In this document: positions 1-64,000 of the stretch, one piece after another | How the letters are laid out: each line of letters starts with the position of its first letter | How positions within the stretch are numbered: position 1 is the first letter of the stretch | Origin: a virus | IMG/VR virus record: IMGVR_UViG_3300030019_000576 | Reading direction: 5' to 3' (one strand) | Length of the DNA stretch: 64,000 bases | Notes under the pieces: generated by a model | Databases searched by the model: none | Told to the model about the DNA's origin: nothing | The model's input: the letters and a program-made list of their open reading frames with translations, nothing else | Program-made: the position numbers and the translations under genes

Positions 1-874
1 ATTCAGTTTAAATTCAGTAATGGAAGATTTATTTTTAACTATTAAAAATAAAAATAAAAATCTTGATGTTAAAATAAGATTGAATATACCTAAAATTGAT
101 ATAAAAATAGTAAGTGATAGTTTTAGAATATTACAAGTTCTTAATAATCTTATAAATAATTCAATGAAATTTACTAAAACAGGATATATAGAATTTGGAT
201 ATATTAAGAATGAAGATAATTTTTCATTTTTTGTTAAGGATACGGGGATTGGTATAAAAAAAGAAGAAAAAGATAAAGTATTTGAAAGATATTCACAATT
301 TAAAAATAAAAGCAAAACAAATAAACCAATTGGTCATGGATTAGGGTTAGCAATTTCAAAAGAATTAGTTACTTTAATGGGTGGTAAAATTTTAATGGAA
401 TCAGAATATAATAAAGGTACTACATTCATGTTTACTATTCCGAATAATAAAAAGTTAAATAAAGTTAAAATATTAAAAAGTGATGAAGAATATTATGATT
501 CTAATTTCAATGGTAAAAAAATACTTATCGTTGAAGACATTGACTTCAATATTAAACTATTAGAATCTTATCTTGAAGATACTAACGCAACATTAATAAT
601 CGCAAAAGATGGTAATGATGCTATATTTAAATACAATGAATATAAAAATGACTTAAATATTATATTAATGGATATTCAATTACCCGAAATGAATGGTACT
701 GATGTCACAAAAATAATTAGAACTGTTGATAAAGAAACACCTATAATAGCACAAACAGCTTACGCAATGAAAGATGATATACAAGGGATTATGGATTGTG
801 GTTTTAATGATATTATTAACAAACCGATTAAAAAAGAAGATTTATTAAGAATGATTTATAAATATATTCTTTAA
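1..874 (+). CDS. hybrid sensor histidine kinase C-terminal part (HATPase_c plus REC receiver); 5' partial, the frame is open to the window edge
   Basis: The N-box IRLNIPKIDIKIVSDSFRILQVLNNLINNSMKFT and the G-boxes GHGLGLAISKELVTLMGG identify an HK ATPase. It is followed by KKILIVEDIDFNIKLL...LIIAKDGNDA...ILMDIQLPEMNG...KP, a CheY-like receiver with its Asp. Codons 2-19 carry no stop, so the gene continues upstream of the window. Confidence 0.7.
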   Translation, partial: FSLNSVMEDLFLTIKNKNKNLDVKIRLNIPKIDIKIVSDSFRILQVLNNLINNSMKFTKTGYIEFGYIKNEDNFSFFVKDTGIGIKKEEKDKVFERYSQFKNKSKTNKPIGHGLGLAISKELVTLMGGKILMESEYNKGTTFMFTIPNNKKLNKVKILKSDEEYYDSNFNGKKILIVEDIDFNIKLLESYLEDTNATLIIAKDGNDAIFKYNEYKNDLNIILMDIQLPEMNGTDVTKIIRTVDKETPIIAQTAYAMKDDIQGIMDCGFNDIINKPIKKEDLLRMIYKYIL

Positions 875-1131
875 TCTATATCTTTCAATAACTTAAATGC
901 TAACGTATATGCTTTCGATTTATTTACTAATGAATTTGAAAACTTATACGTTATGTCATTTGTAACATCAATCAAATATATCATATCACTTTTAACAGTT
1001 GCATAAAACTTAAAAACTAATTTATTATTTATGGTGAATCTTGCTTCTTGATACCATTTATAAACTGCTGTATCATCAACTTCTATTGTTTTCCAAGTTA
1101 TAGATTTAGATTTTGTTATAATTGTTGCCAT
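871..1131 (-). CDS. hypothetical protein
   Basis: 86-aa ORF convergent with the kinase; no recognisable motif. Confidence 0.3.
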   Translation of the reverse strand: MATIITKSKSITWKTIEVDDTAVYKWYQEARFTINNKLVFKFYATVKSDMIYLIDVTNDITYKFSNSLVNKSKAYTLAFKLLKDID

Positions 1132-1185
1132 ATTATTGTATATTGGTTTTGTTTATATATAGTATATTAAAAATTAATTTATGAT

Positions 1186-1581
1186 ATGCAACCAAGTATT
1201 CAAACTATAATAAAAAATAATCGTATTCATTATTATAAAAAAATAACTTATAGTAAAAAATATAAGCGGATAGAATACTTGTATGATATTTATGAAAATG
1301 GTGAAGTAAAAACAACATCTTGTCATAATATTAAAAACCCTGCTGTTATCGTTTATTCAAATAATAAAATAACACGCTTAGAATATTGGGTTAAAGGTGA
1401 ACGTCATCGTGAAAATGCTGCATCTATAATTACTTTATCTAATAATAAAGTCACAACACAAATATGGTATCATCATAATGAAAAATTATCAGATGAAGAA
1501 GTTGAATCTATAAAAAAATGTATTGATAGAAGAAGAAAAATTATAAGAATTTTAATTAAGAAAAGAATGAAAAATAACTAA
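1186..1581 (+). CDS. hypothetical protein
   Basis: ATG ORF with a basic C-terminus; no recognisable motif. Confidence 0.4.
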   Translation: MQPSIQTIIKNNRIHYYKKITYSKKYKRIEYLYDIYENGEVKTTSCHNIKNPAVIVYSNNKITRLEYWVKGERHRENAASIITLSNNKVTTQIWYHHNEKLSDEEVESIKKCIDRRRKIIRILIKKRMKNN

Positions 1582-1604
1582 ATAAGTGGAATTACCCACC
1601 TATT

Positions 1605-2132
1605 TTATATAGTTTTCTTTGGTTTTATTACAACAGACATTTTATGACCTTCTAATTTAGGTAATGCTTCTGCTTGACCAAATTCTGATAATGCATCAAC
1701 CAATTTTAATAATAAAAATTGACCTTTATCCGAATATATAATTTCCCTTCCTTTGAAGAAAACATATGCTTTTACCTTATCACCTTTCTTTAAGAAAGCA
1801 GTTGCATGATTTAACTTAAAATCAAAATCATGGTCATCTGTATTAGGTGTAAAACGCAATTCCTTCACTTCTGATAAGTTTTGTTTATTCTTCTTATCTT
1901 GTTCTTTCTTTTTCTTTTTTAATTCATATAGATACTTACTATAATCTTCTATCTTACATATAGATGGGGAAACATTGGAATTTACTTCTATTAAGTCTAA
2001 TCCTTGTTCATTAGCAATTTTTAATGCTTCGTATCGTGTATAAACACCGACTTCAATGTTACTTCCTACAAGACGTACTTCCCTTGAAGTAATCTCATTA
2101 TTAATTTTAACTAAATCTTCTTTTTTTGACAT
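1605..2132 (-). CDS. infC: translation initiation factor IF-3
   Basis: Aligns along its whole length to bacterial IF-3: EVRLVG...GV, ALKIANEQGLDLIEV, PVCKIMDY-like SICKIEDY, KELRFTP.TD.HD...KL, FLKKGDKVK...F+GRE. The start is ATG, not the atypical AUU. Confidence 0.8.
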   Translation of the reverse strand: MSKKEDLVKINNEITSREVRLVGSNIEVGVYTRYEALKIANEQGLDLIEVNSNVSPSICKIEDYSKYLYELKKKKKEQDKKNKQNLSEVKELRFTPNTDDHDFDFKLNHATAFLKKGDKVKAYVFFKGREIIYSDKGQFLLLKLVDALSEFGQAEALPKLEGHKMSVVIKPKKTI

Positions 2133-2204
2133 GTTTTTATCTAAAATTCTATTTCTTATATTATATAATAGTATTTTTATTTTGTTTATTTTATTATTAT
2201 ATAT

Positions 2205-2771
2205 TTATACTATTATCCCTCTTTCTACCATTATTTTTCTTATATTTTTCTTTTTCAATATAATATCATCATCGGTGTTAATAGTTTTAACAAATGGTTT
2301 AACAGTATTTATAATATCATCAAGATATTCATCATATGTTTTTCTTTCTTCTTTAAACATATCTGCTACATCCAATCTATTAAATGCACATCTTACATCA
2401 GCAATAAACACCCCTGGTTCGAAATCAATATAATCATCAAATGAATAAAGTATATCAACCCCATTTTTTGATAAATAAAAATTATTTTCAATCCAAAATT
2501 TTTTAATATTACTTGCTTCTAAAAAATCTTTCTTTTTCTTCAATTTTCCATCGAAAGTATTATCCCAAATTAAATTAGACTTATCTAAATCAAGTTTAAT
2601 TAAAACATCAGACATTAATAGTTGTGTACTAAAAAATATAAAGTCAGTAGTACTATATGTAATTGTAACTTTATTAAGATATTTTAAATAAATATTATCA
2701 TAAGTACCATCAAGTACCGTAATACCATATTTTGCTAATTCTTTCTTCTTTGTTTCTACTGAGTTTGGCAT
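2205..2771 (-). CDS. hypothetical protein (start moved to an internal ATG; the ORF-track start at 2789 is a TTG)
   Basis: A promoter motif at 2784-2819 overlaps the TTG-extended N-terminus; the ATG at 2771 gives MPNSVETKK. Confidence 0.45.
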   Translation of the reverse strand: MPNSVETKKKELAKYGITVLDGTYDNIYLKYLNKVTITYSTTDFIFFSTQLLMSDVLIKLDLDKSNLIWDNTFDGKLKKKKDFLEASNIKKFWIENNFYLSKNGVDILYSFDDYIDFEPGVFIADVRCAFNRLDVADMFKEERKTYDEYLDDIINTVKPFVKTINTDDDIILKKKNIRKIMVERGIIV

Positions 2772-2783
2772 ATTATTAATTTT

Positions 2784-2819
2784 GAACAAAGATAATACAT
2801 TATTTTAATATATGCAAAT
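2784..2819 (-). promoter_or_regulatory. conserved phage promoter motif
   Basis: gaacaaagataatacattattttaatatatgcaaat. Confidence 0.45.
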
Positions 2820-2830
2820 AAAAACAGAAA

Positions 2831-2854
2831 AAACACTAAATAATTAGTGTTTTA
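2831..2854 (-). terminator. rho-independent terminator
   Basis: AAAACACTAA-ataa-TTAGTGTTTT after the stop of 2870..3286, forming a terminator-promoter cassette with 2784-2819. Confidence 0.55.
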
Positions 2855-2869
2855 ATTTTTATTAATAAT

Positions 2870-3286
2870 TTAATGTAATTTATGTCTAATATCTACTTCT
2901 GACAACTTACCTGTTATTAATATTTCTGTACTATTTTCATTTTGTTTATATGTATTAACTTCTAAACCTAAAGTTTCAAGAAATTCACATACGGGTTTGA
3001 TCTTATCAAATTCAATAGAATTTACAAAAGCATCATATAAATTTAATTTAAAAGTATCACTAATAGTTTTCATTAATTTAACATTAACATGACTTGTAGC
3101 AATCATTTCATTTTCAATAAAACAATCGGGTATTTCTTTAGTAGCTTCATTAAGTATCTTAATATGTATCCATATTCTATCTACATGTGTACCAATCTTT
3201 TTAGTAAACATATTTTTTAAAGTTTTTAGTTCTAACAATTCTTCGTTTATTTTATTTTCATAACATTTAATATATTTCATAAACAT
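2870..3286 (-). CDS. hypothetical protein
   Basis: Co-oriented ORF, followed by the hairpin terminator at 2831-2854. Confidence 0.45.
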   Translation of the reverse strand: MFMKYIKCYENKINEELLELKTLKNMFTKKIGTHVDRIWIHIKILNEATKEIPDCFIENEMIATSHVNVKLMKTISDTFKLNLYDAFVNSIEFDKIKPVCEFLETLGLEVNTYKQNENSTEILITGKLSEVDIRHKLH

Positions 3287-3305
3287 AATTAATTTTATGT
3301 ATATA

Positions 3306-3863
3306 TTATTTTTTAAACCACGATTTTTTTTCTTTTTTTTCTATTTTATTTATTGCTTCACTTACATGCATCACCTGTTTCACATATTTCTTATCAGAAT
3401 TAGATTCATAATTATCAGAAATATGTGCTTCTATAATATTATTATTAATATTATCAACAATTTTTTCTATTTCAACAGAATTGTAAATCATTCGTGGTAT
3501 ACAAACATCTTTATTTATTGGTAATTTAATATCACCCATAACATCTTCTAAATATAATCCATTTTTATATTCACTCAATATTTTTTGAAGGGTAAATTCT
3601 GCTTGTGCTCTTGATATACCACCAATAGGAACTTTAAAGGTTCTCCGAAAATTATTTTTATTATCATAAATATCATATGTAGTTGCACCTGTTACATAAT
3701 CTTGTGATTCACGTAAAGTAATACCTTTAGGTATATTTAAAATACTACTATCTATTGTTTTACATGCATTTTCTTGTGCTTTAAGTTTATCCATATTAGT
3801 TTTCATTTCGTTCATTTCGTTCATTAATTTTTCAAACTTTTTAGTATTTTGCATAAGTTTCAT
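3306..3863 (-). CDS. hypothetical protein
   Basis: Co-oriented ORF with a coiled-coil-like N-terminus. Confidence 0.45.
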   Translation of the reverse strand: MKLMQNTKKFEKLMNEMNEMKTNMDKLKAQENACKTIDSSILNIPKGITLRESQDYVTGATTYDIYDNKNNFRRTFKVPIGGISRAQAEFTLQKILSEYKNGLYLEDVMGDIKLPINKDVCIPRMIYNSVEIEKIVDNINNNIIEAHISDNYESNSDKKYVKQVMHVSEAINKIEKKEKKSWFKK

Positions 3864-3875
3864 ATTTTTTTATTT

Positions 3876-5075
3876 TTATAACATTTTTGCTAATTCTTTC
3901 AAATCTTCAAGATAATATATATCTAAATCATCATTTGAAAAATATTTTTCGAAATCAAATCTTTCAAATATCGGTTTTTTTCTAAATTTTAACTGTAATG
4001 CATTAAAATCCTTAATATCATTAAGTGTTTCTATTAATTCATCCTTTGTCATTGTACCTTTATATCCCTTTATGATATCAATGAAGAATTTATTCCATAA
4101 AAATATAGTATATTTTTTATTAATCATTTCCCTTGATTTTTTAAAACCTGCTCTATCATTATCAAAAATAAAGTTTATCATCAATCCATCTTCTTTCAAT
4201 AAAAATGATAAATCAGTATTTACACCAACCATACCTATTGAATTTGGTAAAAATAAACTATCAATATAACCTTCAAATATATTAACAGGTTTAGTCCAAT
4301 TTATTCTAAATATATTAAAAAAATGTGATAATTTATCATATGACATTTTTTCTTGGTCATCTAATTCACCTTCTGGATATATTTCAAAAAAAACTTTAGA
4401 AAAATCATATATTTTAAACATACGTTTATCACCATCTAAAAGATTACGTACTTGTAATGAAACTACTTTATTTTTAACTTTATTAATATAAACCATACAT
4501 GGTTGCATCCATTTATCAGTAATCCAAAATTCACATTGGTAAATATCTTCTGTTCTACCAATCTTTCGAATATTCCTAACATAAGTATCAACTATGCTAC
4601 CACTTTGTAATGGTTTTAATTTTGTAATATGTCTGTATTTTTTATCACTATAAAAATTAGTTAAATCTTGTATGTCGAATAATTTATCTAAATTATCAAA
4701 TTGAACATCTTCAACTTGATGGTATGTTATATTAGAATCAAGATAATTATATAATTGAAGTTTTTTATCCAAATCCATGTCAACATTAAATGTTTTCAAT
4801 AATTTAGTGAATGAACGTGAACACGTATCTTCATTATAACATTTAAAAAACATCGAATTAAAATAAACATGACCACGCTTTTTTGAAGCAATTCGGTGGG
4901 AATCACCACATATAGGACAACTGAAATTAAATTCCCCATTATGCTCTATAATACGTCTTTTATCAGGTGCATTAGCTTTATCTAAAACTTGCTGTAATAA
5001 ATATTTAATATATTCTTTATCTAATGTAACATCTTTATTAACCATACTTACTTTATTTTCTAATAGGTCTTCCAT
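3876..5075 (-). CDS. DNA primase (zinc-ribbon plus TOPRIM, DnaG or T7-gp4 primase-like)
   Basis: Zinc ribbon CPICGDSH...KCYNEDTC, followed by a TOPRIM with a conserved Glu (IFEGYIDSLFL) and a DxD (FIFDNDRAG). Confidence 0.6.
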   Translation of the reverse strand: MEDLLENKVSMVNKDVTLDKEYIKYLLQQVLDKANAPDKRRIIEHNGEFNFSCPICGDSHRIASKKRGHVYFNSMFFKCYNEDTCSRSFTKLLKTFNVDMDLDKKLQLYNYLDSNITYHQVEDVQFDNLDKLFDIQDLTNFYSDKKYRHITKLKPLQSGSIVDTYVRNIRKIGRTEDIYQCEFWITDKWMQPCMVYINKVKNKVVSLQVRNLLDGDKRMFKIYDFSKVFFEIYPEGELDDQEKMSYDKLSHFFNIFRINWTKPVNIFEGYIDSLFLPNSIGMVGVNTDLSFLLKEDGLMINFIFDNDRAGFKKSREMINKKYTIFLWNKFFIDIIKGYKGTMTKDELIETLNDIKDFNALQLKFRKKPIFERFDFEKYFSNDDLDIYYLEDLKELAKML

Positions 5076-5139
5076 ATATTTGCGTAATTAAAAATTATTT
5101 CTTATCTTTGTATTCCAATTTTAATAAAAAGTTTAATAA

Positions 5140-5547
5140 ATGAATGATATAGTAATAAATATAATTACAAATACTGATAATTTAATAGATAATATGTTTT
5201 TATCTGATGGTAATAAACACCATTTAACCCAATATAATACATCTGAAATGTTTAAAGATTTATTAGATATAACTATTCAACTTTCAAATGATAAAATATG
5301 GATACCATCAAGAATTCATTATATAAAAGAATTAAAAAATAGTTCAGAATATAATTTAGTTGAATGTTTACAGTTTTGTAACTTAATAAAAGTTTTTGTT
5401 AATATAAATCCAAATGGATTTTTTAATCAGGGATTTTATGAGCTATATAATATGACTTTAAAAGATTTTCAATATATGTATAAAAATAATATTGATATAA
5501 ACCTAATGTTAAGAAGAAAAAAACTATTAAAAATATTTAAGAAATAA
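5140..5547 (+). CDS. hypothetical protein
   Basis: ATG ORF; TATCTTTG (TAnnTTTG) lies about 25 nt upstream on the + strand. Confidence 0.45.
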   Translation: MNDIVINIITNTDNLIDNMFLSDGNKHHLTQYNTSEMFKDLLDITIQLSNDKIWIPSRIHYIKELKNSSEYNLVECLQFCNLIKVFVNINPNGFFNQGFYELYNMTLKDFQYMYKNNIDINLMLRRKKLLKIFKK

Positions 5548-5641
5548 AATATAATATATTATTATAAATGTATATATCATGATCTTGCACGTTTTTTTGA
5601 AAAAACTTGTGTATTTCATATTTTTTTAGTATATTTGTACC

Positions 5642-6118
5642 ATGAAACTAAACGTAAAAATTTGTGTGGGAATACCTGCTTCTGGGAAGTCTACCTTTTC
5701 AGCACAGTATGTTTTTGATAATCCTGAAACAAAGCGTATAAACAAGGACTGTTTGAGGGAAATGTTTAATCCAGGTAAAGTTACCAAAGTAAACGAAAAC
5801 TTCATTAGAATGTCTCGTATGAAGTTAATTGAGCTATGTATGATAATGGATAGACATGTATTAATTGATGATACTAACTGTATCCAAGAAAGATTGGATG
5901 AACTTATATCAGATATTAAAATTGCAGCAAGTGCAATGGGTAAAAAAGTTGAAATTGAAATAATTGATTTTCAAACGGATTTTCAGACTTGTTTAGAAAG
6001 AAATAGAAATAGAAAAAAGGTTGTAGAAGAAAGATTTTTATATTTTATGCAAAAATCAAAAGATAATTTGGATTTTAAAGCACTTAAATTCCATACATAC
6101 ACAATAAAAAAGGACTGA
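5642..6118 (+). CDS. polynucleotide 5'-kinase-like P-loop kinase (T4 Pnk kinase-domain-like)
   Basis: Walker A GIPASGKST, INKDCLRE, LIDDTNCIQERL and a C-terminal ERNRNRKK align with the T4 Pnk kinase domain; no phosphatase domain is present. TATATTTGTACC abuts the ATG, so the mRNA may be leaderless. Confidence 0.6.
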   Translation: MKLNVKICVGIPASGKSTFSAQYVFDNPETKRINKDCLREMFNPGKVTKVNENFIRMSRMKLIELCMIMDRHVLIDDTNCIQERLDELISDIKIAASAMGKKVEIEIIDFQTDFQTCLERNRNRKKVVEERFLYFMQKSKDNLDFKALKFHTYTIKKD

Positions 6119-6137
6119 TTAATTTCAGTCCTTTTTT
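6104..6137. terminator. bidirectional rho-independent terminator
   Basis: AAAAAGGACTGA-TTAATT-TCAGTCCTTTTTT, a perfect 12-bp stem flanked by A- and T-runs, sits between convergent genes. Confidence 0.7.
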
Positions 6138-6140
6138 ATT

Positions 6141-6440
6141 TTATTTATTTTTTGATAAATAATCTATTATTTCAATACTATCTTCTATTTGAGTTAATGC
6201 AATTCGAAAGGTTAATCTCATAGTTGCGTTTTTATCAAATTCATTAATTTGTTGTTCATAGAATTTTTTTCTTTTTAGTAATTGTGTACGTTTAATTGTT
6301 AAAAATGCATCAGAAAGAACATTATTTTTTTCAATACCACGTTCTATTTCAGATTCACTGTCATTATAAACGACACCATTATTATCTTCATAACCTTCAT
6401 TCATTTTCTTATTTTCAAAATATTCATTAAAATTTGTCAT
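6141..6440 (-). CDS. hypothetical protein
   Basis: Co-oriented ORF. Confidence 0.4.
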   Translation of the reverse strand: MTNFNEYFENKKMNEGYEDNNGVVYNDSESEIERGIEKNNVLSDAFLTIKRTQLLKRKKFYEQQINEFDKNATMRLTFRIALTQIEDSIEIIDYLSKNK

Positions 6441-6447
6441 ATATATA

Positions 6448-7308
6448 TTATTTTTTCTTTTTATCTTCTTTACAACAAACTATATCATCATAGTTATCCA
6501 TAGTCAATACTTTTGTATCTTTTAATAATTTAAGTGCATTTTCTGTTGCTGTGTGTAAATCCATATCTGTTTTAGCATCTTCCCTTGCATATTCCAACAT
6601 ACGAATGAACAATGGTACATCCATTGTAATAGTATCTATTTTATCAGAATCTTTTTTATCTTCTTCATCCTTTGAATTCTTTTTTTCATTTAAAAACTGT
6701 TCAAAGTTTAAGACAGCACTTTCATTACTATTACCTGTTGGTTCATCAATTACAAGTTCACCTTTAGCACCACCTGGGATATCAACACTGATTTCATTTT
6801 CACGTGGGTTAGATTTATCTTGGATTTCTTTTATATCTTCAATATCACCGTTAAAACCGGTCCATTCTTTTGCAATATTATAAATTTTATCATATTTAAT
6901 ATCAGGAAACTTTTTCATTAGTGCATTAGTTAATGTTTCAGTATCATCAGCATTATCAGCATTTTTTCTCCAACTATTAAAATTTAATTCTAAATCATCT
7001 TTAATATTAGATTCAATGCTTTCAGTAATATAATCACCAAATTTAATTATTTCTAAATCTTCTTTTACTGTTTCGGGAAGACCTTTATGTTTAGTTGATG
7101 CAAAATCTTTTGCTTTATTCATTGATATACCTTTTGTTTTTTTTCTTTTGTCACCTGTTTTTCTTTTGGTACCATTAGCAATCCCTTTAATTTTATCAGC
7201 TAATGATTGTGGTAATTTGTCTAATTTCAAATCACCTTTTTCATATGCATATACCATACCCATGAGTCTTTGTTGTGATTTAGATGATGATTTTTCCTCG
7301 TTTAACAT
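6448..7308 (-). CDS. hypothetical acidic protein
   Basis: 286-aa ORF with a Lys-rich N-terminus and an acidic remainder; no recognisable motif. Confidence 0.45.
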   Translation of the reverse strand: MLNEEKSSSKSQQRLMGMVYAYEKGDLKLDKLPQSLADKIKGIANGTKRKTGDKRKKTKGISMNKAKDFASTKHKGLPETVKEDLEIIKFGDYITESIESNIKDDLELNFNSWRKNADNADDTETLTNALMKKFPDIKYDKIYNIAKEWTGFNGDIEDIKEIQDKSNPRENEISVDIPGGAKGELVIDEPTGNSNESAVLNFEQFLNEKKNSKDEEDKKDSDKIDTITMDVPLFIRMLEYAREDAKTDMDLHTATENALKLLKDTKVLTMDNYDDIVCCKEDKKKK

Positions 7309-7362
7309 ATAAGAAAATTATTTTATATTATATATAAAAATAATTATTGTATTATTATAAAA

Positions 7363-7397
7363 AAAAAGTATTTTATGTTATATAAAATACTTTTTAA
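7363..7397 (-). terminator. rho-independent terminator
   Basis: AAAAGTATTTTAT-gttatat-AAAATACTTTT hairpin immediately after the stop of 7400..8029. Confidence 0.55.
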
Positions 7398-7399
7398 TT

Positions 7400-8029
7400 C
7401 TATTGAAATAAACTTCTAAAATTTTTAATGTCTTCTGACTTTCTACTATTCCATATAGTATCATCAGATGTAGTGCTCATATCAGTCTCAATTTTGAAAT
7501 TTGTTAAATAAGATATAGGACACTTACATACTATTCTTAAAAAATCATCCCCACACCATATTTTTATATTATCAGGTATATCAACCCAATTCTTTTTATC
7601 AAATGCTATAAAGCATCCCCACCCAAATCGTTGTATATTCCTTTTATCTTCTTTACATATTATAGGTGCTTCATTATCTGTCGTGTAATTTGAAGTATCC
7701 ATCCCGATTATACCATATCTATCTAATCTATAAGGATTTAAAAATTTAAGAATAGATGTATTAAAATTAATATCATCATTAAGTAATGCAACCGAATAAT
7801 TTTTTGATAATTTAACACCTAAATTCCAAGCAGGATTCACAAATATATTTTGACCAGGTTGTATTAAATTTACTTTATGAAGTATTTTATCATAATGTTT
7901 ATAGTATTCATTGCTATTATCAATCAAAATTATTTCATCCACATCAGAACATTTTATTAAATCATCTAATAATTTATGTATTCTTTTTGATTTCCATAAT
8001 GTTGGTATTACTATTGATAATCTATTCAT
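7400..8029 (-). CDS. glycosyltransferase family 2-like
   Basis: N-terminal LSIVIPTLW...DEIILIDNS matches the GT-A fold signature. Confidence 0.5.
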   Translation of the reverse strand: MNRLSIVIPTLWKSKRIHKLLDDLIKCSDVDEIILIDNSNEYYKHYDKILHKVNLIQPGQNIFVNPAWNLGVKLSKNYSVALLNDDINFNTSILKFLNPYRLDRYGIIGMDTSNYTTDNEAPIICKEDKRNIQRFGWGCFIAFDKKNWVDIPDNIKIWCGDDFLRIVCKCPISYLTNFKIETDMSTTSDDTIWNSRKSEDIKNFRSLFQ

Positions 8030-8076
8030 AAAATATTTTATTTTTATATATTATAAAAACAGGGTTTTGTTTAAAT

Positions 8077-8106
8077 AAAAAACCCATAGAAAAATCTATG
8101 GGTTTT
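8077..8106 (-). terminator. rho-independent terminator
   Basis: AAAAACCCATAG-aaaaat-CTATGGGTTTTT hairpin after the stop of the sigma factor gene. Confidence 0.65.
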
Positions 8107-8109
8107 TAT

Positions 8110-8973
8110 TTAGTTAAGTCCGTGTTCATCAAGTAATTTAAACTTCTTGTTAACCATTGATTGTATTAACTGTCTACCTTTACTAATTTGTGATTTAATA
8201 GTTGAAAGATTTGTTGTTGTTTTATAAACCCCTATTAAAGAACCAATTGAATAAATTTCAATATCGTTGATATTCGATATTTCTTCACGATTTATATTAA
8301 ATATTGTTTGTGGTAAAATTTCAAATTCAATAACAATTTCTTTATCATAATGATTTTTATATGTAAATATAACATAGCTACTAACACTGCTATTATTTTC
8401 AAGTTCTAATGATAAAAATTCAGGTGTATCTTCCAATTTGAATGTTTCATCGTCAAGTTTTATTGAATATTCTTTTTTACATATATCAGCAATATCAAGA
8501 TACGTTTTATTTTCAATTTCCCGTAAAACCATAACATGTTTATATTTATCGGGTAACCTTTGAATTGCTTCTTTAACTAATTCTACTTTTTTTAATAAGA
8601 TTAAATCTTGTTCAGTTTTTACATCATCATATACCAAACTATTAGAAATAACCGTTGTAAGGTTTAAGTTATCATCATTTTGTTTATCCATAGAAACAAC
8701 ATTGAGTCGTTTTCTATCTTTATATTCTTTCTTTACTAAGTTTTCAGCTATTTTGTAAATCCATGTATGGATTTGTGATTTTTCAGCATTGAAGTTGTCT
8801 ATTTTTAATAGTGCTTGTGTAAATGCATCATCAGCAAAATCTTCTGCTATCTCTTGGTCTTTTGTGTATTTGGTCAGATGCCAAATTAATTTAGGTTTAT
8901 AAACTGCATAAAAATTAGAAAAATTAAGTCCAGTTATCTGTTCAAATTTGCGTGATAAGTTGTCGTTCAGCAT
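8110..8973 (-). CDS. RNA polymerase sigma factor, sigma-70/ECF type, with a C-terminal extension of about 110 aa
   Basis: Region 2 (IAEDFADDAFTQALLKIDNF, YKIAENLVKKEYKDRKR) and region 4 (LPDKYKHVMVLREIENKTYLDIADI) match ECF sigma architecture. Confidence 0.65.
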   Translation of the reverse strand: MLNDNLSRKFEQITGLNFSNFYAVYKPKLIWHLTKYTKDQEIAEDFADDAFTQALLKIDNFNAEKSQIHTWIYKIAENLVKKEYKDRKRLNVVSMDKQNDDNLNLTTVISNSLVYDDVKTEQDLILLKKVELVKEAIQRLPDKYKHVMVLREIENKTYLDIADICKKEYSIKLDDETFKLEDTPEFLSLELENNSSVSSYVIFTYKNHYDKEIVIEFEILPQTIFNINREEISNINDIEIYSIGSLIGVYKTTTNLSTIKSQISKGRQLIQSMVNKKFKLLDEHGLN

Positions 8974-9023
8974 AATAATATTTTGTTTTTAAATATGGGT
9001 TAGTATAGGTTTATATTATATCA

Positions 9024-9063
9024 AAAAAGTGGAAAGAAGTTTGTTTTATTTTCCACTTTTTTG
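9024..9063 (-). terminator. rho-independent terminator
   Basis: AGTGGAAA...TTTCCACT stem followed by TTTTTTG, just after the stop of 9083..11053. Confidence 0.55.
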
Positions 9064-9082
9064 ATATTTTCCTATTTAATAA

Positions 9083-11053
9083 TCAATTTCTTCTTCTAAC
9101 CCTGAATGGATGGTAGTCGTAATTGTTTGTGAAATTTGATTCATCCGCAAATAAATCACGTAGTTCATCTGTTAATTCATTTCCTTCTTCTGAATCAATT
9201 ATATGAATATCTTCTTCAACTTGTCTTGGTTGAAAATCATAAGCATCATAACCATCATACGAAACATTTCTGCGTTGAACTACTGGTTCATCATTTACAA
9301 CTTGTCGAGGTGATTCATCATTTGTAACTTGTCGAGTTGATTCATCATTTGCAACTTGTCGAGGTGATTCATCATTTTCAACTTGTCGAGGTGTTTCAAA
9401 TATGTCTGCCATAGTCTGTCCACCAGGCATGGTAATATGCCCAAGACTTCTACTACCAGTAAGACTTCCATAGAGTGAATTATGTGATACTGAATATGTT
9501 TCATACATTTGATGTAGAGCTTCGGAAGAAGAAGTTAACGTACTTCTTAATCGTCTTGGATCGATTGTTTGTTCTAAATCAGTTTCAGATGGTTCAACAC
9601 CACCATCTTCTACATCATATTGACCCCTATCAGTACGTGGTGCTCTATAATAAGAACCATAAGAATCACCCATACTCTTTTTTTGTTTAGCTTTTCTATT
9701 CTTTAAATAGGTTTCCCTCACTTCATTTGAATAAAAAATTCTACCATTACTTTCTTCAAATTCTACTCCAATAAGTTTGTAATGAATAATAACTTCTTTA
9801 TCTTCCAAATAAGCAGTTCTTGCACTATTTTTGTATATAAATGTATCCATGTATTCAGACCAAATCGCTTCATCAACTAAGAAATATTTAGTGTTACCTA
9901 ACACATTAGAACAAACTATTTTAGGACTTTTGTTATATGCTTTTCTTTCACCTGTATTATGAACATAAACTTCATCACCACGATATACCCATGTTTCATC
10001 AATATCAACATAAACAGCTTCATCTTCTAATATATTTTCATTATAGAATGTACTAAATACACGTGGTCTATCATCAACTTCTGAATGATAACGACCTTGA
10101 TAATCAGTTAAAATAATATGACCAGTTGTAGTACGCAAATCACCATTATTTGATAAAACATGAGTTTCCTTATTATATATTGATAAACTATCAAGATAAG
10201 GATAATATTCATAATGACGTTCAGGGTGTTTATTCAATGTTACTTGAAGAAGCATATCACGATATTCATAAACTGAATTAGTTGTAGGGTCAGCAATTTT
10301 GTTAAACCAACCATAACGTTGTTCAGTTCTATATAACCATCCTTGTTCTTTTGCGTAGTTTTTGAAAATTTCAATATCAAAATCATTCACAGTATAAATT
10401 CTATCCATGAATATACGTTTACTTGGAACTTCTAAATTCCAAAGTATTGCACGACCTTTTAATTTACCTGCATCATCTTTCAATATTAACATACTGAAAA
10501 CATCTGTATTTGAAGTATACATTCCAAGGAATTTACCTGATTCAGTATAACGCATACAAGATTTACCAAGCGGTGTTTCTTGATGTGCAAAACGTGAATA
10601 GTTTTGGTGGTCATACCAAAAACGGATGTCTTCACCTGTAACTACTTCAAAACGTGCGTAGTTAACATTTTTTTCACGTTCAGCTTTAAACATATTAACA
10701 AATGATTCAATATCATTTCTTGTTCTTGGTGCTGGACAATCTTTTGGTTGATTTACAGGAAAATGGTCTTCAAACATCATTTTAATGAGTTTACCAATTT
10801 TCAGATTTGTTCGCTTATCAGTCCAAACAAGTTCTTTCCAAGATACTTCATTAGCACGTACCAATTCCATAAATTTATTGTTGATAATATATGATACATT
10901 ATCATTTTCATTACCAAAATCTAAATATGAAATTCTATCATATTCTTTGTTACGAATTCTGTCTAACAAAGCAAATGATATTTGATGTTCAATGTTACTT
11001 AACATTTCAATAAGTCTTTGTGATGCTTCTAATCTAATGTCTCCACTTTTCAT
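9083..11053 (-). CDS. large hypothetical protein with a C-terminal 9-aa tandem repeat
   Basis: 656-aa ORF with an ATG start. The C-terminal region contains at least four copies of (S/T)PRQVxNDE. No catalytic motif is recognised. Confidence 0.5.
   Translation of the reverse strand: MKSGDIRLEASQRLIEMLSNIEHQISFALLDRIRNKEYDRISYLDFGNENDNVSYIINNKFMELVRANEVSWKELVWTDKRTNLKIGKLIKMMFEDHFPVNQPKDCPAPRTRNDIESFVNMFKAEREKNVNYARFEVVTGEDIRFWYDHQNYSRFAHQETPLGKSCMRYTESGKFLGMYTSNTDVFSMLILKDDAGKLKGRAILWNLEVPSKRIFMDRIYTVNDFDIEIFKNYAKEQGWLYRTEQRYGWFNKIADPTTNSVYEYRDMLLQVTLNKHPERHYEYYPYLDSLSIYNKETHVLSNNGDLRTTTGHIILTDYQGRYHSEVDDRPRVFSTFYNENILEDEAVYVDIDETWVYRGDEVYVHNTGERKAYNKSPKIVCSNVLGNTKYFLVDEAIWSEYMDTFIYKNSARTAYLEDKEVIIHYKLIGVEFEESNGRIFYSNEVRETYLKNRKAKQKKSMGDSYGSYYRAPRTDRGQYDVEDGGVEPSETDLEQTIDPRRLRSTLTSSSEALHQMYETYSVSHNSLYGSLTGSRSLGHITMPGGQTMADIFETPRQVENDESPRQVANDESTRQVTNDESPRQVVNDEPVVQRRNVSYDGYDAYDFQPRQVEEDIHIIDSEEGNELTDELRDLFADESNFTNNYDYHPFRVRRRN
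9284..9396. repeat. 27-bp tandem repeat, about 4 copies, inside the 9083..11053 coding sequence
   Basis: ttcatcatttRYaacttgtcgagKtga repeats head to tail and encodes PRQVxNDES units. Confidence 0.7.
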
Positions 11054-11090
11054 TTTTTAATTTTTACGTGTTATTAATTTGTTATTTATA

Positions 11091-11132
11091 GTGCAAAGGT
11101 AATATAATTTTTTGAATTACCAAATTATTTTC
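11091..11132 (-). promoter_or_regulatory. conserved phage promoter motif (Bacteroidota sigma-A type: TTTG then TAnnTTTG)
   Basis: gtgcaaaggtaatataattttttgaattaccaaat. Its minus-strand reading is ATTTGGTAATTC...TATTACCTTTGCAC, placed upstream of the 11053 start. Confidence 0.5.
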
Positions 11133-11138
11133 TGTTTT

Positions 11139-11660
11139 TTAATATTTAATTTTCAATCCCAATTCATCTCTAAATGATATTAATGCTTCTGCATTACCCA
11201 AACAATCTTGAATCGGATTATGCGTATGTTTAGTTTTACGATATTTACGTTTCCAATCTGCGTTTTTACCAGCATCATTCATCATCCCACAATATAAGTC
11301 ACCAATCCTACGTGCGGAAAAACCAAATGGATTTCTACCTAAATATTTATGGAAGTAAAAATTAATCCATTGCCAATCAAATGCAGGATTGTCACTAATA
11401 AAAGTTGGTTTACCAACACTTACTTCAAGTATCCATTTCTCAAAATTTTCCATAACAATTTTAGGATCATCAAATTCTTCATGTTCTTCCCTACTGAATC
11501 CACTTATTGCAAGTGCAGATGGTTCAAATTCATCACTAATTGGTCGTGTTTCACCATAAAATGTCTTTGTTTGGTCGTTAACTAAGACAGCACCAAAACA
11601 AACCATACTTCTGTTTGCTGGTGATGGACCATCACTTTCTACATCTAAAACGATATACAT
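11139..11660 (-). CDS. DEDDh-family 3'-5' exonuclease
   Basis: Exo I YIVLDVESDG (D, E), Exo II FISDNPAFDWQW (D), Exo III HTHNPIQDCLGNA (H...D). Confidence 0.65.
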   Translation of the reverse strand: MYIVLDVESDGPSPANRSMVCFGAVLVNDQTKTFYGETRPISDEFEPSALAISGFSREEHEEFDDPKIVMENFEKWILEVSVGKPTFISDNPAFDWQWINFYFHKYLGRNPFGFSARRIGDLYCGMMNDAGKNADWKRKYRKTKHTHNPIQDCLGNAEALISFRDELGLKIKY

Positions 11661-11835
11661 TTTTTTATTTTTTTAAATTGTTGTTTAAATATATAATAAA
11701 TTCATCTTCATTCATTACATTTTTTTTACTATTTATATATCTTGAACATATACATAAATTATTAAGTTGTCCTAATTCTATTGGATTTATATTATTTTTA
11801 AATCCATAAAAAATACTTTTTTCATATATTTTTAT

Positions 11836-12234
11836 TTATTTATTTTCAAATGCACTATAACTTTCTAACCATGTTGAATTCCATTCCCTGCGGTCATCTT
11901 CCATTTTTTTGTTGAAGAAAAATTCAACAGTTTCACATCCGAAAAAATCTTTAATTTGACTTTCTAAAAATGCTACTGTTAATTTATTTGTACCACAAAT
12001 ATTATAGACTTCCCTTTCAAAACTTTTCCATTTAGGTTGATTAGTCCAAACTGTTACGTGTGTTGTATCATGTGTGAATATGTGGTCTGTATAACCTGCA
12101 AACCATTCTTCTATATTTTTTACATCACCATCAGGACGATGTGACATGTATTTTACAAATTTTAAGAATAATAATTGTTCAGGTGCTAACCTTGCTTCTT
12201 TAATCAGTTTGATTTTACTTCTAACATCACCCAT
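11836..12234 (-). CDS. hypothetical protein (the ORF-track start at 12270 is a TTG; the ATG at 12234 is preferred)
   Basis: The promoter motif at 12251-12285 lies inside the TTG extension; MGDVRSK follows the ATG. Confidence 0.4.
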   Translation of the reverse strand: MGDVRSKIKLIKEARLAPEQLLFLKFVKYMSHRPDGDVKNIEEWFAGYTDHIFTHDTTHVTVWTNQPKWKSFEREVYNICGTNKLTVAFLESQIKDFFGCETVEFFFNKKMEDDRREWNSTWLESYSAFENK

Positions 12235-12250
12235 AGTTGTATAGTTATAA

Positions 12251-12285
12251 ATTATGCAACAAAGATACAATAATTTTTTTTATCT
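12251..12285 (-). promoter_or_regulatory. conserved phage promoter motif
   Basis: attatgcaacaaagatacaataattttttttatc is a variant of the ACAAAGATAATACAA core. Confidence 0.4.
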
Positions 12286-12315
12286 ACAAAATTTTTTTGC
12301 AATATTTTTAAATAA

Positions 12316-12522
12316 TTATTTAGAAAAAAAATCTTTGAATGATTTATTATATTTCATTAATAACCACATTGAAGTAATAACCAAGATGAATATTCCACCT
12401 GATATCAATGCAAATTTTAATGAATGCATACTCATTGAATATGTTAAAAACATAATATACATTGCTAATAGTAAGTTTTTAAAAGTAAATATATATTTCA
12501 AAAATTTTTTAATCGTTTTCAT
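12316..12522 (-). CDS. small membrane protein (2 TM)
   Basis: 68-aa ORF with two hydrophobic helices, lying between co-oriented genes. Confidence 0.3.
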   Translation of the reverse strand: MKTIKKFLKYIFTFKNLLLAMYIMFLTYSMSMHSLKFALISGGIFILVITSMWLLMKYNKSFKDFFSK

Positions 12523-12534
12523 ATTTTTCGTTTT

Positions 12535-12900
12535 TTATTTTATAAGATTTAATGCAAATCTTAAACCAATTTCTAATGCTTCTTCCCATGTTTTAAAATT
12601 ATGATATTTAACATCAGTATTTTCTAATAAGAAATCATATGATCCAATATTAGTTATTATATCATTTCTATGTATTACTGTTAAATGAATATTCTTTTCA
12701 TCCCTTAACCATTTTTGTAATGATGTTTGTGTTGGTGCTGATATTCTTATTGGAATCAGTAAATTATTACTATATCCACCATGTACTTCATCATCATCAT
12801 CATCATATATATTATAGAAGGTGTAATTAAGTTCAGTATAACCATTATCCTTTGCAAGCATTGCAGTGTCACGTGTCACGTAATCCATTTTATCTTTCAT
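12535..12900 (-). CDS. LQKWLRDE-family protein (paralog 1 of 3)
   Basis: Shares AKDNGY, PTQTSLQKWLRDE and a C-terminal ALEIGLRFALNLI with 12910..13293 and 23677..24108. Confidence 0.5.
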   Translation of the reverse strand: MKDKMDYVTRDTAMLAKDNGYTELNYTFYNIYDDDDDEVHGGYSNNLLIPIRISAPTQTSLQKWLRDEKNIHLTVIHRNDIITNIGSYDFLLENTDVKYHNFKTWEEALEIGLRFALNLIK

Positions 12901-12909
12901 AATATTGTA

Positions 12910-13293
12910 TTAATCAATTAAACTTAAACCATACCTTAAACCGTCTTCAAACGCTTCTTCAAACTTATCATATCTATTAATAGGTTTATCTTTAATATCA
13001 TGATTTACATGCTTACCATTTACGGTGCAAATAAATTCTAAAGTATTATCAAATGATAAAGATTCCCTTGGTGATACATATATTTTAAATTCATCCCTTA
13101 ACCATTTTTGCAAAAGTGCTTGTGTTGGACGTGTTGTATATTCAAGTCCACAATCACCATAACTACGATTATGGTCTTCTTTTTGTGGTACCGTTGACAT
13201 TGGTCTCACCCCTATGAAATATTCATATGTTTTTATTCGAAATCCTTTTTCTTTTGCAATTCTTGCTGTTTCAATTGTTATGTAATCTTCCAT
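12910..13293 (-). CDS. LQKWLRDE-family protein (paralog 2 of 3)
   Basis: ETARIAKEKGF, PTQALLQKWLRDE, EAFEDGLRYGL. Confidence 0.5.
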   Translation of the reverse strand: MEDYITIETARIAKEKGFRIKTYEYFIGVRPMSTVPQKEDHNRSYGDCGLEYTTRPTQALLQKWLRDEFKIYVSPRESLSFDNTLEFICTVNGKHVNHDIKDKPINRYDKFEEAFEDGLRYGLSLID

Positions 13294-13513
13294 TTCTTAT
13301 TTTTTCTATTTTTTGTCTTCTTAATATTAATATTGCTTCTTTGTAAGATAACGACATTTTAAAATCTCTGCAAAATTCAAGTTGTTCAGATAAAGGAAAT
13401 CTATATTTAACTCTATCTTCTTTATTTCTTTGTGTATATATATAATATGCAAGGTTATCTAAATCAGTTGCTTCTTTGAAATTCCATTTTCCACTCTTTT
13501 TATCAATTTTCAT
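13271..13513 (-). CDS. IDK-GxW / EKIEKI-tail small-protein family member
   Basis: MKIDKKSGKW...LDNLAYYIY...RRQKIEKIRNG. Confidence 0.45.
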   Translation of the reverse strand: MKIDKKSGKWNFKEATDLDNLAYYIYTQRNKEDRVKYRFPLSEQLEFCRDFKMSLSYKEAILILRRQKIEKIRNGRLHNN

Positions 13514-13730
13514 TTTTAGATTTCAATTTTAGTATTTTTTCAATTCTTATTTGATGAAATGCTTGTTCATAAAAACTATCTTTATATAGTGCTACCATAA
13601 ATTTCTTTTGTGATGGTACCGAAAAATTTTCACCGAAATTATAATATGTATATAAAAATAATGTATATGCAACATCATCAACTTGTGATGCATTTTCATC
13701 CCATTCACCATGACTTTTATCAATTAACAT
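13503..13730 (-). CDS. IDK-GxW / EKIEKI-tail small-protein family member
   Basis: MLIDKSHGEW...VDDVAYTLFLY...IRIEKILKLK. Confidence 0.45.
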   Translation of the reverse strand: MLIDKSHGEWDENASQVDDVAYTLFLYTYYNFGENFSVPSQKKFMVALYKDSFYEQAFHQIRIEKILKLKSKNEN

Positions 13731-13971
13731 ATTCTATTCTTTTTTTAATTCTTTCAATTTTACAATATCTAATATATATTTCAGCTTCTGTGTAATATTT
13801 TTTTGCAAAATCATCTTTTTCTGAAATTAAACCATGTTGACACAAACCAGGTGCTACTTTATCAGTTATATATAAATAATAAGCAATATCATCTAATTTT
13901 GATGAATTTGAATACCAATCTATATCCCTTATATTTATATTTAGTTTCCTATCACCCTTATCAATTATCAT
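13720..13971 (-). CDS. IDK-GxW / EKIEKI-tail small-protein family member
   Basis: MIIDKGDRK...LDDIAYYLYI...CKIERIKKRIEY. Confidence 0.45.
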   Translation of the reverse strand: MIIDKGDRKLNINIRDIDWYSNSSKLDDIAYYLYITDKVAPGLCQHGLISEKDDFAKKYYTEAEIYIRYCKIERIKKRIEYVN

Positions 13972-13972
13972 A

Positions 13973-14251
13973 TTAAATATTAGTTCTTTCTTTAATTTTT
14001 AATATTTTCAAACTTCTTATTTTCAGAATTTTTTCACTTCTTAATACAAGTTCTGCACTGTTATAAATACCAATGCAACCATTACCTTTATTTTTCCTAT
14101 TAAATGACATTATAAAGGATTGTGATAATACATTATCAATATTTACACCATTGTTTAAAACACGATTTAAATATAACTGATATGCAACATCATCCATTTG
14201 ATTTGAATTTCTATCCCAATCACCCTTACTTTTGTCTATTTTTAATTCCAT
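13973..14251 (-). CDS. IDK-GxW / EKIEKI-tail small-protein family member
   Basis: MELKIDKSKGDW...MDDVAYQLYLN...RSEKILKI. Confidence 0.45.
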   Translation of the reverse strand: MELKIDKSKGDWDRNSNQMDDVAYQLYLNRVLNNGVNIDNVLSQSFIMSFNRKNKGNGCIGIYNSAELVLRSEKILKIRSLKILKIKERTNI

Positions 14252-14483
14252 CTTTTATTTTGTCTATTTTTAATTTTCTAAGTAATAATACATCAACAAA
14301 AAAATTAATATCAGCGAATAAATCAATTCTATTACCCCTAATACAAAGTCTATTGTGAAAATGAAAATCTAAATCAACTATTTTATATTGTTTACCAATG
14401 GTTAAATGTTGTTCAAAAAAATCATCAACTTTTACACACGTTACAATTTGTCCTATTTTAAAGTCTTTGTAGGTTAATTCCAT
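14226..14483 (-). CDS. small protein carrying the family tail motif (divergent member)
   Basis: The C-terminal LLLRKLKIDKIKDG matches the family tail; the N-terminus differs. Confidence 0.4.
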   Translation of the reverse strand: MELTYKDFKIGQIVTCVKVDDFFEQHLTIGKQYKIVDLDFHFHNRLCIRGNRIDLFADINFFVDVLLLRKLKIDKIKDGIKNRQK

Positions 14484-14739
14484 TTTTTATTTTTTCTATT
14501 TTTTCACGTCTTATAATATTTTTTGCTTTTTCATAAACTATTGTATAATAATTATAATTATTTTGATTAACAGAAAGATAAAAATATTCAATAAATGTTA
14601 TTTGTGGGAACATCTTAATCTGAAAAATATCATCAGGGAATTTAATAGTATATTCATTAACATTAAGTTGGTATGCAACATCATCAAGATAACTTGTTTC
14701 TTCCGCACACCAAATACCTTTAGTTTTATCAATCAGCAT
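14458..14739 (-). CDS. IDK-GxW / EKIEKI-tail small-protein family member
   Basis: MLIDKTKGIW...LDDVAYQLNVN...RREKIEKIKNG. Confidence 0.45.
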   Translation of the reverse strand: MLIDKTKGIWCAEETSYLDDVAYQLNVNEYTIKFPDDIFQIKMFPQITFIEYFYLSVNQNNYNYYTIVYEKAKNIIRREKIEKIKNGINLQRL

Positions 14740-15244
14740 AAAATAAATTATTTTTATTATAGTTTATAATAGGATTAACATCAGATACATATTTCATTTT
14801 AGCAATATGTAGCATATCATCACTATTAATAGATTCTTTAATTGAAGAAGAAAATAAAGTATTTGATTCAACAATACTATCCCAATCACAAGGTAATGAA
14901 AAGTAATATGCTTCATCTATATCAGAAACAATCATACCAGTGTAAAAACCTTTTAAACCATATTTTTCAAAGAATACGTTAGCATTACACCAAATACAAA
15001 CACATTGTTTTTCACGTAGTAAATATACTAAGTCAGAATTAATTACGAAACGCTTATATGTAAAGTCATATAAACCTTCTTCCGAACCATGACCTAACAT
15101 TATAATTCTGTCATATTCTTTTATAATTCGCTTTAAATCACCTTTACTTTTATTTGAAGTTATAACAGTCCAATCTGTACCTTTATAGATTTCAGATAAG
15201 AAGTCAGTTGATGAATCTTTTGGATGTAGTACTAATGTTTTCAT
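14729..15244 (-). CDS. hypothetical protein (possible Rossmann-like fold)
   Basis: ATG ORF; alternating KTLVLHPKD and RIIMLGHGSEEG beta-strand-like segments; unassigned. Confidence 0.45.
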   Translation of the reverse strand: MKTLVLHPKDSSTDFLSEIYKGTDWTVITSNKSKGDLKRIIKEYDRIIMLGHGSEEGLYDFTYKRFVINSDLVYLLREKQCVCIWCNANVFFEKYGLKGFYTGMIVSDIDEAYYFSLPCDWDSIVESNTLFSSSIKESINSDDMLHIAKMKYVSDVNPIINYNKNNLFYAD

Positions 15245-15300
15245 AATGCAAATATACGAATAATAATTGGAATAACAAAATATTATTCGTAATTTATTTG
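15245..15300 (-). promoter_or_regulatory. variant promoter motif with an embedded hairpin, in a divergent intergenic region
   Basis: atgcaaatatacgaataataattggaataacaaaatattattcg; stem ACGAATAATA/TATTATTCGT. It lies between the divergent starts at 15244 (-) and 15338 (+). Confidence 0.35.
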
Positions 15301-15337
15301 AATATACCTAATTTAATATATAAAATAAATTATTTTT

Positions 15338-16129
15338 ATGAAATCATTAGTATCAGTAATTGTTCCTTTTTATAATACCGATGATTTTATTGAAAGTAAT
15401 ATAGAATCAATTATTAACCAAACCTATAAAAATATTGAAATTATATATGTAAATGATGGTTCAACTGACAATTCAGAAAATATTGTTAAAAAATTTAATA
15501 ATATTTTGTTATTGAATACACCAAAGACAAATGCGGGTGATTCAAGAAATTATGGATTAAAATATGCACATGGTGAATATGTTTTCTTTTTCGATTCTGA
15601 TGATTTAATAGATTTTAAGTGTGTTGAATTATGCGTAGAACAAATGGATAATAATTATGATTGTGTATTATATAGTACAAATGTAATACCACCATATTAT
15701 AAAACACCCAATGAAATGATGAATATTACAAATGTTGTATGGAATAAATGCTTTAGAATGAGTTTAATAAAAAAATATAATATATGGTTTTCAAATATTA
15801 ATAACAGTAATGATTTATCATTTACACACGCATATTTAACATTATGTAAAAATTATATTGTTATACCTTATAAACTCTATAATAAAAGATGTAATCCATC
15901 TTCGATAATGACAAAAAACTATTTAGAACCTAATTGTGTCATTAATGCACTAAAGGATTTAAGTGTTATACTTAAAAATAATAATATATTTAAGAGTAAT
16001 GAAATAATATTTAAAGAATATTATTTAAAACAATGTGAATATATGGAAAAAATATTGAATAAAAAATGTATAAATATTCAAGAATTTTTAAATTCTAAAT
16101 TTACCACCCTTGATGAAATATTAAAATAA
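15338..16129 (+). CDS. glycosyltransferase family 2
   Basis: VSVIVPFYNTDDFIESNIESIINQTY...IEIIYVNDGSTDNS is the classic GT2 N-terminus; DSDD is also present. Confidence 0.6.
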   Translation: MKSLVSVIVPFYNTDDFIESNIESIINQTYKNIEIIYVNDGSTDNSENIVKKFNNILLLNTPKTNAGDSRNYGLKYAHGEYVFFFDSDDLIDFKCVELCVEQMDNNYDCVLYSTNVIPPYYKTPNEMMNITNVVWNKCFRMSLIKKYNIWFSNINNSNDLSFTHAYLTLCKNYIVIPYKLYNKRCNPSSIMTKNYLEPNCVINALKDLSVILKNNNIFKSNEIIFKEYYLKQCEYMEKILNKKCINIQEFLNSKFTTLDEILK

Positions 16130-16486
16130 ATTTATTTTTAGTAATTGTTTCATTTTTTCTTCGAATATTTTCAATTTTAAATTATATATTTTAACACTTC
16201 TTGATTCTAATAAACTTCTATTAGTTGCGGTTATATTCATTATACAATAACTATCTTGAATTAATCTATCATAATAAATATGAAAGAAAAATTGCGAATG
16301 TTTTATTCTATTAACTAAATCATTAATATTGTTTACTTGGGTTGGATTTGATATATGAAATTCTTCATTATGCATAAAATGTGTTTTATCAATAAATCTG
16401 TAATGGATACCATATATCAATCCATGCATAAATAATAAATTTATATTAGATTGCTTAATCAGCTCTGCTTCATTCATTTTTATCAT
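16121..16486 (-). CDS. hypothetical protein
   Basis: Co-oriented ORF. Confidence 0.4.
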   Translation of the reverse strand: MIKMNEAELIKQSNINLLFMHGLIYGIHYRFIDKTHFMHNEEFHISNPTQVNNINDLVNRIKHSQFFFHIYYDRLIQDSYCIMNITATNRSLLESRSVKIYNLKLKIFEEKMKQLLKINLF

Positions 16487-16491
16487 ATTAT

Positions 16492-16887
16492 CTAACTATA
16501 TATTCCAAGGTCATGTTCACTAATTTCTCCACGTCTATCACTTGAATCATATGAAAATGAATCAGATGCACCTTTCCAATATTTTTTCCAAGCATTTAAA
16601 ATTTCCGATGGTATTTGATTAATTGAAATAAGTAATGGTTGTAACCCCATCATAACTTTCAATGATGTATCTTTTTCGTTTATATTGAATTTACCATTTC
16701 TTAAAGAAAATAAATCTTCTTCACTTAATTTGATATTTTCAACTTGAATATTCAACCACCAATCTTGTATATGATAATATGGGTGTTTTAACCCCTTTGA
16801 ATCTAATACTGATTTTGGTATCCACACATCATTTGATAGTTGATATGCTTTTGGTGATTCAGATTTAAAATCTAATTTTATATACAT
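16492..16887 (-). CDS. hypothetical protein
   Basis: Co-oriented ORF. Confidence 0.4.
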   Translation of the reverse strand: MYIKLDFKSESPKAYQLSNDVWIPKSVLDSKGLKHPYYHIQDWWLNIQVENIKLSEEDLFSLRNGKFNINEKDTSLKVMMGLQPLLISINQIPSEILNAWKKYWKGASDSFSYDSSDRRGEISEHDLGIYS

Positions 16888-17225
16888 GTATTTAATTCTT
16901 TAAATTTATTTTTAATAATTTTATAATTCTTAGAAAATATAAATACTGGTATCCATTTTTCATTATTAGTTTTTATATAATATTTGACTATTGATGATAA
17001 TGGAAGTGATGTAGTAAAGTTATAATACCCATTTTTTTCAAAAAATATAAAATCTTTTGACATCAAAGAACTTAATTCACAATTAATAAAATCACTTTCT
17101 TGTAAATCTTTCAACGGAACATTAAACTTATTTACTACAAAAAGTGCAAGTAATACACCGAGTTCGATAATAGGGAAGCATAATATAACTGCTACAAGTA
17201 ATCCTTTAATAATTTCTATAATCAT
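16878..17225 (-). CDS. hypothetical membrane protein
   Basis: N-terminal TM helix. Confidence 0.4.
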   Translation of the reverse strand: MIIEIIKGLLVAVILCFPIIELGVLLALFVVNKFNVPLKDLQESDFINCELSSLMSKDFIFFEKNGYYNFTTSLPLSSIVKYYIKTNNEKWIPVFIFSKNYKIIKNKFKELNTCI

Positions 17226-17235
17226 AATATTTCTT

Positions 17236-17601
17236 TTAATTTATTAATTTATGTAAAGTTTCTAAAAAGTTTATAATATCATCAGTTCTTTTACTTATAA
17301 TATCATCATAAGTAAAATCACATATTTCAATAGATGTACCCCGTTTTTTTGCGGTATAAATATTAAATGTCAAATCACCGTATTGTAATACCCAAATTTT
17401 AGTTCTATATTCATAGGTAACAGTTTTATTTTGTTTACCATATATAGCTGTCAATTCATCAACCATATTACATGATAAACTTGTCATGTTATTTTTATAT
17501 GAATATGTAATATTATCAACCATCCAATTTAATATTTTTCTATTGTTAGATGTTGGTATTGAACTTTCTATTTTCTTACCGTTTAGGTGTATTATTTCCA
17601 T
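17236..17601 (-). CDS. hypothetical protein
   Basis: Co-oriented ORF. Confidence 0.4.
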   Translation of the reverse strand: MEIIHLNGKKIESSIPTSNNRKILNWMVDNITYSYKNNMTSLSCNMVDELTAIYGKQNKTVTYEYRTKIWVLQYGDLTFNIYTAKKRGTSIEICDFTYDDIISKRTDDIINFLETLHKLIN

Positions 17602-17794
17602 TTTTTAATTTGTTAACATATTTTTTTGTTAGTGTATCAACTCGTTTTAACCAAGTTCCATCATAATTCCATCCGTGTGATTTTTCAATTGCACATCTTC
17701 GATTGTAATAATCAATAAGTATTTCTTCTTCTTTATCCAATTCAATTGGATTTTTACGTTTGTAATACTTATTTAATAAATTTTTATTATCCAT
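17576..17794 (-). CDS. hypothetical protein
   Basis: Co-oriented ORF. Confidence 0.35.
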   Translation of the reverse strand: MDNKNLLNKYYKRKNPIELDKEEEILIDYYNRRCAIEKSHGWNYDGTWLKRVDTLTKKYVNKLKNGNNTPKR

Positions 17795-17962
17795 AATTAA
17801 ATATCTTCTGGGTCAAATAATTGGTCTAATAAATTCAATACGATTTGTTTTTGCTAACTCATATACTACCTTATGTCTATCTTTTAAAATTTGAAGTGAT
17901 GTGTTCATTTCACTTACTGCTTCTAATATTCTATCCATGTTTTTATTTATTAAAGTTTATAT

Positions 17963-18319
17963 TTACCATAAATCTTCTGATGAAAGTTCACCACCTATTA
18001 AAGGTTGTGTTAATTGTCCATTTTCTTTTACTAATACTAATGCTTCGCTTCTTGTAAGAAATCGGTTTTTTGTTGTTAAAAATCCTTGTTTATATTCACC
18101 TGTCGAATTTTCACCATTAGTAACAGAACGTAATCCAATTAATGCTGACATTTGACCAATAATATTTCCGTGTCTCCAACCGCATAACACTACACCACTT
18201 CCTATATTAAATGGTAAATGGGCCTGTGCTTCAAAATTCTTATACCAGGTTGCTGCACACATTACGTATTCAACTTTTCCGTTATTCATTTTTAAGTTTA
18301 ACCGCATTTCGTCTATCAT
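17963..18319 (-). CDS. hypothetical protein
   Basis: 118-aa ORF; the Gly-rich segment GSGVVLCGWRHGNIIGQ is unassigned. Confidence 0.4.
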   Translation of the reverse strand: MIDEMRLNLKMNNGKVEYVMCAATWYKNFEAQAHLPFNIGSGVVLCGWRHGNIIGQMSALIGLRSVTNGENSTGEYKQGFLTTKNRFLTRSEALVLVKENGQLTQPLIGGELSSEDLW

Positions 18320-18516
18320 AAAATATTATTTACAAGTAATATATCTAACTTAGCTACTATTGCATCTCTATCCGCTTCATCTACATACCAAAAAGTAGAA
18401 GATTGTGGATGTGGTCTATTAAAATATATCATTACACCAGAATTACAACCACTTTCTACTTCTTTATAGAAAAAGATTTCCGATTTTAATATACGTTCTT
18501 TTTTAATTAATATCAT
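18316..18516 (-). CDS. hypothetical protein
   Basis: Co-oriented ORF. Confidence 0.35.
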   Translation of the reverse strand: MILIKKERILKSEIFFYKEVESGCNSGVMIYFNRPHPQSSTFWYVDEADRDAIVAKLDILLVNNIL

Positions 18517-18522
18517 AATATT

Positions 18523-18846
18523 TTATATTGCATTATTTTTAATACATTCTTCAATTATATCAATTGTCCATAATCGTTCTACATTAAAATTTTTCTTAAC
18601 GTAGTGATTAATTCCAATGAAAGGTCTATTGTATTTTTTGATAAACCCTTTAATTTTTGTTTCAACTTCTTCTATGTTTTCATCAGGTGAAACATAAAAT
18701 TCATATCCTAAGATATATGGTCCACCACATTTAATATCTGTGGAATCATTATGTTCACATGATACATCAATAAAGATTGCATCACATACTGTTATTTGTT
18801 TAGTTTCCATAATTTTATTAATCACATGTTGCATTTTCAAAATCAC
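18523..18846 (-). CDS. hypothetical protein
   Basis: Co-oriented ORF. Confidence 0.4.
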   Translation of the reverse strand: MILKMQHVINKIMETKQITVCDAIFIDVSCEHNDSTDIKCGGPYILGYEFYVSPDENIEEVETKIKGFIKKYNRPFIGINHYVKKNFNVERLWTIDIIEECIKNNAI

Positions 18847-19036
18847 GATTCAATTTTCGAATCTTATCTTGGTCTGGATTTGGTTTTAATTCTTCTTCTT
18901 CAATTTCTTTTTGAATTGATTTCACAACACTTCTCCTGCTGTTATTTCGTTCCCTTATAGCATCATAATCTGGTTCATATGAAACACCAATTTTTTTATC
19001 CAATTTAGAAAAATATCTATCGTTTTCTACTGACAT
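18818..19036 (-). CDS. hypothetical protein
   Basis: Co-oriented ORF. Confidence 0.35.
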   Translation of the reverse strand: MSVENDRYFSKLDKKIGVSYEPDYDAIRERNNSRRSVVKSIQKEIEEEELKPNPDQDKIRKLNRDFENATCD

Positions 19037-19047
19037 AATTTATTTAT

Positions 19048-19284
19048 TTATTTAAGTTTTTTCTTAATTTCATCTAACGTTGTTAAAATACCTGCTAATA
19101 TACTAATAGTAAATCCAAATAACAGCGAAACCCCAATTGTCTGTTTTTCTGTCCAACCGAAAGGTGATAATACTGCAAATGTTAATAGTGCAGTAACACC
19201 TATTACTAAAATATTTTTAATCATAATTTTTAAATTTCTATGTAAATTTCTTTTTTTATTAAATATAATACAAATAATACCCAT
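19048..19284 (-). CDS. small membrane protein
   Basis: Two hydrophobic helices. Confidence 0.4.
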   Translation of the reverse strand: MGIICIIFNKKRNLHRNLKIMIKNILVIGVTALLTFAVLSPFGWTEKQTIGVSLLFGFTISILAGILTTLDEIKKKLK

Positions 19285-19454
19285 ACTAAATCAATAAAAA
19301 GTATTGGGTATGTAATATACCCTACCATAGTAGCATATATTGAATCAGTTGGAAGTTTTAAAATATAACCAACTATGAATAGAAAGAATAACGTAAGTGT
19401 TCCAACTAATGCAAAAAATGATAATATTCTAAATATTTTAGCTAATCTTTTCAT
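19230..19454 (-). CDS. small membrane protein
   Basis: Two hydrophobic helices. Confidence 0.4.
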   Translation of the reverse strand: MKRLAKIFRILSFFALVGTLTLFFLFIVGYILKLPTDSIYATMVGYITYPILFIDLVWVLFVLYLIKKEIYIEI

Positions 19455-19457
19455 GTT

Positions 19458-19790
19458 TTATTTAATTTTAATATGTAAATATTCTAATTCTTTTTTATTT
19501 TCTGCAAATTTTAAATAAATATCTTCAATTGATAATCCATCGTCCATACATTTATTATAAAAATTACGTATACAAGTATCATAATTTCGTAAATCATCAG
19601 TTAATACATCAGTTGTATAAAACGTCCACATACCAGAACTATTTGATGCAGCCTTTTCAGCTTTATTTAAAAAATAATCCCAATCTAAATGTCTTTGTTT
19701 AAAGACTTCCTTAAATTTTTCAATACTATACCTATAATATTTTGTTAATTCTGTATAAGTATCTTTTTGTTCGATTGATATGATTTCCAT
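19458..19790 (-). CDS. hypothetical protein
   Basis: ATG ORF with a promoter motif upstream. Confidence 0.45.
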   Translation of the reverse strand: MEIISIEQKDTYTELTKYYRYSIEKFKEVFKQRHLDWDYFLNKAEKAASNSSGMWTFYTTDVLTDDLRNYDTCIRNFYNKCMDDGLSIEDIYLKFAENKKELEYLHIKIK

Positions 19791-19809
19791 AATGTAGTTT
19801 AATAATTTT

Positions 19810-19845
19810 TACAAAGATAACATAAATAATTGGAATCTACAAATT
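19810..19845 (-). promoter_or_regulatory. conserved phage promoter motif
   Basis: tacaaagataacataaataattggaatctacaaatt. Confidence 0.45.
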
Positions 19846-20149
19846 AATTACTAATTGAATTCCAATATTTCCAAAATGATGTTCTATCCCTTGATAATAT
19901 TTGAATATATTCTTCCCATGCATAATGGTCACAATCATCATCGTGATATCGACCAGTTTCATAATTAACAAGTTCAGATAAAGCATTTTTATACATTTTA
20001 TCAAAGAATTTTATTTTTTCTTCGTCTGTATATTCTTCTAAGTCTGTAATTGCAAGTGATTTCATATTATCATTTTGCAATTTTTCGAGTTCTACAAGTG
20101 CTTGTTTCCCTTCTTCAATTTTTCTTAATAATTCTGTTCTGTTTTTCAT
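19844..20149 (-). CDS. hypothetical protein
   Basis: Co-oriented ORF. Confidence 0.4.
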   Translation of the reverse strand: MKNRTELLRKIEEGKQALVELEKLQNDNMKSLAITDLEEYTDEEKIKFFDKMYKNALSELVNYETGRYHDDDCDHYAWEEYIQILSRDRTSFWKYWNSISN

Positions 20150-20158
20150 ATTTTTGTT

Positions 20159-20671
20159 TTAATAGATGTTTACCCAATCAGTATCATTTTCATTTGGACT
20201 ATGTTCCATTTCAATAATTACATGTTCAACACCATCAATTTTTAAAAATTCTTTTTTAATAATTTCATCTTCTTCTAATCCATCAAAAACATCTAACCAT
20301 ATAGATTTTAATTTTTCATTGTAATATACACCACTATATTCAAAATCTTCAAATTCTTCAATATCAGAATTATCTTCTGCTAACTTTTTAAGTGTTTTTA
20401 TTAATGTTGTTTTTAAATCAACATTGAATTCACTGAATTTTACAATTGGTTCTGATAAACTAACGTTAAGTATTTCTTCTTTTGATGAAATAACATAAAT
20501 TTTAGTTTTTGTCATTTTATTTTCAAAAACACGTTTAATGTTATCACCTGAACCTGACTTTGAAAGTCGTTTCCACATAATAGGATTTAATAATTGTGAA
20601 GTTGAATTCACATTCATTTTTAAAAAATGTTTAATGATTGCTTCTATGCAATCTGCTGTTTCTATTTTCAT
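20159..20671 (-). CDS. hypothetical protein
   Basis: Co-oriented ORF. Confidence 0.4.
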   Translation of the reverse strand: MKIETADCIEAIIKHFLKMNVNSTSQLLNPIMWKRLSKSGSGDNIKRVFENKMTKTKIYVISSKEEILNVSLSEPIVKFSEFNVDLKTTLIKTLKKLAEDNSDIEEFEDFEYSGVYYNEKLKSIWLDVFDGLEEDEIIKKEFLKIDGVEHVIIEMEHSPNENDTDWVNIY

Positions 20672-20683
20672 ATTTACATTTAA

Positions 20684-21016
20684 TTAACAAGGACTGCTTC
20701 TACGCATAGATGAACCACATCCATCAGAAGTAGCTTTCGGTTTTATAAATCCATTTTCTTTTTTAAGTTTTACTAATTTAGATTTAAGAACTTCATATTC
20801 AGCTTGTTCTTTTGATATTTCCATTTCTTTCAACTTAATAGCAATTTCCAATTCATGCTTACTGAAAAAGTAATCTAAACTTTCCATTGTAATATCACCC
20901 GAAGTAATCAAAGTTCTTATGACAGTGTTTCTGAATTCTTCAAGACTGTTACCCTTTTCAAGAAAAAACTTGTAATAAGATTCTAAAAATTCTATTTCTG
21001 ATTTGTTTGCACTCAT
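20684..21016 (-). CDS. precursor-like protein with a Cys-containing DGCGSS C-terminal tail
   Basis: Helical, acidic N-terminal part with a C-terminal ...TSDGCGSSMRRSSPC, the same tail type as 50903..51274. Confidence 0.4.
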   Translation of the reverse strand: MSANKSEIEFLESYYKFFLEKGNSLEEFRNTVIRTLITSGDITMESLDYFFSKHELEIAIKLKEMEISKEQAEYEVLKSKLVKLKKENGFIKPKATSDGCGSSMRRSSPC

Positions 21017-21017
21017 A

Positions 21018-21251
21018 TTATTTATTTATATCTAAAAAATTTTTTACTTCCATTTCAATAAAATCGTCAATTTTATTCCATAACTTAGACATTTTATACC
21101 ATTTTTCAAGTAATTTGAATTTTATATCTTGGTCAGTTTCAGTTTCAATTGCACTATTAATCCTTTCCATTTCATCATGGAATCTATTAATTTCTTCTAA
21201 ATGTAGTTTTCTTGGTAACATATTTTTATTGTTTATCGTATAAATCAACAT
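21018..21251 (-). CDS. hypothetical protein
   Basis: Co-oriented ORF. Confidence 0.35.
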   Translation of the reverse strand: MLIYTINNKNMLPRKLHLEEINRFHDEMERINSAIETETDQDIKFKLLEKWYKMSKLWNKIDDFIEMEVKNFLDINK

Positions 21252-21474
21252 TTCCGTAATATACGGTTATATCATCTTTTTGAATACTTGGGTGTTTTAT
21301 TTCTAATAGATATTGTAAAGCATTTTCGTATATATTACATTCTATACTATTATATTTATTTTCCAATGCTTTATCAACAGTTTCTTTAACATTACTTGGT
21401 AATGTATCATAATCATATCCAATAGAAAATGATCCTTCTTCCGAATGTTCAGTTATTATAATTAACTTTTTCAT
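21226..21474 (-). CDS. hypothetical protein
   Basis: Co-oriented ORF. Confidence 0.35.
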   Translation of the reverse strand: MKKLIIITEHSEEGSFSIGYDYDTLPSNVKETVDKALENKYNSIECNIYENALQYLLEIKHPSIQKDDITVYYGNVDLYDKQ

Positions 21475-21477
21475 AAC

Positions 21478-21795
21478 TTATTTAGTATTTGTTAATTCTT
21501 TAAAAAGAATACTATAATTTATTGCAAGACCCCTAATTAACGCAATTTCATGTGGTAAATTACCTGATGTAATCCTATCACACTTTTCAGCTAAGTTAGC
21601 AAATGTAATTGCATGTTTAATTGCTAATTCATTATCAGGATAATGTTTAGCAGCAAATACTGATATACTTAATAAATATCCTTTAAGTGCTGGTAGTTGG
21701 GTTGATAAATTACTTGCTGTTATTCTATTCGCCATAGCTAAAATACCATCATACCAATTTATTAATAATATTTGTATATCTTTTTCAGTTTCCAT
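21478..21795 (-). CDS. hypothetical protein
   Basis: Co-oriented ORF. Confidence 0.4.
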   Translation of the reverse strand: METEKDIQILLINWYDGILAMANRITASNLSTQLPALKGYLLSISVFAAKHYPDNELAIKHAITFANLAEKCDRITSGNLPHEIALIRGLAINYSILFKELTNTK

Positions 21796-21799
21796 AAAT

Positions 21800-22111
21800 T
21801 TATTTTTTAATTGCTAAAATTGAACGACCACAAGAATTATACACTTCAATACCGTAATAAACAGTATTTTCGTATATACAAAAATAATCACGACTACTAC
21901 CTACTGTGTAAACACCATCAATACCAGTCTTGTAATAATTTGTTTTTTTACTTATACTTGATTTTTTCCAATCACGGTTAAGTGCTTCTACACAATCAGT
22001 CATACCATCAAATGAACTAACTTCTTTTACAAAAAGTTTATCACTATTTCGTTTTGCAAAACCTTTTAATGTAGCAAGAGTAATTTTCGGTGTATTTTTA
22101 AGTTTGTCCAT
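21800..22111 (-). CDS. hypothetical protein (start ambiguous: ATG at 22111 or at 22177)
   Basis: The promoter motif at 22128-22165 lies inside the longer ORF, which favours MDKLKNTPK at 22111. The 22177 ATG would add an MLKLFIIIIILCIFV hydrophobic leader. Confidence 0.4.
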   Translation of the reverse strand: MDKLKNTPKITLATLKGFAKRNSDKLFVKEVSSFDGMTDCVEALNRDWKKSSISKKTNYYKTGIDGVYTVGSSRDYFCIYENTVYYGIEVYNSCGRSILAIKK

Positions 22112-22127
22112 AATTTTTAGTTTTAAA

Positions 22128-22165
22128 TTCGATACAAAGATACATAAAATAATTATTATAATAAA
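22128..22165 (-). promoter_or_regulatory. conserved phage promoter motif
   Basis: cgatacaaagatacataaaataattattataat. Confidence 0.4.
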
Positions 22166-22180
22166 AAGTTTCAACATTTT

Positions 22181-22525
22181 TTATGTTAAAACTTTGTTAA
22201 TATCTCTTAAAATTATAGCAAAATTATAATCTTCAACTTCAACTGCTTCTTTCAAAGCAAATTTTATTTGTTCACTATCATTTATATTTACAAAATGTAT
22301 AGAAGGTGTCCATTTAAACCCCCTTGTTTCTTGAATACTATTACAGTTAGTGCATTCACCATCAAATAATGTAGTTTTATATCCCGCACTAATATATTGT
22401 GTACCGCATTCACTACAAGTGAGTATTTCTGATACCGTATAAATATTACCTTTAATTCTTGGATGTGCGCAAGTAGAATCTGAACTTTCTAATGCTATAA
22501 TTTTGTCACCTATTTTATGTTTCAT
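22181..22525 (-). CDS. hypothetical Cys-rich protein (possible zinc ribbon)
   Basis: SDSTCAHP...CSECGTQY...DGECTNCN is a four-Cys pattern. Confidence 0.4.
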   Translation of the reverse strand: MKHKIGDKIIALESSDSTCAHPRIKGNIYTVSEILTCSECGTQYISAGYKTTLFDGECTNCNSIQETRGFKWTPSIHFVNINDSEQIKFALKEAVEVEDYNFAIILRDINKVLT

Positions 22526-22534
22526 AAAACTATT

Positions 22535-22915
22535 TTAGATAAACGTGATTTCAGAAGAAGTCATTACTTCCGAAGTAAAAATAATAGATTTGTTATCCTT
22601 TAAACGAATTGTTTCAATTGGATATTTACGTTTACGTTCATTGATACCATTAACACGATAAGATGTACCTTTATATAAAAACTGTTTTCCAATCAAATCT
22701 GATGGTAATCCATTATTTCTTAAAAAATACACGTTATTCATGATTGTAGATTCAATATTACGTGTTTTAGCTGTAAGTCTTGTAGTAAAACGATTAGCTT
22801 CAAATGTAATATTACCAATAGATAAATCAATACCATACTGTGACGATACTAATGCTAATGCACAATCAATTGATTTCCTTAAATCTACCAAATTTTGTTT
22901 ATCGAACTGTCTCAT
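22535..22915 (-). CDS. hypothetical protein
   Basis: ATG ORF; canonical promoter motif upstream. Confidence 0.45.
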   Translation of the reverse strand: MRQFDKQNLVDLRKSIDCALALVSSQYGIDLSIGNITFEANRFTTRLTAKTRNIESTIMNNVYFLRNNGLPSDLIGKQFLYKGTSYRVNGINERKRKYPIETIRLKDNKSIIFTSEVMTSSEITFI

Positions 22916-22940
22916 ATTTTTATTTTTATTGATTAATTAT

Positions 22941-22977
22941 GGTACAAAGATAATACAAATATTTGAATTACCAAAAT
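22941..22977 (-). promoter_or_regulatory. conserved phage promoter motif (canonical copy)
   Basis: ggtacaaagataatacaaatatttgaattaccaaaat. The minus-strand reading is TTTGGTAATTCAAATATTTGTATTATCTTTGTACC, i.e. TTTG, then 19 nt, then TATCTTTG (TAnnTTTG). Confidence 0.55.
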
Positions 22978-22989
22978 ATTTTCAAATAA

Positions 22990-23664
22990 TTATTCTAATC
23001 TTTCCCAATCTATTGGGTATTTTGATTTTAGTTCAGTCATCCACCAAACAGTTTTTACTTTAGATTTAGGTAAACGTTGACCTTTCATAAGGGTAGAACG
23101 CTTGCATACAACACCTTCTTTAACTGTTGGGTACAAACACCCAACTTTAGTCCAATCGTTGTTCTCAATTGACCATATGAAGTCTTTAGTTAACTTACCA
23201 ACGTATATTACTTCTGGTATTTCAATTTCATCAACATGTGCAAATAATTTATAAAATTCTTTTGGTTCAATATATCCTTTTTTATATAAGAATATATCAA
23301 TAAGACAAAGTTTCAATGGTTCACCTGGTACATGGAATCCACTGAATGTGTGTTCACCATACCATTCAAAAAATACTGTTATTTCTTTCACACCATTAAA
23401 AACCCCATTTTTAGAAGAATTTTTAATAAGTATTTCTTTAAGTCTTTCTTCTAAATTTGTTTTAAAATATTTAACAGCATCACCAAATTGTTCACTTGAT
23501 TCATCAACATTTTGTGTCTTAGAACCAAACATAGGGAATTCTTTTTGTTTAGGTGAAAACTTTGCACAGAAATTCTGTCCATCTATTTTATTAAATGCCC
23601 AAATTTCTTCACCCAATAAGGTACCATCGTATTTTATATTTTCAAAACTATCGTAATGTTTCAT
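22990..23664 (-). CDS. RNA ligase, Rnl2-like nucleotidyltransferase
   Basis: Motif I AFNKIDGQN (KxDG), FFEWYGE (motif III-like), EGVVCK (motif IV EGxVxK); the N-terminal HYDSFEN resembles T4 Rnl2 KYSSLEN. Confidence 0.55.
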   Translation of the reverse strand: MKHYDSFENIKYDGTLLGEEIWAFNKIDGQNFCAKFSPKQKEFPMFGSKTQNVDESSEQFGDAVKYFKTNLEERLKEILIKNSSKNGVFNGVKEITVFFEWYGEHTFSGFHVPGEPLKLCLIDIFLYKKGYIEPKEFYKLFAHVDEIEIPEVIYVGKLTKDFIWSIENNDWTKVGCLYPTVKEGVVCKRSTLMKGQRLPKSKVKTVWWMTELKSKYPIDWERLE

Positions 23665-23676
23665 TTTATTTTTAAT

Positions 23677-24108
23677 TTAAAGCGTTTTTAATGCTTCTTT
23701 CAATCCTATTTCTAAAGCTGTTTCGTATTCACTTTCAAAATACATAGCATTATGTAGTGAAACAAAACATTCTTCACTTGTTGGATCTGGTTTAATAACA
23801 TTTGCATAAAACCCAATATTAGTTGTCAATGCATATGTGAATGTTTCACGTGGTGTTACGTGCAAGTTATATTTCTTGCGTAACCATTGCTGTAATAAAC
23901 TTTGTGATGGTCTTGTAATTTCTTCAAACGTTTCATTAGAACGGTCTGAAAAATGATTTGCTGAACTACCTTCAAATCCCTTCCATTTACCAACTTCAAC
24001 TATTCCGTTTTCTTTAAGTCCAACTAAAAAATAATGACCACAACATGTGTGAAATCCTTTTTCTTTTGCAAGTTTTGCTGTTTCTATATCTACTAAAACT
24101 TCTACCAT
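23677..24108 (-). CDS. LQKWLRDE-family protein (paralog 3 of 3)
   Basis: ETAKLAKEKGFH, PSQSLLQQWLRKK, ALEIGLKEALKTL. Confidence 0.5.
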   Translation of the reverse strand: MVEVLVDIETAKLAKEKGFHTCCGHYFLVGLKENGIVEVGKWKGFEGSSANHFSDRSNETFEEITRPSQSLLQQWLRKKYNLHVTPRETFTYALTTNIGFYANVIKPDPTSEECFVSLHNAMYFESEYETALEIGLKEALKTL

Positions 24109-24109
24109 A

Positions 24110-24460
24110 TTAATATTTTATAATTTTATAATTAAAATTCAGTGGTTCTTCGTGTCTTGGGATTATATTATCTTTTACATCAAGGTATTTAATACACATC
24201 TTTTTGAAAAATATTCTTGTTTCGAAATCACCCATATCTAAAACGTTACTATAAAAATTCCAATTTTCATAATTTATCCATAATATATTAATTTCGAAAT
24301 TTTGTTTAAATAAGATATTACCTCTTTTCGAATACCAATATAAAGTATCATTTTTTAATTCTGATGTCATTCCATCAATATCATTGATAAAACATTTTTC
24401 GATACCTGAAATTCTACTTTCTTTTATTCGTTTAATTTTATCAATTATTGTATTTATCAT
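24110..24460 (-). CDS. DKIxxIK-SRLS family protein (start moved to ATG 24460; track start 24478 is a TTG)
   Basis: MINTIIDKIKRIKESRISGIEK. Confidence 0.45.
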   Translation of the reverse strand: MINTIIDKIKRIKESRISGIEKCFINDIDGMTSELKNDTLYWYSKRGNILFKQNFEINILWINYENWNFYSNVLDMGDFETRIFFKKMCIKYLDVKDNIIPRHEEPLNFNYKIIKY

Positions 24461-24722
24461 AATAACGTTTTCTTTCAATTAATTGTTTTAATCTTTCTAA
24501 CTTTTTACGTCTTGTACATATTACAAAATCTATTCCATTTAAAAACGTTAAATTTATTTGATTATTATCATAATTAAAACCGAGTTCAAATTCAATATCA
24601 TAATCATATTCATTTTTGAAATAAAAAAATATTTCATCTCGAATTTCATTCTTAACAGAATTACACATTATCTTAAATGTGTATTTTTTTAATATATCAT
24701 GAATATCATCTTCTATTTTCAT
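24441..24722 (-). CDS. hypothetical protein
   Basis: Co-oriented ORF with a basic C-terminal tail. Confidence 0.35.
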   Translation of the reverse strand: MKIEDDIHDILKKYTFKIMCNSVKNEIRDEIFFYFKNEYDYDIEFELGFNYDNNQINLTFLNGIDFVICTRRKKLERLKQLIERKRYYDKYNN

Positions 24723-24970
24723 AAATTTAAACTATACTTTTTTCCAAAATGTATTTCAACAAATTCAAAAACATATGGAAATTGGTCAAGTGTTAAATTA
24801 CCAATAACACCTGTTAATGTCAGAACCATACAACCGTTAGAAAATTTATTTCTAAATAATTGTTCTTTTGGTTTAGATTTTGAAAGCATTCTTTCAAGAT
24901 CAACCTGAAATTTACCAACGGACCTCATTCTACTGTACTTCACAGCTTTTATTTTATCCCTTATGTCCAT
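24719..24970 (-). CDS. DKIxxIK-SRLS family protein
   Basis: MDIRDKIKAVKYSRMRSVGK. Confidence 0.45.
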   Translation of the reverse strand: MDIRDKIKAVKYSRMRSVGKFQVDLERMLSKSKPKEQLFRNKFSNGCMVLTLTGVIGNLTLDQFPYVFEFVEIHFGKKYSLNL

Positions 24971-25170
24971 AATTCTTTGTCATTAAAATACATTTCACTT
25001 ATATCTATACCTTTACAATATTCTAAGTATTCTTCTTCACTGCAACTAATTTCCATTTTATCAAAATCAGGTTGTGACATTGCATATTCTATCCAATCAT
25101 GTGTTGAAGTTCTTGCAGACTTAATAGCTTTTATTTTTTCAACAATCGTCATCTTCTTCATCATTTTCAA
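24961..25170 (-). CDS. DKIxxIK-SRLS family protein (short, divergent)
   Basis: ...TIVEKIKAIKSARTS. Confidence 0.35.
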   Translation of the reverse strand: MKMMKKMTIVEKIKAIKSARTSTHDWIEYAMSQPDFDKMEISCSEEEYLEYCKGIDISEMYFNDKELWT

Positions 25171-25345
25171 TTAATTCATCAGTTACACAAAAATTATAAC
25201 CGTAGTAAGGTAAAAATGATTCTTCACCAAACCCAAGACTTTCTAATGCATTACTTAATTCTTCATCAGATGCAGAATATATTCTTTCTGATAATAATTC
25301 TATTGCTTTAATTCTTGATATTTCTTTTGTTGATTTCCAACCCAT
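25139..25345 (-). CDS. hypothetical acidic protein
   Basis: Ends in DEEDDDC. Confidence 0.35.
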   Translation of the reverse strand: MGWKSTKEISRIKAIELLSERIYSASDEELSNALESLGFGEESFLPYYGYNFCVTDELIENDEEDDDC

Positions 25346-25360
25346 AATTTTTAATTATTT

Positions 25361-25672
25361 TTATTCCAAAAAACTTTTTGGATAATTTATATCATTAAGA
25401 AATTCAGCAAACATTGTATATACTATATCCCTCCATTTTGCTGTTTCTTTTTGTTCTTCTAAGGTCATTCCACCATTAAGCATAACTTCAATATCTTCCC
25501 TCCATTGAATTGATTCAAGACCAAGAAAATTTAATATATCTTTCCTTTGATTAATCCTATCTATAAATATTTTTTCTTTTTCATGTGAAAACCACCAAGG
25601 ACCATCAGAAATTACATCTTCTTCATTATCACCTTCCCACTTCATTAAATCATCATACGTTATTTTATTCAT
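25361..25672 (-). CDS. hypothetical protein
   Basis: Co-oriented ORF. Confidence 0.4.
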   Translation of the reverse strand: MNKITYDDLMKWEGDNEEDVISDGPWWFSHEKEKIFIDRINQRKDILNFLGLESIQWREDIEVMLNGGMTLEEQKETAKWRDIVYTMFAEFLNDINYPKSFLE

Positions 25673-25693
25673 ATTTTATATTTTTGTTTTAAT

Positions 25694-26002
25694 TTATTGT
25701 GTAATTTTTCTTTTTGATTCTACATTTCCACGTGTGTTTAAAACGGTTTTAATAGTAATAAGATAATCTTCCCATTTACTTAGAATATCTTTTGCATATT
25801 CATATTTTTTATAATATTGAAAAGTATATTCTCCATCATCATCATTAAAAGTTTCACAATATCTTATTTTACGCATACGTTCTGCTTTATAATAAGCTAA
25901 TAAACGCATTGTTGGTAATGAATATAAATCTTTTACTGATTTAATATTAGTTAATTCTTCAAGACTTCTTGCTTTCCAATGTGGTGTTTTTTCTTTTTTC
26001 AT
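25694..26002 (-). CDS. hypothetical protein
   Basis: Co-oriented ORF. Confidence 0.4.
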   Translation of the reverse strand: MKKEKTPHWKARSLEELTNIKSVKDLYSLPTMRLLAYYKAERMRKIRYCETFNDDDGEYTFQYYKKYEYAKDILSKWEDYLITIKTVLNTRGNVESKRKITQ

Positions 26003-26016
26003 AATTTTTTATTTAA

Positions 26017-26424
26017 TTAAACCCAAATACGATGTTCTTCATGTATAGATTCTTGTCCACTTTCTGATTCATGTATATACCATTTAACATCATCTGGTAT
26101 TTCAACTATTTTTAAATATTCAGGATTTAATATTTCAATTGCTTTTATTAAATTAATATCATCTCTTCTAATATCATTAGAATCAAAAAATCCATCACCA
26201 TAAACTTCTTTGGTTGTTTCATTACCATAATATGTAGTTGTTGTCACAAAAAAACAATCTATTGTAGTATCTTCAATTAAAAAATATTTTGTTGAACCAG
26301 GTCTTACATGGTCATACAATTCTTTGTAAAAATATGGTTTAGATAACCCACATAATTCAAAATATTTTTTAATTACTTCCATTGATAAATCAAATGAACA
26401 ATCAGTTGTTAATACTATTTTCAT
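26017..26424 (-). CDS. hypothetical protein
   Basis: Co-oriented ORF. Confidence 0.4.
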   Translation of the reverse strand: MKIVLTTDCSFDLSMEVIKKYFELCGLSKPYFYKELYDHVRPGSTKYFLIEDTTIDCFFVTTTTYYGNETTKEVYGDGFFDSNDIRRDDINLIKAIEILNPEYLKIVEIPDDVKWYIHESESGQESIHEEHRIWV

Positions 26425-26427
26425 GTT

Positions 26428-26871
26428 TTAGTTTTTATAAATTGTATAACCTAATTTCAGTGATAATATACCACTTTGTTTATTTAAAAACGTATAGGAT
26501 GTTGATATATTAAAATCAGTTATTATAATACCTACTTCAAAACCACCAGAGGGATATAATTTATTATAACTATTACTATAAGCTGCACCCATTAAACCTG
26601 CTATGTATATATCATTACAAATAAACTTTCCAATACCTACATGAAAATAACCCATGTCAAACGATGGAACACCTGCATCTAATAAATAAATATCCCTATC
26701 GTTCTTAAAACCAACATTAAGACCTACTGTAACAGGTGACTTTAAATTAAAGTCTGTACTTTCAATTACATTACCACACGATACTCTGTATAATACCGCA
26801 ACATCACTTTGAGAATATGTGTATAATATTGATACACACGAGAATAAAAATAAGAATAGAATTTTTTTCAT
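26428..26871 (-). CDS. secreted outer-membrane beta-barrel-like protein
   Basis: Signal peptide MKKILFLFLFSCVSILYTYSQ (Bacteroidota type). Alternating amphipathic strands resemble a small OMP or porin. Confidence 0.45.
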   Translation of the reverse strand: MKKILFLFLFSCVSILYTYSQSDVAVLYRVSCGNVIESTDFNLKSPVTVGLNVGFKNDRDIYLLDAGVPSFDMGYFHVGIGKFICNDIYIAGLMGAAYSNSYNKLYPSGGFEVGIIITDFNISTSYTFLNKQSGILSLKLGYTIYKN

Positions 26872-26893
26872 TTGTTAATTTTTTAATTGTTAA

Positions 26894-27199
26894 TTATTTT
26901 AAACCAGTTCCTAAATCACCATAACAAGTCCAATTTTCATTTGGTTTAGTTTTTATATAAAATACATTATATCTATGTTTTTTGAATATCATATCAATAA
27001 AAGTACTACACCATATTTCTAACAAAACTTCTTTTGTAGATTCATCATAATCATCTACTATAATTCTGTCTACACTTTCGAAAAACCGTTTGTTTCTACT
27101 TTTTTTTATAAGATTTTGCAAGTCTTGATTAAAATTATTACATTTAATCCAAACCCCTAATCTTTTCCTACTGTGAATTCCGTAACTGAATGATGACAT
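26894..27199 (-). CDS. hypothetical protein
   Basis: Co-oriented ORF. Confidence 0.4.
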   Translation of the reverse strand: MSSFSYGIHSRKRLGVWIKCNNFNQDLQNLIKKSRNKRFFESVDRIIVDDYDESTKEVLLEIWCSTFIDMIFKKHRYNVFYIKTKPNENWTCYGDLGTGLK

Positions 27200-27207
27200 T
27201 TTTTATA

Positions 27208-28191
27208 TTATTTTTTAAAACGGTTAATAAATGTTTCTGCAAATTTTATATTCCCTTTTTCTTCTTTTTTATGTTGAAGAATTTCTTCACAAATTTCTAA
27301 TCCTGCTTCAATATAAGATATATCTGAATTTTCATCAATCTTACTAATATTAGAATAGTCAGAAATTGGATAATACTGGTTATATTTTTCGACTCCAAAT
27401 CTTCCACTTATTTTATTATATTCATCTGATTTACAAAAATCTTCATATGACATACCGAATATTTTTATATCTTTTTCTAATTTTTCTGCATTATATTTAT
27501 CTAAAATTTCTTTAGTATATAAATGTGCAGCTTGAATAGTTTGTTCAACTTCGGATATAGACATAATATCTTTTATCACTTTATCAATATTTTCACTGAA
27601 TGTAGCATTTTTCCAATCACCATATTCTGCAACATCTTGGTCTGCACCACTTGCTTCTTTATATATACATCCATCTTTGAAACCATAACCAGTTCCTATT
27701 GTACATAATAAATAATCTGAAACATTTTTTTTAGTTTTGAACATATGCGAATATTTATAATCTTTAGACATAAATATTTCATACCAATCTACCATTGTTT
27801 TATTTACCTTTAGAATATTTTTCTGTAATTTAGATAGTTCTACACCACTAAATACCATTTTTGAAAATTCTTCCCAATTTTCTTTTTGTTCATTCATACT
27901 ACAATGCATACCCCATGCATCATAAATCAAATCTTCAATTTCACCTGATAGTGGTTTACACATTTCAATTTTATATTTTGGATTATCTTCGCATTGTCCA
28001 TTACCACGTTTTGAATCACGAAGAATACCATCATAACCCCAACAAATACGACCAGCATACCATAATGTATCATACATATACCCAAGTTTTGCTAACTGTG
28101 GTAAGTTTTCAGGTTGTGTTAAATACACTTGATTCTTTTTAATTATATTAAGAATCTTATCAATAACCAATTTTTCGAATTTAAATGTCAT
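27208..28191 (-). CDS. hypothetical protein (327 aa)
   Basis: Long ORF; no recognisable motif. Confidence 0.45.
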   Translation of the reverse strand: MTFKFEKLVIDKILNIIKKNQVYLTQPENLPQLAKLGYMYDTLWYAGRICWGYDGILRDSKRGNGQCEDNPKYKIEMCKPLSGEIEDLIYDAWGMHCSMNEQKENWEEFSKMVFSGVELSKLQKNILKVNKTMVDWYEIFMSKDYKYSHMFKTKKNVSDYLLCTIGTGYGFKDGCIYKEASGADQDVAEYGDWKNATFSENIDKVIKDIMSISEVEQTIQAAHLYTKEILDKYNAEKLEKDIKIFGMSYEDFCKSDEYNKISGRFGVEKYNQYYPISDYSNISKIDENSDISYIEAGLEICEEILQHKKEEKGNIKFAETFINRFKK

Positions 28192-28200
28192 ATTTTTATT

Positions 28201-28449
28201 TTAATTTAAAGGTTGTTCTTCTAATTCATTACCATCCCAATCAAATACTTTGTAAATTTCACCACCGAATTCATCATCAAGTTTAATTTTAATAACAACC
28301 CACCACCAAAGATAGTCACGGTTACTAAAATCTGAATTATCATTAATCCAATCAATTACTTTATCCATTGATGAACTAAGGAAACAATTTGAATCTTCTG
28401 TTTCGAAATTACCTTTCCGTCTTTCTATAATATAATAATCCATTTTCAT
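28201..28449 (-). CDS. hypothetical protein
   Basis: ATG ORF directly downstream of a terminator-promoter cassette. Confidence 0.4.
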   Translation of the reverse strand: MKMDYYIIERRKGNFETEDSNCFLSSSMDKVIDWINDNSDFSNRDYLWWWVVIKIKLDDEFGGEIYKVFDWDGNELEEQPLN

Positions 28450-28462
28450 ATTTTATTGATTG

Positions 28463-28484
28463 AAGTACAAAGATACAATAAAAA
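28463..28484 (-). promoter_or_regulatory. conserved phage promoter motif
   Basis: gaagtacaaagatacaataaaa abuts a terminator hairpin. Confidence 0.45.
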
Positions 28485-28517
28485 ATCCGATAAACAAAAT
28501 TTTTATCGGATTTTTTT
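28481..28517 (-). terminator. rho-independent terminator (AATAAACAAAAT-loop class)
   Basis: AAAAATCCGATAAA-caaaattt-TTATCGGATTTTTTT, immediately after the stop of 28521..28871. Confidence 0.65.
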
Positions 28518-28520
28518 AAA

Positions 28521-28871
28521 TTATTTATAAGCATCTTTCATATCTTGAACAATTTTTTGCTGTTCTTTGTATATTTCTATCTTTTTTAATAAATCATCAT
28601 AGTCAATATCTACATCTTTAACATCTGAATATTTTTCTTTATCATGTTCCATACTATATATATGTTGATGTAAAAATTGATTAGAAGAACACCAAGTGTG
28701 TGTATCTTCAAAAAACTTTATAAATTTTTTAATTTCTTCTAAATTATTACTATCAATTAATTTCTTAATAAACGGTGAAAATAATTCGTGTCCTAAATCG
28801 TGTAACTTGCGCATTTCCCTTGAAATATTTTCATCATTCAAATATGCATTATAATTTTTTATCTTTGCCAT
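28521..28871 (-). CDS. hypothetical protein
   Basis: Co-oriented ORF. Confidence 0.4.
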   Translation of the reverse strand: MAKIKNYNAYLNDENISREMRKLHDLGHELFSPFIKKLIDSNNLEEIKKFIKFFEDTHTWCSSNQFLHQHIYSMEHDKEKYSDVKDVDIDYDDLLKKIEIYKEQQKIVQDMKDAYK

Positions 28872-28889
28872 TATTTTTTATCTTATATA

Positions 28890-29096
28890 TTATTTTTTCA
28901 TATTTGTATTACAAAAATCACATAATTCTTCCCACAATGTATTAATTTCTTCACCTAATGAAAATTGCAAACCTGGATCACAAGAGGGATCATCATATTT
29001 TTCCCAAGATTCTTGCATATCATCTAATTCTTCTTTCTTATCTTCGAAATCAGATATTAAGTTCTTTAATTCTTTTAGCGTTTCTTCGTAACTCAT
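28890..29096 (-). CDS. hypothetical acidic protein
   Basis: Co-oriented ORF. Confidence 0.35.
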   Translation of the reverse strand: MSYEETLKELKNLISDFEDKKEELDDMQESWEKYDDPSCDPGLQFSLGEEINTLWEELCDFCNTNMKK

Positions 29097-29319
29097 ATTC
29101 TTTTTTATCTTTAAGTTCTTTTAATTTATATTCTAACCTATCTAATTCACTTTTAACAGCTCTATCCCTTTCGTCATTACAAGATGTTTGATGACAATCA
29201 CCATAAAAATCATCATCTAAATCATCACCACCTTCATATTTGAAATATTTACTATGAATATGAATAATCTTATTCAGTGATTCATTTTTTAGTTGTTGTC
29301 GTATTTCTGCGTATGTCAT
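29050..29319 (-). CDS. hypothetical protein
   Basis: Co-oriented ORF. Confidence 0.35.
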   Translation of the reverse strand: MTYAEIRQQLKNESLNKIIHIHSKYFKYEGGDDLDDDFYGDCHQTSCNDERDRAVKSELDRLEYKLKELKDKKEYELRRNAKRIKELNI

Positions 29320-29329
29320 AATTTATATT

Positions 29330-29725
29330 TTAAAAGTTAGACTTAATATAATCAAATATTTTATTCATTTTACGTTCATGAATATATCTTGATTCTTCAA
29401 CTAAACAATCAATTCTATTTTCATAGGATTCCATATCATCAATAGATAATTGATTGATTTCATCAAGTTTTGAATATTTTTCATATTGATAAAGACTATC
29501 TTGAGTTATTATGTAAGATGAAAATATTTCTTCCATATCAGAAAACTGATAAGATTCAATATCTTCATAATCTAAAAACGTGTATGGTTTACCATCACAT
29601 ATTTCATTTTCTGAAAAATGTTTCATAAGATGACCATATGTTTTTGATTTGCGTTCAAGTTCAGCAAAGTCAAAAATACAGTCTTCGTGGAAATCGTTAT
29701 TTAAACTAATTAATACTTCTTTCAT
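29330..29725 (-). CDS. hypothetical protein (start moved to ATG 29725; track start 29758 is a TTG)
   Basis: The promoter motif at 29732-29755 lies in the TTG extension; MKEVLISLN follows the ATG. Confidence 0.4.
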   Translation of the reverse strand: MKEVLISLNNDFHEDCIFDFAELERKSKTYGHLMKHFSENEICDGKPYTFLDYEDIESYQFSDMEEIFSSYIITQDSLYQYEKYSKLDEINQLSIDDMESYENRIDCLVEESRYIHERKMNKIFDYIKSNF

Positions 29726-29731
29726 AATTGT

Positions 29732-29755
29732 GGTACAAAGATAATACAAAAATTC
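29732..29755 (-). promoter_or_regulatory. conserved phage promoter motif
   Basis: ggtacaaagataatacaaaaattcc. Confidence 0.45.
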
Positions 29756-29787
29756 CAATAAACAAAATATTTATTGGAATTTTAAAA
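29747..29787 (-). terminator. rho-independent terminator (AATAAACAAAAT-loop class)
   Basis: AAAAATTCCAATAAA-caaaatat-TTATTGGAATTTTAAAAT, after the stop of 29795..30049. Confidence 0.6.
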
Positions 29788-29794
29788 TATATTT

Positions 29795-30049
29795 TTATAT
29801 TAATCCGTAAAAATGGGATTTTTTAAAATTAATCATATTTACACGTATAGCATATTTAGTGTATTCATACTGTTTATTATCATCATAATCATAAATATAA
29901 ATTTTATCCCCAACAATTTTTTTTATTCTACACCTTGATTCAGTCCAAATTAATTTCGTGTATAAACCTTCACTAACACCAGACCATTTATATCTTTTAC
30001 CTTCAACTAAAACAGTACCGTCATGTAATATAATTTCTTTCATAAACAT
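29795..30049 (-). CDS. hypothetical protein
   Basis: Co-oriented ORF. Confidence 0.4.
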   Translation of the reverse strand: MFMKEIILHDGTVLVEGKRYKWSGVSEGLYTKLIWTESRCRIKKIVGDKIYIYDYDDNKQYEYTKYAIRVNMINFKKSHFYGLI

Positions 30050-30621
30050 TTATTTATTATATTTTTAAGTTCTTCTAAATCAACAATATAACTATTATCA
30101 ATCGTGTAATCAGATTTACTTTTTTTTAATTCAACATCCATTTGTGAAGATAATCTATCTTTTATTTGTTCAGCAGTAAAACCATTTCTACTTTTTAAAC
30201 GCTGTTCTACTATATCTTTATCTGCATAAATACAAATGACAGCATCAAAATTATCTTGTTTATTATGTTCAAATATTAATGCACTTTCATTAAATATAAT
30301 ATCTTCATCTTCGTGTAAATAACAAAAATGTTCAAATGCTTTTTGGATATATTTCGTAAATATACCATTTACTATATTTAATTTATCTTTATCTTTAAAT
30401 ACCAAAGACATATACTTTCTATTATATGTACCATCAGGTAAATATGCATCAGTACCAAATTCAGTAATAAGTTCACTTTTTAAATCAACATTATTGTTTG
30501 CTGCATAAGTAGCATGGTAATCAGAATAAAATACTGAATATCCTAATCCTTCTATCATTATACAAACTGTCGTTTTTCCACTACAAATCCCACCTGTTAT
30601 CGCTATCTTCTTGTTTTTCAT
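30040..30621 (-). CDS. coaE: dephospho-CoA kinase
   Basis: IAITGGICSGKTTV (CoaE P-loop), DGTYNRKYMSLVF, and C-terminal VICIYADKDIVEQRLKSRNGFTAEQIKDRLSSQ, all colinear with E. coli CoaE. Confidence 0.75.
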   Translation of the reverse strand: MKNKKIAITGGICSGKTTVCIMIEGLGYSVFYSDYHATYAANNNVDLKSELITEFGTDAYLPDGTYNRKYMSLVFKDKDKLNIVNGIFTKYIQKAFEHFCYLHEDEDIIFNESALIFEHNKQDNFDAVICIYADKDIVEQRLKSRNGFTAEQIKDRLSSQMDVELKKSKSDYTIDNSYIVDLEELKNIINKCL

Positions 30622-30926
30622 ATATTTAAATTAAATAATTATGTTGTTTAAATCGTAATTAAAATTGTCTGCAATAAAATGACATTACTAATAGATGCAT
30701 CACTTTATACACATTATAATAAAGTGATAATCACTAAAAAGTAAGTTATTAAAATGAAAAAAACGTTAAGAAAAAATGCATTAAAACAACAAAAAAGAAT
30801 TAAAAAAACATCATCAACAATTTCTAATAAATATAAAATATTATCAACTATTATATGTTTTATAATAAACAATTCTGATATAATATTAGATAATATTTCA
30901 AATATTATATCTATGATAAATTGGTT

Positions 30927-31850
30927 TTAAATTAAATATTTATCACCTTTACCATATTTTTGTAGCATCTTAATAGATGAACTACTTACATGTTCAAATT
31001 CTGAATCAGATAAGATATTAATAACCTTAATATCAGGTTTTAAATCTTTTAGATAACGATATTGTGTTTTTTCAAATTCTAAATCACTTGCATTTCTTAA
31101 TCCACGAATAAGTGTTACATCATATCCTAACCCATCAATGAAATCAGTTAGCAATCCAGTATAAAGTCCTGCTTGTCTATTTTTTAGTGTATTAGTTAAT
31201 GGTAATAGTTCATCTGACTTAGAAGTATTAATTCCACGTGCGATTATTACTTTATCAAAAATAGCTTCTGCTTTCTTCAATATATCATAATGTCCTACAT
31301 GAAATGGGTTAAAAGAACCTGCATAAACACCAATATTATATTTACGGTATTTAATATAATCAAGATATTCTTGTTTAATATTACCAAAATGCTTTTCTAA
31401 GAATTTAATTCTATTTTCTGTATATGTTTTTACATCAACAAATTGGTATTCTTTAAAAATACCATCTTCATATTTCATAAATGAATTGAAATCACCATAT
31501 AATACTGATAAATCATATTTATTCAATAGTTTAGAAGTTGGATTTACATCAATGTGATTCTTGGTAGCTAAAATTGCTTCATAAACATCAGGATAATTAA
31601 AAAATGTTTTAAAAAGTTCTGCTGACTTTTCTTCATTATCATTATTCATTGGATCATATACTATATCATGGAATACAATAGCAAGAAGTAATTCATCTGA
31701 TAATTTGTTATCATCTATTGCTTTCCCTATTAAATCCAATACATGATTCCAAGTATGGTAAAAACGTTGTGGTTCAGAATATCTTTCTTTGTAAAAATCC
31801 ACTAATCCCATTTTTTCCGAAATCAATTCTTCTATTAGTTTTATATCCAT
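30927..31850 (-). CDS. coaD: HD-domain protein fused to phosphopantetheine adenylyltransferase
   Basis: N-terminal HTWNHVLDL...VFHDIVYDP is an HD motif. The C-terminal half carries GVYAGSFNPFHVGHYDIL (HxGH), LIRGLRNASDLEFE and HVSSSSIK, colinear with E. coli CoaD (TFDPITNGHIDIV, LIRGLRAVADFEYE, ISSSLVK). Confidence 0.7.
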   Translation of the reverse strand: MDIKLIEELISEKMGLVDFYKERYSEPQRFYHTWNHVLDLIGKAIDDNKLSDELLLAIVFHDIVYDPMNNDNEEKSAELFKTFFNYPDVYEAILATKNHIDVNPTSKLLNKYDLSVLYGDFNSFMKYEDGIFKEYQFVDVKTYTENRIKFLEKHFGNIKQEYLDYIKYRKYNIGVYAGSFNPFHVGHYDILKKAEAIFDKVIIARGINTSKSDELLPLTNTLKNRQAGLYTGLLTDFIDGLGYDVTLIRGLRNASDLEFEKTQYRYLKDLKPDIKVINILSDSEFEHVSSSSIKMLQKYGKGDKYLI

Positions 31851-31854
31851 AATA

Positions 31855-32337
31855 TTATTTTTTAAACTGTTTATGCATTTTTGCTGTAAAATCTACACTT
31901 TCTATTCGTCTCCATTTTAAATTTGTTTCATATTTCATTGAGTCATATATATGTGCTCTTTTCATAATTTTATATGGAAGTTCACATTTTTCTTTAACCC
32001 ATTCAAATAATTCAATATTTTCTTTTGGTATATAATATTTAACCCAACCTTCATGTCCACGTTGTACCATTATTCCTGTTGTTTCTTGAATAAAATCTAA
32101 TGCACAATCATAAGATTCATACATATAATTTTCCCTCCAATAATCATAATACAAATCAGTTACTTTTGCAACAAAGAACCATTTAAATTCAATATATGCT
32201 TTTACCCTTTCATCAAACTGTTTTGGAAAAGGTGTTGGTTTTATTTTATCTTGTTTTTCATGCTTTTTCATTAAATATTTACTTGCGTAATAATTAATGT
32301 TTATTATATTATAATCAGACGATTTCTTTTCTTTCAT
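31855..32337 (-). CDS. hypothetical protein
   Basis: Co-oriented ORF. Confidence 0.4.
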   Translation of the reverse strand: MKEKKSSDYNIININYYASKYLMKKHEKQDKIKPTPFPKQFDERVKAYIEFKWFFVAKVTDLYYDYWRENYMYESYDCALDFIQETTGIMVQRGHEGWVKYYIPKENIELFEWVKEKCELPYKIMKRAHIYDSMKYETNLKWRRIESVDFTAKMHKQFKK

Positions 32338-32404
32338 ATATTTAAGTTTTAAGGATATAAAGATAGTGATAATTTTTGATATAACAAAACATATTAGTTT
32401 TAAT

Positions 32405-32647
32405 TCATCTTTTACCTTCTTTAAATGATTCTTTTGTCTTGTTTGAAAATGTTATTAAGTCTTCCAATGTTAAATTAAATTTATTCATTGAAAAACATTC
32501 AATAGCACCTATTAAATCTGTTAGTTCACATATTTGTAGAACTTTATCACCCTGTTCAATTGCATCAGTTAGTTCATCAATTTCTTCTTGAATCTTTGAA
32601 AATTCACCGATTACACCTTTTTTAATTTCGTTTTTATGATAACCCAT
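32405..32647 (-). CDS. MazG/HisE-like all-alpha NTP pyrophosphohydrolase (tentative)
   Basis: 80 aa with IQEEIDELTDAIE...ELTDLIGAI, matching the paired EExxE/D helical motifs of small MazG-like enzymes. Confidence 0.35.
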   Translation of the reverse strand: MGYHKNEIKKGVIGEFSKIQEEIDELTDAIEQGDKVLQICELTDLIGAIECFSMNKFNLTLEDLITFSNKTKESFKEGKR

Positions 32648-33194
32648 TTTTATATTTTTTTATTAACGTTGATAATCGTGGTTCAGCACATCCTGTTCCG
32701 TAAATCCATTTTAAGAATTCACATTCTCTTATACCATAACTTCCTAATTCGTTACCGTCAATAGTAATATCAAAACCTATTTCAGTTTGTACAACATCTA
32801 AATTTTGTTTAAAATATTGTTGAAAAAATTCGTATGATATTTTTATAATTTTTTGTAATTCTTCTTCATTTACCACATCAGTTTTTATTAATTCATTTTT
32901 AATAAAATATTGCATGTGTAAATAATCTACTGACTCATTACGAAAGCATGGTGTCGAACCTTGATAAGTTCCATGAGGAAGAAATTCTTTCAAATATAAA
33001 TATAAAAAAGATTGTTCACCGCTTGCAACTAATCGTTTATTATTAACATTTAGTTGAAATGGTGTTTTATTCTTTGGTCTTGTTATATCATCAACATATG
33101 GTGAAACCGTCCAAGGTAATTCAATACGTTGAAATCCATTTTCAGTATAATATTTTACTGAATCATCTAATAATTTGAAATCTATCATAGTCAC
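32634..33194 (-). CDS. class II aminoacyl-tRNA synthetase-like / AsnA-like catalytic-core protein (truncated)
   Basis: TPCFRNESVD matches class II motif 2 (fRxE); 186 aa, with no anticodon-binding domain. Confidence 0.35.
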   Translation of the reverse strand: MTMIDFKLLDDSVKYYTENGFQRIELPWTVSPYVDDITRPKNKTPFQLNVNNKRLVASGEQSFLYLYLKEFLPHGTYQGSTPCFRNESVDYLHMQYFIKNELIKTDVVNEEELQKIIKISYEFFQQYFKQNLDVVQTEIGFDITIDGNELGSYGIRECEFLKWIYGTGCAEPRLSTLIKKYKNGLS

Positions 33195-33396
33195 ATATTT
33201 TTTTTATTAAGAACGTTCTATATGTTGGATTACTTTTACCCAAGTAATACCACATTCTTTGTCCATTGCTTAAACTTTTCCAATATACTGAACAAAATAC
33301 CCTTACTTTCTTTTTAAGTTTTCTTGGTATTTTATTATCAGAAAATGATATTACTTTAGGTAAAGTAAAATGTTTATCTAAATCTTCGTATTTCAT
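33163..33396 (-). CDS. hypothetical protein
   Basis: Small basic ORF. Confidence 0.3.
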   Translation of the reverse strand: MKYEDLDKHFTLPKVISFSDNKIPRKLKKKVRVFCSVYWKSLSNGQRMWYYLGKSNPTYRTFLIKKICDYDRFQIIR

Positions 33397-34274
33397 TAGT
33401 TAATATATTCATCCATTAAAAATATTCCGCAAGAGCTTCCGCAATCTTGTCCTGGTGGGATATAATATTCATATTCAATATTATATTTTTTGAAGTGTTC
33501 AGCAAAAATTTCAACTTGTTTAAAGTCAGAATGTTTAGCTGGTATATTTTCTTTTTCATTATAATATAAAAACTTCACATTAAATCCTTTGTCTTTAATT
33601 AAATCAGTTAAACGTATAGCATCTTCTTCTGTATCATTTATACCATCAATTAATGCATAGTGAATTTCAACCTTATTACCCGTTTTTATTTTATAAAAAT
33701 CTGCTGCTGCTATTGTAGATTTAATATCTAATGATGCTTTCATCCATTCATTTCTTAATTCATCAGTAGTATAGTGTAATGATATATGCAATTTAACATT
33801 TAAATTTAACATATCAATTAATCTTACCATGTTAAAAAAATGTTCGTAATTATATTTTGGTAATGCAGTTGCAAATGCAAATCTTGTATTTACTTTATAT
33901 TCATTATTAATATAATTCATACTGTCAACTACTGCTTTATAATTTGTTACAGCATCACCCATACCCATGTAGCTTATTAAAAGTGTTTTTGGTTCAACCT
34001 TTAGCTTTAAATCAAGGTAGATATAATCAATACCATCTGTTATTTCATCCCAAGTTAAATTTCTTGATACAATTTTACCAATTAAATCAGTTGCAAAACA
34101 AAATTTACATGCTAAATTACATAATGTATTACATGGTACACATATAATATCTTTACCATCATTTTTATTGATATATGAAAATTCAATTATTAAATTATCT
34201 TCTGTGTAGAAAACATATTTAATAGTACTGTCAATAGTTGATTTAACTATTTTCTTTAATCTAAGTTTACCCAT
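33396..34274 (-). CDS. radical SAM methyltransferase, RlmN/Cfr family
   Basis: CVPCNTLCNLACKFCFAT aligns with RlmN CVSSQVGCALECKFCST. MGMGDAVTN aligns with MGMGEPLLN, LHISLHYTTDELR with LAISLHAPNDEIR, and C-terminal GQDCGSSCG with DDIDAACGQ (the conserved C-terminal Cys). Confidence 0.7.
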   Translation of the reverse strand: MGKLRLKKIVKSTIDSTIKYVFYTEDNLIIEFSYINKNDGKDIICVPCNTLCNLACKFCFATDLIGKIVSRNLTWDEITDGIDYIYLDLKLKVEPKTLLISYMGMGDAVTNYKAVVDSMNYINNEYKVNTRFAFATALPKYNYEHFFNMVRLIDMLNLNVKLHISLHYTTDELRNEWMKASLDIKSTIAAADFYKIKTGNKVEIHYALIDGINDTEEDAIRLTDLIKDKGFNVKFLYYNEKENIPAKHSDFKQVEIFAEHFKKYNIEYEYYIPPGQDCGSSCGIFLMDEYIN

Positions 34275-34317
34275 AGTGTTTATTATATTCTATAACTTTT
34301 TAAGTGAAAAGTTTATT

Positions 34318-34686
34318 TTATTTTGTATATTTTACAAGATTATCCCAATCGCTACTATCTTTTTCTTCCATCCAAACATGTATTATTTTATCGTTAAAAA
34401 TATTATACTTTTTAACAGTTTCTTTTATGAAATCTGATATTTCATCGTTTGTCATTTTGCATTCATAATAAAGTTTTTCCCATAAATCTTCAATAACCCA
34501 CATAGTTAAAGTTGATTCATAATATTGAATCATTATATTATTATCAACACCAAAATATTTATTACTAAGTTGATTTTTAACTTTTATCTTACCTATACCA
34601 AAAGTATAATCAAGAAAAATCCGTTGTGCAAGGGTTAATCTTGATTCCTTTATTCGATGTATTTTATCTAAAATACTATTTGACAT
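34318..34686 (-). CDS. DKIxxIK-SRLS family protein
   Basis: MSNSILDKIHRIKESRLTLAQR. Confidence 0.45.
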   Translation of the reverse strand: MSNSILDKIHRIKESRLTLAQRIFLDYTFGIGKIKVKNQLSNKYFGVDNNIMIQYYESTLTMWVIEDLWEKLYYECKMTNDEISDFIKETVKKYNIFNDKIIHVWMEEKDSSDWDNLVKYTK

Positions 34687-35080
34687 AGTTGTGTTTCCTT
34701 TCTATACTATTAAGATGTCTTATAATATGTTTCCATGATTTGTTTTCCTTATGTCTTATAATGATATCCGAATCTTTTATATCGTAATTTTTATTAAAAA
34801 AATCATTTATAACTTTTTTTAATTCAGATGCATTCTTTATAGGAAGTATTAAATTACTTGCTGAATTACCCCAAAATAGTTCATTATCCAAATGTAGTAT
34901 AGTTTTAAGTACAGTCCTTTCTATTTCAAATAGTATACGACCATCCTTTATATAAAATAATGATGTAGGGTATTGTTTATGTCTAAATGGTGTAATATTA
35001 ATACATAAACCAATTAAATATCGTTCATTATCACTTAATCTACTATATTTTATAGTTCTTATTTTATCTAACATTTTCAT
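34676..35080 (-). CDS. DKIxxIK-SRLS family protein
   Basis: MKMLDKIRTIKYSRLSDNER. Confidence 0.45.
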   Translation of the reverse strand: MKMLDKIRTIKYSRLSDNERYLIGLCINITPFRHKQYPTSLFYIKDGRILFEIERTVLKTILHLDNELFWGNSASNLILPIKNASELKKVINDFFNKNYDIKDSDIIIRHKENKSWKHIIRHLNSIERKHNYVK

Positions 35081-35411
35081 ATTGTTTTAAATTATCCCAC
35101 CAATCTTGTTGACTATCTGAAATAACATCTATTTTATATCCTAAAATATTTAAATGAACATGAAACATTTTATAAATAAAATCTTCAATATCCCAATCAT
35201 TCTTAACACTTACAATCATACACCATAACGTCCTATTAACCCATACTGATTTACCTTTCGTGTTTTGTTCAAATACACAACCACGTGTGTTATACCACCG
35301 AATTATATTATCACTCACTTGATGGGGTTTAATACAATCAATAGCATCAATAAAAGTTCTTTCTTCTTTTGATAATCTACTATATTTAATTTTTTTTATT
35401 TTATCTTTCAT
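35064..35411 (-). CDS. DKIxxIK-SRLS family protein
   Basis: MKDKIKKIKYSRLSKEER. Confidence 0.45.
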   Translation of the reverse strand: MKDKIKKIKYSRLSKEERTFIDAIDCIKPHQVSDNIIRWYNTRGCVFEQNTKGKSVWVNRTLWCMIVSVKNDWDIEDFIYKMFHVHLNILGYKIDVISDSQQDWWDNLKQYENVR

Positions 35412-35722
35412 ATATCTTTCAATGAAAATTCAGTTATATGAATTTTTAAATATCGACTAATAGTTTTCCATATTAAAGATTCTGTTTCATATGAATTTAA
35501 TCTTAATTTTTGACTTAAATTATAAAAAAGTTCCGTACTAAATACAATTGAACCATAATCATTAAATAGAAACTTTGTAAAGTAAAAAAGTTTTTTACTA
35601 TTTTTTGTATAATAAAAAAAACCATTTTCTTCAACTATTTTAACATCATCAAAAATGATGCATTTCATCATTTCTTTTGGTGTAAGTCTACTGTATTTAA
35701 TTTGTCTTATTTTATCTTTCAT
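35408..35722 (-). CDS. DKIxxIK-SRLS family protein
   Basis: MKDKIRQIKYSRLTPKEM. Confidence 0.45.
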   Translation of the reverse strand: MKDKIRQIKYSRLTPKEMMKCIIFDDVKIVEENGFFYYTKNSKKLFYFTKFLFNDYGSIVFSTELFYNLSQKLRLNSYETESLIWKTISRYLKIHITEFSLKDI

Positions 35723-36069
35723 AAATATTCTATTGTGAAAAAGGTCATCCTAATTTTAAAATGCAAAGCAATAGTTTTCATAATTAATAATTCTGTTTCA
35801 TTTGTATCTAAATGTAATTTTTTACGTAATCTATAAAAAAGATTATGACTAAATACAATTTCACCATATTTTGGATCATCAGTAAATGCAAATTTTCTAA
35901 AGTAAAAAATATTTATATTATTTCGTTTATAATTTATACTATTTCGTTTATAATATATTCTTCCACCTTCTTTATTTGTTTCCACACCATCCACAATGAA
36001 ATATCTCATGATTTCTTTTGGTGTCATTCTACTATATTTGATTCTTTGTATTTTATCTTTTATGTTCAT
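35719..36069 (-). CDS. DKIxxIK-SRLS family protein
   Basis: MNIKDKIQRIKYSRMTPKEI. Confidence 0.45.
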   Translation of the reverse strand: MNIKDKIQRIKYSRMTPKEIMRYFIVDGVETNKEGGRIYYKRNSINYKRNNINIFYFRKFAFTDDPKYGEIVFSHNLFYRLRKKLHLDTNETELLIMKTIALHFKIRMTFFTIEYL

Positions 36070-36392
36070 TCTTGCATTATTTTACAAACTATTTCATAAT
36101 CATACCAATCAAAGTAATCTATGCACATTTTTTTTGCATAGATTAATGCATCTTCTTTTTTATATCCAAATGTTTTAACTAATGGGTATATAACATTAGT
36201 ATAATTAATAGAAACATATTTATTTTTTTTATCTACTTGAAATATAGTTTCACCTTCACTGTTTTCATAAAAATAGTCACTTCTCGGTAAAAAAAGTTTA
36301 TGTGATTTTACATTATCAAATAAATCAATAATCCATTTATCAGAACCTGATAAACGTAATCTTTTAATATGTCTTATTTTATCTTTAATCAT
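36066..36392 (-). CDS. DKIxxIK-SRLS family protein
   Basis: MIKDKIRHIKRLRLSGSDK. Confidence 0.45.
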   Translation of the reverse strand: MIKDKIRHIKRLRLSGSDKWIIDLFDNVKSHKLFLPRSDYFYENSEGETIFQVDKKNKYVSINYTNVIYPLVKTFGYKKEDALIYAKKMCIDYFDWYDYEIVCKIMQE

Positions 36393-36787
36393 TATAATGT
36401 TTCTACTTCTTGTAGATTTTTCAATTCAATTAGTTTACTTTCATTTTCAGCTAACCATTCTTTATAATCATCTCTTTCTGATATTTCAGCGTTTGATAAC
36501 CCACCCCAATGACCAGATGGAATACCAAGGTAAATACGAATGAAAAATAGTCTTTTCATGTTATCATCACTTGACCCTTCGTAAATACTGAAACAATCAG
36601 TTGGTAAGTAATAACTATCGTTTGGTAGATGATTAAATATTACATCATATTTTACAATTTTACCATCAGATACAAGTTCATCAAGTAAGTCAGCTATATC
36701 TGTTCTTTGTCTAACTAAACCTGTTAATCCTTGACCTGTTTCACGTGTCATTTTAATTACAATATTATATAATTCGAGCTTTTCCAT
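36392..36787 (-). CDS. hypothetical protein
   Basis: Co-oriented ORF. Confidence 0.4.
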   Translation of the reverse strand: MEKLELYNIVIKMTRETGQGLTGLVRQRTDIADLLDELVSDGKIVKYDVIFNHLPNDSYYLPTDCFSIYEGSSDDNMKRLFFIRIYLGIPSGHWGGLSNAEISERDDYKEWLAENESKLIELKNLQEVETL

Positions 36788-36788
36788 A

Positions 36789-37010
36789 TTATTTTATATG
36801 TAAGATTTTGTTTGTAAATTTAACAAAAATTAATTTGTTAATGAATTTTGTGAATTTCGATTTTGGAAAAAGTGGTTTAAATATTATTGGTACCAAAAAT
36901 ATCCACCAACGTTGTAAAAATGTTATATCTATTTTTAATATACTTGAAATAAGTAATAATAAAAGTACTGTCATAATGACACAAATCATGTAAAATGTTG
37001 AAATTCTCAT
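36789..37010 (-). CDS. small membrane protein
   Basis: Two hydrophobic helices. Confidence 0.35.
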   Translation of the reverse strand: MRISTFYMICVIMTVLLLLLISSILKIDITFLQRWWIFLVPIIFKPLFPKSKFTKFINKLIFVKFTNKILHIK

Positions 37011-37014
37011 ATTT

Positions 37015-37260
37015 TTAATTTTTAATTTTTAATTTTCTTGTTATTTCATACAATTGACCAAACCTATTCACTTTTGCTGAAAAAAAGGAACTATCTATTT
37101 TTATGATAACATCATAATTGGTGTATGTAAATAGTGTATTTAAATTATGAACATCAGTTGTATCAATTACTTGAAATTTTACTGAACTGTCTATTGTTGT
37201 GTGATAACCACAACTTGAAAGTCCTAACACTAATAGGACACATAATACTAATTTTTTCAT
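37015..37260 (-). CDS. lipoprotein
   Basis: MKKLVLCVLLVLGLSSCGY, a signal peptide with a lipobox Cys. Confidence 0.5.
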   Translation of the reverse strand: MKKLVLCVLLVLGLSSCGYHTTIDSSVKFQVIDTTDVHNLNTLFTYTNYDVIIKIDSSFFSAKVNRFGQLYEITRKLKIKN

Positions 37261-37266
37261 AAATAT

Positions 37267-37719
37267 TTATTTTTTAAATTTAAATTCTTCGTAACTTTTA
37301 GAACCTTTTCTACTATTACATTTTTTACAAGAAACGACCCAATTTTTTTCATCTAATAAGTTTACTTTTCCAGAACTCATTGGTATAACATGGTCAACAG
37401 TTGCTAACATTTTATTCTTATTATTTAAAGCTGATTGATTAATTAGTCTATATCCAACTTCTAAATGTATTTTACCACAATAATGACATACTAAATCACC
37501 TGTTCTACGTTTTTCCTTTAATAAAAATATAAAACGTCTATTCAAATATTCTTGTATTTCATACATACCTTTCAAATAGTCTTCATCCATTTCTTTTAAA
37601 TAATCATTTAAAAGAATAAGAGCTGCTTGTGATTTAATTGATACATTATCATCATTATAAATCAGATGATTTACAACTGTATTACCCGAAGAAGACTTAT
37701 GATATGTTATTGTTTTCAT
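37267..37719 (-). CDS. HNH endonuclease (start moved to ATG 37719; the track start is an upstream extension)
   Basis: CHYCGK...VDHVIPMSSGK...NWVVSCKKCNSRKG is an HNH motif with flanking Cys pairs. The promoter-like motif at 37721-37765 is inside the extension. Confidence 0.65.
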   Translation of the reverse strand: MKTITYHKSSSGNTVVNHLIYNDDNVSIKSQAALILLNDYLKEMDEDYLKGMYEIQEYLNRRFIFLLKEKRRTGDLVCHYCGKIHLEVGYRLINQSALNNKNKMLATVDHVIPMSSGKVNLLDEKNWVVSCKKCNSRKGSKSYEEFKFKK

Positions 37720-37720
37720 A

Positions 37721-37765
37721 ATGAATACAAATATACAACAAATTTTTCGATATACCAAATAATAA
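37721..37765 (-). promoter_or_regulatory. variant promoter motif
   Basis: aatgaatacaaatatacaacaaatttttcgatataccaaataat. Confidence 0.35.
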
Positions 37766-37770
37766 CCAAA

Positions 37771-37800
37771 AAAAAGTGACTAATATAGCCACTTTTTAAT
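37771..37800 (-). terminator. weak hairpin terminator after the flotillin gene
   Basis: AAAAGTGac...gcCACTTTTTAA, a short stem with a T-run. Confidence 0.3.
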
Positions 37801-37820
37801 AATTATATAACTTTACAGTA

Positions 37821-39674
37821 TTATTTCTTTGCTGTTGGTGTTACTTTTTCTACTTCTTTCTTATCTTGGATATATTTCATTAATTCTATACCAATAAGAC
37901 TATCAACACCAGAACCACCACCTTGACCACCGTTAATCAAGATTTCAGGAATGATTTTTACACCATTTTTACCAATTTCTTCAATAACTTTAAGTTTTCC
38001 AAAATTTTCAGCACCCATTGCAGTTACTTGACCTTTATATGATTCAGCGTTAGCCTTACCAATTGCTTCAATCTTACCAGCTTCGGCTGCACCCATCATT
38101 TGAATTTTAGCAGCATCTGCTTCTGCATTTACTTTAGTAGCCTTTGCGTTAGCAGCAGCTTTAATTTCAACAGATTTAGCTTCACCCTCTGATTGCTTAA
38201 CAGCAGCTTCTGCTTCACGTTGTGAAATTTCTACTTGTTGTTGAGCAGCAACCATTTTAGGTTGAATATCAGCTAATGCTTTCGCAGTTTCCAACATCTT
38301 CTTTTGGTCTTGTGCTTTTGTTTGTGTTTCGAAAGTAATTTCTTCTTCCTGTGCAATCTTACGGTCAGTTAAAGTCTTCATAAGTGATTCAGGTGGAACG
38401 ATATCACCGATAAGCGTATCTACTGCCTTTACATTATATTCATCCAATACCTTTGTAATTTCAACTTTTGCAGCATTTTGACGTTCTTGACGTGTAGACA
38501 AGAAAGCAATAACATCTGAATCTTGTGCTGAATTACGGAAGTAGTTACCGATTGTTGGTTCAAGTACTTGTGATACAAGGTTTTGCATTGAACCGAAACG
38601 TGCAATTACTTTTGGTGCTTCTACTGATGGAATGTGAATAATTTGTGATACATCCAAATTGAATGGGAAACCATCTTTTGAACGTACTGTAATAGTACTC
38701 AAATTCTTATCAAGATTGTGTGATTCACTACGTGCATTTGCCCAATTAAGTACTAAGTTTGTAGTAGGAACGATTTCAATACGTTGTGTATAAGTATTAA
38801 TTGCATATTTTCCTGGATCAAGTGTTTGTAACCACACCCCTTTATTACCTTTTTCTACAATGTTACCATGTTTAAATCCATCACCAGTGACATCTTTACC
38901 ATCACCACCTACATATGAAATAACAACACCAGCGGTACCAATTGGAATTTCTGTCATTGGTCGTTTTTCAATCTGAATTGCCCAAGGACTTAATGTATAA
39001 GAACCCGCTTGAATAACTTGAATTTGAAGACCACGTTGACCACCATTTTCTAAAAACTTATCGAAGTCTTGGAAGTTATTGTGACCACTAATTTCAGAAC
39101 CTGCAATAGAACCTGTTGTAAGTGGTGTACCATCCAATGTAGTAATAATACCAATTGTACCATCTTCAATAGTTGTAATATCTGCTAAGAATACATCAAA
39201 CAATAGTGAATTAATACGATATACACCGTTATTAAGATAACCAACTTGTTTACCACGAGAACCGTTGTTGTTCAAAAATGCACGTGCATTTTGATAATTA
39301 TCAGATTCTACATGTCGTGCTAAAATAAAACCTACTTCAAGAATTTTACCATCTTTAGCTGATACCATACCAATTTTTCCTTTCGGGATGTCAGTAAATG
39401 CAGCTAAATCAATTTTGTACTGCCATACCCAATAACCCCATCCCAAGAAACCTGGTGCTAATGTATCTGCTTGAAACCCTGCTTCACCATTTAAGGCGAT
39501 AATCTTACCATCTGGTAATGAACGTTCTTTACCAAATAGGACGAATTTTTTCGTAACTAATCCAATTCGGTTTTCTGGAATGATAATCATTCCGAATAGT
39601 ACACGCAAAATTTGCTTGTAAAAAATAATTGCTAACAAAGGGAGCAACACCCACCAATAACTTAAAATTTCCAT
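37821..39674 (-). CDS. SPFH/band-7 flotillin-like membrane protein (YqiK-like)
   Basis: N-terminal TM, an SPFH core (IIPENRIGLVTKKF...) and a long Ala/Glu/Lys-rich coiled-coil C-terminus (AEADAAKIQMMGAAEAGKIEAIGKANAESY). Local GC is clearly higher than in the flanks. Confidence 0.7.
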   Translation of the reverse strand: MEILSYWWVLLPLLAIIFYKQILRVLFGMIIIPENRIGLVTKKFVLFGKERSLPDGKIIALNGEAGFQADTLAPGFLGWGYWVWQYKIDLAAFTDIPKGKIGMVSAKDGKILEVGFILARHVESDNYQNARAFLNNNGSRGKQVGYLNNGVYRINSLLFDVFLADITTIEDGTIGIITTLDGTPLTTGSIAGSEISGHNNFQDFDKFLENGGQRGLQIQVIQAGSYTLSPWAIQIEKRPMTEIPIGTAGVVISYVGGDGKDVTGDGFKHGNIVEKGNKGVWLQTLDPGKYAINTYTQRIEIVPTTNLVLNWANARSESHNLDKNLSTITVRSKDGFPFNLDVSQIIHIPSVEAPKVIARFGSMQNLVSQVLEPTIGNYFRNSAQDSDVIAFLSTRQERQNAAKVEITKVLDEYNVKAVDTLIGDIVPPESLMKTLTDRKIAQEEEITFETQTKAQDQKKMLETAKALADIQPKMVAAQQQVEISQREAEAAVKQSEGEAKSVEIKAAANAKATKVNAEADAAKIQMMGAAEAGKIEAIGKANAESYKGQVTAMGAENFGKLKVIEEIGKNGVKIIPEILINGGQGGGSGVDSLIGIELMKYIQDKKEVEKVTPTAKK

Positions 39675-39721
39675 TTTTTTTTCTTTTTTTAAATTGTTTT
39701 TATTATTAATTAAATCTATTT

Positions 39722-40171
39722 TTAAAACGTTTTTTTAAACCCATCACTTTTACCTAATATCATATTACTTGTTAGGTTTAAAATTTCTTGATATCCTGTT
39801 CCTTTTAGTATTGATATATCATCACCATTAAGCATATAAATTGCAGAACCTGTTTTTGCTGATAAACCAACATAATTCAAATATTTACTTTTAATTATTT
39901 TACTTGAATTAAATGTTACATAGATTGGGTTTTTATTTTTAGATGAAGAACTATCAAATCCTTTTTTACTAACTTCGGGTTTACCGAATGAACCTGACTC
40001 AGCATTACCAAATGAAACACCGTCTGTTTTGTCAATTGGTTTTACTTTAACTTTCATTTGTATTACTTCCAATTCTTTTTGTTCTAAGTGTGTACTATTC
40101 TTTGTATAAAGTTTAATAAATAGGATAACAAATAGAATCAATATTGGAACAATTACTGCGTAGATATCCAT
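39722..40171 (-). CDS. NfeD/YqiJ-like membrane protein (flotillin partner, tentative)
   Basis: N-terminal TM helix plus a C-terminal beta-rich G-x-G segment (LSAKTGSAIYMLNGDDISILKGTG). It sits immediately upstream of the flotillin gene, as in yqiJK. Confidence 0.35.
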   Translation of the reverse strand: MDIYAVIVPILILFVILFIKLYTKNSTHLEQKELEVIQMKVKVKPIDKTDGVSFGNAESGSFGKPEVSKKGFDSSSSKNKNPIYVTFNSSKIIKSKYLNYVGLSAKTGSAIYMLNGDDISILKGTGYQEILNLTSNMILGKSDGFKKTF

Positions 40172-40212
40172 ATTTTTCTTTTAATTATTATATTGTTATT
40201 AATAAAATAAGT

Positions 40213-40524
40213 TTAATTATTTTCATCAGTTTCTTTTTCTTTTTGGTATTCTTTAAGTTTCTTAGTCATTAAAGCAGTACCAATTGTGAATACAACAGCA
40301 GCTACAAGTATTAATGGTAACGCAGCTAAAACTTCGGTTTTTTTACTTGATAATACTATAATAAGTATAACACAAATCCAACTAATAATTGCTAAACCCT
40401 TACTTTGACGGATTTGACTTTTCAATGCTTCTTCCATATTATTTTTCTGTTTTAGTTTTAAAAGTTTCACGTGTTTTTGTTGATAAGAATCCATAATCAG
40501 CAGTAAGTTTTTTGCATCCAACAA
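40213..40524 (-). CDS. small membrane protein
   Basis: Two TM helices. Confidence 0.35.
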   Translation of the reverse strand: MLDAKNLLLIMDSYQQKHVKLLKLKQKNNMEEALKSQIRQSKGLAIISWICVILIIVLSSKKTEVLAALPLILVAAVVFTIGTALMTKKLKEYQKEKETDENN

Positions 40525-41311
40525 ATTTATTATATAAATTATTTGGGAATGTGTCTAACATTGCATTGTTTAAATTCGATAATGCAATACATTCTTTTTC
40601 AATATTAAAATATCCCTCACGTTGTGTAGTAATAAAAACACTTAAATCTGAATAGAATGTAGTGAATTGGTCATATGGTATTTGTTGATTTTCTTGTAAC
40701 CACTTCCATGTTAGATTTTTTCCATCAGCACGGTTTTCCATGATAAGTTTGGTAACTTCAATAAAAGTTTGCTTATCCATGTTAGTGATTTTTTCTTTCT
40801 GATTGTAGGTAGTCCACATTTTATCATAAAATCCCGCTTTTTCTTGGACTTTTGCATTAAATGCATATTGGTATTTGATTGATTGGTTATACATTGAACT
40901 ACCATCTTTGAATATACCAATTCCTAATTTAAATAAGTTTATAACAATATAAAATGATATAAATAATATAAGACCTTTTTTCCAAGTGAATCCTTTTTTA
41001 TTTACTTTAATATTTGGTTCAGTTGATTTATTTTTCTTTTCATTGTCATGTTTATAAGTATTGTAAAGATTACGTAAATCCTTATCTGCCCAATCCCAAA
41101 TGGTAATTATATACATTACAACCAATCCAATTATGGTAATTATGTTAAATACACAATGTAATCCACCGAATGTATTAGTAATACCATAACTATGTGATTC
41201 CATATAATCACCAGGAAATTTCAAACCCCATGTATATCCAACACCTAATGAAAGGATAATAAGAACACCTAATAGAAATAGGTAAAATTGCGTTTTAGTA
41301 AGTTTATTCAT
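40439..41311 (-). CDS. multi-pass membrane protein
   Basis: Several hydrophobic helices; ATG start with a promoter motif upstream. Confidence 0.45.
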   Translation of the reverse strand: MNKLTKTQFYLFLLGVLIILSLGVGYTWGLKFPGDYMESHSYGITNTFGGLHCVFNIITIIGLVVMYIITIWDWADKDLRNLYNTYKHDNEKKNKSTEPNIKVNKKGFTWKKGLILFISFYIVINLFKLGIGIFKDGSSMYNQSIKYQYAFNAKVQEKAGFYDKMWTTYNQKEKITNMDKQTFIEVTKLIMENRADGKNLTWKWLQENQQIPYDQFTTFYSDLSVFITTQREGYFNIEKECIALSNLNNAMLDTFPNNLYNKFVGCKKLTADYGFLSTKTRETFKTKTEK

Positions 41312-41350
41312 TTTATTTTTTAAGTTAGTTAATAATATTTATTTGTAATG

Positions 41351-41388
41351 TTTGACAAAGGTAATACAAATATTTTAATTACCAAATT
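41351..41388 (-). promoter_or_regulatory. conserved phage promoter motif
   Basis: tttgacaaaggtaatacaaatattttaattaccaaatt. Confidence 0.5.
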
Positions 41389-41430
41389 ATTTCATAAGAA
41401 ATTTTATAATTTTGTTGTTTTTAACTTTTA

Positions 41431-41661
41431 TCATAGTCTTTGTTCCATTCTACGACAAAGAAGTTGTGATAATACTGCATCAACATCTTTTTCTGTTAAA
41501 TCACAATCAGGTTCTTCTTTTGATTTAAACTTATGAATAGCATTCAATAACACGAAAGATAATTCATATCTAACACGTTTTTGTTTTAATTCCCTAATGT
41601 CTTTTTCTTCTGCTGTTAATTTAGTCTTTGCCATATCCTTCTTCTTTTTTAATATCTTCAA
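41431..41661 (-). CDS. hypothetical protein
   Basis: Co-oriented ORF. Confidence 0.35.
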   Translation of the reverse strand: MKILKKKKDMAKTKLTAEEKDIRELKQKRVRYELSFVLLNAIHKFKSKEEPDCDLTEKDVDAVLSQLLCRRMEQRL

Positions 41662-41905
41662 TCATTTTATCAATATCTTCATCAGACGGAAACTTTTTAC
41701 CTTCACTTTTTTGTTTAGATAATTCCTTCATTCCTTCAACTTCAACTATCGGTGAACATACACGGTATAATTTATTAATATTACGATGTGTTTGTTTATC
41801 CATTATTTCACGATTACTACAAGTAATAATCATTGAATTTATCCAATTTTTCAACCGTATCAAATCATCAATAGCTTCTTTTTTCTTATATTCTGCGTAT
41901 TCCAT
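41621..41905 (-). CDS. hypothetical protein
   Basis: Co-oriented ORF. Confidence 0.4.
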   Translation of the reverse strand: MEYAEYKKKEAIDDLIRLKNWINSMIITCSNREIMDKQTHRNINKLYRVCSPIVEVEGMKELSKQKSEGKKFPSDEDIDKMIEDIKKEEGYGKD

Positions 41906-41938
41906 GTTTTATATTTTTACAAATGTACTACATTATTT

Positions 41939-42400
41939 TCAAACTACCAAATGTTTATCCAATAATAATTCATTTAAATTTTTATAAAATGGTATTTTAT
42001 AGTCATCACATACTATTTTAACGTTACCACTTCTCCAATATTCATCAGGGCAGCATACGATTAACTTACCACTTGATGCTTGAAGACCTAATTCTAATAA
42101 TGATATAGGACTTTTACTATTTGGTAGAAAATTCATTATAATAATGTCTGAATATTCCATTGCATTTAATTCCCATTTTACTTGACCATAAAATTCTGCA
42201 TTTTCAATTTTTTGTTCCCATGAATCATCCCATACATCCCTACGTGGATTATATAATACTACATTCGGAAAACTACTAAAGTGTTCTTCAACATTTTTCT
42301 GCCAATTTTCAGATTCACCTTGGTCAATGGTACCTGCTAAAAAGATAGCAAATGTGCCATATGGTTTCTGTATTGGAATTGGTGGTTTATAACTTGTCAT
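41939..42400 (-). CDS. nucleoside 2-deoxyribosyltransferase-like (SLOG superfamily) protein, tentative
   Basis: GTFAIFLAGTIDQG resembles the YLAGP nucleotide-binding loop of NDT/DUF4406 proteins. Confidence 0.35.
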   Translation of the reverse strand: MTSYKPPIPIQKPYGTFAIFLAGTIDQGESENWQKNVEEHFSSFPNVVLYNPRRDVWDDSWEQKIENAEFYGQVKWELNAMEYSDIIIMNFLPNSKSPISLLELGLQASSGKLIVCCPDEYWRSGNVKIVCDDYKIPFYKNLNELLLDKHLVV

Positions 42401-42421
42401 ATTTTTATTTTTATTTTATTT

Positions 42422-42688
42422 TTAATATTTTTCCATAACTACTACACCAATATTACATTCACTTCTTGTTCCTGATATAGAAACTGATTTTACAATATAA
42501 CCATCTTTGCTTTTGCTAATTATATAATCTGTAATTCTATCTTGAACATGAAAATCACTAAATCCTTGTACAATAGTTACAGCAGGTTTAGTAGGTTTAA
42601 CAGTTATTAATTTCTGAACTTCTGGTGTAAATGCAACTGATATAGTTACAAAAATTCCTAATAGGAACATAATAAATTCTTTTTTCAT
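42422..42688 (-). CDS. small secreted protein
   Basis: Signal peptide MKKEFIMFLLGIFVTISVA. Confidence 0.4.
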   Translation of the reverse strand: MKKEFIMFLLGIFVTISVAFTPEVQKLITVKPTKPAVTIVQGFSDFHVQDRITDYIISKSKDGYIVKSVSISGTRSECNIGVVVMEKY

Positions 42689-42830
42689 TTAATTTTATTT
42701 TTAGGTGGTTTAATCGCATCAAGTTTAGGTGTAGTACCTAATCTAATTCTTTGTTTTGGGTAAAAATTTATAATAAACATTATAATTAAAGTTAATGCTA
42801 TTAAACTAACACATATAACAATGAATGTAT

Positions 42831-43025
42831 TCATGCTTTTTTATTAATTAATAATATTGATAATACAATGATAGTACAAACTATCAATGATGAAACACCA
42901 CATATTAATAAAAGAGTTAACATATTATATGGTGAATTACTACAAAATGCGCATATAAAAAAACCTAACCATAAACCTAAAATATTATTTTTTATTTCCA
43001 ATATTATACTTAAAAATTTTTTCAT
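42831..43025 (-). CDS. small membrane protein
   Basis: Two TM helices. Confidence 0.3.
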   Translation of the reverse strand: MKKFLSIILEIKNNILGLWLGFFICAFCSNSPYNMLTLLLICGVSSLIVCTIIVLSILLINKKA

Positions 43026-43468
43026 ACTCTTTTATTTTTTTTTCTGTTAATTAATTCTTTTATTCTTTCCAATTTATTCTTTCTATCTTCTTCAATAGAA
43101 GTAAATTCTTCCAACCAAATAATACTATCTGTTTTTTTTAATGAAGTATATTTATCAGTAATAAAAGATACTACATCGCTTTTATTAATACTATTTGGTT
43201 TATCAATAATTTCTACATCTAAAAATTTAGTTTTGCTATCACCTGAATCATATCTTTCTATTTCATTGACATAAATTAATACATCAAAAGGGAATTTCTT
43301 TTCATTTATGATATGTGATAATGTATATTTAAAATAACCTTTTCTTAGTGGACTACTTAGCTTTTTCAATTTTTCATTTACATCCTTTTTAAAAGATGTA
43401 TTTTTAGTGTATGATATAATATACAGTATTATCATTAAACATAATGCTATAATTAAGAATATTGTCAT
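43022..43468 (-). CDS. membrane-anchored hypothetical protein
   Basis: N-terminal TM anchor. Confidence 0.4.
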   Translation of the reverse strand: MTIFLIIALCLMIILYIISYTKNTSFKKDVNEKLKKLSSPLRKGYFKYTLSHIINEKKFPFDVLIYVNEIERYDSGDSKTKFLDVEIIDKPNSINKSDVVSFITDKYTSLKKTDSIIWLEEFTSIEEDRKNKLERIKELINRKKNKRV

Positions 43469-43480
43469 TTTAGTTTTTTT

Positions 43481-43774
43481 TTAATGTTTCCAAATATATT
43501 TACTTAATACGAATTTCATCTTTCTATCAAAATCGGGATCATTTTCTAATTCTTTCAACATACCATAATGATATGATGTATCTAATGAATTATCATCGGG
43601 TTCACCGTTACGTAGAATCATTTGATAGTTATCATTTACATAAGAATCTTCATCTTCATATGTATTTATTTCATCAATATCTTCATGTATTCTTTCTAAT
43701 ACTTTTACTACTTCACGATAAAACATAACCTTTTTAAGTTTTTTATTAATCATTGAATTTTTTTTGAAAGTCAT
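43481..43774 (-). CDS. hypothetical protein
   Basis: Co-oriented ORF. Confidence 0.4.
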   Translation of the reverse strand: MTFKKNSMINKKLKKVMFYREVVKVLERIHEDIDEINTYEDEDSYVNDNYQMILRNGEPDDNSLDTSYHYGMLKELENDPDFDRKMKFVLSKYIWKH

Positions 43775-44255
43775 TAAAATCTTCGCAAAAAATAATCAAA
43801 TTTATTTGTTCGGATGTCATAAAATCACCCATATGTTTAAATAAATTAAACCATTGTTCACCGAATAAGTAAATATTTGGTTTTACAATCATTTTACGAA
43901 CTTCATCTAAGAGTAAAAATAATTCAGCAAGTGTTCCAATACCACCTCTTTGAATTACAAAGGTTTCGCTTTCAGCATTTAAATATCCTAATCTATCATA
44001 AATATCATTACATATAATAGTTTCAGTTAAAAATTCATTACCTTTTGTGAATCCAAAAGACTTACATGTATATCCAAATGCTTGTCCATCTGCTTCTGTT
44101 GCACCCTTTGATACAGCTTCCATTAACCCACGATAACCACCATTTTTAACTATAAAACCCTTATTAGCTAAGAATCCACCTATTAGAATACTATCATTAT
44201 ATTCCTTTGTTGTTCTATCATTGATAGCACCACCGAAAAAAGTTGCGTATTTCAT
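43746..44255 (-). CDS. LOG-family (Lonely Guy / TIGR00730) putative nucleotide N-glycosidase
   Basis: GGYRGLMEAVSKGA (the GGGxGxMgA motif) and QRGGIGTLAELF (the PGGxGTxxE motif). Confidence 0.65.
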   Translation of the reverse strand: MKYATFFGGAINDRTTKEYNDSILIGGFLANKGFIVKNGGYRGLMEAVSKGATEADGQAFGYTCKSFGFTKGNEFLTETIICNDIYDRLGYLNAESETFVIQRGGIGTLAELFLLLDEVRKMIVKPNIYLFGEQWFNLFKHMGDFMTSEQINLIIFCEDFNDFQKKFND

Positions 44256-44260
44256 ATTTT

Positions 44261-44752
44261 TTAAATAAAATTTGTCATAAAATTTTTAACTGTTAAACAA
44301 TTGTAACACGGATGTTCAATACCATAAACATATTCAGAATCAAAGTCAAATAATTTATATTCTTGCCAAAAATCATGTGCTATACTATAAATATGGAAAG
44401 AAAACATTATACCATTTATTTTACCTTCATTAAAATATTCAAAATTACATTCAGTTATTTTATAAGAATAATTTGGATTTCCACTTGATAACATTAATGA
44501 ACTTGAAATTTTATAATTAAAGAATGCTTCACATAATAGCTTTGATTCATCTTTTGATAATATCAACGTATTATCTTGATTATTTTCTTTATATGCGTTT
44601 TTAAAAATTCCTTGATTTAAATTTTTTTGTTCAAGACCTGCTTTAAAGTATTCACTTCTTGTTTTAAAATCCTTTTTAATAATATTTTTTTCACGTGTGT
44701 AATTACCCATTTTTTTATTGGTTTTATTATTAATAATTATATACACATACAC
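44261..44752 (-). CDS. hypothetical protein
   Basis: Co-oriented ORF. Confidence 0.4.
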   Translation of the reverse strand: MYVYIIINNKTNKKMGNYTREKNIIKKDFKTRSEYFKAGLEQKNLNQGIFKNAYKENNQDNTLILSKDESKLLCEAFFNYKISSSLMLSSGNPNYSYKITECNFEYFNEGKINGIMFSFHIYSIAHDFWQEYKLFDFDSEYVYGIEHPCYNCLTVKNFMTNFI

Positions 44753-45095
44753 CTAATGAAAACTTTGATGTATCAATTCCAAATTTTTCAAATATATCTT
44801 TCATTTCAAATACCATCATATCCAATTCTTCTTTTGTATAAACACCAAAATCATAATTAAAATCTTGTCCTGTTCTGATATCACAATCTTCGCTTTCTAA
44901 TTCAATACCAATTTTATAGTTTGAAAAATAATAACCATGATTAAAAACAACTTCCATATCATATAGATATCCTCTAACGTCATCTTTCAAAGATACTTCC
45001 CTATCAGGTTTTTCTTTAATAATATTACTTATCCTTTCAAAATCTTGTTCTGTTATGGTTGTTCCATAAACTAAAGTCGTTTTAACGTATCCCAT
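44730..45095 (-). CDS. hypothetical protein
   Basis: Co-oriented ORF. Confidence 0.4.
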   Translation of the reverse strand: MGYVKTTLVYGTTITEQDFERISNIIKEKPDREVSLKDDVRGYLYDMEVVFNHGYYFSNYKIGIELESEDCDIRTGQDFNYDFGVYTKEELDMMVFEMKDIFEKFGIDTSKFSLGVCVYNY

Positions 45096-45099
45096 ATTA

Positions 45100-45453
45100 T
45101 TATAATCTATTATTTTGTGCTAAAATTTCAACCCAATGACCAACTATCCAACTTAGGAATTTATTATATTCTTTATCAGATGTTAGTTCATAACCTGAAT
45201 TTATAATCCATGATTCAGCAATATCTTTATAATTAATATAATTTTTAGAATCATCAAATACACCATCTTTAATATCGGATTCAATAAGATTACAAATTTC
45301 ATCTGAAAATTTAACTAATACAATATCAGTATATTTTTCAATTTGGTCATCAGTAAAACCATTTTTAAAATATTTATCAATATAATCTTGATTACCACCT
45401 GCTCTAATATAATTAATTTTTGGTGGTTCATTATTTTGTTTCAATTCTTCCAT
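45100..45453 (-). CDS. hypothetical protein
   Basis: ATG ORF with a promoter motif upstream. Confidence 0.4.
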   Translation of the reverse strand: MEELKQNNEPPKINYIRAGGNQDYIDKYFKNGFTDDQIEKYTDIVLVKFSDEICNLIESDIKDGVFDDSKNYINYKDIAESWIINSGYELTSDKEYNKFLSWIVGHWVEILAQNNRL

Positions 45454-45465
45454 ATTTTATATTTT

Positions 45466-45500
45466 ATACAAAGATAATACAATAAATTGAATTACCAAAT
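45466..45500 (-). promoter_or_regulatory. conserved phage promoter motif
   Basis: atacaaagataatacaataaattgaattaccaaat. Confidence 0.5.
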
Positions 45501-45505
45501 TATTT

Positions 45506-46477
45506 TTAATTATTACTAATAAATTTATCAACAATATCTACACATTGTTTAAATCTGTCTTCAAAATCAGTTCCTTTAATGTAAGAAATATTCTTATCTT
45601 TAAAGTTATTGTATAGCAATTCGTGGAATTTTGAACGATTTGGTTCACCCATCCGACTACCATCATCAACAAAAGGTACATCATTCCATAGGAATAAGTA
45701 TAAATCAAATTTATTTGCATCTTCTACTTCCTTAGTGATATTTTCTGGGTGTTTATCAAATAGAAAGTTACTATAACAAACAGTTGTTATTAAATCAGTA
45801 TCAGAAAATAATATTTTATCCCCTAAGTTTTTTTCAATTTCTTCTGCTTGACCTGTAATTATTAGATTTATCATATCTGTATCACATATTTTTGTATCTG
45901 AACACACATCACGACCTACTTCTTTTGCAAACTTAAAGTTATAGTGATTAGATAATAATTCTGTCATAGTTGATTTACCAGTACTTTCAGTACCACATAT
46001 ACATATTTTTTTAGTATAATATGATTTAACTGATTTTGGTATAAAATTCCAATATTTTAATGGTGTTTCCCTTATTGATGTAGATGAAATCGGTGTGTTT
46101 GTTCTTTTTTCATCGTATTGCATATGTTTAATATTCATAAATCCACCAACATAATCACCATATTTTTCACTTGTGAAAATTATATTCACATCAGGAAATA
46201 AATCTGTTAAATATAAAGACCAAACCCTTGATATTTCAATATTTGATACAGATGTATTTTCCATATGTGATGTATCCTTATGAATTATTTTTATATTAGG
46301 TATATCTTTAAATTCTTCTTGTAACCATTTATATCTAAGTTCGCTTGGAATTTCTTCTTTATCGTGTGAGCATAATAATACATAAAGAAAATCAGAATTT
46401 GATAATCCAAAGTTTATTAAAGAAAGATGTCCATTATGTAAAGGACAAAAACTACCTAATACTAATCCTGTTCTCAT
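45506..46477 (-). CDS. nadR: bifunctional NMN adenylyltransferase / ribosylnicotinamide kinase (NadR type, lacking the HTH domain)
   Basis: GLVLGSFCPLHNGH (HxGH). ISSTSIRETPLKYWNFIPKSVKSYY...ICGTESTGKST aligns with E. coli NadR ISGAQIRENPFRYWEYIPTEVKPFF...ILGGESSGKST. A Walker B DTD is present. Confidence 0.85.
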   Translation of the reverse strand: MRTGLVLGSFCPLHNGHLSLINFGLSNSDFLYVLLCSHDKEEIPSELRYKWLQEEFKDIPNIKIIHKDTSHMENTSVSNIEISRVWSLYLTDLFPDVNIIFTSEKYGDYVGGFMNIKHMQYDEKRTNTPISSTSIRETPLKYWNFIPKSVKSYYTKKICICGTESTGKSTMTELLSNHYNFKFAKEVGRDVCSDTKICDTDMINLIITGQAEEIEKNLGDKILFSDTDLITTVCYSNFLFDKHPENITKEVEDANKFDLYLFLWNDVPFVDDGSRMGEPNRSKFHELLYNNFKDKNISYIKGTDFEDRFKQCVDIVDKFISNN

Positions 46478-46478
46478 T

Positions 46479-47024
46479 TTACGTTGTTTTTAAATGTTTT
46501 TTCCATTCTTTATAACCCGCAATTGATAATATTATTAATAATAAATTATACCCTGCGATGTAATACATATCTTGATGAAGACATAATATAATTAACATTA
46601 CATTATTTATCATAAAAATCCACCAAGATTCAATAACCTTTTTAACTAATAAATATGTTGCAAGTAGTGCGATAATACCACCTATACCATCAAGATATAA
46701 TAAATTATTATTAGTTGTTTTAGTTAATAATGTAAAGATAATACCAATCACCATGCATATTCCTATGCATAGTGCTGATTTAGTATATCCTATTTTTGTA
46801 ACTTCTTTTGTATCAACTTCATTCCATTTTACCCAACCATACGCACATTGACCAACTGAAACAAGTTGTAATACCATCTGTGAATAAAAGTTTACATTAT
46901 AAAAGTAATAGGTTAATAGTACTGCACTAATTAATCCAAATACCCAACAAAGTAGATTTTGTTTAATTGTTAAAAACACACTTACTATTCCAATAATGAC
47001 TGAAATTAATTCAATATTTTTCAT
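46479..47024 (-). CDS. pnuC: nicotinamide riboside transporter
   Basis: CAYGWVKW and C-terminal ESWWIFMINNVM...IAGYNLLLIILSIAGYKEW align with PnuC (NIYGWYAW, ENWLLWVIINV...). Its start overlaps the receptor stop (TAATG). Confidence 0.8.
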   Translation of the reverse strand: MKNIELISVIIGIVSVFLTIKQNLLCWVFGLISAVLLTYYFYNVNFYSQMVLQLVSVGQCAYGWVKWNEVDTKEVTKIGYTKSALCIGICMVIGIIFTLLTKTTNNNLLYLDGIGGIIALLATYLLVKKVIESWWIFMINNVMLIILCLHQDMYYIAGYNLLLIILSIAGYKEWKKHLKTT

Positions 47025-48997
47025 TAAAATTTAACTTTAACTGTTGTATAAAAATTAAGTGGAGCACCTATAAAATAAGCATTTTCCCCATTTGAAACAT
47101 ACCCACCCGTAAAGTATTTAGTGTTAGTTAAATTATTACCTTGAATTGATAAGTTTACATTTTTAGTTAATTGATAACCAATTTTTGCATTGAATAATAC
47201 ATAACCAGGAATTGTTTCAGTATTTGCAGGATTAATAAATGCATCCGATAAATATCGACCAGATACGTTTATAAAGAGCTTACCGTTGTTGTATTCAATA
47301 TTCTGATTAACTATTACATTTGGTGTATAAAGTGCGTGATATGATGTGTTATCACCTTTAATTTCACTATTCATTAATGTTGTATTATTATTTATAGATA
47401 AATTTTTTGTAAGATTACATGAAAAATCAAATTCTGCACCATAACGTGAACTTTTATCTACATCTGTCATTAATGGTAAACTATTTAACCCCATTGCACC
47501 TAATTGTGTAATTTCATTATTAAAGTCCATATAAAACAAATTACTTTGAAGTTTCACAACACTATTTGATAAGTTATAACCAAGTTCATAGTCAATAACA
47601 CTTTCAGGTTTAATTATAAATAAATCAACTAAATTATCATTCCCACCGAACATGTCACTTCTTGTAGGTTCACGGTGTGATTGACCAACCGAAAAATACA
47701 AAGATTCATTATTTGTAATTGTGTATGTCACACCCCCACGTGGATTTAAAAACAACCAATTAATTCGTTTCATTGGATTATCACCTATGTAAGTGAAGTT
47801 AACATTACGTAATTGTAAGTCAGTAAATAAACTAAATTTATTTATATCATAATTTGCTTTGATGTAAAAACTTCCTTCGTTTTTATATCCAGTATTTGTA
47901 TATAAGGAATCAATCTGAACAGAACCAGGGTGTGTCATATTTCCACTGTGTGTTCGATTATATGTATTAAGCTGAAATCCAGTGTTAAATTTTAAATCAT
48001 TATATTTTATAAGATAATTTGATGTGAACCCAACGAAATTAGAATTTAATCCAAAATTAAGCAAGTCAGTTGGTGCAGTAAACATACCCCATTTACCATC
48101 TAAATGATTGTAAAAGAAAGTATTTGTTAGAACATAATTACTTGATTCACTATGAACATATTGTAACTGTACAAAACTTTGATTAAAATCATCATTTTCA
48201 CCTTTAGGGTTATAATTTGTGCGAGGGTCTTTTAATATATCAGATTCTGATACTGCATACCATGCCATTTGATTAATTGATTTACCCGAAAATGCAGTCA
48301 ACTTTAATACATCCTTATTACCATAGTATCCACCCGAAAGAAATGCTGAATAACCACTACCACTTGAATTATATTTATACCCATCACTTGTATATTCTGA
48401 TACACTACCAAATAACGCAAATTTATTAATTAAACCCGTACCAAAATTAACATTAAGTGATTGTGTTCCAAAACTACCCGATGTAAAACTTGCATTAAAA
48501 CCTTTATCTAAACCTGTTTTACTTTCAAAATTAATACTACCACCATATGAAGATGTACCATTTGCTGATGTACCAATACCACGTTGGATTTGCATAGAAT
48601 TAATATTCATTGCGAAATTAGGAAAATTGCTAAAATATACCCCTTGGTCTTCACTTTCATTTAACGGAATACCATTTAATGTCATATTTATACGTGTTTG
48701 GTCAATTCCACGAATTCGAAATGATACATATCCATTAGGTTGACCACCATCAGATTGTGATGTAATTGATGGTGTTTTATCTAAAATATACACCATTTCT
48801 TGACCACTGTATTGCTTATCAATGTCAACACTATTGACAACTTTTTGGGAAATAGGTGTTTTAATATCTGGTCGAATACCTACAACTTCCACGTCATTTA
48901 ACTTTACTACTTTTACAGTATCTTTTGATACTTGCGAATAAGAGGTAAACACATTAAATAATGCGATAACCAACACAAAAAATTTAATTTTCTTCAT
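47024..48997 (-). CDS. TonB-dependent outer-membrane receptor
   Basis: Signal peptide MKKIKFFVLVIALFNVFTSYSQ, an N-terminal plug region, a long beta-barrel with alternating aromatic strands and a C-terminal ...VKVKF (terminal Phe). Confidence 0.7.
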   Translation of the reverse strand: MKKIKFFVLVIALFNVFTSYSQVSKDTVKVVKLNDVEVVGIRPDIKTPISQKVVNSVDIDKQYSGQEMVYILDKTPSITSQSDGGQPNGYVSFRIRGIDQTRINMTLNGIPLNESEDQGVYFSNFPNFAMNINSMQIQRGIGTSANGTSSYGGSINFESKTGLDKGFNASFTSGSFGTQSLNVNFGTGLINKFALFGSVSEYTSDGYKYNSSGSGYSAFLSGGYYGNKDVLKLTAFSGKSINQMAWYAVSESDILKDPRTNYNPKGENDDFNQSFVQLQYVHSESSNYVLTNTFFYNHLDGKWGMFTAPTDLLNFGLNSNFVGFTSNYLIKYNDLKFNTGFQLNTYNRTHSGNMTHPGSVQIDSLYTNTGYKNEGSFYIKANYDINKFSLFTDLQLRNVNFTYIGDNPMKRINWLFLNPRGGVTYTITNNESLYFSVGQSHREPTRSDMFGGNDNLVDLFIIKPESVIDYELGYNLSNSVVKLQSNLFYMDFNNEITQLGAMGLNSLPLMTDVDKSSRYGAEFDFSCNLTKNLSINNNTTLMNSEIKGDNTSYHALYTPNVIVNQNIEYNNGKLFINVSGRYLSDAFINPANTETIPGYVLFNAKIGYQLTKNVNLSIQGNNLTNTKYFTGGYVSNGENAYFIGAPLNFYTTVKVKF

Positions 48998-49030
48998 TGT
49001 TTTTTTTTTTAATTGTTATTAATAATTTCG

Positions 49031-49068
49031 AGTACAAAGATAATACAAATATTTTGAATATACAATAG
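49031..49068 (-). promoter_or_regulatory. conserved phage promoter motif driving the receptor-pnuC-nadR operon
   Basis: agtacaaagataatacaaatattttgaatatacaatag. Confidence 0.5.
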
Positions 49069-49072
49069 TTAA

Positions 49073-49342
49073 TTATTTAAATTTTAAATATTCTTCTTCT
49101 GTTAAAATATTTTTATTTATATAACCAACAATAACACCCCATGATTTACGAACATCACCTTTTAATATAGTATTAATTATATTATCAATACCAACTATGG
49201 TACCTTTCACAGTAGTCACTGGTAGTTTAATCCAAACTTGCATCAGTTTATTCCAATCTTCGTGATAATTTAATTCTTCTGTCCATTCTACCTTCATAAA
49301 ATACGCAAGTATTTTATTTCCTTTTTCTTCTACTATTGTCAT
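49073..49342 (-). CDS. hypothetical protein
   Basis: Co-oriented ORF. Confidence 0.4.
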   Translation of the reverse strand: MTIVEEKGNKILAYFMKVEWTEELNYHEDWNKLMQVWIKLPVTTVKGTIVGIDNIINTILKGDVRKSWGVIVGYINKNILTEEEYLKFK

Positions 49343-49352
49343 ATGATTTTAA

Positions 49353-49565
49353 TTAAACAGTTATTTTAGATGATAAAAAATCTATTAAGTTATCTGCTGT
49401 ATATTCATACCCATATTCGTCACAACCACCTGATGCTTCATCAGATAATGTGATATTTAAATTATCGTTTTGTAATGTTATTTCTACTTGTGTAGACCAA
49501 TTTTCATGGTACACAGATACATTAACTGTTTCTAATTGTCCGTTTATATCAACTATTGCATTCAT
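49353..49565 (-). CDS. hypothetical protein
   Basis: ATG ORF with a promoter motif upstream. Confidence 0.4.
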   Translation of the reverse strand: MNAIVDINGQLETVNVSVYHENWSTQVEITLQNDNLNITLSDEASGGCDEYGYEYTADNLIDFLSSKITV

Positions 49566-49587
49566 ATTCTAATTTTTTTAAATTATG

Positions 49588-49624
49588 ACACAAAGATAAT
49601 GCAAATATTCGGATTTACCAAATA
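49588..49624 (-). promoter_or_regulatory. conserved phage promoter motif
   Basis: gacacaaagataatgcaaatattcggatttaccaaat. Confidence 0.5.
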
Positions 49625-49657
49625 TTTGCATCATAAATATGTTTTTATTTATTAAAA

Positions 49658-49969
49658 TTAATGTCTTTCATTACCGTATTCTAAAAGTTTTCTCAACTTT
49701 TCAACAACCGTTTCAAAATTTTCTTCATCTTTGAAAAATTCCTTTGCTTGAAATGCTGATGGTGAATCTGATGTTCTAACTGCATACATTGCTTCTCTTA
49801 ATAAAGAAAATTCTTTAATTGTTAATGGTTCAATGTCCGTATATTGTTCAATTTCTTTTTTTTGTAAAGATAAATCTTTTGTACCATATAATTCTTCTAT
49901 CTGTTTTTGTTTTCTTGATTTAAAGATATTAGAAAATCCTTCAAATGTTTTTACTGTTTTATTTTTCAT
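49658..49969 (-). CDS. hypothetical protein
   Basis: Co-oriented ORF. Confidence 0.4.
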   Translation of the reverse strand: MKNKTVKTFEGFSNIFKSRKQKQIEELYGTKDLSLQKKEIEQYTDIEPLTIKEFSLLREAMYAVRTSDSPSAFQAKEFFKDEENFETVVEKLRKLLEYGNERH

Positions 49970-49995
49970 AAAATGTTTTTTATTATATATTAAAA

Positions 49996-50886
49996 TTAAT
50001 ATATTATATTATTTTCACCAAAACCATATCTAAGATATTCACCATCAAATATAAGACTATTTGTTGTATCTTGATTTTTATATGTATTTTTTAAATATAA
50101 TTTAATATGTTCACCTTTGAAGTTTTTTGGGGTATATAAATAATTTCTACAAGTACAGTGTTCGGGGTATTCAAACTGTTTCGAATTAAAGAAACCCTTC
50201 TTCAATTTTAAGATATTAATGTCAATAAAATTATCAGTACAATATTCATTAACTTGTAATAATGAAACAAATCCTGCTGAAAATACATTTAATTCATTTG
50301 CGTTTTCTAAGAAATTAATTACTTTTCTATTAGTATCGACACCACCTTTTACTAAAGTGCATCCAAAATGTAGCAACCCATCTCTTGTATGATTGGATTG
50401 TACTTCACCTATTTCTTCATTTGAAATACTTTTAAACCCTAAAATTCTATCGTTTATTTTATTGTTATAGTGGTGTTTAGATAGTCCAATATTATCTATA
50501 TAATCTACTGTTGAATCAGCAAACATTTGAACTAACTTCAATCCATTTGTATTTAATCCAATATAAGTATTGGGATATTCTTCTTTTGTGAATTTTAATA
50601 CATCTTTAAATCTACTGTAATTTAAAGTTGGTTCACCACCCGTAAATTGTATTTTTCTTAGTTCAACACTGTTACGTTTTATTTCTGCTAAAATTTCTTC
50701 ATATTTTTTAAAATTAAAATGATTAGCTATTTCTTTGAATTCACAAAATAAACAATCAGCATTACATCCTTTAAATCTAACATAAAGATTAATATAGGGT
50801 TCTGTTATATCAGAACCCTCATTACCGAAAAACATACAATACTTATCACGTAATGTAATGTCTTTATCAAATAAGTTTATATTCAT
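49996..50886 (-). CDS. radical SAM enzyme (possible peptide-modifying maturase)
   Basis: GCNADCLFCEF is the CxxxCxxC cluster; FTGGEPTL is the SAM-binding GGE motif. Extra C-terminal cysteines (EYC, HCTC) could be an auxiliary cluster. It lies directly downstream of the Cys-rich precursor-like gene. Confidence 0.6.
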   Translation of the reverse strand: MNINLFDKDITLRDKYCMFFGNEGSDITEPYINLYVRFKGCNADCLFCEFKEIANHFNFKKYEEILAEIKRNSVELRKIQFTGGEPTLNYSRFKDVLKFTKEEYPNTYIGLNTNGLKLVQMFADSTVDYIDNIGLSKHHYNNKINDRILGFKSISNEEIGEVQSNHTRDGLLHFGCTLVKGGVDTNRKVINFLENANELNVFSAGFVSLLQVNEYCTDNFIDINILKLKKGFFNSKQFEYPEHCTCRNYLYTPKNFKGEHIKLYLKNTYKNQDTTNSLIFDGEYLRYGFGENNIIY

Positions 50887-50902
50887 ATTTTTTGTTTAAA
50901 AA

Positions 50903-51274
50903 TTAACAACTCGACCTATTACTACTACCAGAACTACCACATCCATCACTTGTCGTACTTCTGCTTATACTTCTACTTGGTGTACTACCACAACCATCAA
51001 TACGAACTGTTCTACCTGAACTACCACAACCATCACCATATGTTTGTGAAGGTCTTTGTACTTGTGGACTACTCTTACTAAATGATTTAAATCTTTTAAC
51101 TATTTCATTTGGTTCTTCATCATCTAAGAATTCTTCTATTATTTCTTTATCAATTTGACCATCTTCTACTAATTTATTAGTATATGTTTTAAATTTTGCT
51201 TCCCATTCGGTACCATATTTTGAATTAAAAAATTTTTTTAATTCTGATAATAAATTATTTTCCGCTTTTGTCAT
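50903..51274 (-). CDS. precursor-like protein with a triple DGCGS C-terminal tail
   Basis: Helical acidic N-terminal region of about 75 aa, then ...GDGCGSSGRTVRIDGCGSTPSRSISRSTTSDGCGSSGSSNRSSC (four Cys in repeated DGCGS units). Confidence 0.45.
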   Translation of the reverse strand: MTKAENNLLSELKKFFNSKYGTEWEAKFKTYTNKLVEDGQIDKEIIEEFLDDEEPNEIVKRFKSFSKSSPQVQRPSQTYGDGCGSSGRTVRIDGCGSTPSRSISRSTTSDGCGSSGSSNRSSC

Positions 51275-51332
51275 AATAATGTTTTTTATTATATATATTA
51301 TTATTACAAATTAGTTTTTATAAAGACAAAAA

Positions 51333-52055
51333 TTATTTAAATTTTTCATCAAATATATCAAAATTATCACCTACTGAATTGTTATCGTTAATAATAGCAA
51401 AGACAACATTTTTAAATAAATCAGCGTATCCATTTGTTACTAAGATATTATAAAACAAATTTGAAATTATTTCAGGATTGTTTTTAAATACACCACACCC
51501 CCAAGCACCAATAACAATATTTTCAACATTGTTATTGATTGCAAGTGATAACATCAATTTTATTTTATTTTTTGTTGTATCAATATAATAAGAATTATCA
51601 TAATTACAAATTTCATTAAGATTCATTGCAGCAATAGTAATAACATCAGATACAATTTCGTCCATATAATCATAATTTACATCTTTAAAAAATATCGCAT
51701 CCTTTGTATATAACGCTTGATTTTCAACTAATGGATAGAATATATTACTTATAACATTAAATAGATTAGAACACCTAAAAAGACATTCTTCTTGTGCTTT
51801 TGCACCATTTTCTACACCACCACCAGGTCTGGAAGGTGATGCCATATTAAGAACACAACTTTTACCTAATTTACTAACAATTTCCAATGCTGTTACCGAA
51901 TCAGAATTAACTACTAATATATTATTTTTAATACTTGGTGTAACTGCAATTGTTACTGAATCAAGAAAAGTATGTTTAGTAGTGACTGATTTATTCATGT
52001 CAATACTATAATTTTTAGTATCTTTGAATACATTAATTAATTTATCATTGTTCAT
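51333..52055 (-). CDS. bacterial-type poly(ADP-ribose) glycohydrolase-like macrodomain protein (DUF2263/TIGR02452-like)
   Basis: NMASPSRPGGGVENGAKAQEECLFRCSNL contains the bacterial PARG catalytic signature GGG-X7-QEE. Confidence 0.55.
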   Translation of the reverse strand: MNNDKLINVFKDTKNYSIDMNKSVTTKHTFLDSVTIAVTPSIKNNILVVNSDSVTALEIVSKLGKSCVLNMASPSRPGGGVENGAKAQEECLFRCSNLFNVISNIFYPLVENQALYTKDAIFFKDVNYDYMDEIVSDVITIAAMNLNEICNYDNSYYIDTTKNKIKLMLSLAINNNVENIVIGAWGCGVFKNNPEIISNLFYNILVTNGYADLFKNVVFAIINDNNSVGDNFDIFDEKFK

Positions 52056-52302
52056 ATGTTATGTGTTTACTTTTTAATATTTTTTTTATTTTAAGTTTCC
52101 TTTCAGATATTATATCACTATCGTCATATTCTTCATGACAATAATAAACATAACCATATTCATCTTCCCATAAAGAACGACAATTCATAAAAATTATTTC
52201 ATCACCATAAATATTCATTTTATGAATTAAGTTTAATTGTTGTGCTTGATAAACAGTATCTAAACGTTTTAAACACCTAAAAAAATTTCTTATTTTACTC
52301 AT
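52045..52302 (-). CDS. hypothetical protein
   Basis: ATG ORF with a promoter motif upstream. Confidence 0.4.
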   Translation of the reverse strand: MSKIRNFFRCLKRLDTVYQAQQLNLIHKMNIYGDEIIFMNCRSLWEDEYGYVYYCHEEYDDSDIISERKLKIKKILKSKHITYEQ

Positions 52303-52316
52303 AATTTATATTTATT

Positions 52317-52353
52317 GTGCAAAGATAGTAAAAATAATTCACTTATACAAATA
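52317..52353 (-). promoter_or_regulatory. conserved phage promoter motif
   Basis: tgtgcaaagatagtaaaaataattcacttatacaaat. Confidence 0.45.
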
Positions 52354-52355
52354 GT

Positions 52356-52796
52356 TTATTCTGGAATTAAAAAAGGAAGTAATTTTATTTTTTTACATTT
52401 ACCTGTTACACTGTTAAATATAGTGTTGTTTATCATTGATTTATACTGAATATAATATTCTTCTTTGTTTGATTCTTCTTTACAAACATTTTCACGATTA
52501 AAATTCTTATAAATCATAGATTTCACATAACATGCGATGGTTTCATCTGCATGTCTTTTACCGACTTCAATAGTATAATATTCTTTAATTTTTTTATATA
52601 CTTCTTCATTCATAATTAGATAGTTATCTTTTATATCATATCTAAATATTTCTTTATTTTTTGTTTTATAATTTACAAGATAATCACTATCCCAATCTCT
52701 AATTTCTTTTAAAGAAAATAATAGTTTTAGAAAGTAACTTTCTGATTTTGGTATTCTGTCCTTTTTAATTAATAATATTTTATCTTTTATTGTCAT
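52356..52796 (-). CDS. DKIxxIK-SRLS family protein
   Basis: MTIKDKILLIKKDRIPKSES. Confidence 0.45.
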   Translation of the reverse strand: MTIKDKILLIKKDRIPKSESYFLKLLFSLKEIRDWDSDYLVNYKTKNKEIFRYDIKDNYLIMNEEVYKKIKEYYTIEVGKRHADETIACYVKSMIYKNFNRENVCKEESNKEEYYIQYKSMINNTIFNSVTGKCKKIKLLPFLIPE

Positions 52797-53215
52797 AATT
52801 TAAATTTCAATATTCTTTTTATAAAACTGTATTTACTTTTATGTTTTATTTCCTCTTTTAATTTTAAAACTTGGTTTTTTGACATCATTCTACCAATTGT
52901 TATGGGTGATGTTTCTAATTTATCTTTTATTATAGTGAAGTAACCGTTTTTATTTTCATATAATAATTCTTTAAAAAGTTCAATACCAAGTTGTTCATCA
53001 ATATTATACTGCATTGCTCTTCCAATTACTTTATATATTAAAAAAAATGTGTTATGTGTATTATTATATTCAAATATACAAGTATCATCCTTAATAAAGT
53101 ATATGTCATTTTTACACTCTAAAATTTCTATATTATTCAATAAGTTTTCTAAATCGAATATATATGTATTATACCTACTTCTTTTAATAAGTTTTATTTT
53201 ATCTTTTATATCCAT
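52793..53215 (-). CDS. DKIxxIK-SRLS family protein
   Basis: MDIKDKIKLIKRSRYNTY. Confidence 0.45.
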   Translation of the reverse strand: MDIKDKIKLIKRSRYNTYIFDLENLLNNIEILECKNDIYFIKDDTCIFEYNNTHNTFFLIYKVIGRAMQYNIDEQLGIELFKELLYENKNGYFTIIKDKLETSPITIGRMMSKNQVLKLKEEIKHKSKYSFIKRILKFKL

Positions 53216-53520
53216 GAATGAGGTGATTTTCTACATTTAAAAATTTCAATACCGGTTGTATACTTTACTAAGTATTTTTTTATAGTTGATTCAACATCTA
53301 TCCACTTTAAATTAAATTCTATTTCAAGTTTATCCCATACTTCACGTCTAATGAAAATAGTTTTATACATATAATCGGTTTCTAATATTATAGAATCATT
53401 ACAAGTATAATACCATGAAGTACCTTGCTGTACTAAGTTTTCGAATATCCCCTTTAAATAATATTCTTCGGGTGACATTCTACTAAGTTTTATTTGTTTT
53501 ATTTTATCTAACACTTCCAT
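53206..53520 (-). CDS. DKIxxIK-SRLS family protein
   Basis: MEVLDKIKQIKLSRMSPEEY. Confidence 0.45.
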   Translation of the reverse strand: MEVLDKIKQIKLSRMSPEEYYLKGIFENLVQQGTSWYYTCNDSIILETDYMYKTIFIRREVWDKLEIEFNLKWIDVESTIKKYLVKYTTGIEIFKCRKSPHSWI

Positions 53521-53860
53521 CTTCTATTTGTTTATTTATTAAATAAAAATCTTCATATGGTCTTAATTCACAATCTTCCCAACCTAAATTATTTTTTAAT
53601 AACTTTCTAAGAAGTAAGATTACTTCATGGTCATTATATCCAAATTTATTAATTAAATTAAACCAAATTTTATCTTCTACATATATAAGATTAGTAAATT
53701 TCTTTTTAAGAAATGCAATATTTTTCATATACCTATATATTTCAGAAGTTGCATCCCATTGTTCAACATAGACGTATTCTAACCCATTTATTATAGTTAA
53801 TAAATATTTTTCAACTTCACTTAGACGTGAATACTTTATTCGTTTTATTTTATCTATCAT
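53504..53860 (-). CDS. DKIxxIK-SRLS family protein
   Basis: MIDKIKRIKYSRLSEVEK. Confidence 0.45.
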   Translation of the reverse strand: MIDKIKRIKYSRLSEVEKYLLTIINGLEYVYVEQWDATSEIYRYMKNIAFLKKKFTNLIYVEDKIWFNLINKFGYNDHEVILLLRKLLKNNLGWEDCELRPYEDFYLINKQIEDGSVR

Positions 53861-53862
53861 AT

Positions 53863-54198
53863 TTAATAATTTGAAGATCCATACACTTCTTTAATTTTAA
53901 GACCTGTGTACAGTGTGACTATATTTTTAACAATTGGATGTATATCATCCCATTCTAAATTATATTTATATTTTAAACCACTTAAAATATTTTTACCAAT
54001 GTATAAATACATCCAACAATTACAGAAAGAAAAATATTCCACATCTTGATCATATCTATCTTTTTTTGTCATAGATTTGAAAAATATCTGATCACTTTGT
54101 TTATGATATACAGAATATGAATCATCTAAAAAACTTATTATATACTTTTCAGCTGGACTTAACCTTTCTAATTTTATTTTTCTTATTTTATCTATCAT
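53863..54198 (-). CDS. DKIxxIK-SRLS family protein (start moved to ATG 54198; track start 54216 is a TTG)
   Basis: MIDKIRKIKLERLSPAEK; a promoter motif overlaps the TTG extension. Confidence 0.45.
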   Translation of the reverse strand: MIDKIRKIKLERLSPAEKYIISFLDDSYSVYHKQSDQIFFKSMTKKDRYDQDVEYFSFCNCWMYLYIGKNILSGLKYKYNLEWDDIHPIVKNIVTLYTGLKIKEVYGSSNY

Positions 54199-54210
54199 AA
54201 AAATATATTT

Positions 54211-54240
54211 ATACAAAGATACAACATTTTTTCATTATAT
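54211..54240 (-). promoter_or_regulatory. conserved phage promoter motif
   Basis: atacaaagatacaacattttttcattatat. Confidence 0.4.
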
Positions 54241-54293
54241 AAAATATATTCCTTTCTTTTTTTATATATAACATAAAATTATAACATATTATA

Positions 54294-55430
54294 ATGAAAA
54301 AAATGAAAAACTTTAATGAATTTATATTTGAAGGTATAGATATCAATAAAAAACAGTTTATAGTAAACAAAATTTTATCACATTTAAAAATAAAATTGTT
54401 TTATGTATCCACTTATCAAATGTCATTCACTATGATATTACCATTGATGGAAAAATTCTTTGAAGGAAATAGATTTTCATTTGATAAAACACCATATAAT
54501 AAAACATTGTTATACATATACGCATATTCTATTTTATGCTATGAAAACAAAGATAAGTTAAGAATTATTTATGATGAACTACATTCTAAAAATATTCAAG
54601 ATAAAGAAATACAATATGCTATAAATGTTTTGAATAATATAAAATTATTATTTATTAAATTGATGGATAGTTCTGATAAGCATATTAAAACTTTCATTGA
54701 TGTATTAAAAAATAATGCATTATTTATACCTTACTTATCAGTACTTACTTCTTTGATAAATAATGAAAGATTAAATATTGAATTATTCACTGGAAAATTT
54801 GCAGATTTCCAACTTGAATTAGGGGAAGAAAACTTTAATATATTGATAATCAAGATAATAAATAAAATGAATATTATAGCAGGTGGTACAAATAAGTTAC
54901 AAAATAAAGAAAATGCAAAACCATTCTTAGTAAATGATGAATTTAAATCACCAATGTATCAATCAGAAAAACCATTTATATATGATAATCTTACAGAAGG
55001 TATAAATGATTATTTAACAGGTCCAAGTGATGAAGAAATAATGAAAAAAAATCATCTAATTGGATTATCCCCTGATAGATTATTAGTTGATTCAAGTAAA
55101 ATAGGTTATTTAGTTGGTGTAAAGAAAGCATTAGAATCGGGTGCTGATTTACATTGTGATGAAGATAACGCACTTGTATTAGCATGTAAAAATGGTAAAG
55201 CAGATGTAGTAAAATATTTAATAGAACAAGGTGCAGATGTACATACTGGAAATGATGAACCATTAAAAATGAGTGCTTTTTCAGGTTCATTAGATACATT
55301 CAAAGCTGTTATTGATTCGGGTGAAGAATTTGACGGTGAAACACAATCAATAGTAGCAGATTATGCATTTACATCTGATGCTTTAATGGATTATATAATG
55401 GAAATTTGGGAAGCAGATGATTTAAAATAA
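54294..55430 (+). CDS. ankyrin-repeat protein
   Basis: The C-terminal third has at least three ANK repeats (ALESGADLHCDEDNALVLACKNGKADVVKYLIEQGADVHTGNDEPLKMSAFSGSLDTFKAVIDSG). Confidence 0.55.
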   Translation: MKKMKNFNEFIFEGIDINKKQFIVNKILSHLKIKLFYVSTYQMSFTMILPLMEKFFEGNRFSFDKTPYNKTLLYIYAYSILCYENKDKLRIIYDELHSKNIQDKEIQYAINVLNNIKLLFIKLMDSSDKHIKTFIDVLKNNALFIPYLSVLTSLINNERLNIELFTGKFADFQLELGEENFNILIIKIINKMNIIAGGTNKLQNKENAKPFLVNDEFKSPMYQSEKPFIYDNLTEGINDYLTGPSDEEIMKKNHLIGLSPDRLLVDSSKIGYLVGVKKALESGADLHCDEDNALVLACKNGKADVVKYLIEQGADVHTGNDEPLKMSAFSGSLDTFKAVIDSGEEFDGETQSIVADYAFTSDALMDYIMEIWEADDLK

Positions 55431-55505
55431 AATAAAACATAAAATATTTTGTTATATCAAAAATAAGTCGTATATTTGTGCAATTAATTATAAATACATA
55501 AAAAT

Positions 55506-55727
55506 ATGGATGAATTAACAGTAAAAGTTAAGAACGAATTAGTCAAAAATTTAAGAATGAGTGAAGATTTGTTAGATAGAGATTATCTACATGTAGGTAT
55601 TAAATCATATACAAGACGTGAATTAGCAAATGAAATTGAAAATGAAACAGATTTTGGTATTGAATGGTTAGGACTTTCTCTTTCGGTATCACTTGATATT
55701 ATAGCACGAAATTCTAAAAAACAATAA
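55506..55727 (+). CDS. hypothetical protein
   Basis: 73-aa +-strand ORF with an ATG start. Confidence 0.4.
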   Translation: MDELTVKVKNELVKNLRMSEDLLDRDYLHVGIKSYTRRELANEIENETDFGIEWLGLSLSVSLDIIARNSKKQ

Positions 55728-55729
55728 TT

Positions 55730-55951
55730 ATGTTTAGAGACGAAAAAACAGGACAAGATTTTGCGGGTTCCCAAAATGTATGGTTAAAAAGACTTGGTTT
55801 ATATATTATAATTGTTGCAGTATTTTCAAGTTTTTTTAAAGCACATATAATATTATTCTTTGTAATTCTATTTACTATTTTAGGGTTAGCAATTTTACGA
55901 TATCTCGGTAGAGGGTTTATACAGTTTTTTAAAGATTTATTCTTTAAGTAA
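55730..55951 (+). CDS. small membrane protein
   Basis: Two TM helices; followed directly by a terminator. Confidence 0.4.
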   Translation: MFRDEKTGQDFAGSQNVWLKRLGLYIIIVAVFSSFFKAHIILFFVILFTILGLAILRYLGRGFIQFFKDLFFK

Positions 55952-55987
55952 AAAAAAAGGTTGATTTAATTATCAACCTTTTTTCTT
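55951..55987. terminator. bidirectional rho-independent terminator
   Basis: AAAAAAAGGTTGAT-ttaatt-ATCAACCTTTTTTC. Confidence 0.65.
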
Positions 55988-56568
55988 TTTATATTCATTA
56001 TTTTATACATTCTCAAATATACCGCTATATCATCTAAGAATTCTAATGTTATATCCTTAAAATCATTATGTTCCTTCAAAATAGATATATGATTATACGT
56101 TTGTTCATTATTAAGACTTCCATTAACAAATAGCTGTATATTCTTTAACTTCACTTGTTCCGATATGATTTTAATATCTTCTTCATCTTTTTGAATATTA
56201 CTGAAATCATCAATCATTAAAACATCAATAGGACTATTATTTATTGCTTGCATTAAATAAATAATATTATGTACTATTAATATTTTTGTATTTGCAACAC
56301 GTATTACATTTATTGAATTATGTAAAGCTAATAATTTTGATTCTTCTGATTCATCATTTAAATCACGTAATATATCAAAAACAGTATGAATAGAATTTCT
56401 ATTATTTATTAGTATAACTATGTGTTTATTATCATTTTCATATGCATATCTTGATACACAATATAATTGTGTTTGTGTTTTACCTACCATATTTTCTGAA
56501 AAAAAAGAAAAATTTTTGTCACTAATATAGTCACATATTAAATCCATTTTATCCTTATCAATTTTCAT
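55966..56568 (-). CDS. RecA/DnaB-like P-loop ATPase (tentative)
   Basis: NMVGKTQ (a degenerate Walker A with GKT) and VLMIDD (Walker B-like); 200 aa. Confidence 0.35.
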   Translation of the reverse strand: MKIDKDKMDLICDYISDKNFSFFSENMVGKTQTQLYCVSRYAYENDNKHIVILINNRNSIHTVFDILRDLNDESEESKLLALHNSINVIRVANTKILIVHNIIYLMQAINNSPIDVLMIDDFSNIQKDEEDIKIISEQVKLKNIQLFVNGSLNNEQTYNHISILKEHNDFKDITLEFLDDIAVYLRMYKIMNIKRKKVDN

Positions 56569-57013
56569 TTCTTATATTGTTTAAAATTCTTTCAATTTTT
56601 TGTCTTCTTAATAATAGTTGCACTTCATGCATATCAACATGATTATCATAATAGTCCGATGTAATTGTTAGTTCTATATCCCCATAATTATTTTCATCTT
56701 CACAAATAGGAATTGAAAAACTTCTTAATATACTATTATATAAATGATATGATTTTGTATTATCTAAAAATAAATAAATATCACTTACTTTATATGAAGA
56801 AGATATTCCGAATGTTTTGTTACATCTTAAATACCAATCACGTATTTCTGTAAATACTGATGGGATAAAAGAAATTGTTATATCATGTTCAATATTAACA
56901 TTAATATTCTTATTTGTAAATACGGATGTCTGATATATAGCATTATTTTGAACAGTGCTGTGAATTGAGTTTATTTGAGTGTTAATGTTTAAATCGGGTA
57001 TTATTAATAACAT
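56558..57013 (-). CDS. hypothetical protein carrying the EKIEKI-type tail
   Basis: Ends in LLLRRQKIERILNNIRNEN, the same tail and junction seen in the 13.3-14.7 kb family. Confidence 0.4.
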   Translation of the reverse strand: MLLIIPDLNINTQINSIHSTVQNNAIYQTSVFTNKNINVNIEHDITISFIPSVFTEIRDWYLRCNKTFGISSSYKVSDIYLFLDNTKSYHLYNSILRSFSIPICEDENNYGDIELTITSDYYDNHVDMHEVQLLLRRQKIERILNNIRNEN

Positions 57014-57067
57014 ATACCATTTTATTTTTATATATTATATAATATATAAAATGTTTATTATTAAATT

Positions 57068-57100
57068 AAAAAAGGTGTATTATTTCTAACACACCTTTTC
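57068..57100 (-). terminator. rho-independent terminator after clpP
   Basis: AAAAAAGGTGTattatttctaaCACACCTTTTC. Confidence 0.55.
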
Positions 57101-57104
57101 AGTT

Positions 57105-57785
57105 TTAATCCATTCCAATGATTTTATCAATTGCACCGTATTCTTTAGCTTCAACCGAAGTCATCCAATAATCACGTTCACAATCTGCTGAAACTTTTTC
57201 AAGTGGTTGACCAGTCCTGGTTGAAATAATTTCATATAATTCATTCTTTAAAAGTTGAATTTGTTTGTATGTTATTTCAATTTCAGTTGCTTGACCTTGA
57301 ACACCCCCAAGTGGTTGATGTTGCATTAACCGTGAATGTTTTAAACAAGACCGATTTTTTCCCGATATAGATAGAATGTATGCCATACTTGCAGCAATAC
57401 CTGTTACTATCGTATTTACATCCGGTTTAATAAATTCCATCGTATCAAGAATACTATATCCAGCGTAAATTCCACCACCACCACTATTAATATATAAATT
57501 AATATCAGTTTTATCTGTTGAATTCATATAAAGTAATTGTCCTGTAATAATGTTAGATACATCATCATTGATAGCTGTTCCTAAATAGATAATTCGATCC
57601 ATCATCAAACGACTAAATACATCCATTGAAGCAACGTTTAACTGTCGTTCTTCAATGATAGTTGGATTAATATAACTGCTACTAAGTGTATTAGTAAATT
57701 TGCGATAACTATCTAAAGTTGTAGAACTTATACCTTGTGATTTTAAAAATAAGTTCACATCTTTTTGAAATTTTTGTTCGTTCAT
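57105..57785 (-). CDS. clpP: ATP-dependent Clp protease proteolytic subunit, with an N-terminal extension of about 45 aa
   Basis: GIAASMAY (catalytic Ser), LMQHQPLGG (His) and ERDYWMT (Asp) are intact; YINSGGGGIYAG is the INSPGG loop. Confidence 0.75.
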   Translation of the reverse strand: MNEQKFQKDVNLFLKSQGISSTTLDSYRKFTNTLSSSYINPTIIEERQLNVASMDVFSRLMMDRIIYLGTAINDDVSNIITGQLLYMNSTDKTDINLYINSGGGGIYAGYSILDTMEFIKPDVNTIVTGIAASMAYILSISGKNRSCLKHSRLMQHQPLGGVQGQATEIEITYKQIQLLKNELYEIISTRTGQPLEKVSADCERDYWMTSVEAKEYGAIDKIIGMD

Positions 57786-57814
57786 AATTTATTTGTTTTA
57801 AAATTGTTTTTATA

Positions 57815-58879
57815 TTATTTAAAATTGTTAAGTTTTGAAAGTTGATTTAATAATTCTTCTTCTTCATCCGTTATTTGTTTTGGTATTGTTAAATTAACAA
57901 CTACTAATAAATCACCTCTATTACCACGTTGGTCTGCTAATCCCTTACCTTTAAGTTTTTTAACATCATTTGGTTTAGTGAATTTATTTATTACTATTTT
58001 AACATCACCTTCTAACGCTGGTATAATTGCTTCACCACCTAATATTAGCTTAGTATATGGAAGATATAAATTAAATATAAGATTTTGTCCGTCTCTTTGT
58101 AATTGTGTATTATTAATAACATCTATAAATATAATAAGATTCCCATAAATTCCACCATTTCCTGGTCTAATAGGTGAATTACCTTTACCACTTGCTTGAA
58201 ATTTATCACCATGATTAATACCTTTTGGTACGTTCACATTTAATTCTGTTTCTTCCTTTACAACACCAGTACCTTTACATTCATTACATTCATGTGTAAT
58301 AATATATCCATCACCTTTACATTTAGGACAGTCAACAGTTGACATAATTATGGTTGAACCCATTTGTCTTTTCATGTTTACCTTACCCGAACCATTGCAA
58401 TCTGAACAAGTATCGTGTTCCCCACCCCAACCATCACAAGATTTACATTTAACTTCACGATTATATTTAATCTTTTTATCTAACCCACTGATAACATCAG
58501 TTAAATCAATAGAAATTTTTAATTTAATATCATATCCACGTTTTATATTACGATTTGGTTGTGATTGAAATCCACCACCAAATCCACTGAATCCACCGAA
58601 TGCACTACCAAACATATCAGCGAATATATCACCTGAATTAAATCCACCAAACCCTGTTGGACCATCTGGATTACCATAGTTATCATAATTAGATTTTTTA
58701 GCATCATCACCTAAAACAGAATATGCTTCTGAAAGGTCTTTAAATTTTTCTTCGAAATCTTTATGTTCAGGATTCTTATCAGGGTGATATTTTTTTGCTA
58801 AGTTTCGGTATGCTTTTTTAATATCATCTTTTGATGTATTTTTATCTACACCTAAAACTTCATAATAATTTTTTGACAT
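57815..58879 (-). CDS. dnaJ: molecular chaperone DnaJ (type I: J domain, G/F region, four CxxCxGxG repeats, C-terminal domains)
   Basis: YYEVLGV...[13 protein letters not shown] includes the HPD motif. A G/F-rich linker follows, then [32 protein letters not shown]. Confidence 0.8.
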
Positions 58880-58931
58880 ATATACGTAATTTCTTTTTGG
58901 TTATTATATTCAAAAAATACAAAAAAGTTTA

Positions 58932-59327
58932 TTAATATTTATGTCTAAATGCATACACATAATTATTATCACAGTTTAAGAAAACACTATATGTAACATC
59001 ACCTTTTTCTTCACGTGTATTACCATTTAAATGTATATATTTTGTTAAGTAATAATATTCAAATGATTTTGCTGTTTGAAAATCTTTTGTTACAACTGAT
59101 GTATGATCACAATATCCACGTTCATCAAAAGTATAAATAATTACATTCCCTCTTACATTAACCAACATCATTGATGTATGGTTTTTATCATTCATAGTGG
59201 TTATTTTAAACCCCTTGAATTCTTTCATAACTTCATTTTTTTCTCTGCCTATTCTTTCGTAATCTTGGGAATATGTAGAAATTGATAATGATAACAGCAT
59301 TGCTAAAAATACCAAAATCTTTTTCAT
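58932..59327 (-). CDS. secreted hypothetical protein
   Basis: Signal peptide MKKILVFLAMLLSLSISTYSQ. Confidence 0.45.
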   Translation of the reverse strand: MKKILVFLAMLLSLSISTYSQDYERIGREKNEVMKEFKGFKITTMNDKNHTSMMLVNVRGNVIIYTFDERGYCDHTSVVTKDFQTAKSFEYYYLTKYIHLNGNTREEKGDVTYSVFLNCDNNYVYAFRHKY

Positions 59328-59435
59328 TTTTTCATTTATACATTTATTTTTTTAATATTAATTAAACTATATATTGTTTATATTTATCTATATACTGCTT
59401 TATTATTAAAAGTTTAAAAAAAAGTTAAAATAATT

Positions 59436-60614
59436 TTATACATCATATATTGGACATCCAATATTACATTTTCTACATGCTGAAACCTTGTCACCAAAAT
59501 CAGTTGTTTTTTTATTAAACCATACATCAGTCATAAAATCATTACAATTTGAAACCATTATACCTTGTTTCCAACCATCGGTACCTTCTGTAAATGAACA
59601 AGGAAAATATTCTGAATTAACATTAATATATGCTGAATATTTTCCACCTGCTTCACATGGTTCAATAAAAGTTTTCATATATTCATATTCAGTATTTTTA
59701 TTTATGAAAATATTTGCTTTTGCAGCAGAACAACTATCAAATCCTATACTAATTTTGTTATCAATTGCAAATTTAAAAAGATTGTCAAATTTTTCTTGTG
59801 ATAAATTAGTAAATCTACCAACACTTCTACCTTTTTCTTTAAGTGATAAAAATACAATACTTCTTAATTCAGATAATCTAATATCAGATTTTATATCATT
59901 CAAAATTTCAAATGCATTATCATAAGTTTCTTCTGAAATCATAACATGCAAATTACATTGTTTCAATCCTTTATCAGTTAGTTTTTTTACCGTATCATAT
60001 GATTTATCTTTATCATATACACTAACTGCAACTGCACCACAATATTTAACTAATTTATTAATATCATCATCAGTTGCTTCACCGTTTATTGTTATAGTTG
60101 GTATAATATCATTTGATTTAGTATAGTCTAATATATCCCATAAATCAGGACATAAATCAATGCTACCGATACCAAAAGCAATAGATGTTACAGATGGTGG
60201 TAATTTATGGAAAGTGTCTTTAAAGTCTTTAAATGAAATATTTTTACCATTTTTTATTGTATTGCTTTTATAACAAAATGCACATCCCATACTACATTTT
60301 TCACTAATTTCCCAATCAACAATTTCAGGTGCAGTTACACTAAAATCACCATCTGTTTTTAAATCAGTAAAAAATTCGTGTATATTTATTTTTACACCCC
60401 ACATATTAGACCATATACGATGTAATTTAATATCAAAAAGATTAAATCCTTTTTCTAAATTTGTATAATCACCTTTTCCCCAACGAATAAAAAAACCCGT
60501 TTGTTTATTAAATAAAAAATTATATTTTTCACTTTTAAGTGCTTTAAAAAGTGATGTATCAATAATAGTTGCTACATCACCATTTATCAAAATAATATTT
60601 GTTGTTTTAATCAT
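59436..60614 (-). CDS. radical SAM / SPASM-domain protein (anSME- or RiPP-maturase-like)
   Basis: EKCSMGCAFCY is the CxxxCxxC cluster. The C-terminus has a Cys-rich SPASM-like region (CEAGG...CSF...CND...CRKCNIGCP). Confidence 0.6.
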   Translation of the reverse strand: MIKTTNIILINGDVATIIDTSLFKALKSEKYNFLFNKQTGFFIRWGKGDYTNLEKGFNLFDIKLHRIWSNMWGVKINIHEFFTDLKTDGDFSVTAPEIVDWEISEKCSMGCAFCYKSNTIKNGKNISFKDFKDTFHKLPPSVTSIAFGIGSIDLCPDLWDILDYTKSNDIIPTITINGEATDDDINKLVKYCGAVAVSVYDKDKSYDTVKKLTDKGLKQCNLHVMISEETYDNAFEILNDIKSDIRLSELRSIVFLSLKEKGRSVGRFTNLSQEKFDNLFKFAIDNKISIGFDSCSAAKANIFINKNTEYEYMKTFIEPCEAGGKYSAYINVNSEYFPCSFTEGTDGWKQGIMVSNCNDFMTDVWFNKKTTDFGDKVSACRKCNIGCPIYDV

Positions 60615-60975
60615 TCTTAATAAGTGTAAAATAATTATATAAAAAATCTACTAAATGAAAATCAGTATAGAATATCTGTTCTGAAATCATTGTATAAAAT
60701 CCATGTGCTTCACCATAAAGAGGAAACTTCACGTGATTAAATATAAAAGGTGCAACATTGGTGTAAAGAAATTCAAACCAATGAAGTGAAATACCTTTCC
60801 ATAAATGGTCAGAATATTTTTCTTCGTTTGACACTACTATATTATTAAAATCATAATTAAATGCACCTAAAGATGCTTCCTGTTCAAAAGTAATATTTTT
60901 ATACTGTGGTAAAACTACTTTTGCCATTTCAAGTATTCTTGAAATCTGTTCTGTTGTTAATTCAATTTTTTTCAT
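60607..60975 (-). CDS. hypothetical protein
   Basis: Co-oriented ORF that overlaps the radical SAM gene by 8 nt. Confidence 0.4.
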   Translation of the reverse strand: MKKIELTTEQISRILEMAKVVLPQYKNITFEQEASLGAFNYDFNNIVVSNEEKYSDHLWKGISLHWFEFLYTNVAPFIFNHVKFPLYGEAHGFYTMISEQIFYTDFHLVDFLYNYFTLIKND

Positions 60976-61200
60976 GTTTTATATTTTTTTAATGTTAATA
61001 ATTTTATTAGTTCTTTCGATTAAACGTTGTTTTTCATTTTCATCATTTTTGATAATTGTTCCTTCACATTGTTTAATTACCCAATCAATTTGTGATTCTT
61101 TTACATCTTGAATGCATCCATACATTCAATTAAACAAATCTTGTTGCTTACTTGTACATTGCTTGTACAGATCTAATAATTTACTTTTTTCATAAAACTT

Positions 61201-61238
61201 GAATACAAAGATAATATAAATTTTTGAATAAACAATAC
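61201..61238 (-). promoter_or_regulatory. conserved phage promoter motif
   Basis: gaatacaaagataatataaatttttgaataaacaatac. Confidence 0.45.
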
Positions 61239-61239
61239 T

Positions 61240-61770
61240 TTATTTTATTTCTTTTACTTCTAATATATTTATAATTGTTTGATTTACCCCTTTAAATGTA
61301 GTATGCTTTTTTACAGTAGCTATTATTTTAATAATATCACCTACTTCTAATTCTTTTCTTTTATTTTCACCAGTGAAACAGTATACTTCATATGTTTTTG
61401 GATTATAGAAATTAACCCTTCTATTTCCACTAAAATGGGTAGACTTTAAATGAAGTAATTCTACATCTGTCATTTTATTTCTATCCAATATACAATGAAT
61501 TACACCATCTTTTATTTCAACTTTTACAAGTTTATCGAAGAGTTCATTCGTTTGATTTCTTACTACTGTTCCAGTTATAGCACAAGTATATTCAATATAT
61601 GAAATAAACCATATTTTTCTTTCTTTAGCTATGATAGTATTACCTTCCTTATCAACAAAAGTATAAAATACATAAGTGTATTCTTCTTTATTAATAAACT
61701 TAATACCTGTTAATACAAGTTCGTGAAAGTATTGATACTTATCTATTTTACCTATAAAATTATTTTTCAT
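61240..61770 (-). CDS. hypothetical protein
   Basis: Co-oriented ORF. Confidence 0.4.
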   Translation of the reverse strand: MKNNFIGKIDKYQYFHELVLTGIKFINKEEYTYVFYTFVDKEGNTIIAKERKIWFISYIEYTCAITGTVVRNQTNELFDKLVKVEIKDGVIHCILDRNKMTDVELLHLKSTHFSGNRRVNFYNPKTYEVYCFTGENKRKELEVGDIIKIIATVKKHTTFKGVNQTIINILEVKEIK

Positions 61771-62707
61771 ATAAATTATTTTTAATCATTTTTTGTGTAA
61801 CCCAATGTTTAGAATTTGGATTTACATGATTTTTTCTAACCCATTTTACAACAGATTTACCAAAATCTTTATAACTAAAACTTTCTGCAAGTCTAATTAC
61901 ATATCCTTCTTGAAATTCAGGATTAATTGTGAATTTCTTAATAAAATCTAAATCAAATATACCACGATATAAAACTGTTACTGTTTTTAAATCTAATAAT
62001 TTACACCATTCTACGGTATCATCCCAAGACAATGCATAATTTCTATCATTCCATATATTAAATACCATAAAATAAGATGGTAAATTATCATAATGTAATG
62101 AATGTTGTGCGTATAAATTTTCACCACATATTCTCCAATTTTGTGGTATATCATAACGAATATTACCCCAAAGTCCTTTTAACCAATTTCTTGATGGGTG
62201 ATTATTAGAATCTAATGAACGTGCAAAACAGCTATCATTCATAAGTGTTGAATTTTCCCCATCCATTTTTTCAGTTATTACAATTTCCTTACCTATAAAA
62301 TATGATAAATCATATGTAATTTTATCATCAGATGTAGCACCTTCTGACCATTCCACGTGACGTGTTCTCGGATATTTCATTTTATTGTTTTCCATAATAA
62401 CTTCACCCCATTTATCATAACTTAAATCTTCATCAAACCCATCAGGTAGTATTATATTTGTAATACTTGCTTTTATTCTTAATGTTTCACAACTTAAAAT
62501 ACCATTTTCTGCTTCTATGTGGTGTTTTTCACAAAGGGAAACACCATTATTCAAATAATACCCACCATCAGTAAACTGCTTTCTATCAATTATATGGTGA
62601 ACATCAATTGCAATGCACCCACATACAACGCATTTATTAGAATCCCTTTTGAAGGTAGATTCCCTAAATTCATCACGTGTTAATAATACATTACCAATTG
62701 TTTTCAT
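61760..62707 (-). CDS. HNH-like zinc-finger domain fused to an Rnl2-type RNA ligase
   Basis: N-terminal CVVCGC...VHHIIDRK...N...CEKHH (HNH). After that: motif I ITEKMDGEN (KxDG), ICGENLYAQHS (motif III), EGYVIR (motif IV), KWVRKNH (motif V, lysines). Confidence 0.55.
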   Translation of the reverse strand: MKTIGNVLLTRDEFRESTFKRDSNKCVVCGCIAIDVHHIIDRKQFTDGGYYLNNGVSLCEKHHIEAENGILSCETLRIKASITNIILPDGFDEDLSYDKWGEVIMENNKMKYPRTRHVEWSEGATSDDKITYDLSYFIGKEIVITEKMDGENSTLMNDSCFARSLDSNNHPSRNWLKGLWGNIRYDIPQNWRICGENLYAQHSLHYDNLPSYFMVFNIWNDRNYALSWDDTVEWCKLLDLKTVTVLYRGIFDLDFIKKFTINPEFQEGYVIRLAESFSYKDFGKSVVKWVRKNHVNPNSKHWVTQKMIKNNLYEK

Positions 62708-62727
62708 TTCAATTTATTTTTAATTTA

Positions 62728-62949
62728 TTAATATTCTGGTATATCCATCCATTTAATTACATCCAAACTATAAGAAAGTTCAGAACTATCATCAACTGTT
62801 TCCCAACAATGGTCATCAGCATTAACGTATTTAATAATCCCTGGTAAAAGTTTACCACTTCTACTCCATTTTAATATTGCTAAAACTGGTTTATCAACTT
62901 CGGGTGCGTTTTCATAATCACCATCTTTTAATACTAAGTCTGTCCACAT
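62728..62949 (-). CDS. hypothetical protein
   Basis: ATG ORF with a promoter motif upstream. Confidence 0.4.
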   Translation of the reverse strand: MWTDLVLKDGDYENAPEVDKPVLAILKWSRSGKLLPGIIKYVNADDHCWETVDDSSELSYSLDVIKWMDIPEY

Positions 62950-62970
62950 ATTTTTATGTTTTAATTAATA

Positions 62971-63008
62971 ATAGACAAAGATAGTACAAATATTTCATAT
63001 ATCAAAAT
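62971..63008 (-). promoter_or_regulatory. conserved phage promoter motif
   Basis: atagacaaagatagtacaaatatttcatatatcaaaat. Confidence 0.45.
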
Positions 63009-63116
63009 TTTTACACAAAAAACCCACACCTTTTTAAAGATGTGGGAAAAGGTAGGACTTTTTACAATTGGAAGTCACTTAAAGTTATATGTTATATATA
63101 AAAATTCATAAAAAGT

Positions 63117-63536
63117 TTATGAATTTTTTAAATATTTATATCTTATTACACTTGTATCATTTAATACTGTCATTAATACACAATTGTCATCAAAATATAG
63201 AACTTGAATATCACATTTATTATTATTCGAATCAACCCCTTTCATATCATATTCTTCAACTTTATCATATTTTATATATTTTTTTGTTTTCACTTTATAT
63301 ACAGTATTAAAGTTATCCCCATTAATAAAAATTTTATTGCTTTTAATAAAGTCAAAAATAATTTTTGTGGAATCTTTTTTATACCAATTTGCATGAGTTG
63401 AATTAAGAAGAGATGGGAAAACTGTTTTAAGAATTTGTGTTTGAACATAAGGATTACTTATGATTTTTGCTTCATTTGCTTTTATGCTATTAAATGATAA
63501 TATAGCTAATACTATTAATAAGATAATTTTTTTCAT
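63117..63536 (-). CDS. secreted hypothetical protein
   Basis: Signal peptide MKKIILLIVLAILSFNSIKA. Confidence 0.45.
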   Translation of the reverse strand: MKKIILLIVLAILSFNSIKANEAKIISNPYVQTQILKTVFPSLLNSTHANWYKKDSTKIIFDFIKSNKIFINGDNFNTVYKVKTKKYIKYDKVEEYDMKGVDSNNNKCDIQVLYFDDNCVLMTVLNDTSVIRYKYLKNS

Positions 63537-63799
63537 AATTTTTATTTTTTTTTTATTTATAACAATTATTTAATATATACTACTTTCTAATTCGTTAGTT
63601 CGTGAACGTTGTTTATTTACAATCCGTTTCTTTTTTAGTATTCGTATATCATTATTTTCTATGTTATATAACATATATATCTTTATTTTAAAATAAAGTT
63701 TATGCTAAATATGTTATAAAACATGTTTTTGAACAGTTTTTTAATAAAAATCCTTTATATGCACCGTTTTATCTATATGTTACATTTATGTTAAAAATA

Positions 63800-63837
63800 A
63801 AAAACCGACATTTTAAATTAATAAAATGTCGGTTTTT
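63800..63837. terminator. rho-independent terminator
   Basis: AAAAACCGACATTTTA-aattaat-AAAATGTCGGTTTTT, a 16-bp perfect stem. Confidence 0.65.
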
Positions 63838-64000
63838 CTTCTATTTTTTAAAAAACAGTCATATGTTATAATATAACGATAATCTTTTGTGAAGTTCAAT
63901 TACATCATTAGGGCATACTTTTACTGCAAAATTATGAGTGTTTATAATTTTTTCTTTATTTATATTTGAATCCATTTCATACAAAAAAAAAATTTCTTTA

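Follow-up and report, generated by a model that had tools for sequence, protein, structure and literature searches.

We analysed a 64,000-nucleotide stretch of viral DNA (the window), part of a huge-phage genome, and focused on two adjacent genes, one for a small protein with a cysteine-bearing tail (the Cys-tail protein) and one for a radical SAM enzyme that we call E2 (Table 1). A preliminary description of the locus had reported three DGCGS units and a terminal cysteine in the 123-aa reading frame, a second reading frame with a similar tail, and a neighbouring radical SAM gene with CNADCLFC, GGEP and extra C-terminal cysteines. The sequence bears out each of these points; the intergenic gap, given there as 17 nt, is 16 nt (50887..50902). 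Of the 173 ORFs in the window that reach 60 aa or more, only 4 have a C-terminal cysteine, and the two Cys-tail proteins are among these. Neither of these two proteins has a match in NCBIfam or Pfam.

Table 1 Features of the locus and of related sites in the window
Feature	Coordinates	Strand	Basis or remark
Gene for radical SAM enzyme E2, 296 aa	49996..50886	minus	founder of an undescribed family
CNADCLFC, residues 41-48, CX3CX2C motif for the SAM-binding [4Fe-4S] cluster	50743..50766	minus	conserved 100% in 225 members
CTCRNY, residues 244-249, with invariant CxC	50140..50157	minus	presumed auxiliary-cluster ligands together with C17 and C176
Gene for Cys-tail protein, 123 aa, stop included	50903..51274	minus	ORF list
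N-terminal helical domain, residues 1-54, candidate docking/leader-like domain	51113..51274	minus	AlphaFold and conserved pattern
Ser/Gly/Arg-rich tail, residues 55-123, mostly disordered, bears the Cys units	50906..51112	minus	pLDDT, GC
DGCGS unit 1, residues 81-85	51020..51034	minus	sequence
DGCGS unit 2, residues 93-97	50984..50998	minus	sequence
DGCGS unit 3, residues 110-114	50933..50947	minus	sequence; terminal Cys 10 positions (9 intervening residues) on
Codon of C-terminal Cys123	50906..50908	minus	followed by TAA at 50903-50905
Orphan Cys-tail paralogue, 110 aa, one DGCGS unit, ends ...RRSSPC (...SDGCGSSMRRSSPC)	20684..21016	minus	no radical SAM gene adjacent
Exact repeat of 16 nt, TATAATAAAAAACATT, immediately ahead of the tail gene	51278..51293	minus	20 nt common with second copy
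Second copy of the 16-nt repeat	49972..49987	minus	upstream of 49658..49969, the gene after E2

AlphaFold places helices at residues 3-38, 43-53 and 57-66 of the Cys-tail protein. The first two, with pLDDT values of 76-86, make up the N-domain; pLDDT is below 50 at tail residues 55-89, 93-95 and 98-119. The N-terminal region is thus helical as first described; the part labelled "leader-like" there folds into a domain about 55 aa long. The GC content of the tail-coding part is 41%, against 24% for the N-domain. Across the tail family the N-domain keeps the pattern LL..L..F...F......L..[TSD]G[DQE]I......F.

The window contains just these two exact copies of the 16-nt repeat, and none lies ahead of the E2 gene. 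The absence of this promoter-like repeat between the two genes fits a single transcription unit, and we infer that they are probably co-transcribed. A scan for sigma-70 promoters and terminators returned fewer promoter-like sites than in shuffled sequence and therefore carries no information here.

E2 among radical SAM enzymes

E2 belongs to the radical SAM superfamily by its cluster motif, GGE motif, Pfam match (PF04055, 57.9 bits versus a cut-off of 29.5) and partial TIM-barrel fold. Its model has a pLDDT of 94.9 and its structural neighbours are radical SAM folds, among them the peptide maturases SuiB, anSME, SkfB, CteB and YydG. At E<=1e-30 the family comprises about 231 clusters (50% identity), and the 225 members compared share a length of about 290 aa and the hallmarks C-x23-CX3CX2C, GGEP, NxNG, SxHH, C(N), CxCxNY and DG..GF. 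In E2 the GGEP motif lies at residues 83-86, and cysteines beyond the cluster motif at 17, 176, 216, 244 and 246. Conservation is 100% for C244 and C246, 99% for C17 and 97% for C176, and the S-x-H-H motif is invariant. Judging by sequence, these four extra near-invariant cysteines (17, 176, 244, 246) are the probable ligands of an auxiliary Fe-S cluster. In the phage clade of the family, the enzyme gene follows an ORF ending ...C-COOH.

The core of E2 is MoaA/viperin-like, with sequence scores of 54 bits for MoaA, 54 for viperin and 50 for the peptide epimerase YydG; MoaA aligns to E2 residue 249, whereas viperin-like structure matches end near residue 197 of 293. E2 is nonetheless neither of the first two enzymes. 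MoaA proteins reach the TIGR02666 or TIGR02668 cut-off, carry a C-terminal CX2CX13C cluster and have Moco pathway partners; E2 scores 31.9 bits (cut-off 284) and 32.3 bits (cut-off 325), has a different Cys pattern, and has no moaC, moaD or moaE near its gene, nor a kinase partner. Viperins and pVips match NF038283/TIGR04278 over their full length, including the C-terminal nucleotide-binding region. For E2 the NF038283 match reaches 45.6 bits (cut-off 180) and is limited to residues 32-148, and a defence-system search with PADLOC returned only partial pVip core matches at residues 38-148.

Glycyl-radical activases and QueE were rejected on similar grounds (NrdG2 44.3 versus 131 bits, PFLA 29.9 versus 232, QueE 35.4 versus 260), and no glycyl-radical or Que gene adjoins E2. 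With the activase models so far below their cut-offs and no RVxG-type motif present, the G-C-G units of the tail were also dismissed as glycyl-radical sites. E2 is not RlmN-like either (23 bits), and the thymidine-hypermodification radical SAM enzyme of phage M6 is SPL-like and unrelated. A confident assignment to a non-peptide family had been named beforehand as fatal to a peptide-modifying role; the NrdG, QueE, MoaA and viperin scores lie 3-10 fold under the curated cut-offs.

The described peptide maturases do not accommodate E2 any better. SPASM proteins are recognised by a C-terminal CX9-15GX4C...CX2CX5CX3C motif, or related enzymes by a twitch domain, binding one or two auxiliary clusters. 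E2 has no match to SPASM PF13186, scores 25 bits against 170 for N_Twi_rSAM, and its Cys 17, 176, 244 and 246 do not form the SPASM motif. The SCIFF and ranthipeptide enzymes (CteB, PapB) and the sactipeptide enzymes (AlbA, SkfB) have a C-terminal CX2CX5CX3C block, whereas the cysteines of E2 are spread along the chain; none of the SCIFF, PapB, AlbA and SkfB maturase models exceeds 20 bits. No RRE/PqqD-type domain was matched by Pfam in E2 and no such gene was seen in the neighbourhood; ahead of the cluster motif there are only about 35 residues, predicted as beta-hairpins. Nothing closely similar turned up among the viral structures in a BFVD fold search, where the best match had a query TM-score of 0.66 and 15% identity. 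By its sequence features, E2 represents a new enzyme family outside all described ones.

Conservation of the pair and of its tail

The preliminary description had suggested searching for homologous tail pairs in related phages, and these are abundant. In 31 of 34 intact phage-type loci, E2 has a tail ORF no more than about 1 kb away, at E2 identities to the window down to 29%; in 28 loci this ORF immediately precedes E2, separated by 0-19 nt and sometimes with overlapping stop and start codons. Beyond these 34 loci, an exact-protein look-up added two more (L157 and L162, E2 32% and 36% identical), both with the tail ORF directly upstream. The 31 loci include a Bacilli-associated phage-like contig (E2 32% identical to that of the window) and a 464-kb contig. 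All other neighbours change between loci. Two loci keep the tail gene within 1 kb despite rearrangement (L012, L016), and three intact phage loci have no adjacent tail gene (L002, L021, L035). In the complete huge-phage genome LR756501 the enzyme gene has no tail gene beside it. Enzyme and tail N-domain identities co-vary (Spearman 0.52, 190 pairs), which for these sequences indicates co-inheritance only.

When cultured phages with the pair were sought, tblastn of E2 matched only four phages, all of them uncultured huge phages; weak matches in Erwinia jumbo phages trace to a different, 468-aa radical SAM protein. The same search with two tail proteins found no match beyond the query's own genome. 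Enzyme-tail fusion proteins were not found, and the N-terminal extensions of two E2 homologues (P0059, P0088) are gene calls that extend over the tail gene in its other reading frame. Neither a protease nor an ABC exporter was seen near any locus examined. In the literature we found nothing on the E2/Cys-tail pair, split RlmN in phages, or DUF1810.

Tail homologues form 46 database clusters, none of them named. Cys is the last residue in each of the 55 non-redundant tails, whose consensus is [DS][GP]CG-x-[YF]S[SR]S[RSH]C-COOH, of which [YF]S[SR]S[RSH]C are the last six residues; in 46 of the 55 the last two cysteines are 9-12 positions apart. Most have 2-4 Cys within the last 60 residues, a count that includes any Cys at the end of the N-domain. 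Far from being a low-complexity linker kept without its cysteines, the tail has Cys as its most conserved feature, the terminal one foremost, and the Cys-tail observation is far beyond chance. Stop-codon recoding does not account for the terminal Cys, since the codon after it is TAA in 25 of 28 loci. Close relatives carry one to three DGCGS units (P0147, P0148, P0150, P0151), and there are two tail paralogues per enzyme both in the window and, in tandem, in locus L020; variable unit number and several paralogues per enzyme are both traits typical of substrates.

A split RlmN-like cassette encloses the pair in 15 loci and in one further, decayed copy, the tail and E2 genes lying between an RlmN-like core and its AACGQL peptide. 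This core lacks both catalytic Cys, and in 82 of 84 loci the AACGQL loop is a separate 40-aa ORF; the peptide is evidently a part of the enzyme and not a substrate. The split phage form of RlmN/Cfr thus resembles our pair in joining a radical SAM gene to a tiny separate ORF with Cys-Gly on a flexible segment. By hhalign, tail proteins and AACGQL peptides show no detectable homology (probability 0.1%). The idea that the tail N-domain derives by degeneration from the C-terminal piece split off RlmN (AIATxxEIxxGAACGQL versus ..L[VI]x[TSD]G[DQE]I) was set aside, given that same probability and sequences too short for such a comparison. The window has no split core; a complete RlmN/Cfr-like gene lies 16 kb from the pair. 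The likeness of DGCGSS to the loop of this RlmN-like protein (GQDCGSSCGIF) is probably coincidence, as other pair-bearing genomes are without that gene. Two complete huge-phage genomes, LR745206 and LR756502, carry the pair with neither a split core nor a homologue of the window's RlmN-like gene, so the pair can work alone. Conversely, L035 has E2 with a split core and no tail gene.

A Bacteroidales sister clade of E2 keeps the four extra Cys and S-x-H-H and has no Cys-tail protein. Here the enzyme always adjoins a HemN/HemW-like radical SAM protein, and one member (P0217) is a HemN-like::E2 fusion, the only true fusion found. The large protein upstream of the bacterial-type enzyme has a conserved domain that matches only phrog_2072, of unknown function, and nothing in the PDB. 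Genes for a PARG-like macro domain, NadR and PnuC recur nearby in the window lineage, and for ADP-ribosylglycohydrolase and NrtR in bacterial loci.

Possible roles of the tail

The reading we prefer, with a probability of about 0.45 and thus somewhat short of even odds, is that the two genes form one module in which E2 acts on the tail of the small protein, making a RiPP-like enzyme-substrate pair of a new type. Several observations count for it: even very divergent phages retain the pairing, the terminal Cys is strict, a disordered and accessible tail extends from a folded N-domain, and E2 combines extra Cys with S-x-H-H and peptide-maturase fold neighbours. Others count against it, namely that no SPASM, twitch or RRE element was detected, that MoaA and viperin, which act on nucleotides, are no more distant from E2 in sequence than YydG is, that the Bacteroidales clade has kept the extra Cys with no tail, that three intact phage loci have no adjacent tail gene, and that the AACGQL Cys peptide evidently serves as an enzyme part in the same cassettes.

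If the tail is the substrate, the helical domain would dock the small protein on E2 and the flexible tail would thread into the barrel. The auxiliary Fe-S cluster would sit on the four extra Cys, and the terminal Cys, with its thiolate and free carboxylate, may bind it; in sactipeptide and ranthipeptide synthases the substrate Cys binds the auxiliary cluster. The 5'-deoxyadenosyl radical would then take a hydrogen within a Cys unit, leading to a Cys-centred modification. The most plausible product would be an intramolecular thioether, one for each unit, joining a Cys sulfur to a carbon in the Asp/Gly segment that precedes it. The internal Cys has been lost in two tail lineages (L014-type and L027) and in one tandem paralogue (L020, 3316..3654), so such a link per unit cannot be universal. 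The modified protein would probably be kept in the cell and not secreted as a peptide. Precedents exist for parts of this scheme: MftC is a radical SAM enzyme that modifies the extreme C-terminus of its small partner MftA (...GVY), and QhpD makes Cys-Asp/Glu thioethers in QhpC, a small protein that is kept. Both are SPASM proteins, and MftC also needs the RRE protein MftB.

A different role for the tail is possible though doubtful, and it is the foremost competitor of the substrate reading. The nesting of the pair in a system that uses a separate Cys peptide means that the tail could be a thiol-bearing helper acting in trans, either as a resolving or H-donor thiol or as a carrier of sulfur, methyl groups or electrons. 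E2 would in that case act on a nucleotide or nucleic acid, together with a methylase-type radical SAM partner. The AACGQL loop encoded apart from its RlmN-like core is a direct precedent in the same cassettes, and the nested copies, the tail-less clade beside HemN/HemW-like proteins, the nucleotide chemistry of MoaA and viperin as closest sequence relatives, the recurrent NAD/ADP-ribose genes and the tail-less L035 all point the same way. However, repeated Cys units and several paralogues per enzyme better fit a substrate, LR745206 and LR756502 hold the pair with no split core, hhalign detects no homology between tail proteins and AACGQL peptides, and the E2 family has few invariant basic residues, against expectation for a triphosphate site.

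Two further readings appear improbable, to a like degree. In the first, E2, alone or with the split RlmN-like core, would join a tail Cys covalently to a nucleobase or nucleotide through a thioether or methylene bridge; in RlmN, the Cys absent from the split core normally resolves the enzyme-RNA crosslink. If true, phages would make defined protein-RNA or protein-nucleotide conjugates, by which, for example, host RNA could be blocked or marked, or NAD/ADP-ribose-derived molecules captured. In the second, the two genes are unrelated neighbours, adjacent through shared regulation or hitch-hiking, and the tail is metal-binding, redox-active or structural. In its favour, the paralogue at 20684..21016 has no enzyme nearby, and three loci have the enzyme with no adjacent tail gene. 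Yet 31 of 34 loci keep the adjacency while the other neighbours change, the gaps are as small as 0-19 nt with some stop/start overlaps, the two genes enter the split RlmN cassette together, and L012 and L016 retain a tail gene less than 1 kb away.

Least probable, and very unlikely in our judgement, is a classical secreted RiPP, a phage bacteriocin of the ranthipeptide/SCIFF or sactipeptide type freed by leader cleavage: a repeated Cys/Gly/Ser-rich core does lie beside a radical SAM gene, and the conserved Asp-Gly or Asp-Pro ahead of Cys could mark a cleavage point, but the maturase, SPASM and RRE models fail, protease and ABC exporter genes are missing near the loci examined, and the leader folds as a domain of 55 aa, after which comes a long linker or coiled coil. 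Precursors of SCIFFs and ranthipeptides either measure about 45 aa and carry six Cys in their C-terminal half (TIGR03973) or have CX3D-type repeats; the tail proteins match no such model, are 86-210 aa long and bear one or more [DS][GP]CG units plus a terminal Cys. That strict terminal Cys has no counterpart in the CteB, PapB, AlbA and SkfB pairs, from which the present one also differs in its folded helical leader, its want of a SPASM/twitch signature, RRE, protease and exporter, and its phage setting. The RiPP-like locus of the preliminary description is therefore only partly supported, because the genes behave as a functional pair, yet not as a SCIFF, ranthipeptide or sactipeptide system.

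Significance of the module

Among the chief sources of new enzymatic chemistry are the radical SAM enzymes that work on proteins and peptides. To our knowledge, nearly all of them have a SPASM/twitch plus RRE architecture and come from bacterial biosynthetic clusters, and almost nothing is known of post-translational chemistry in huge or jumbo phages. If the tail is the substrate of E2, the module would bring a different architecture and a new recognition logic, built on an obligatory free C-terminal Cys on a disordered tail. It is small (123 + 296 codons) and well delimited, with natural variants that have one to three units or the terminal Cys only, and so is directly testable by co-expression and mass spectrometry. 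Together, the nesting in split RlmN cassettes, the pairing and fusion with HemN-like proteins in Bacteroidales and the NAD/ADP-ribose genes point to wider undescribed radical SAM systems with thiol-bearing partner peptides.

The window holds a further gene, at 59436..60614, which had been described as a separate radical SAM/SPASM enzyme. Its product does belong to the radical SAM proteins (40.5 bits in Pfam; phrog_7293, E 6.5e-65), but neither Pfam nor NCBIfam calls a SPASM domain in it, and we saw no link to the E2/Cys-tail pair. This ORF, not E2, gives the best NCBIfam match to the mycofactocin maturase model, and it has C-terminal Cys motifs of its own.

The Cys-tail protein and its pairing with E2

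We find that E2, a 296-aa radical SAM enzyme, and the small Cys-tail protein encoded directly 5' of it probably form a functional pair of some kind (probability about 0.75-0.8), because their pairing is conserved and translationally tight and because the tail's C-terminal hexapeptide is extremely conserved on a disordered arm. The window is AT-rich (25% GC), with the minus strand carrying nearly all of its genes (Table). The preliminary description had noted three DGCGS units plus a terminal Cys in the 123-aa ORF, a radical SAM gene just 3' of it and a second ORF of the same tail type; all of these are confirmed, except that the gap between the two genes is 16 nt rather than 17 nt. No radical SAM gene adjoins the second ORF, a paralogue of the tail protein. 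Among 173 ORFs in the window with a length of 60 aa or more, just 4 have a terminal Cys; the tail protein and its paralogue are two of these four. AlphaFold places tail-protein helices at residues 3-38, 43-53 and 57-66, with a pLDDT of 76-86 to about residue 50 and below 50, i.e. disordered, for most of residues 55-123.

An exact 16-nt repeat, TATAATAAAAAACATT, brackets the pair: its two copies (20 nt common in total) are the only exact ones in the window, and none lies between the tail and E2 genes. This placement fits a two-gene transcription unit, and the copies may serve as promoter-like elements or mark where a cassette was inserted.

The closest database relatives of E2 belong to uncultured huge phages of 635-735 kb (39-43% identity), and an IMG/VR scan yielded 32 further full-length E2 loci on contigs mostly of 150-480 kb. 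An ORF of 85-210 aa with a terminal Cys ends 0-19 nt 5' of E2 in 28 loci. The pair is present in 31/34 intact phage-type loci, a count that omits L028 (bacterial type) and L032 (a decayed pseudogene); it is missing from L002 and L021, which are a single lineage, and from L035. The pair persists in more distant members: a phage-like contig from a Bacilli MAG bin encodes an E2 with 32% identity to that of the window, next to a tail ending in ...NDSCGGGSSSGSSRSSC, and on a 464-kb contig the tail ends in ...SYGSCGGSYGRC. A profile search returned 46 tail-protein clusters, none of them named. In the database proteins P0059 and P0088, public gene calls stretch the E2 N-terminus into another frame of the segment that encodes the tail and is richer in GC ('VVVVEV...'); through such overruns automated annotation can mask the tail gene.

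Homologous tails without the cysteines had been named as an outcome that would undermine the peptide-modification proposal; the terminal Cys is present in 55/55 non-redundant tails. Their C-terminal consensus is [YF]-S-[SR]-S-[RSH]-C, the penultimate Cys lies within [DS]-[GP]-C-G, and the final two Cys are spaced by 9-12 positions in 46 of the 55. Only the terminal Cys is retained in the L014-type lineage, the L027 lineage and one L020 tandem paralogue, and near relatives of the window tail protein carry one, two or three DGCGS units. The stop codon that follows is TAA in 25/28 loci, which rules out stop-codon recoding as the source of the terminal Cys.

Table. Positions of the features discussed, in the window and in related loci (L numbers) on other contigs or genomes.
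Feature	Position	Strand	Details
Tail-protein gene	50903..51274	-	123 aa, final residue Cys, then TAA; DGCGS units at residues 81-85, 93-97, 110-114
E2 gene	49996..50886	-	CNADCLFC at residues 41-48; GGEP at residues 83-86
Tail-protein paralogue	20684..21016	-	110 aa; one DGCGS unit; C-terminus ...RRSSPC
16-nt repeat	51278..51293	-	directly 5' of tail gene
16-nt repeat	49972..49987	-	directly 5' of gene after E2
PARG-like macro-domain gene (microbial)	51333..52055	-	TIGR02452, 135 bits; directly 5' of pair
NadR-like gene	45506..46477	-	3' of pair
PnuC-like gene	46479..47024	-	3' of pair
TonB-dependent receptor gene	47024..48997	-	3' of pair
RlmN/Cfr-like radical SAM	33396..34274	-	292 aa, complete, both mechanistic Cys
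Third radical SAM	59436..60614	-	392 aa; CSMGCAFC at residue 107; C-terminal ...CRKCNIGC...
Paralogue arrays	34318..36069; 52356..53860	-	nine genes in all, 104-146 aa
ClpP-like protease and DnaJ genes	57105..58879	-	226 aa; 354 aa (full-length)
L012	2999-3987		233-aa ORF inserted, splitting tail gene from E2 gene
L016	4918-5199		tail gene just 3' of E2, opposite strand
Sister-clade loci	L155 1245-7153; L158 1645-6237; L159/L160 2139-7801; L165-L212
Four-gene cassette	L004 2894-5028; L011 2867-5052
Other cassette loci	L008-L010, L020, L022-L026, L030, L031, L033, L035		L035 without tail gene
L029			short contig, core-tail-E2 only
L032			decayed partial cassette copy
Split RlmN/Cfr-like system	L071 3004-3926		Kehishuvirus 'tikkala' OQ198717
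Split RlmN/Cfr-like system	L072 3001-3963		Moorella phage MTATph1
Split RlmN/Cfr-like system	L073 3004-4084		Vibrio phage D479; loop-peptide ORF duplicated in tandem
Further split loci	L077-L154

The E2 family and its bacterial sister clade

The only Pfam matches of E2 are Radical_SAM and Fer4_12, and every NCBIfam model scored well under its cut-off: Viperin 45.6 bits (cut-off 180), NrdG2 44.3 (131), HxsC 41.4 (268), QueE 35.4 (260), MoaA 31.9 (284) and YydG 23.5 (300). Assignment to a non-peptide family (NrdG- or QueE-like), proposed earlier as grounds for rejection, was thus not obtained. A second list, with unlabelled values, gives Tes 19.4, MoaA 18.5, Viperin 16.9, SuiB 16.7, BlsE 16.5, anSME 15.5 and SkfB 15.5. 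Against the family profile, MoaA, viperins and YydG come out near-equal (50-54 bits), and we found no close viral structure in BFVD. The family is small, with a sharp boundary (231 representative clusters at E<=1e-30 vs 1871 at E<=1e-10, among 1.84 billion). Among 225 members, the cluster Cys 41, 45 and 48 are invariant, as are C244, C246, S136 and H138; C17 is kept in 99%, C176 in 97% and H139 in 92%. The four extra near-invariant Cys most likely hold a second Fe-S cluster. The suggested search for a SPASM, twitch or RRE domain gave no signature in Pfam, NCBIfam or E2 model checks.

The module resembles radical SAM maturase-precursor pairs in how it works. Of the proposed RiPP-like system, the conserved enzyme-partner pair stands; the module does not pass the tests that define SCIFF/ranthipeptide and sactipeptide systems, nor those for MoaA, viperin, glycyl-radical activases and QueE. 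Radical SAM enzymes with small Cys-bearing partners are a known kind of system; new here are the enzyme family and the recognition feature, and the setting is a phage. Full-text searches returned no paper on the E2/tail pair, phage split RlmN systems or the bacterial sister operon. The module is compact and open to direct testing.

A Bacteroidales sister clade, 28-34% identical to the window E2, is encoded on the chromosomes of Prevotella, Hoylesella, Bacteroides and Muribaculaceae, among others. Its gene order is a large protein, the E2-like enzyme, then a HemN/HemW/STM4012-like radical SAM. The large protein, which carries DUF1810 or phrog_2072-type domains (motif of the latter GSNxxGxHGGGAA...GQSYAIPT), flanks the enzyme in 46/49 loci, and the HemN/HemW/STM4012-like protein does so in 45/49; P0217 (737 aa) fuses a HemN-like enzyme to an E2 domain. 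An NrtR-like Nudix regulator clusters with the enzyme in 11/49 loci, and several loci have ADP-ribosylglycohydrolase genes. None encodes a Cys-tail protein.

The split RlmN-like cassette and the role of the tail

Sixteen loci encode a 262-aa radical SAM protein 5' of the tail gene. This core (262-280 aa) is RlmN/Cfr-like without either mechanistic Cys: Gly stands at the C118 equivalent, and the chain ends at 'SPINPN', before the C355 loop. In RlmN, C355 is the methyl carrier and C118 resolves the covalent enzyme-RNA adduct; both are needed, and without the resolving Cys canonical chemistry would halt at a Cys-CH2-adenine adduct (PMC9692996). In cultured phages that carry close homologues of the core, the next tiny ORF (~40 aa) encodes exactly the missing loop, ...AIATxxEIxxGAACGQLxII (AIATxAEIxxGAACGQL in the cultured-phage examples), and this AACGQL-peptide ORF accompanies the split core in 82/84 loci. 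The catalytic Cys loop is evidently encoded as a separate peptide in these phages. In huge-phage loci the ORF directly follows E2 in 15 loci, with a decayed copy in L032, giving the tightly packed, single-strand order RlmN-like core, tail, E2, AACGQL peptide; the inserted pair thereby separates the core from the core's peptide.

That E2 modifies the tail is, in our view, slightly short of an even chance; it is suggested by the varying unit number and by the multiple paralogues that accompany one enzyme. A thioether link, some other Cys-centred modification and conjugation are all conceivable as the chemistry. The tail might instead contribute a thiol, as co-substrate or cofactor, to a reaction on a nucleotide or nucleic acid. 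The separately encoded catalytic loop makes such a 'helper' role plausible by precedent, and the nesting of the pair in the RlmN cassette, the tail-less bacterial sister clade and the MoaA/viperin-like E2 core point the same way; we consider this rather unlikely. No homology between tail proteins and AACGQL peptides was found by hhalign, and window-lineage genomes have the pair without any split core. The orphan paralogue and the three loci lacking an adjacent tail gene would suit unrelated neighbours, a very improbable reading given the conserved, translationally tight pairing. A secreted bacteriocin-type RiPP is hardly credible, with no protease or exporter nearby, no SPASM or RRE, and a folded leader.

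Other genes of the window

In the window lineage, NAD-related elements flank the pair on both sides: the PARG-like gene 5', and 3' a block of NadR-like, PnuC-like and TonB-dependent-receptor genes for nicotinamide riboside uptake and NAD salvage. Among 36 loci compared (window counted), 13 have the NadR-like gene and 11 the PnuC-like gene and TonB-dependent receptor. The region as a whole may be a counter-defence island.

The window's complete RlmN/Cfr-like enzyme has the mechanistic-Cys segment IICVPCNTLCNLAC... and the loop ...PPGQDCGSSCGIF. Its loop 'DCGSS' resembles the tail unit 'DGCGSS', probably by coincidence, since other pair-carrying genomes have no homologue of this gene. The third radical SAM, earlier described as a radical SAM/SPASM enzyme, keeps only the first half of that label, SPASM not being called; it matches phrog_7293 (E 6.5e-65), has weak similarity to NirJ and mycofactocin-maturase models, and adjoins no Cys-rich small ORF. 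The adjoining ClpP-like and DnaJ genes were identified by sequence reading alone. The two paralogue arrays, whose products have the common N-terminus 'DKIxxIKYSRL(S/T)', each lie directly 5' of a radical-SAM-containing block.

What the first reader, a model, noticed from the sequence alone, without database searches (positions are those of the whole stretch)
51333..52055. Bacterial-type PARG macrodomain (GGG-X7-QEE signature) encoded by the phage
The segment NMASPSRPGGGVENGAKAQEE reproduces the catalytic signature GGG-X6-8-QEE of bacterial poly(ADP-ribose) glycohydrolases (DUF2263/TIGR02452). An ADP-ribose-removing enzyme in a phage points to a counter to ADP-ribosylating immunity, such as DarT-type DNA or RNA ADP-ribosyltransferases or toxin ARTs. 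Alongside the NAD+ salvage operon, the LOG/NDT-like proteins and the CoA genes, the phage appears to carry a broad NAD/ADP-ribose toolkit.
Basis: partly seen in the sequence, partly recalled or inferred. Interest (0 to 1): 0.75.

Follow-up and report, generated by a model that had tools for sequence, protein, structure and literature searches.

The report
Huge-phage bacterial-type PARG enzyme
A giant bacteriophage carries an intact enzyme of the bacterial "PARG" type, which cuts ADP-ribose off other molecules; it is probably used to undo chemical tagging by the host, but enzymes of this family were already known in large phages, so it is a solid but not surprising find.

Summary
Window 51333..52055 (minus strand) encodes a 240-aa protein that passes the curated cut-offs of TIGR02452 (135 bits vs 50) and PF10021 (75 vs 23.5). 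It has the GGG-X7-QEE catalytic loop and the GAWGCGVF diphosphate loop. Its confident AlphaFold model (pLDDT 88.5) superposes best on the T. curvata and D. radiodurans PARG crystal structures (TM 0.84 and 0.75).

The window is a fragment of a huge phage related to the 634-735 kb megaphages. The gene belongs to a virus-only clade found on contigs up to 675 kb. The clade is 40-63% identical to the query, against 37% or less for any cellular homolog. It has a ~10-residue deletion and its own C-terminal loop, with Asn where TcPARG has the "ribose-cap" Arg.

It is a stand-alone eraser. I found no ADP-ribosyltransferase in the window and no conserved partner. The NAD-salvage adjacency is not conserved in relatives. 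RNA-ligase or HD-phosphohydrolase neighbours recur, as in the D. radiodurans PARG operon.

The best reading is that it removes O-glycosidic or phosphate-linked ADP-ribose (PAR, RNA 2'-OH, nucleic-acid ends) laid down by host enzymes. bactPARG in Bacillus phage G was reported in 2014, so this is a new member of a known kind.

The parts
51333..52055 (-). Gene for a 240-aa bacterial-type poly(ADP-ribose) glycohydrolase (PARG, TIGR02452/PF10021/DUF2263) of a huge-phage-specific clade
   Evidence: ORF. TIGR02452 135 bits vs cut-off 50. PF10021 75 bits vs 23.5. AF2 model pLDDT 88.5, pTM 0.88. Foldseek top hits are TcPARG 3sih (TMq 0.84) and DrPARG 5zdc (0.75).
51786..51824 (-). Catalytic loop GGGVENGAKAQEE (G78-E90): PARG signature GGG-X7-QEE. 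E90 aligns with the catalytic Glu of DrPARG (E112) and TcPARG (E115).
   Evidence: HMMER alignments to 5zd* and 3sig. The DrPARG E112A mutant is inactive (PMC6445106). Q88, E89 and E90 are invariant in 43 close homologs and in 139 unique viral and cellular sequences (partly by construction, since one retrieval pattern was AQEECLF).
51486..51509 (-). Diphosphate-binding loop GAWGCGVF (G183-F190), identical to DrPARG GAWGCGVF
   Evidence: Alignments. Invariant G186-C-G-V-F190 in alignment A1. pLDDT dips here (block 181-190 = 67), as expected for a ligand-free loop.
51360..51395 (-). Clade-specific C-terminal loop IINDNNSVGDNF (I221-F232) at the 'ribose cap' position. N231 aligns with TcPARG Arg268 and DrPARG Thr267.
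   Evidence: MAFFT alignment of 139 unique sequences. Transitive mapping through an Actinomadura homolog to 3sig and the DrPARG primer-derived sequence. D224, N226, S227 and N231 are invariant in the clade. There is no Arg or Lys in 221-232.

Best explanation
The gene encodes a catalytically competent, cytoplasmic, single-domain bacterial-type PARG.

Mechanism, established for the family and inferred here:
- The macrodomain binds one ADP-ribose unit.
- The GAWGCGVF loop clamps and strains the diphosphate.
- The GGG-X7-QEE loop places Glu90 to protonate the leaving 2'-oxygen, so that water attacks C1'' of the distal ribose and free ADP-ribose is released.

The chemistry is therefore cleavage of ribose(1''->2')-O-glycosidic ADP-ribosyl linkages, meaning poly(ADP-ribose) and ADP-ribose on RNA 2'-OH. 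As shown for other bacterial PARGs, it may also remove ADP-ribose capping 5'-phosphate ends of RNA or DNA.

In the phage it is a stand-alone 'eraser' without a cognate transferase nearby. Its most likely job is to strip ADP-ribose that host (defence or toxin) ADP-ribosyltransferases attach to RNA, nucleic-acid ends or PARylated proteins during infection. It may act together with the phage's RNA ligases as part of a nucleic-acid repair capacity. Because Asn231 replaces the TcPARG capping Arg, it may, like DrPARG, tolerate internal (endo) binding.

Shown: family membership, motifs, fold, virus-specific conserved clade, absence of a linked transferase. Inferred: activity, substrate, biological role.
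For: - Family and active site.
- Fold: model pLDDT 88.5. Best structural matches are TcPARG (TMq 0.84) and DrPARG (0.75), versus ~0.5 for canonical PARG and MacroD.
- Conservation implying function: mean column identity is 73% over 43 homologs, with 60 invariant columns including all catalytic residues.
- Virus-specific clade: 173 relatives in IMG/VR, and of the 78 best loci 55 lie on contigs >=100 kb and 26 on contigs >=200 kb. The clade of 20 unique sequences contains no cellular sequence in the NJ tree. Cellular best hits are <=37% identical. There are 85 50%-identity clusters at E<=1e-30 within a family of 8,143 clusters.
- Substrate chemistry: only PARG-type macrodomains (SCO0909, DRB0099, human PARG) reverse RhsP2 2'-OH RNA ADP-ribosylation, and bacterial PARGs also act on ADPr-5'-phosphate ends and protect cells from the toxin (PMC11833690).
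- Repair context: RNA-ligase homologs lie within 4-16 kb of the PARG in the window, L005-8, L028 and LR756502.1. An HD-domain protein is directly downstream in the L011-19/30/34 lineage. This mirrors the D. radiodurans ligase-PARG-HD/Pnk operon.
- No transferase: no ART or PARP domain in any window ORF of >=70 aa.
Against: - No biochemical data exist for any member of this phage clade.
- Only 64 kb of a genome that is probably several hundred kb is visible, so a phage-encoded ART elsewhere cannot be excluded.
- No anti-phage system that ADP-ribosylates RNA 2'-OH or makes PAR is known in the papers I found. The known defence ARTs modify bases: DarT on DNA and CmdT on mRNA adenine N6.
- The ligase and HD proximity is loose (4-16 kb) and absent in many lineages.
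- The ~10-residue deletion and the clade-specific C-terminal loop could change substrate specificity in unknown ways.
- Active-site geometry was inferred from alignment to liganded crystal structures, not measured on the model.
Confidence: 0.55

Rival explanations
1. One reading: the enzyme removes base-linked ADP-ribose from phage DNA (DarT1/DarT2 products) or from mRNA (CmdT), acting as an orphan DarG-like antitoxin.
For: Phages do carry orphan erasers against DarT: AdfN/NADAR and a chimallivirus DarG2-like macrodomain. The protein is a macrodomain hydrolase with an intact active site.
Against: The known anti-DarT erasers belong to other families. Thymidine-ADPr was hydrolysed robustly by DarG and TARG1 only, and fly Parg was in a tested panel in which only the TARG1 homologues were active. 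Only NADARs reverse guanosine-ADPr. There is no PADLOC/DarG HMM hit. Structural neighbours are PARGs, not TARG1 or DarG. PARG chemistry targets O-glycosidic ribose-ribose bonds, not N-glycosidic base linkages.
Confidence: 0.1
2. It is the reversing half of a phage-run ADP-ribosylation cycle. A phage-encoded PARP or ART elsewhere in the genome modifies host or phage targets, and the PARG trims or resets the modification.
For: Phages encode ARTs (T4 Alt, ModA and ModB are discussed in PMC8120803). PARP homologs exist in Aeromonas phage Aeh1 and Cellulophaga phage phi4:1 (PMC4245714). Only a fraction of this huge genome is visible.
Against: No ART or PARP domain appears in the 64-kb window. None was found among the recurrent neighbour clusters that I annotated from the 86 related loci; I did not annotate all neighbours.
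Confidence: 0.15
3. It is a metabolic enzyme in the phage's NAD+ economy. It would liberate free ADP-ribose (from PAR, O-acetyl-ADPr or ADPr-1''-phosphate) for recycling alongside NadR/PnuC salvage.
For: In this phage the NadR-PnuC-TonB-receptor cluster lies 4.9 kb away, with LOG, NDT-like and CoA genes further off. One relative (L005) has a PRPP-synthetase-family gene 7 kb upstream.
Against: The adjacency is not conserved: NadR, PnuC, LOG and NDT homologs were found near the PARG in none of the other lineages. NadR/PnuC salvage starts from nicotinamide riboside and does not use ADP-ribose (established pathway knowledge). No NARP1-type genes were identified in the window.
Confidence: 0.08
4. 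It destroys an immune signalling nucleotide that contains a ribose-ribose O-glycosidic bond (for example the Thoeris/TIR product 1''-2' gcADPR), acting as an enzymatic anti-signalling factor.
For: The 1''->2' ribose-ribose bond is chemically the PAR linkage (my inference from known structures). The clade has a remodelled loop at the adenosine-ribose side of the pocket.
Against: I found no paper that mentions both gcADPR and PARG. A compact cyclic ligand may not fit the extended ADP-ribose pocket. This is purely speculative.
Confidence: 0.04
5. It is a non-catalytic ADP-ribose or PAR binding ('reader') protein, or a decaying gene.
For: Some other viral lineages replace the third Gly of GGG with Lys or Met, so the family tolerates drift.
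Against: In the query every catalytic and binding residue is intact and is invariant across its clade. The ORF is full length and identical on 16 contigs.
Confidence: 0.03

Closest known systems
Thermomonospora curvata PARG (PDB 3SIG/3SIH; founding bacterial-type PARG structure)
   Same: It is the best structural match (TMq 0.84, E 5e-15). It has the same single-domain macrodomain with an N-terminal helical extension, the GGG-X7-QEE catalytic loop and the G-A-W-G-C-G-V-F diphosphate loop.
   Different: Sequence identity is only ~21%. The query has Asn231 where TcPARG has the ribose-cap Arg268. It has a ~10-residue deletion between the catalytic loop and the diphosphate loop. Its origin is viral rather than actinobacterial.
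Deinococcus radiodurans PARG DRB0099 (PDB 5ZDA-5ZDG)
   Same: It is the best sequence match among solved structures (1e-14; 1e-24 with the clade profile). The GAWGCGVF loop is identical. It lacks the capping Arg (Thr267 vs query Asn231), which in DrPARG goes with endo-glycohydrolase activity. DRB0099 sits next to a ligase and an HD-Pnk, and phage clade members often sit near an RNA ligase or HD protein.
   Different: Identity is ~20-30%. The phage clade has its own INDHNSVG(D/N)N(F/Y) loop with a one-residue insertion. No tight operon exists in the phage.
Streptomyces coelicolor SCO0909 (bacterial-type PARG active on RNA 2'-OH-ADPr)
   Same: Same family (DUF2263). It is the functional precedent for reversing RhsP2-type RNA ADP-ribosylation and ADPr-capped 5'-phosphates, and for protecting cells from an ART toxin (PMC11833690).
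   Different: It is a cellular enzyme. Streptomyces homologs are ~27-30% identical to the query. No phage enzyme was tested in that study.
Bacillus phage G gp114 and giant-virus DUF2263 proteins (Pandoravirus, Tupanvirus, Orpheovirus, Marseillevirus)
   Same: These are virus-encoded bactPARG homologs with a conserved signature, already reported (PMC4245714). They were recovered here by tblastn (phage G, 30% identity) and by fold search (TM 0.77-0.83).
   Different: They are distant (<=31% identity). The query belongs to a separate clade shared with LR756502.1 and IMG/VR contigs up to 675 kb. None has been characterised biochemically, as far as my searches show.
Phage ADP-ribose erasers used as counter-defence: AdfN (NADAR, T4 30.3) and the chimallivirus DarG2-like macrodomain
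   Same: Same concept: an orphan hydrolase carried by a phage to undo host ADP-ribosylation.
   Different: They have different folds or subfamilies and different bond chemistry (N-glycosidic base-ADPr on DNA). The query is PARG-type, and no defence system producing its expected substrates is yet known.

Membership tests
Bacterial-type PARG (TIGR02452 / PF10021 / DUF2263) | Profile-HMM score above the curated family cut-off over the whole domain | tested here: met
   TIGR02452 scores 135.3 bits against a cut-off of 50, covering residues 10-236 and profile positions 25-265 of 266. PF10021 scores 75.2 bits against 23.5.
Bacterial-type PARG (TIGR02452 / PF10021 / DUF2263) | PARG signature GGG-X6-8-QEE with the catalytic second Glu | tested here: met
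   The signature is G78-G79-G80-VENGAKA-Q88-E89-E90. E90 aligns with DrPARG E112 and TcPARG E115.
Bacterial-type PARG (TIGR02452 / PF10021 / DUF2263) | Diphosphate-binding loop (GAWGCGVF type) | tested here: met
   G183-AWGCGV-F190 is identical to the DrPARG and TcPARG loops in the alignments.
Bacterial-type PARG (TIGR02452 / PF10021 / DUF2263) | Macrodomain fold with N-terminal helical extension, closest to solved bacterial PARGs | tested here: met
   The AF2 model has pLDDT 88.5 and pTM 0.88, with seven central strands and an N-terminal helix 2-16. Foldseek gives 3sih TMq 0.84 and 5zdc 0.75, against ~0.5 for canonical PARGs and MacroD.
Bacterial-type PARG (TIGR02452 / PF10021 / DUF2263) | TcPARG-type 'ribose cap' Arg that restricts the enzyme to exo-glycohydrolase mode | tested here: not met
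   TcPARG Arg268 aligns with DrPARG Thr267 and query Asn231. There is no Arg or Lys in residues 221-232. This feature varies within the family (DrPARG also lacks it), so it does not exclude membership.
Bacterial-type PARG (TIGR02452 / PF10021 / DUF2263) | Hydrolysis of PAR, 2'-O-ADPr or ADPr-phosphate linkages, dependent on the catalytic Glu | not testable with these tools
   This needs enzyme assays. The precedent for the family is in PMC6445106 and PMC11833690.
Canonical (eukaryotic-type) PARG, PF05028 | PF05028 score above the gathering threshold | tested here: not met
   PF05028 scores 22.3 bits against a cut-off of 26.3 and covers only residues 127-196. Canonical PARG structures match at TMq ~0.5.
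DarG-type antitoxin macrodomain (anti-DarT) | Match to DarG/defence-system HMMs and a TARG1/ALC1-like macrodomain as nearest structure | tested here: not met
   There is no PADLOC hit at E<=0.01. The top 14 structural matches are all PARGs, and no DarG or TARG1 entry appears among the 50 listed matches.
DarG-type antitoxin macrodomain (anti-DarT) | Activity on base-linked (thymidine or guanosine) ADP-ribose | not testable with these tools
   The literature argues against it for PARG-type enzymes. Fly Parg was in a panel in which only the TARG1 homologues cleaved T-ADPr, and only NADAR acts on G-ADPr. Bacterial-type PARGs were not in the T-ADPr panel.
Toxin-antitoxin or operon-linked reversible ADP-ribosylation module (ART + eraser) | Adjacent or co-conserved ADP-ribosyltransferase gene | tested here: not met
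   No ART or PARP Pfam domain occurs in any window ORF of >=70 aa. No neighbour cluster is shared by more than 23 of 87 loci, and none of those annotated is an ART.
Phage NAD+ salvage / reconstitution gene set | Conserved linkage of the PARG with NadR, PnuC or other NAD genes across relatives | tested here: not met
   tblastn with the window's NadR, PnuC, LOG and NDT proteins found nothing in 82 related viral loci plus the LR756502.1 region.

The most novel reading that the evidence does not exclude
The huge-phage PARG clade is a dedicated counter-defence or repair enzyme. It would act against a still undescribed host immune activity that attaches ADP-ribose through O-glycosidic or phosphate linkages: RhsP2- or Tpt1-like ADP-ribosylation of RNA 2'-OH groups or nucleic-acid ends, or bacterial PARylation. 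It would work with the phage's RNA ligases and HD phosphoesterases as an 'ADPr-decapping plus religation' pathway. A more remote possibility is that it degrades ribose-ribose-linked immune signals such as 1''-2' gcADPR. Its remodelled cap loop (Asn231, INDHNSVG motif) and its deletion would be adaptations to that substrate.
Probability: 0.15. Interest if true: 0.75.

Novelty: new member of a known kind. Interest (0 to 1): 0.4.

Why it matters
Bacterial-type PARGs are widespread (more than 8,000 clusters at 50% identity here), but their natural role is still unclear. The only in-vivo role shown so far is protection from an RNA-targeting ADP-ribosyltransferase toxin. A conserved, virus-only PARG clade on the largest known phage genomes, with no transferase partner, argues that these phages routinely meet O-linked ADP-ribosylation in their hosts. 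That makes the clade a probe for finding the host enzymes responsible, possibly a new type of anti-phage defence acting on RNA. It also adds a third hydrolase family (after NADAR and DarG-like macrodomains) to the candidate phage anti-ADP-ribosylation repertoire. The enzymology is directly testable with existing substrates. The finding is not a surprise to the field, however: a phage bactPARG was listed in 2014 and the gene is auto-annotated as TIGR02452.

Tried and rejected
- Megablast of 45-58 kb against 50,697 phage records gave no match, so the phage is not a deposited one.
- PHROGs gave no hit for the PARG. PADLOC gave none either.
- I looked for a conserved partner by clustering all ORFs within +/-6-10 kb in 86 viral or metagenomic loci plus the window. 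Nothing is shared by more than 23 of 87 loci, and the window's flanking ORFs (the 85-aa ORF overlapping the start, the 123-aa Cys-rich protein and the radical SAM) occur only in copies of the same phage. I therefore rejected the idea of a PARG + radical-SAM + peptide module.
- I rejected the idea of a conserved NAD toolkit around the PARG.
- Cellular neighbourhoods (80 GTDB loci) showed no widely shared partner. High-GC antisense ORFs confounded the clustering, so I did not pursue it.
- The sigma-70 promoter scan was not above shuffled expectation (41 found vs 51 +/- 8 expected). The only terminator-like site is at 49634..49596, so the operon structure is unresolved.
- Literature searches for TIGR02452, for jumbo phage + ADP-ribose glycohydrolase, and for gcADPR + PARG returned nothing relevant.
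- I first mapped the ribose-cap position by ungapped extension (to D230) and then corrected it to N231 by transitive alignment through an Actinomadura homolog.
- MAFFT and HMMER disagreed on where the internal gap lies. I therefore checked the deletion by motif-to-motif spacing, which does not depend on the alignment.
- I could not measure pocket geometry, because model coordinates are not exposed to the scripting tool.
Full report
OBSERVATION. Window 51333..52055 holds an ATG-started ORF of 240 codons on the minus strand. The plus-strand frame is full of stops. It is not a chance motif. The whole protein matches NCBIfam TIGR02452 end to end (E 2.7e-39, 135.3 bits against a curated cut-off of 50). 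It also matches Pfam PF10021, 'Microbial-type PARG, catalytic domain' (E 9.2e-21, 75.2 bits against 23.5). The eukaryotic-type PARG model PF05028 is hit only below threshold (22.3 vs 26.3). Among solved structures the only sequence matches are the D. radiodurans PARG (1e-14) and the T. curvata PARG (1.6e-13).

ACTIVE SITE AND FOLD. The residue-by-residue HMMER alignments give two results. Query PGGGVENGAKAQEE lies on DrPARG PGGGFLGGAQAQEE and TcPARG PGGGFLSGAHAQEE. Query GAWGCGVF (183-190) lies on the identical diphosphate-binding loop. The DrPARG paper shows that the second Glu of QEE (E112) is essential, since E112A has no activity (PMC6445106); this residue is query E90.

I aligned 43 homologs and predicted the structure. 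The mean pLDDT is 88.5 and the pTM is 0.88. The model has a seven-stranded central sheet flanked by helices and an N-terminal helix. The lower-confidence stretches fall on the diphosphate loop and the C-terminal loop. Foldseek against the PDB ranks the T. curvata PARG first (TMq 0.84, E 5e-15) and the D. radiodurans PARG next (0.75). Canonical PARGs and MacroD-type macrodomains follow at about 0.5.

I could not measure distances in the model. The statement that GGG/QEE line the pocket rests on alignment to ADP-ribose-bound crystal structures.

WHAT GENOME THIS IS. The window is ~25% G+C, has almost all genes on one strand and has no tRNA. It carries typical huge-phage cargo: IF3, a sigma-70-like factor, a hybrid kinase/response regulator, ClpP, DnaJ, an SPFH protein, two RNA ligases, several radical-SAM enzymes and glycosyltransferases.

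It has no near-identical deposited relative. Its proteins find their best phage matches in the largest phage genomes on record: LR756501/503 (735 kb), LR756502 (642 kb), LR756504 (636 kb) and LR745206 (635 kb). The SPFH protein is 63.5% identical to its LR756502.1 counterpart. From memory, these are the megaphages of Al-Shayeb et al. 2020, predicted to infect Bacteroidota. That would fit the TonB-dependent receptor in the window and the Bacteroidota origin of the nearest cellular PARGs.

DISTRIBUTION OF THE GENE.
- Deposited phage genomes: the protein has relatives in only 20 of 50,697 records. Of these, 19 are genomes of 497-642 kb: LR756502.1 at 46% identity, fifteen Lak megaphages at ~35%, LR756511.1 and Bacillus phage G gp114 (two records). 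The remaining record is a 23-kb fragment.
- Metagenome protein collection: there are 577 word-index hits. The best 120 are 56-63% identical and single-domain.
- Contexts I inspected: a 642,751-bp contig, a 164,996-bp contig and others are plainly phage-like. They hold dense small unknown ORFs, HNH and GIY-YIG homing endonucleases, RNA ligase, DHFR, CoaE and a PRPP-synthetase-family gene, even where a source labels the bin 'Bacilli'.
- IMG/VR: 173 stretches encode a relative. Of the 78 best loci, 55 are on contigs >=100 kb, 26 on contigs >=200 kb and 6 on contigs >=500 kb.
- Species-representative bacterial and archaeal genomes: the family is common (at least 572 loci). The best matches are only 33-37% identical, in Flavobacterium, Prevotella, Fluviicola and other Bacteroidota, followed by actinomycetes and myxobacteria at ~30%.
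- Exhaustive HMMER scan of 1.84 billion cluster representatives: 8,143 family members at E<=1e-3, but only 85 at E<=1e-30.

A VIRUS-SPECIFIC CLADE WITH ITS OWN FEATURES. I extracted the homolog from all 166 loci, which gave 139 unique sequences including the query, aligned them and built a neighbour-joining tree. The query falls in a clade of 20 unique sequences, all from viral or metagenomic contigs. No cellular sequence lies inside the clade (there is no bootstrap support, so treat this as indicative). The clade differs from cellular PARGs in two ways.

First, the spacing between the catalytic EE and the GAWGCGVF loop is shorter. It is 92 residues in the query, with a clade median of 96, against a median of 106 in cellular homologs. 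This reflects a deletion of about 10 residues after the helix that follows the catalytic loop.

Second, the C-terminal loop has a clade-specific conserved motif, INDHNSVG(D/N)N(F/Y), with a one-residue insertion. By transitive alignment through an Actinomadura homolog that is nearly identical to TcPARG, and through the DrPARG sequence read from the published primers, three residues fall in one column: the TcPARG 'ribose cap' Arg268, DrPARG Thr267 and query Asn231. Asn231 is invariant in the clade.

In TcPARG that Arg blocks the adenosine 2'-OH and makes the enzyme exo-only. DrPARG, with Thr, shows endo activity, which T267R/K mutations reduce. The phage enzyme therefore lacks the Arg cap. Whether its own loop leaves the 2'-OH open is unknown.

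Other viral lineages (31-38% identical to the query) look like cellular PARGs in these regions. Twenty of them replace the third Gly of GGG with Lys or Met.

CONTEXT: A STAND-ALONE ERASER. No ORF of >=70 aa in the window has an ADP-ribosyltransferase or PARP domain. I clustered all ORFs around the gene in 86 related loci plus the window. The PARG is the only family present in all 87. The next most frequent family is in 23 loci: a 252-aa protein with metallophosphoesterase-like motifs but no Pfam hit.

The window's immediate neighbours are found only in copies of the same phage. They are an 85-aa ORF overlapping the PARG start by 11 nt, a 123-aa Cys/Gly/Ser-repeat protein 58 nt downstream, and a radical-SAM enzyme.

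Homologs of the window's NadR, PnuC, LOG and NDT-like proteins were found near the PARG in no other lineage, including the +/-20 kb around the LR756502.1 homolog. The 'NAD/ADP-ribose toolkit' is thus real as gene content of this phage, but it is not a conserved functional neighbourhood of the PARG.

What does recur, loosely, is nucleic-acid repair. A PF09414 RNA-ligase homolog lies within 4-16 kb in the window (61760..62707), in L005-L008, in L028 and in LR756502.1. An HD-domain protein lies directly downstream in the L011-L019/L030/L034 lineage. This echoes the D. radiodurans operon DRB0100 (ligase) - DRB0099 (PARG) - DRB0098 (HD-Pnk), described in PMC11833690. I regard this as a hint, not proof.

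HOW IT MOST LIKELY WORKS. The mechanism is established for the family (PMC6445106, PMC8120803, PMC11833690). The macrodomain binds the terminal ADP-ribose, the diphosphate loop positions it, and the catalytic Glu promotes cleavage of the ribose(1''->2')ribose O-glycosidic bond through an oxocarbenium-like intermediate. Free ADP-ribose is released.

Recent work shows that this same bond is made on RNA 2'-OH groups by the toxin RhsP2. Among all hydrolase families tested, only PARG-type enzymes remove it, including two bacterial-type PARGs. Bacterial PARGs also clear ADP-ribose from 5'-phosphate ends, and expressing them protects E. coli from the toxin.

All catalytic elements are intact and conserved in the phage clade, and no transferase is linked. 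The best-supported explanation is therefore that the phage uses the enzyme to erase O-linked or phosphate-linked ADP-ribose placed on RNA, nucleic-acid ends or proteins by host enzymes during infection. This may happen in concert with RNA-end repair; from established knowledge, T4 Pnk and Rnl1 countering the PrrC anticodon nuclease is a comparable case.

I give ~0.9 to 'active bacterial-type PARG-fold hydrolase' and ~0.55 to the combined statement including the erasing, counter-host role. The precise substrate is open.

RIVALS.
DarT products are N-glycosidic base adducts removed by DarG/TARG1-type macrodomains or NADARs. Fly Parg was in a tested panel in which only the TARG1 homologues cleaved thymidine-ADPr, and only NADARs reverse guanosine-ADPr. 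The known phage anti-DarT enzymes are a NADAR and a DarG2-like macrodomain. The query matches no PADLOC model.
- A phage-encoded ART or PARP elsewhere in the unseen genome, with the PARG as its reversing partner, cannot be excluded (0.15).
- A metabolic role in NAD+ recycling is weakened by the lack of conserved linkage (0.08).
- Cleavage of ribose-ribose-linked immune signals such as gcADPR is chemically conceivable but has no support (0.04).
- A non-catalytic reader is very unlikely (0.03).

NOVELTY AND VERDICT. Virus-encoded bactPARGs with an intact signature were listed in 2014 for Bacillus phage G and pandoraviruses (PMC4245714). The fold search also finds annotated DUF2263/TIGR02452 proteins in giant viruses and an 'uncultured marine phage Gp114' at 51% identity. 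JGI already labels close homologs 'TIGR02452 family'. I found no paper characterising any phage PARG-type enzyme or discussing it in huge phages.

The finding is therefore a new member of a known kind. It belongs to a divergent, virus-restricted subfamily whose substrate and biological role are unknown but directly testable. Interest is moderate (0.4). It is a good candidate counter-defence or repair enzyme and a possible handle on undiscovered O-linked ADP-ribosylating host systems, but it is not a surprise to specialists.

Noticed in passing
window 45506..48997 (-): A TonB-dependent outer-membrane receptor (47024..48997; Plug + barrel, Bacteroidota-like signal peptide) abuts PnuC (46479..47024) and a NadR-like NMN adenylyltransferase/ribosylnicotinamide kinase (45506..46477). 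Together these form a phage-borne route from outer-membrane uptake to NAD+. A receptor gene in a phage is unusual.
   Followed up: partly
window 49996..51274 (-) and 20684..21016 (-): A 123-aa protein directly downstream of the PARG ends in three DGCGS(S/T) repeats. It sits 16 nt upstream of a radical-SAM enzyme, which shows weak similarity to the viperin, HxsC and other maturase radical-SAM cores only. A second ORF (20684..21016) ends in ...SDGCGSSMRRSSPC. This may be a peptide precursor/maturase pair. It is found only in copies of this phage.
   Followed up: partly
window 52356..54216 (-), 34318..36392 (-), also 24110..24478 and 11836..12270: A multi-copy family of ~100-145-aa ORFs begins M..(I/L)(K/D)KI..IK.SR(L/M)(S/T). 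It occurs in tandem arrays of five and six copies. It has no Pfam hit, and an array lies immediately upstream of the PARG.
   Followed up: no
window 52045..52302 (-): An 85-aa ORF overlaps the PARG start codon by 11 nt, which suggests translational coupling. It has no family hit in Pfam, NCBIfam or PADLOC, and it is not conserved next to the PARG in other lineages.
   Followed up: partly
window 20..874, 1605..2132, 8110..8973, 37821..39674, 57105..58879: Cellular-type cargo is present: a hybrid histidine-kinase ATPase + receiver (cut by the window start), translation initiation factor IF3, a sigma-70-like factor, a 617-aa SPFH/Band-7 protein (63.5% identical to LR756502.1), and ClpP and DnaJ.
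   Followed up: partly
window 22990..23664 (-), 61760..62707 (-), 5642..6118 (+): There are two PF09414 RNA ligases, the second with an N-terminal HNH-like region, and an AAA_33 kinase-like ORF. RNA-ligase homologs recur within 4-16 kb of the PARG in several related phage lineages.
   Followed up: partly
L011-L019, L030, L034: about 6812..7570: In one huge-phage lineage (PARG 51-53% identical to the query) a 252-aa HD-domain protein lies immediately downstream of the PARG. This recalls the HD-Pnk next to D. radiodurans PARG.
   Followed up: partly
L005 1979..2950: A PRPP-synthetase-family gene (Pribosyltran_N / Pribosyl_synth) lies 7 kb upstream of the PARG on a 642,751-bp phage-like contig. 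From memory, the NARP1 enzyme Adps is a PRPP-synthetase homolog that phosphorylates ADP-ribose, so this could be either Prs or Adps.
   Followed up: no
L036, L046, L048, L051, L059, L061, L063, L074, L075, L081 (GGK); L041, L044, L047, L049, L052, L054-L056, L080, L086 (GGM): Twenty unique viral PARG homologs on ~50-220 kb IMG/VR contigs replace the third Gly of the GGG signature with Lys or Met while keeping QEE. This may be altered loop chemistry.
   Followed up: no
23 viral loci, e.g. L048 5087..5845: A 252-aa ORF with metallophosphoesterase-like motifs (GDTHGD, GNHD, GHLH) but no Pfam hit at 1e-3 is the most frequent PARG neighbour outside the query's clade.
   Followed up: no
window 51381..51383 (residue N225): The query has Asn at position 225, where >=90% of its clade has His. 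That His aligns with DrPARG His262, a residue that hydrogen-bonds the engineered cap Arg in the T267R structure.
   Followed up: no
P0168 (1441 aa), P0173 (780 aa), P0188 (1155 aa): The exhaustive search found long proteins with 3-6 separate PARG-like stretches, that is, tandem multi-PARG architectures of unknown origin.
   Followed up: no

Follow-up and report, generated by a model that had tools for sequence, protein, structure and literature searches.

The window, by which we mean the whole 64,000-nucleotide (64-kb) stretch of viral DNA analysed here, is likely a fragment of a Mahaphage/Lak-like megaphage whose probable host belongs to the Bacteroidota. Its ClpP, DnaJ and IF-3 genes would then be long-resident phage-lineage descendants of Bacteroidota housekeeping genes, functional and kept under selection. 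What the sequence shows directly is what the genes are, which motifs they carry, how conserved and how constrained by selection they are, and their gene context and taxonomic affinity. The coordinates of the features are collected in Table 1.

Table 1. Features of the window, with position, strand and the basis of each assignment.
Feature	Position	Strand	Basis
Hairpin and T-run directly after the IF-3 stop codon	1580..1605	-	terminator-like site
Translation initiation factor IF-3, 175 aa, ATG start	1605..2132	-	IF3_N, IF3_C, TIGR00168
13-bp palindromic stem with runs of A and T on its flanks; likely a bidirectional terminator at the end of the DnaJ-ClpP unit	55953..55984	.	terminator-like site
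Two ORFs without family assignment, 151 aa and 200 aa, after ClpP in the same transcription unit	55966..57013	-	ORF calls
Cellular-type ClpP proteolytic subunit, 226 aa, Bacteroidota type	57105..57785	-	Pfam PF00574, NF011091, triad
ClpP N-terminal region, residues 1-38; predicted two-helix hairpin, then flexible linker	57672..57785	-	AF2, homologue conservation
Class A (type I) DnaJ co-chaperone, 354 aa	57815..58879	-	J domain, Zn-finger, DnaJ_C

An earlier note on this DNA had called the three genes phage-encoded, and the genes that are not host-like bear this out. A 656-aa orphan protein and a primase-like protein had matches only in five Mahaphage genomes of more than 634 kb, then in Lak and Cellulophaga phages, and the best phage matches of ClpP, DnaJ and IF-3 lie in these same genomes. 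Relatives were found on IMG/VR contigs and on a scaffold of 669,408 bp; of the contigs with exactly these ClpP and IF-3 proteins, the longest measures 67,409 bp. A GC content of about 25% and the placement of 118 of 126 genes on a single strand also point to a phage. Capsid, portal, terminase (TerL), MCP and tail genes are absent from the 64-kb window, as are genes for ClpX, Hsp100, DnaK and GrpE, thus phage identity and the choice of partner proteins rest on homology to other contigs. The best and exclusive matches to phages of more than 634 kb and the relative on the 669-kb scaffold indicate that the placement is probably Mahaphage/Lak-like. Nucleotide megablast of positions 55000-61000 against deposited phages gave no match. 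Recoding of TAG as in Lak phages was considered and rejected: the standard code gives 93% coding and TAG is merely rare, ending 3 of 126 genes.

A bacterial contig, for example from a reduced low-GC symbiont, or a mis-assembled host fragment would make the three genes ordinary housekeeping genes. Such an origin would suit the lack of structural phage genes, the presence of host-like genes (a TonB-dependent receptor, a histidine-kinase fragment, PnuC and NadR) and the MAG labels on some close homologues. However, the bacterial operon contexts of clpP, dnaJ and infC (tig-clpP-clpX, grpE-dnaJ and thrS-infC-rpmI-rplT) do not occur in the window, ARAGORN found no tRNAs in it, and ribosomal protein families were absent among the 59 larger ORFs scanned. 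The orphan genes match megaphage genomes only, and many ORFs match PHROGs families, including HNH endonucleases and RNA ligases. The identical locus, with its gene order kept, recurs across many metagenomes, among them JGI 3300031521, 3300028864 and 3300029983 and ENA ERZ27248704. We regard a bacterial source as exceedingly unlikely.

The ClpP protein matched Pfam CLP_protease PF00574 with 202.8 bits (E-value 5.6e-60, cutoff 20.2), and its residues 14-223 correspond to positions 9-217 of the 221 in the NCBIfam model NF011091. Its identity with ClpP from E. coli and B. subtilis is 44-51%, it matches solved ClpP structures with E-values down to 2.7e-55, and its AF2 model has a mean pLDDT of 88.5. 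The Ser-His-Asp triad, previously described as intact, is S133/H156/D205; none of the three residues varies across 14 aligned sequences, E. coli and B. subtilis among them, or across the 75 of a larger alignment. Residues of the ATPase-docking pocket (Y62, F82, I90 and L114 in E. coli numbering) are kept, and the axial-loop and docking-pocket residues have the Bacteroidota state in phage and bacterial ClpP alike. Judged from its sequence, the protein is a divergent member of the ClpP family (MEROPS S14). Its scores lie below the NCBIfam equivalog cutoffs (280.5 vs 361 bits for NF011091; 215.7 vs 308.6 bits for TIGR00493), as does that of DnaJ (346.1 bits vs the TIGR02349 cutoff of 377.2), and function may be altered in both.

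The best PHROGs matches of ClpP are 'head maturation protease' families (phrog_94, 1.8e-38), and NCBIfam Clp_rel_HeadMat gave 84 bits, as might be expected if the gene encoded a phage head-maturation (prohead) protease and not a proteostasis protease. However, the 84.4 bits with NF045542 are under that model's own cutoff of 120, against 280 bits with the cellular NF011091. Identity to operonic bacterial ClpP is about 60%, and ClpP is paired with Hsp100 or ClpX in relatives. Prohead proteases (MEROPS S14; NF045542) share the fold and the catalytic Ser-His with the window ClpP, but they adjoin portal, scaffold and capsid genes and do not have the N-terminal hairpin for unfoldase coupling. The window ClpP has neither this context nor this architecture: it keeps the axial hairpin, its neighbours are DnaJ and unassigned ORFs, and head or packaging families were absent from the PHROGs matches listed for the 59 larger window ORFs. 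A prohead protease is very unlikely here.

We compared the N-terminal part of ClpP with solved structures. Against 3tt7, residue 40 of the window protein pairs with residue 4; against 3mt6, the 207-aa E. coli precursor, residue 39 pairs with residue 16. Residues 40-56 align with residues 4-20 of solved ClpPs, with the axial beta-hairpin predicted by AF2 as strands 42-46 and 51-55. Measured against ClpP of B. subtilis or the mature E. coli protein, the additional stretch is thus about 36-38 aa and not the approximately 45 aa given previously. AF2 predicts helices at 3-16 and 21-36 (pLDDT about 68-79) and a linker at 35-38 (pLDDT below 50) in this region, where G18, Y27, Y38 and I39 are nearly invariant among 75 ClpP homologues. 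The dN/dS of the first 38 codons is 0.25. The earlier note had named, as a finding that would count against it, an extension produced by start-codon choice, with an internal Met at about residue 46. The stretch is no such artefact: no Met occurs near 46; the nearest internal one, M54, lies inside the conserved axial hairpin, and translation from it would remove this hairpin.

The N-terminal region was common to the best 80 matching species-representative genomes, 79 of them labelled Bacteroidota and one a MAG labelled Roseobacteraceae. It is also present in a Bacteroidales ClpP encoded in a tig-clpP-clpX-lon operon. As far as these alignments go, the "extra" N-terminus is the normal Bacteroidota form and no phage invention. 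The earlier note had proposed that the extension, sitting at the axial pore, could give the phage enzyme other substrates or ATPase partners, and also that the IF-3 reprograms initiation for leaderless phage mRNAs. The region is indeed real, translated and constrained, and the phage clade has substitutions of its own, namely Q155 and a 2-aa deletion. But the shared N-terminus of the bacterial genomes and operonic clpP, and the axial-loop and pocket residues of the same type in phage and bacterial copies, speak against a redirected specificity. The phage-specific reading of the extension is largely refuted already, and together with its IF-3 part, considered below, it is very improbable. A length difference from E. 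coli or Bacillus references can be a host-phylum trait and not a viral innovation, a caution that applies to similar comparisons. When the 40-aa N-terminus was searched by itself with phmmer among 1.84 billion representatives, nothing significant was matched, the query being too short to judge occurrence in other proteins. A literature search on the Bacteroidota ClpP N-terminus found nothing relevant, and the N-terminal hairpin of Bacteroidota-type ClpP offers a modest lead.

The following proposals on oligomeric state, partners, substrates and timing draw on what is known of the families. ClpP would assemble into a tetradecamer, an ordinary Ser-His-Asp protease core like that of Bacteroidota, including the two-helix N-terminal region of that phylum. 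It would require an AAA+ unfoldase, which may be host ClpX or a phage Hsp100 or ClpX encoded elsewhere in the genome. Hsp100 and ClpX genes do accompany ClpP in related huge-phage contigs: an Hsp100 gene is directly upstream of ClpP in three loci and near it in three others, and ClpX is within 8 kb of ClpP in two more. Mahaphages LR756502 and LR745206 carry an Hsp100 as well.

The DnaJ protein contains the Pfam J domain (89.3 bits), DnaJ_CXXCXGXG and DnaJ_C (114.6 bits). The HPD motif and four zinc-finger repeats had been reported as intact, and we confirmed both: H32-P33-D34 is invariant in the alignment, as are the eight cysteines of the CxxCxGxG repeats, C145/148/158/161/184/187/198/201, and the glycines that go with them. 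The protein has a G/F region, which is shorter than in Bacteroidota DnaJ. The C-terminal tail (SFFxxMxxxF) is missing, the protein ending about 20 aa before bacterial homologues and before the homologue in one of the loci with Hsp100 directly upstream of ClpP; this loss is common to the DnaJ of the window clade. The tail has been implicated in DnaJ dimerisation in E. coli. We propose that DnaJ, whose gene is just upstream of ClpP and probably transcribed with it, would use its HPD motif to recruit host DnaK, with the zinc-finger and C-terminal domains serving to bind client proteins. It may in this way help the folding or triage of a very large phage proteome.

The comparison with host genes bears on the age of the three copies, which could have been recent host copies or divergent phage versions. 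The best 80 ClpP matches among species genomes are 54-62% identical, with no bacterial match above 62%, and an NJ tree places the window ClpP within a virus-only clade of 31. Q155 was found in 16 of 74 viral ClpP copies and in 0 of 81 bacterial ones, and the 2-aa deletion is confined to the sub-clade of the window. By these sequence measures the genes are old phage-lineage copies and not recent host copies. Affinity to Bacteroidota, clear from the ClpP matches, is also seen in DnaJ, 40-44% identical to copies from Tenuifilaceae, Draconibacterium and Rikenellaceae, and in IF-3, 56-59% identical to those of Chitinophagaceae. The dN/dS values are 0.096 for ClpP and 0.118 for IF-3; both genes are under purifying selection. 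Pseudogenisation in close relatives, raised as a possible objection, was not seen, since intact genes occur there for ClpP (87% identity), DnaJ (98% and 74%) and IF-3 (87%). The description of all three as essentially full-length holds for the open reading frames, which are intact; it does not quite hold at the ends, where DnaJ is without the last 20 or so residues of Bacteroidota DnaJ and IF-3 is without the long N-terminal tail of its closest bacterial homologues.

DnaJ and ClpP are 29 nt apart with no terminator-like site between them, which raises the idea of a coupled phage module, in which the J-protein delivers or triages substrates for the phage Clp protease and the two are not independent helpers. 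The distance from DnaJ to ClpP is at most about 1.3 kb in two loci of the window clade, in two further loci and in the three loci with Hsp100 directly upstream of ClpP, where the order is Hsp100-ClpP-x-DnaJ. Loci with DnaJ near ClpP span at least two separately placed ClpP lineages and both gene orders, and ClpA gp292 adjoins DnaJ gp293 in Atu_ph07. In contrast, the closest relative (87% identity in ClpP) has a DUF723 gene and not DnaJ upstream of ClpP, and in Lak and LR7565xx phages the two genes are tens to hundreds of kb apart. DnaJ is 10 kb or less from ClpP in only about 13 of about 85 viral loci, which is near chance for co-location at that scale. Such coupling is unlikely on balance. 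A broader proposal is similarly doubtful: a recurrent Bacteroidota huge-phage cassette, DnaJ-ClpP or Hsp100-ClpP-DnaJ, would couple the J-protein (its tail lost here) to the Clp protease, for example as triage factor or adaptor, and the ClpP N-terminal hairpin would be a retained gating or adaptor-docking element and not a cleaved propeptide. The repeated ClpP-DnaJ linkage in several huge-phage lineages, sometimes with an Hsp100 ATPase, is nevertheless a modest lead.

The two ORFs that follow ClpP were considered for a role as Clp partners, which we claim for neither. No relatives of the 151-aa ORF were detected. The 200-aa ORF, in which P-loop-like GKT and hhhhDD motifs occur, gave only sub-threshold matches to P-loop families and none in the PDB; weak positional homologues of it lie downstream of ClpP in a locus of the window clade (26% identity, E 4e-7) and in the closest relative (31%). 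Sigma-70 promoter scans gave matches no more frequent than in shuffled sequence and were uninformative here.

IF-3 scored 168.3 bits against TIGR00168, above the cutoff of 60, and both IF3_N and IF3_C are present, in agreement with the earlier description of intact N- and C-domains. The Lys-rich linker is present and the conserved C-domain residues are retained. An in-frame TAG is 12 nt upstream of the ATG, and rpmI and rplT are not among the gene neighbours. A non-AUG autoregulatory start and the thrS-infC-rpmI-rplT operon are typical of infC organisation, a regulatory habit that does not define the protein. The bacterial infC comparators differ in this respect, one having an ATA start within the operon and another an ATG start. 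The ATA codon of the former is a point in favour of reprogrammed initiation by the phage IF-3, but the ATG of the latter stands against it. We also tried the idea that the ATG start frees the phage infC from IF-3 autoregulation; its support is mixed because the Bacteroidota infC genes start with ATA in one case and ATG in the other.

The phage IF-3 had been said to fit leaderless or short-leader mRNAs, and the window genes do not agree with this. Because nearly all genes share one strand (118 of 126) and the median gap between genes is 9 nt, most start codons are internal to polycistronic transcripts. Motifs resembling Shine-Dalgarno (SD) sequences were found upstream of 1 of 125 genes, against a background of 9%, and the regions upstream of genes are 60-73% A at positions -14 to -3. 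Since the genes are polycistronic with A-rich leaders and no SD motifs, initiation is, as read from the sequence, SD-independent in the Bacteroidota style and not leaderless. We suggest that the phage IF-3 would supplement the host IF-3 pool. With more of the factor, 30S subunits may stay free and start-codon fidelity may be upheld on the AUG-initiated, SD-less phage mRNAs with A-rich leaders.

The presence of IF-3, ClpP and DnaJ in huge phages has already been published, and the set in the window is ordinary for a megaphage. Lak and other huge phages reportedly carry auxiliary translation and proteostasis genes, as described by Devoto and colleagues in 2019. The new details are the adjacency of DnaJ and ClpP in several huge-phage lineages, some with Hsp100-ClpP-DnaJ, and the missing C-terminal tail in the DnaJ of the window clade. 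IF1 and IF3 are encoded in huge phages (Al-Shayeb et al. 2020, PMC7162821), and jumbo phages encode ClpP, DnaJ and IF3 (Iyer et al. 2021, PMC7824862).

Among cellular proteins, Bacteroidota ClpP (NF011091/PRK14514 type, tig-clpP-clpX-lon) shares with the window ClpP the length of about 220-228 aa, the N-terminal region of about 38 aa, the triad, the type of pocket residues and the axial-loop sequence PTIIEERQLNVA-MDVFSRLMMDRII, at 54-62% identity. Unlike the bacterial gene, the phage gene adjoins DnaJ and not tig and clpX, and its clade has Q155 (MQHQP), GYSILDTM, the 2-aa deletion after G142-K143 and a shorter C-terminus. Bacterial IF-3 (infC, TIGR00168) has both domains, the Lys-rich linker and the conserved C-domain residues in common with the window IF-3, whereas the window gene lies outside the thrS-infC-rpmI-rplT operon, starts with ATG and has a linker 2 aa longer. 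Compared with Chitinophagaceae IF-3, the closest bacterial homologues, the long Gly/Arg/Phe-rich N-terminal tail is missing.

Among phages, the functional categories of the window genes have been described in Mahaphage, Lak and jumbo phages. Phage LR756501, of 735 kb, has an IF-3 with 55% identity to that of the window, and the window ClpP and DnaJ are 52-58% and 35-37% identical, respectively, to the Lak and LR7565xx copies. The window lineage is distinct from deposited huge phages: it comes from non-gut metagenomes, has no nucleotide-level match to any deposited phage, and has DnaJ and ClpP adjacent where they are far apart in Lak and LR7565xx. Agrobacterium phage Atu_ph07 (ClpA gp292-DnaJ gp293, ClpP, ClpX, ClpS; PMC6102473) and Bacillus phage G (ClpP-ClpX; PMC12484599) likewise encode a cellular-type ClpP with chaperone or unfoldase genes. 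They belong to other lineages with hosts of other phyla, and no unfoldase gene is visible within the 64-kb window; Atu_ph07 resembles the window in having a Clp component next to DnaJ. The gene set supports a Bacteroidota host for the window phage and adds one more lineage to the known pattern of megaphages that carry their own pieces of the host translation and protein-quality-control machinery.

The reading frames that the earlier note had called ClpP, DnaJ and IF-3 were found at the positions it had given, each on the minus strand, and profile searches confirmed their identities (for IF-3, TIGR00168 scored 168 bits against a cutoff of 60). The motifs described as intact were borne out, namely the catalytic triad of ClpP (S133/H156/D205), the HPD motif of DnaJ (residues 32-34) with all eight cysteines of its four CxxCxGxG repeats, and the conserved residues of the IF-3 C-domain.

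Location of the three genes and of other features in the window and in related contigs
Feature	Location	Strand	Remarks
ClpP	57105..57785	-	226 aa; Pfam CLP_protease, 5.6e-60
DnaJ	57815..58879	-	354 aa; J domain, DnaJ_CXXCXGXG, DnaJ_C
IF-3	1605..2132	-	175 aa; IF3_N, IF3_C
Histidine-kinase ATPase domain fused to response-regulator receiver domain	20..874	+	Minority strand, window edge
656-aa protein	9083..11053	-	No Pfam or PHROGs family; multi-copy family
SPFH/Band-7 protein	37821..39674	-	617 aa
NadR-like adenylyltransferase/kinase	45506..46477	-	
TonB-dependent outer-membrane receptor	47024..48997	-	657 aa; full-length (Plug + beta-barrel)
Microbial PARG-like protein	51333..52055	-	
Ankyrin-repeat protein	54294..55430	+	Adjoins ClpP unit, opposite strand
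Palindromic hairpin	55953..55984		
200-aa ORF	55966..56568	-	P-loop-like GKT and hhhhDD motifs
Three tandem ankyrin-repeat genes	L018:12878-15967		Position equivalent to the window's
Hsp100-ClpP-DnaJ cassette	L007:7918-12404; L010:7924-11907; L008		IMG/VR contigs of 83-232 kb
Bacteroidota-type ClpP and divergent ClpP paralogue	L011:3651-15281; L012; L013		GC 24-25%; opposite strands, 29% identity

The sole claim able to make this finding unusual was that of a phage-specific ClpP extension of about 45 residues that could redirect specificity, and it was not upheld. Alignment to solved structures places residue 40 of the window ClpP at residue 4 of Bacillus subtilis ClpP, and residue 39 at residue 16 of the Escherichia coli precursor, so the extra stretch is about 36-38 residues long. 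It is not an artefact of start-codon choice with the true start at a methionine near residue 46, because nearly all of the best 120 homologues are 216-254 aa long with a query coverage of 91-100%, and the closest internal methionine is M54, a start at which would remove the conserved axial hairpin. NF011091, the NCBIfam model for Bacteroidota-type ClpP (221 positions), matches residues 14-223. An alignment through the N-terminus revealed the motif DF..F.K..G[IV]S...L..Y.K common to the ClpPs of the window, Bacteroidales and Muribaculaceae, and one of these bacterial proteins comes from a classic tig-clpP-clpX-lon operon. The best 80 matches of a scan with a single genome for each species (54-62% identity) start at query residues 1-19; 79 are labelled Bacteroidota and one, a MAG, is labelled Roseobacteraceae. 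The N-terminal stretch is thus a phylum trait of Bacteroidota.

Residues G18, Y27, Y38 and I39 are nearly invariant in 75 ClpP homologues. AlphaFold2 predicted helices at 3-16 and 21-36 (pLDDT about 68-79) and a low-confidence linker at 35-38, followed by the canonical axial hairpin and core (pLDDT above 90). The first 38 codons are under purifying selection (dN/dS of 0.25 vs. 0.075 in the core). Phage ClpP and the ClpP of bacterial Bacteroidota share the axial-loop differences from E. coli (R12L, E14V, R15A, K25M) as well as those at the pocket (M92T, F112S/T), and at the level of sequence we see no sign that the pore has been retargeted.

The three proteins were also compared with bacterial copies, as the earlier note had proposed, and they resemble divergent phage versions rather than recent host acquisitions. 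Bacterial ClpPs are at most 62% identical to the window ClpP in the one-genome-per-species scan, and when 74 viral and 81 bacterial sequences were placed in a crude NJ tree with midpoint rooting, the window protein grouped with viruses only, in a clade of 31. Q155 (MQHQP) occurs in 16 of these viral sequences and in none of the bacterial ones; a 2-aa deletion is limited to the window sub-clade. DnaJ belongs to a discrete set of 342-366 aa proteins, 47-98% identical to it, followed after a clear score gap by Bacteroidota DnaJs of 374-392 aa at 38-45%. In DnaJs of the phage clade the G/F region is shorter, 4 aa are deleted from the first zinc-finger loop and an insertion adds 3-4 aa; they also lack the C-terminal tail of about 20 aa (...SFFxxMxxxF), which is kept in the more distant phage DnaJ of contig L007. 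The C-terminal tail region of E. coli DnaJ is implicated in dimerisation. IF-3 identities grade from 87% to 60% among proteins of 173-177 aa; next come proteins of about 200 aa from Chitinophagaceae and other Bacteroidota at 56-59%, which, unlike phage IF-3, carry a long Gly/Arg/Phe-rich N-terminal tail. Against relatives of 87% identity, dN/dS was 0.096 for ClpP and 0.118 for IF-3. All three appear to be long-resident, functional phage genes.

The window (GC about 25%) has 126 gene calls, 118 of them on the minus strand, at a coding density of 93%. Given the single strand and a median intergenic gap of 9 nt, most start codons lie inside long transcripts. A Shine-Dalgarno-like 4-mer was found in 1 of 125 upstream regions vs. 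a background of 9%, and A content reaches 60-73% at positions -14 to -3. Initiation independent of Shine-Dalgarno sequences has been described for Bacteroidota; the start signals match this mode and not leaderless translation, so that the rationale for IF-3 based on leaderless or short-leader mRNAs is not supported. ATG is the start codon of the phage infC, and a TAG in the same frame precedes it by 12 nt. The two Bacteroidota infC genes compared differ in their start, which is ATA in a MAG with a thrS-infC-rpmI-rplT operon (L181:1501) and ATG in a Chitinophagaceae (Mycovorax) locus with no rpmI or rplT after it (L180:1501), which makes the argument for escape from start-codon autoregulation weak. 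Among stop codons, TAG is rare (3, vs. 99 TAA and 24 TGA), and the coding density under the standard code does not point to recoding of TAG in the window of the kind seen in Lak phages.

No tRNAs, no capsid, portal, terminase or tail families, and no ClpX, Hsp100, DnaK or GrpE were detected in the window. Its recognisable genes are typical megaphage cargo: PnuC, a NadR-like enzyme, RNA ligases, polynucleotide kinase, primase, a sigma factor, HNH endonucleases, radical-SAM, PARG-like and SPFH proteins and a TonB-dependent receptor. The receptor gene is conserved in identical loci from other samples. PnuC (Pfam NMN_transporter) and the NadR-like enzyme constitute NAD-salvage cargo. A PARP-domain protein is encoded nearby in the related contig L017.

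The window lacks a hallmark gene, so it is assigned by homology. The 656-aa orphan and a primase-like protein match only the five Mahaphages, whose genomes exceed 634 kb (LR756501-504, LR745206), and after these Lak and Cellulophaga phages; by tblastn, the orphan family occurs at 15 places in the 735-kb LR756501 and 14 in LR756504, and matches Cellulophaga phages. These genomes also give the best phage matches of ClpP (52-58%) and DnaJ (35-37%), and that of IF-3 is LR756501 (55%). Bacteroidetes hosts were predicted for exactly these Mahaphages (Al-Shayeb et al., PMC7162821). Several metagenomes yield an identical ClpP, on 13 contigs in all, and the six loci displayed have the same order of genes; a copy of 69% identity lies on a 669,408-bp scaffold. 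We conclude that the window is probably a fragment of a Mahaphage-like megaphage, in keeping with the phage origin assumed earlier.

DnaJ and ClpP are separated by 29 nt with no terminator-like site, and the unit continues through two unknown ORFs up to the palindromic hairpin; a hairpin and T-run directly follow IF-3. The 200-aa ORF ending this unit has weak homologues in the same position in L017 and in L097, the closest relative (ClpP 87%), and its Terminase_6N and DEAD matches are all sub-threshold. DnaJ directly adjoins ClpP in L073 and L075, one or two small ORFs intervene in L017 and L018, and in L097 the gene upstream of ClpP is a DUF723 gene. In L007, L008 and L010 ClpP comes a few nt after a double-AAA+ Hsp100-like ATPase (683-694 aa, read as lacking the N-domain and having a VGF tripeptide), and DnaJ comes next, with at most one small ORF in between (one in L007). 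The seven loci L007, L008, L010, L017, L018, L073 and L075 belong to two or more ClpP lineages that are placed separately. Hsp100 also adjoins ClpP in viral contigs L052 and L095 and is encoded by Mahaphages LR756502 and LR745206; in L011 and L012, ClpX and another, divergent ClpP lie no more than 8 kb from ClpP. Such neighbours support ClpP as a probable genuine ATP-dependent protease. They argue against a prohead protease, for which the model score was 84 bits vs. a cutoff of 120. The ClpX-like gene of L011-L013, about 8 kb away at most, is 64% identical to a Bacteroidales ClpX.

A DnaJ gene lies no farther than 10 kb from ClpP in only some 13 of roughly 85 viral loci, and the two are far apart in Lak and LR7565xx genomes. 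The linkage is not universal, and functional coupling is a lead rather than a finding. That DnaJ and Clp form a functionally coupled cassette and that, in addition, the N-terminal hairpin of Bacteroidota-type ClpP is functional, we regard as improbable.

The earlier interpretation therefore stands for gene identities and phage origin, and not for the phage-specific extension or the leaderless rationale. IF1 and IF3 were reported in huge phages (Al-Shayeb et al. 2020, PMC7162821), and ClpP, DnaJ-domain co-chaperones, ClpA, ClpX and IF3 in jumbo phages (Iyer et al. 2021, PMC7824862). "Multiple molecular chaperones" were noted in Lak phages (Devoto et al.), and moraphages infecting Bacteroidota have DnaJ and DnaK. 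Atu_ph07 encodes seven Clp-family genes and DnaJ, with ClpA adjacent to DnaJ (PMC6102473), and in phage G ClpP is adjacent to ClpX (PMC12484599). The ClpP, DnaJ and IF-3 set of the window is ordinary for a megaphage, and its gene kinds are already known.
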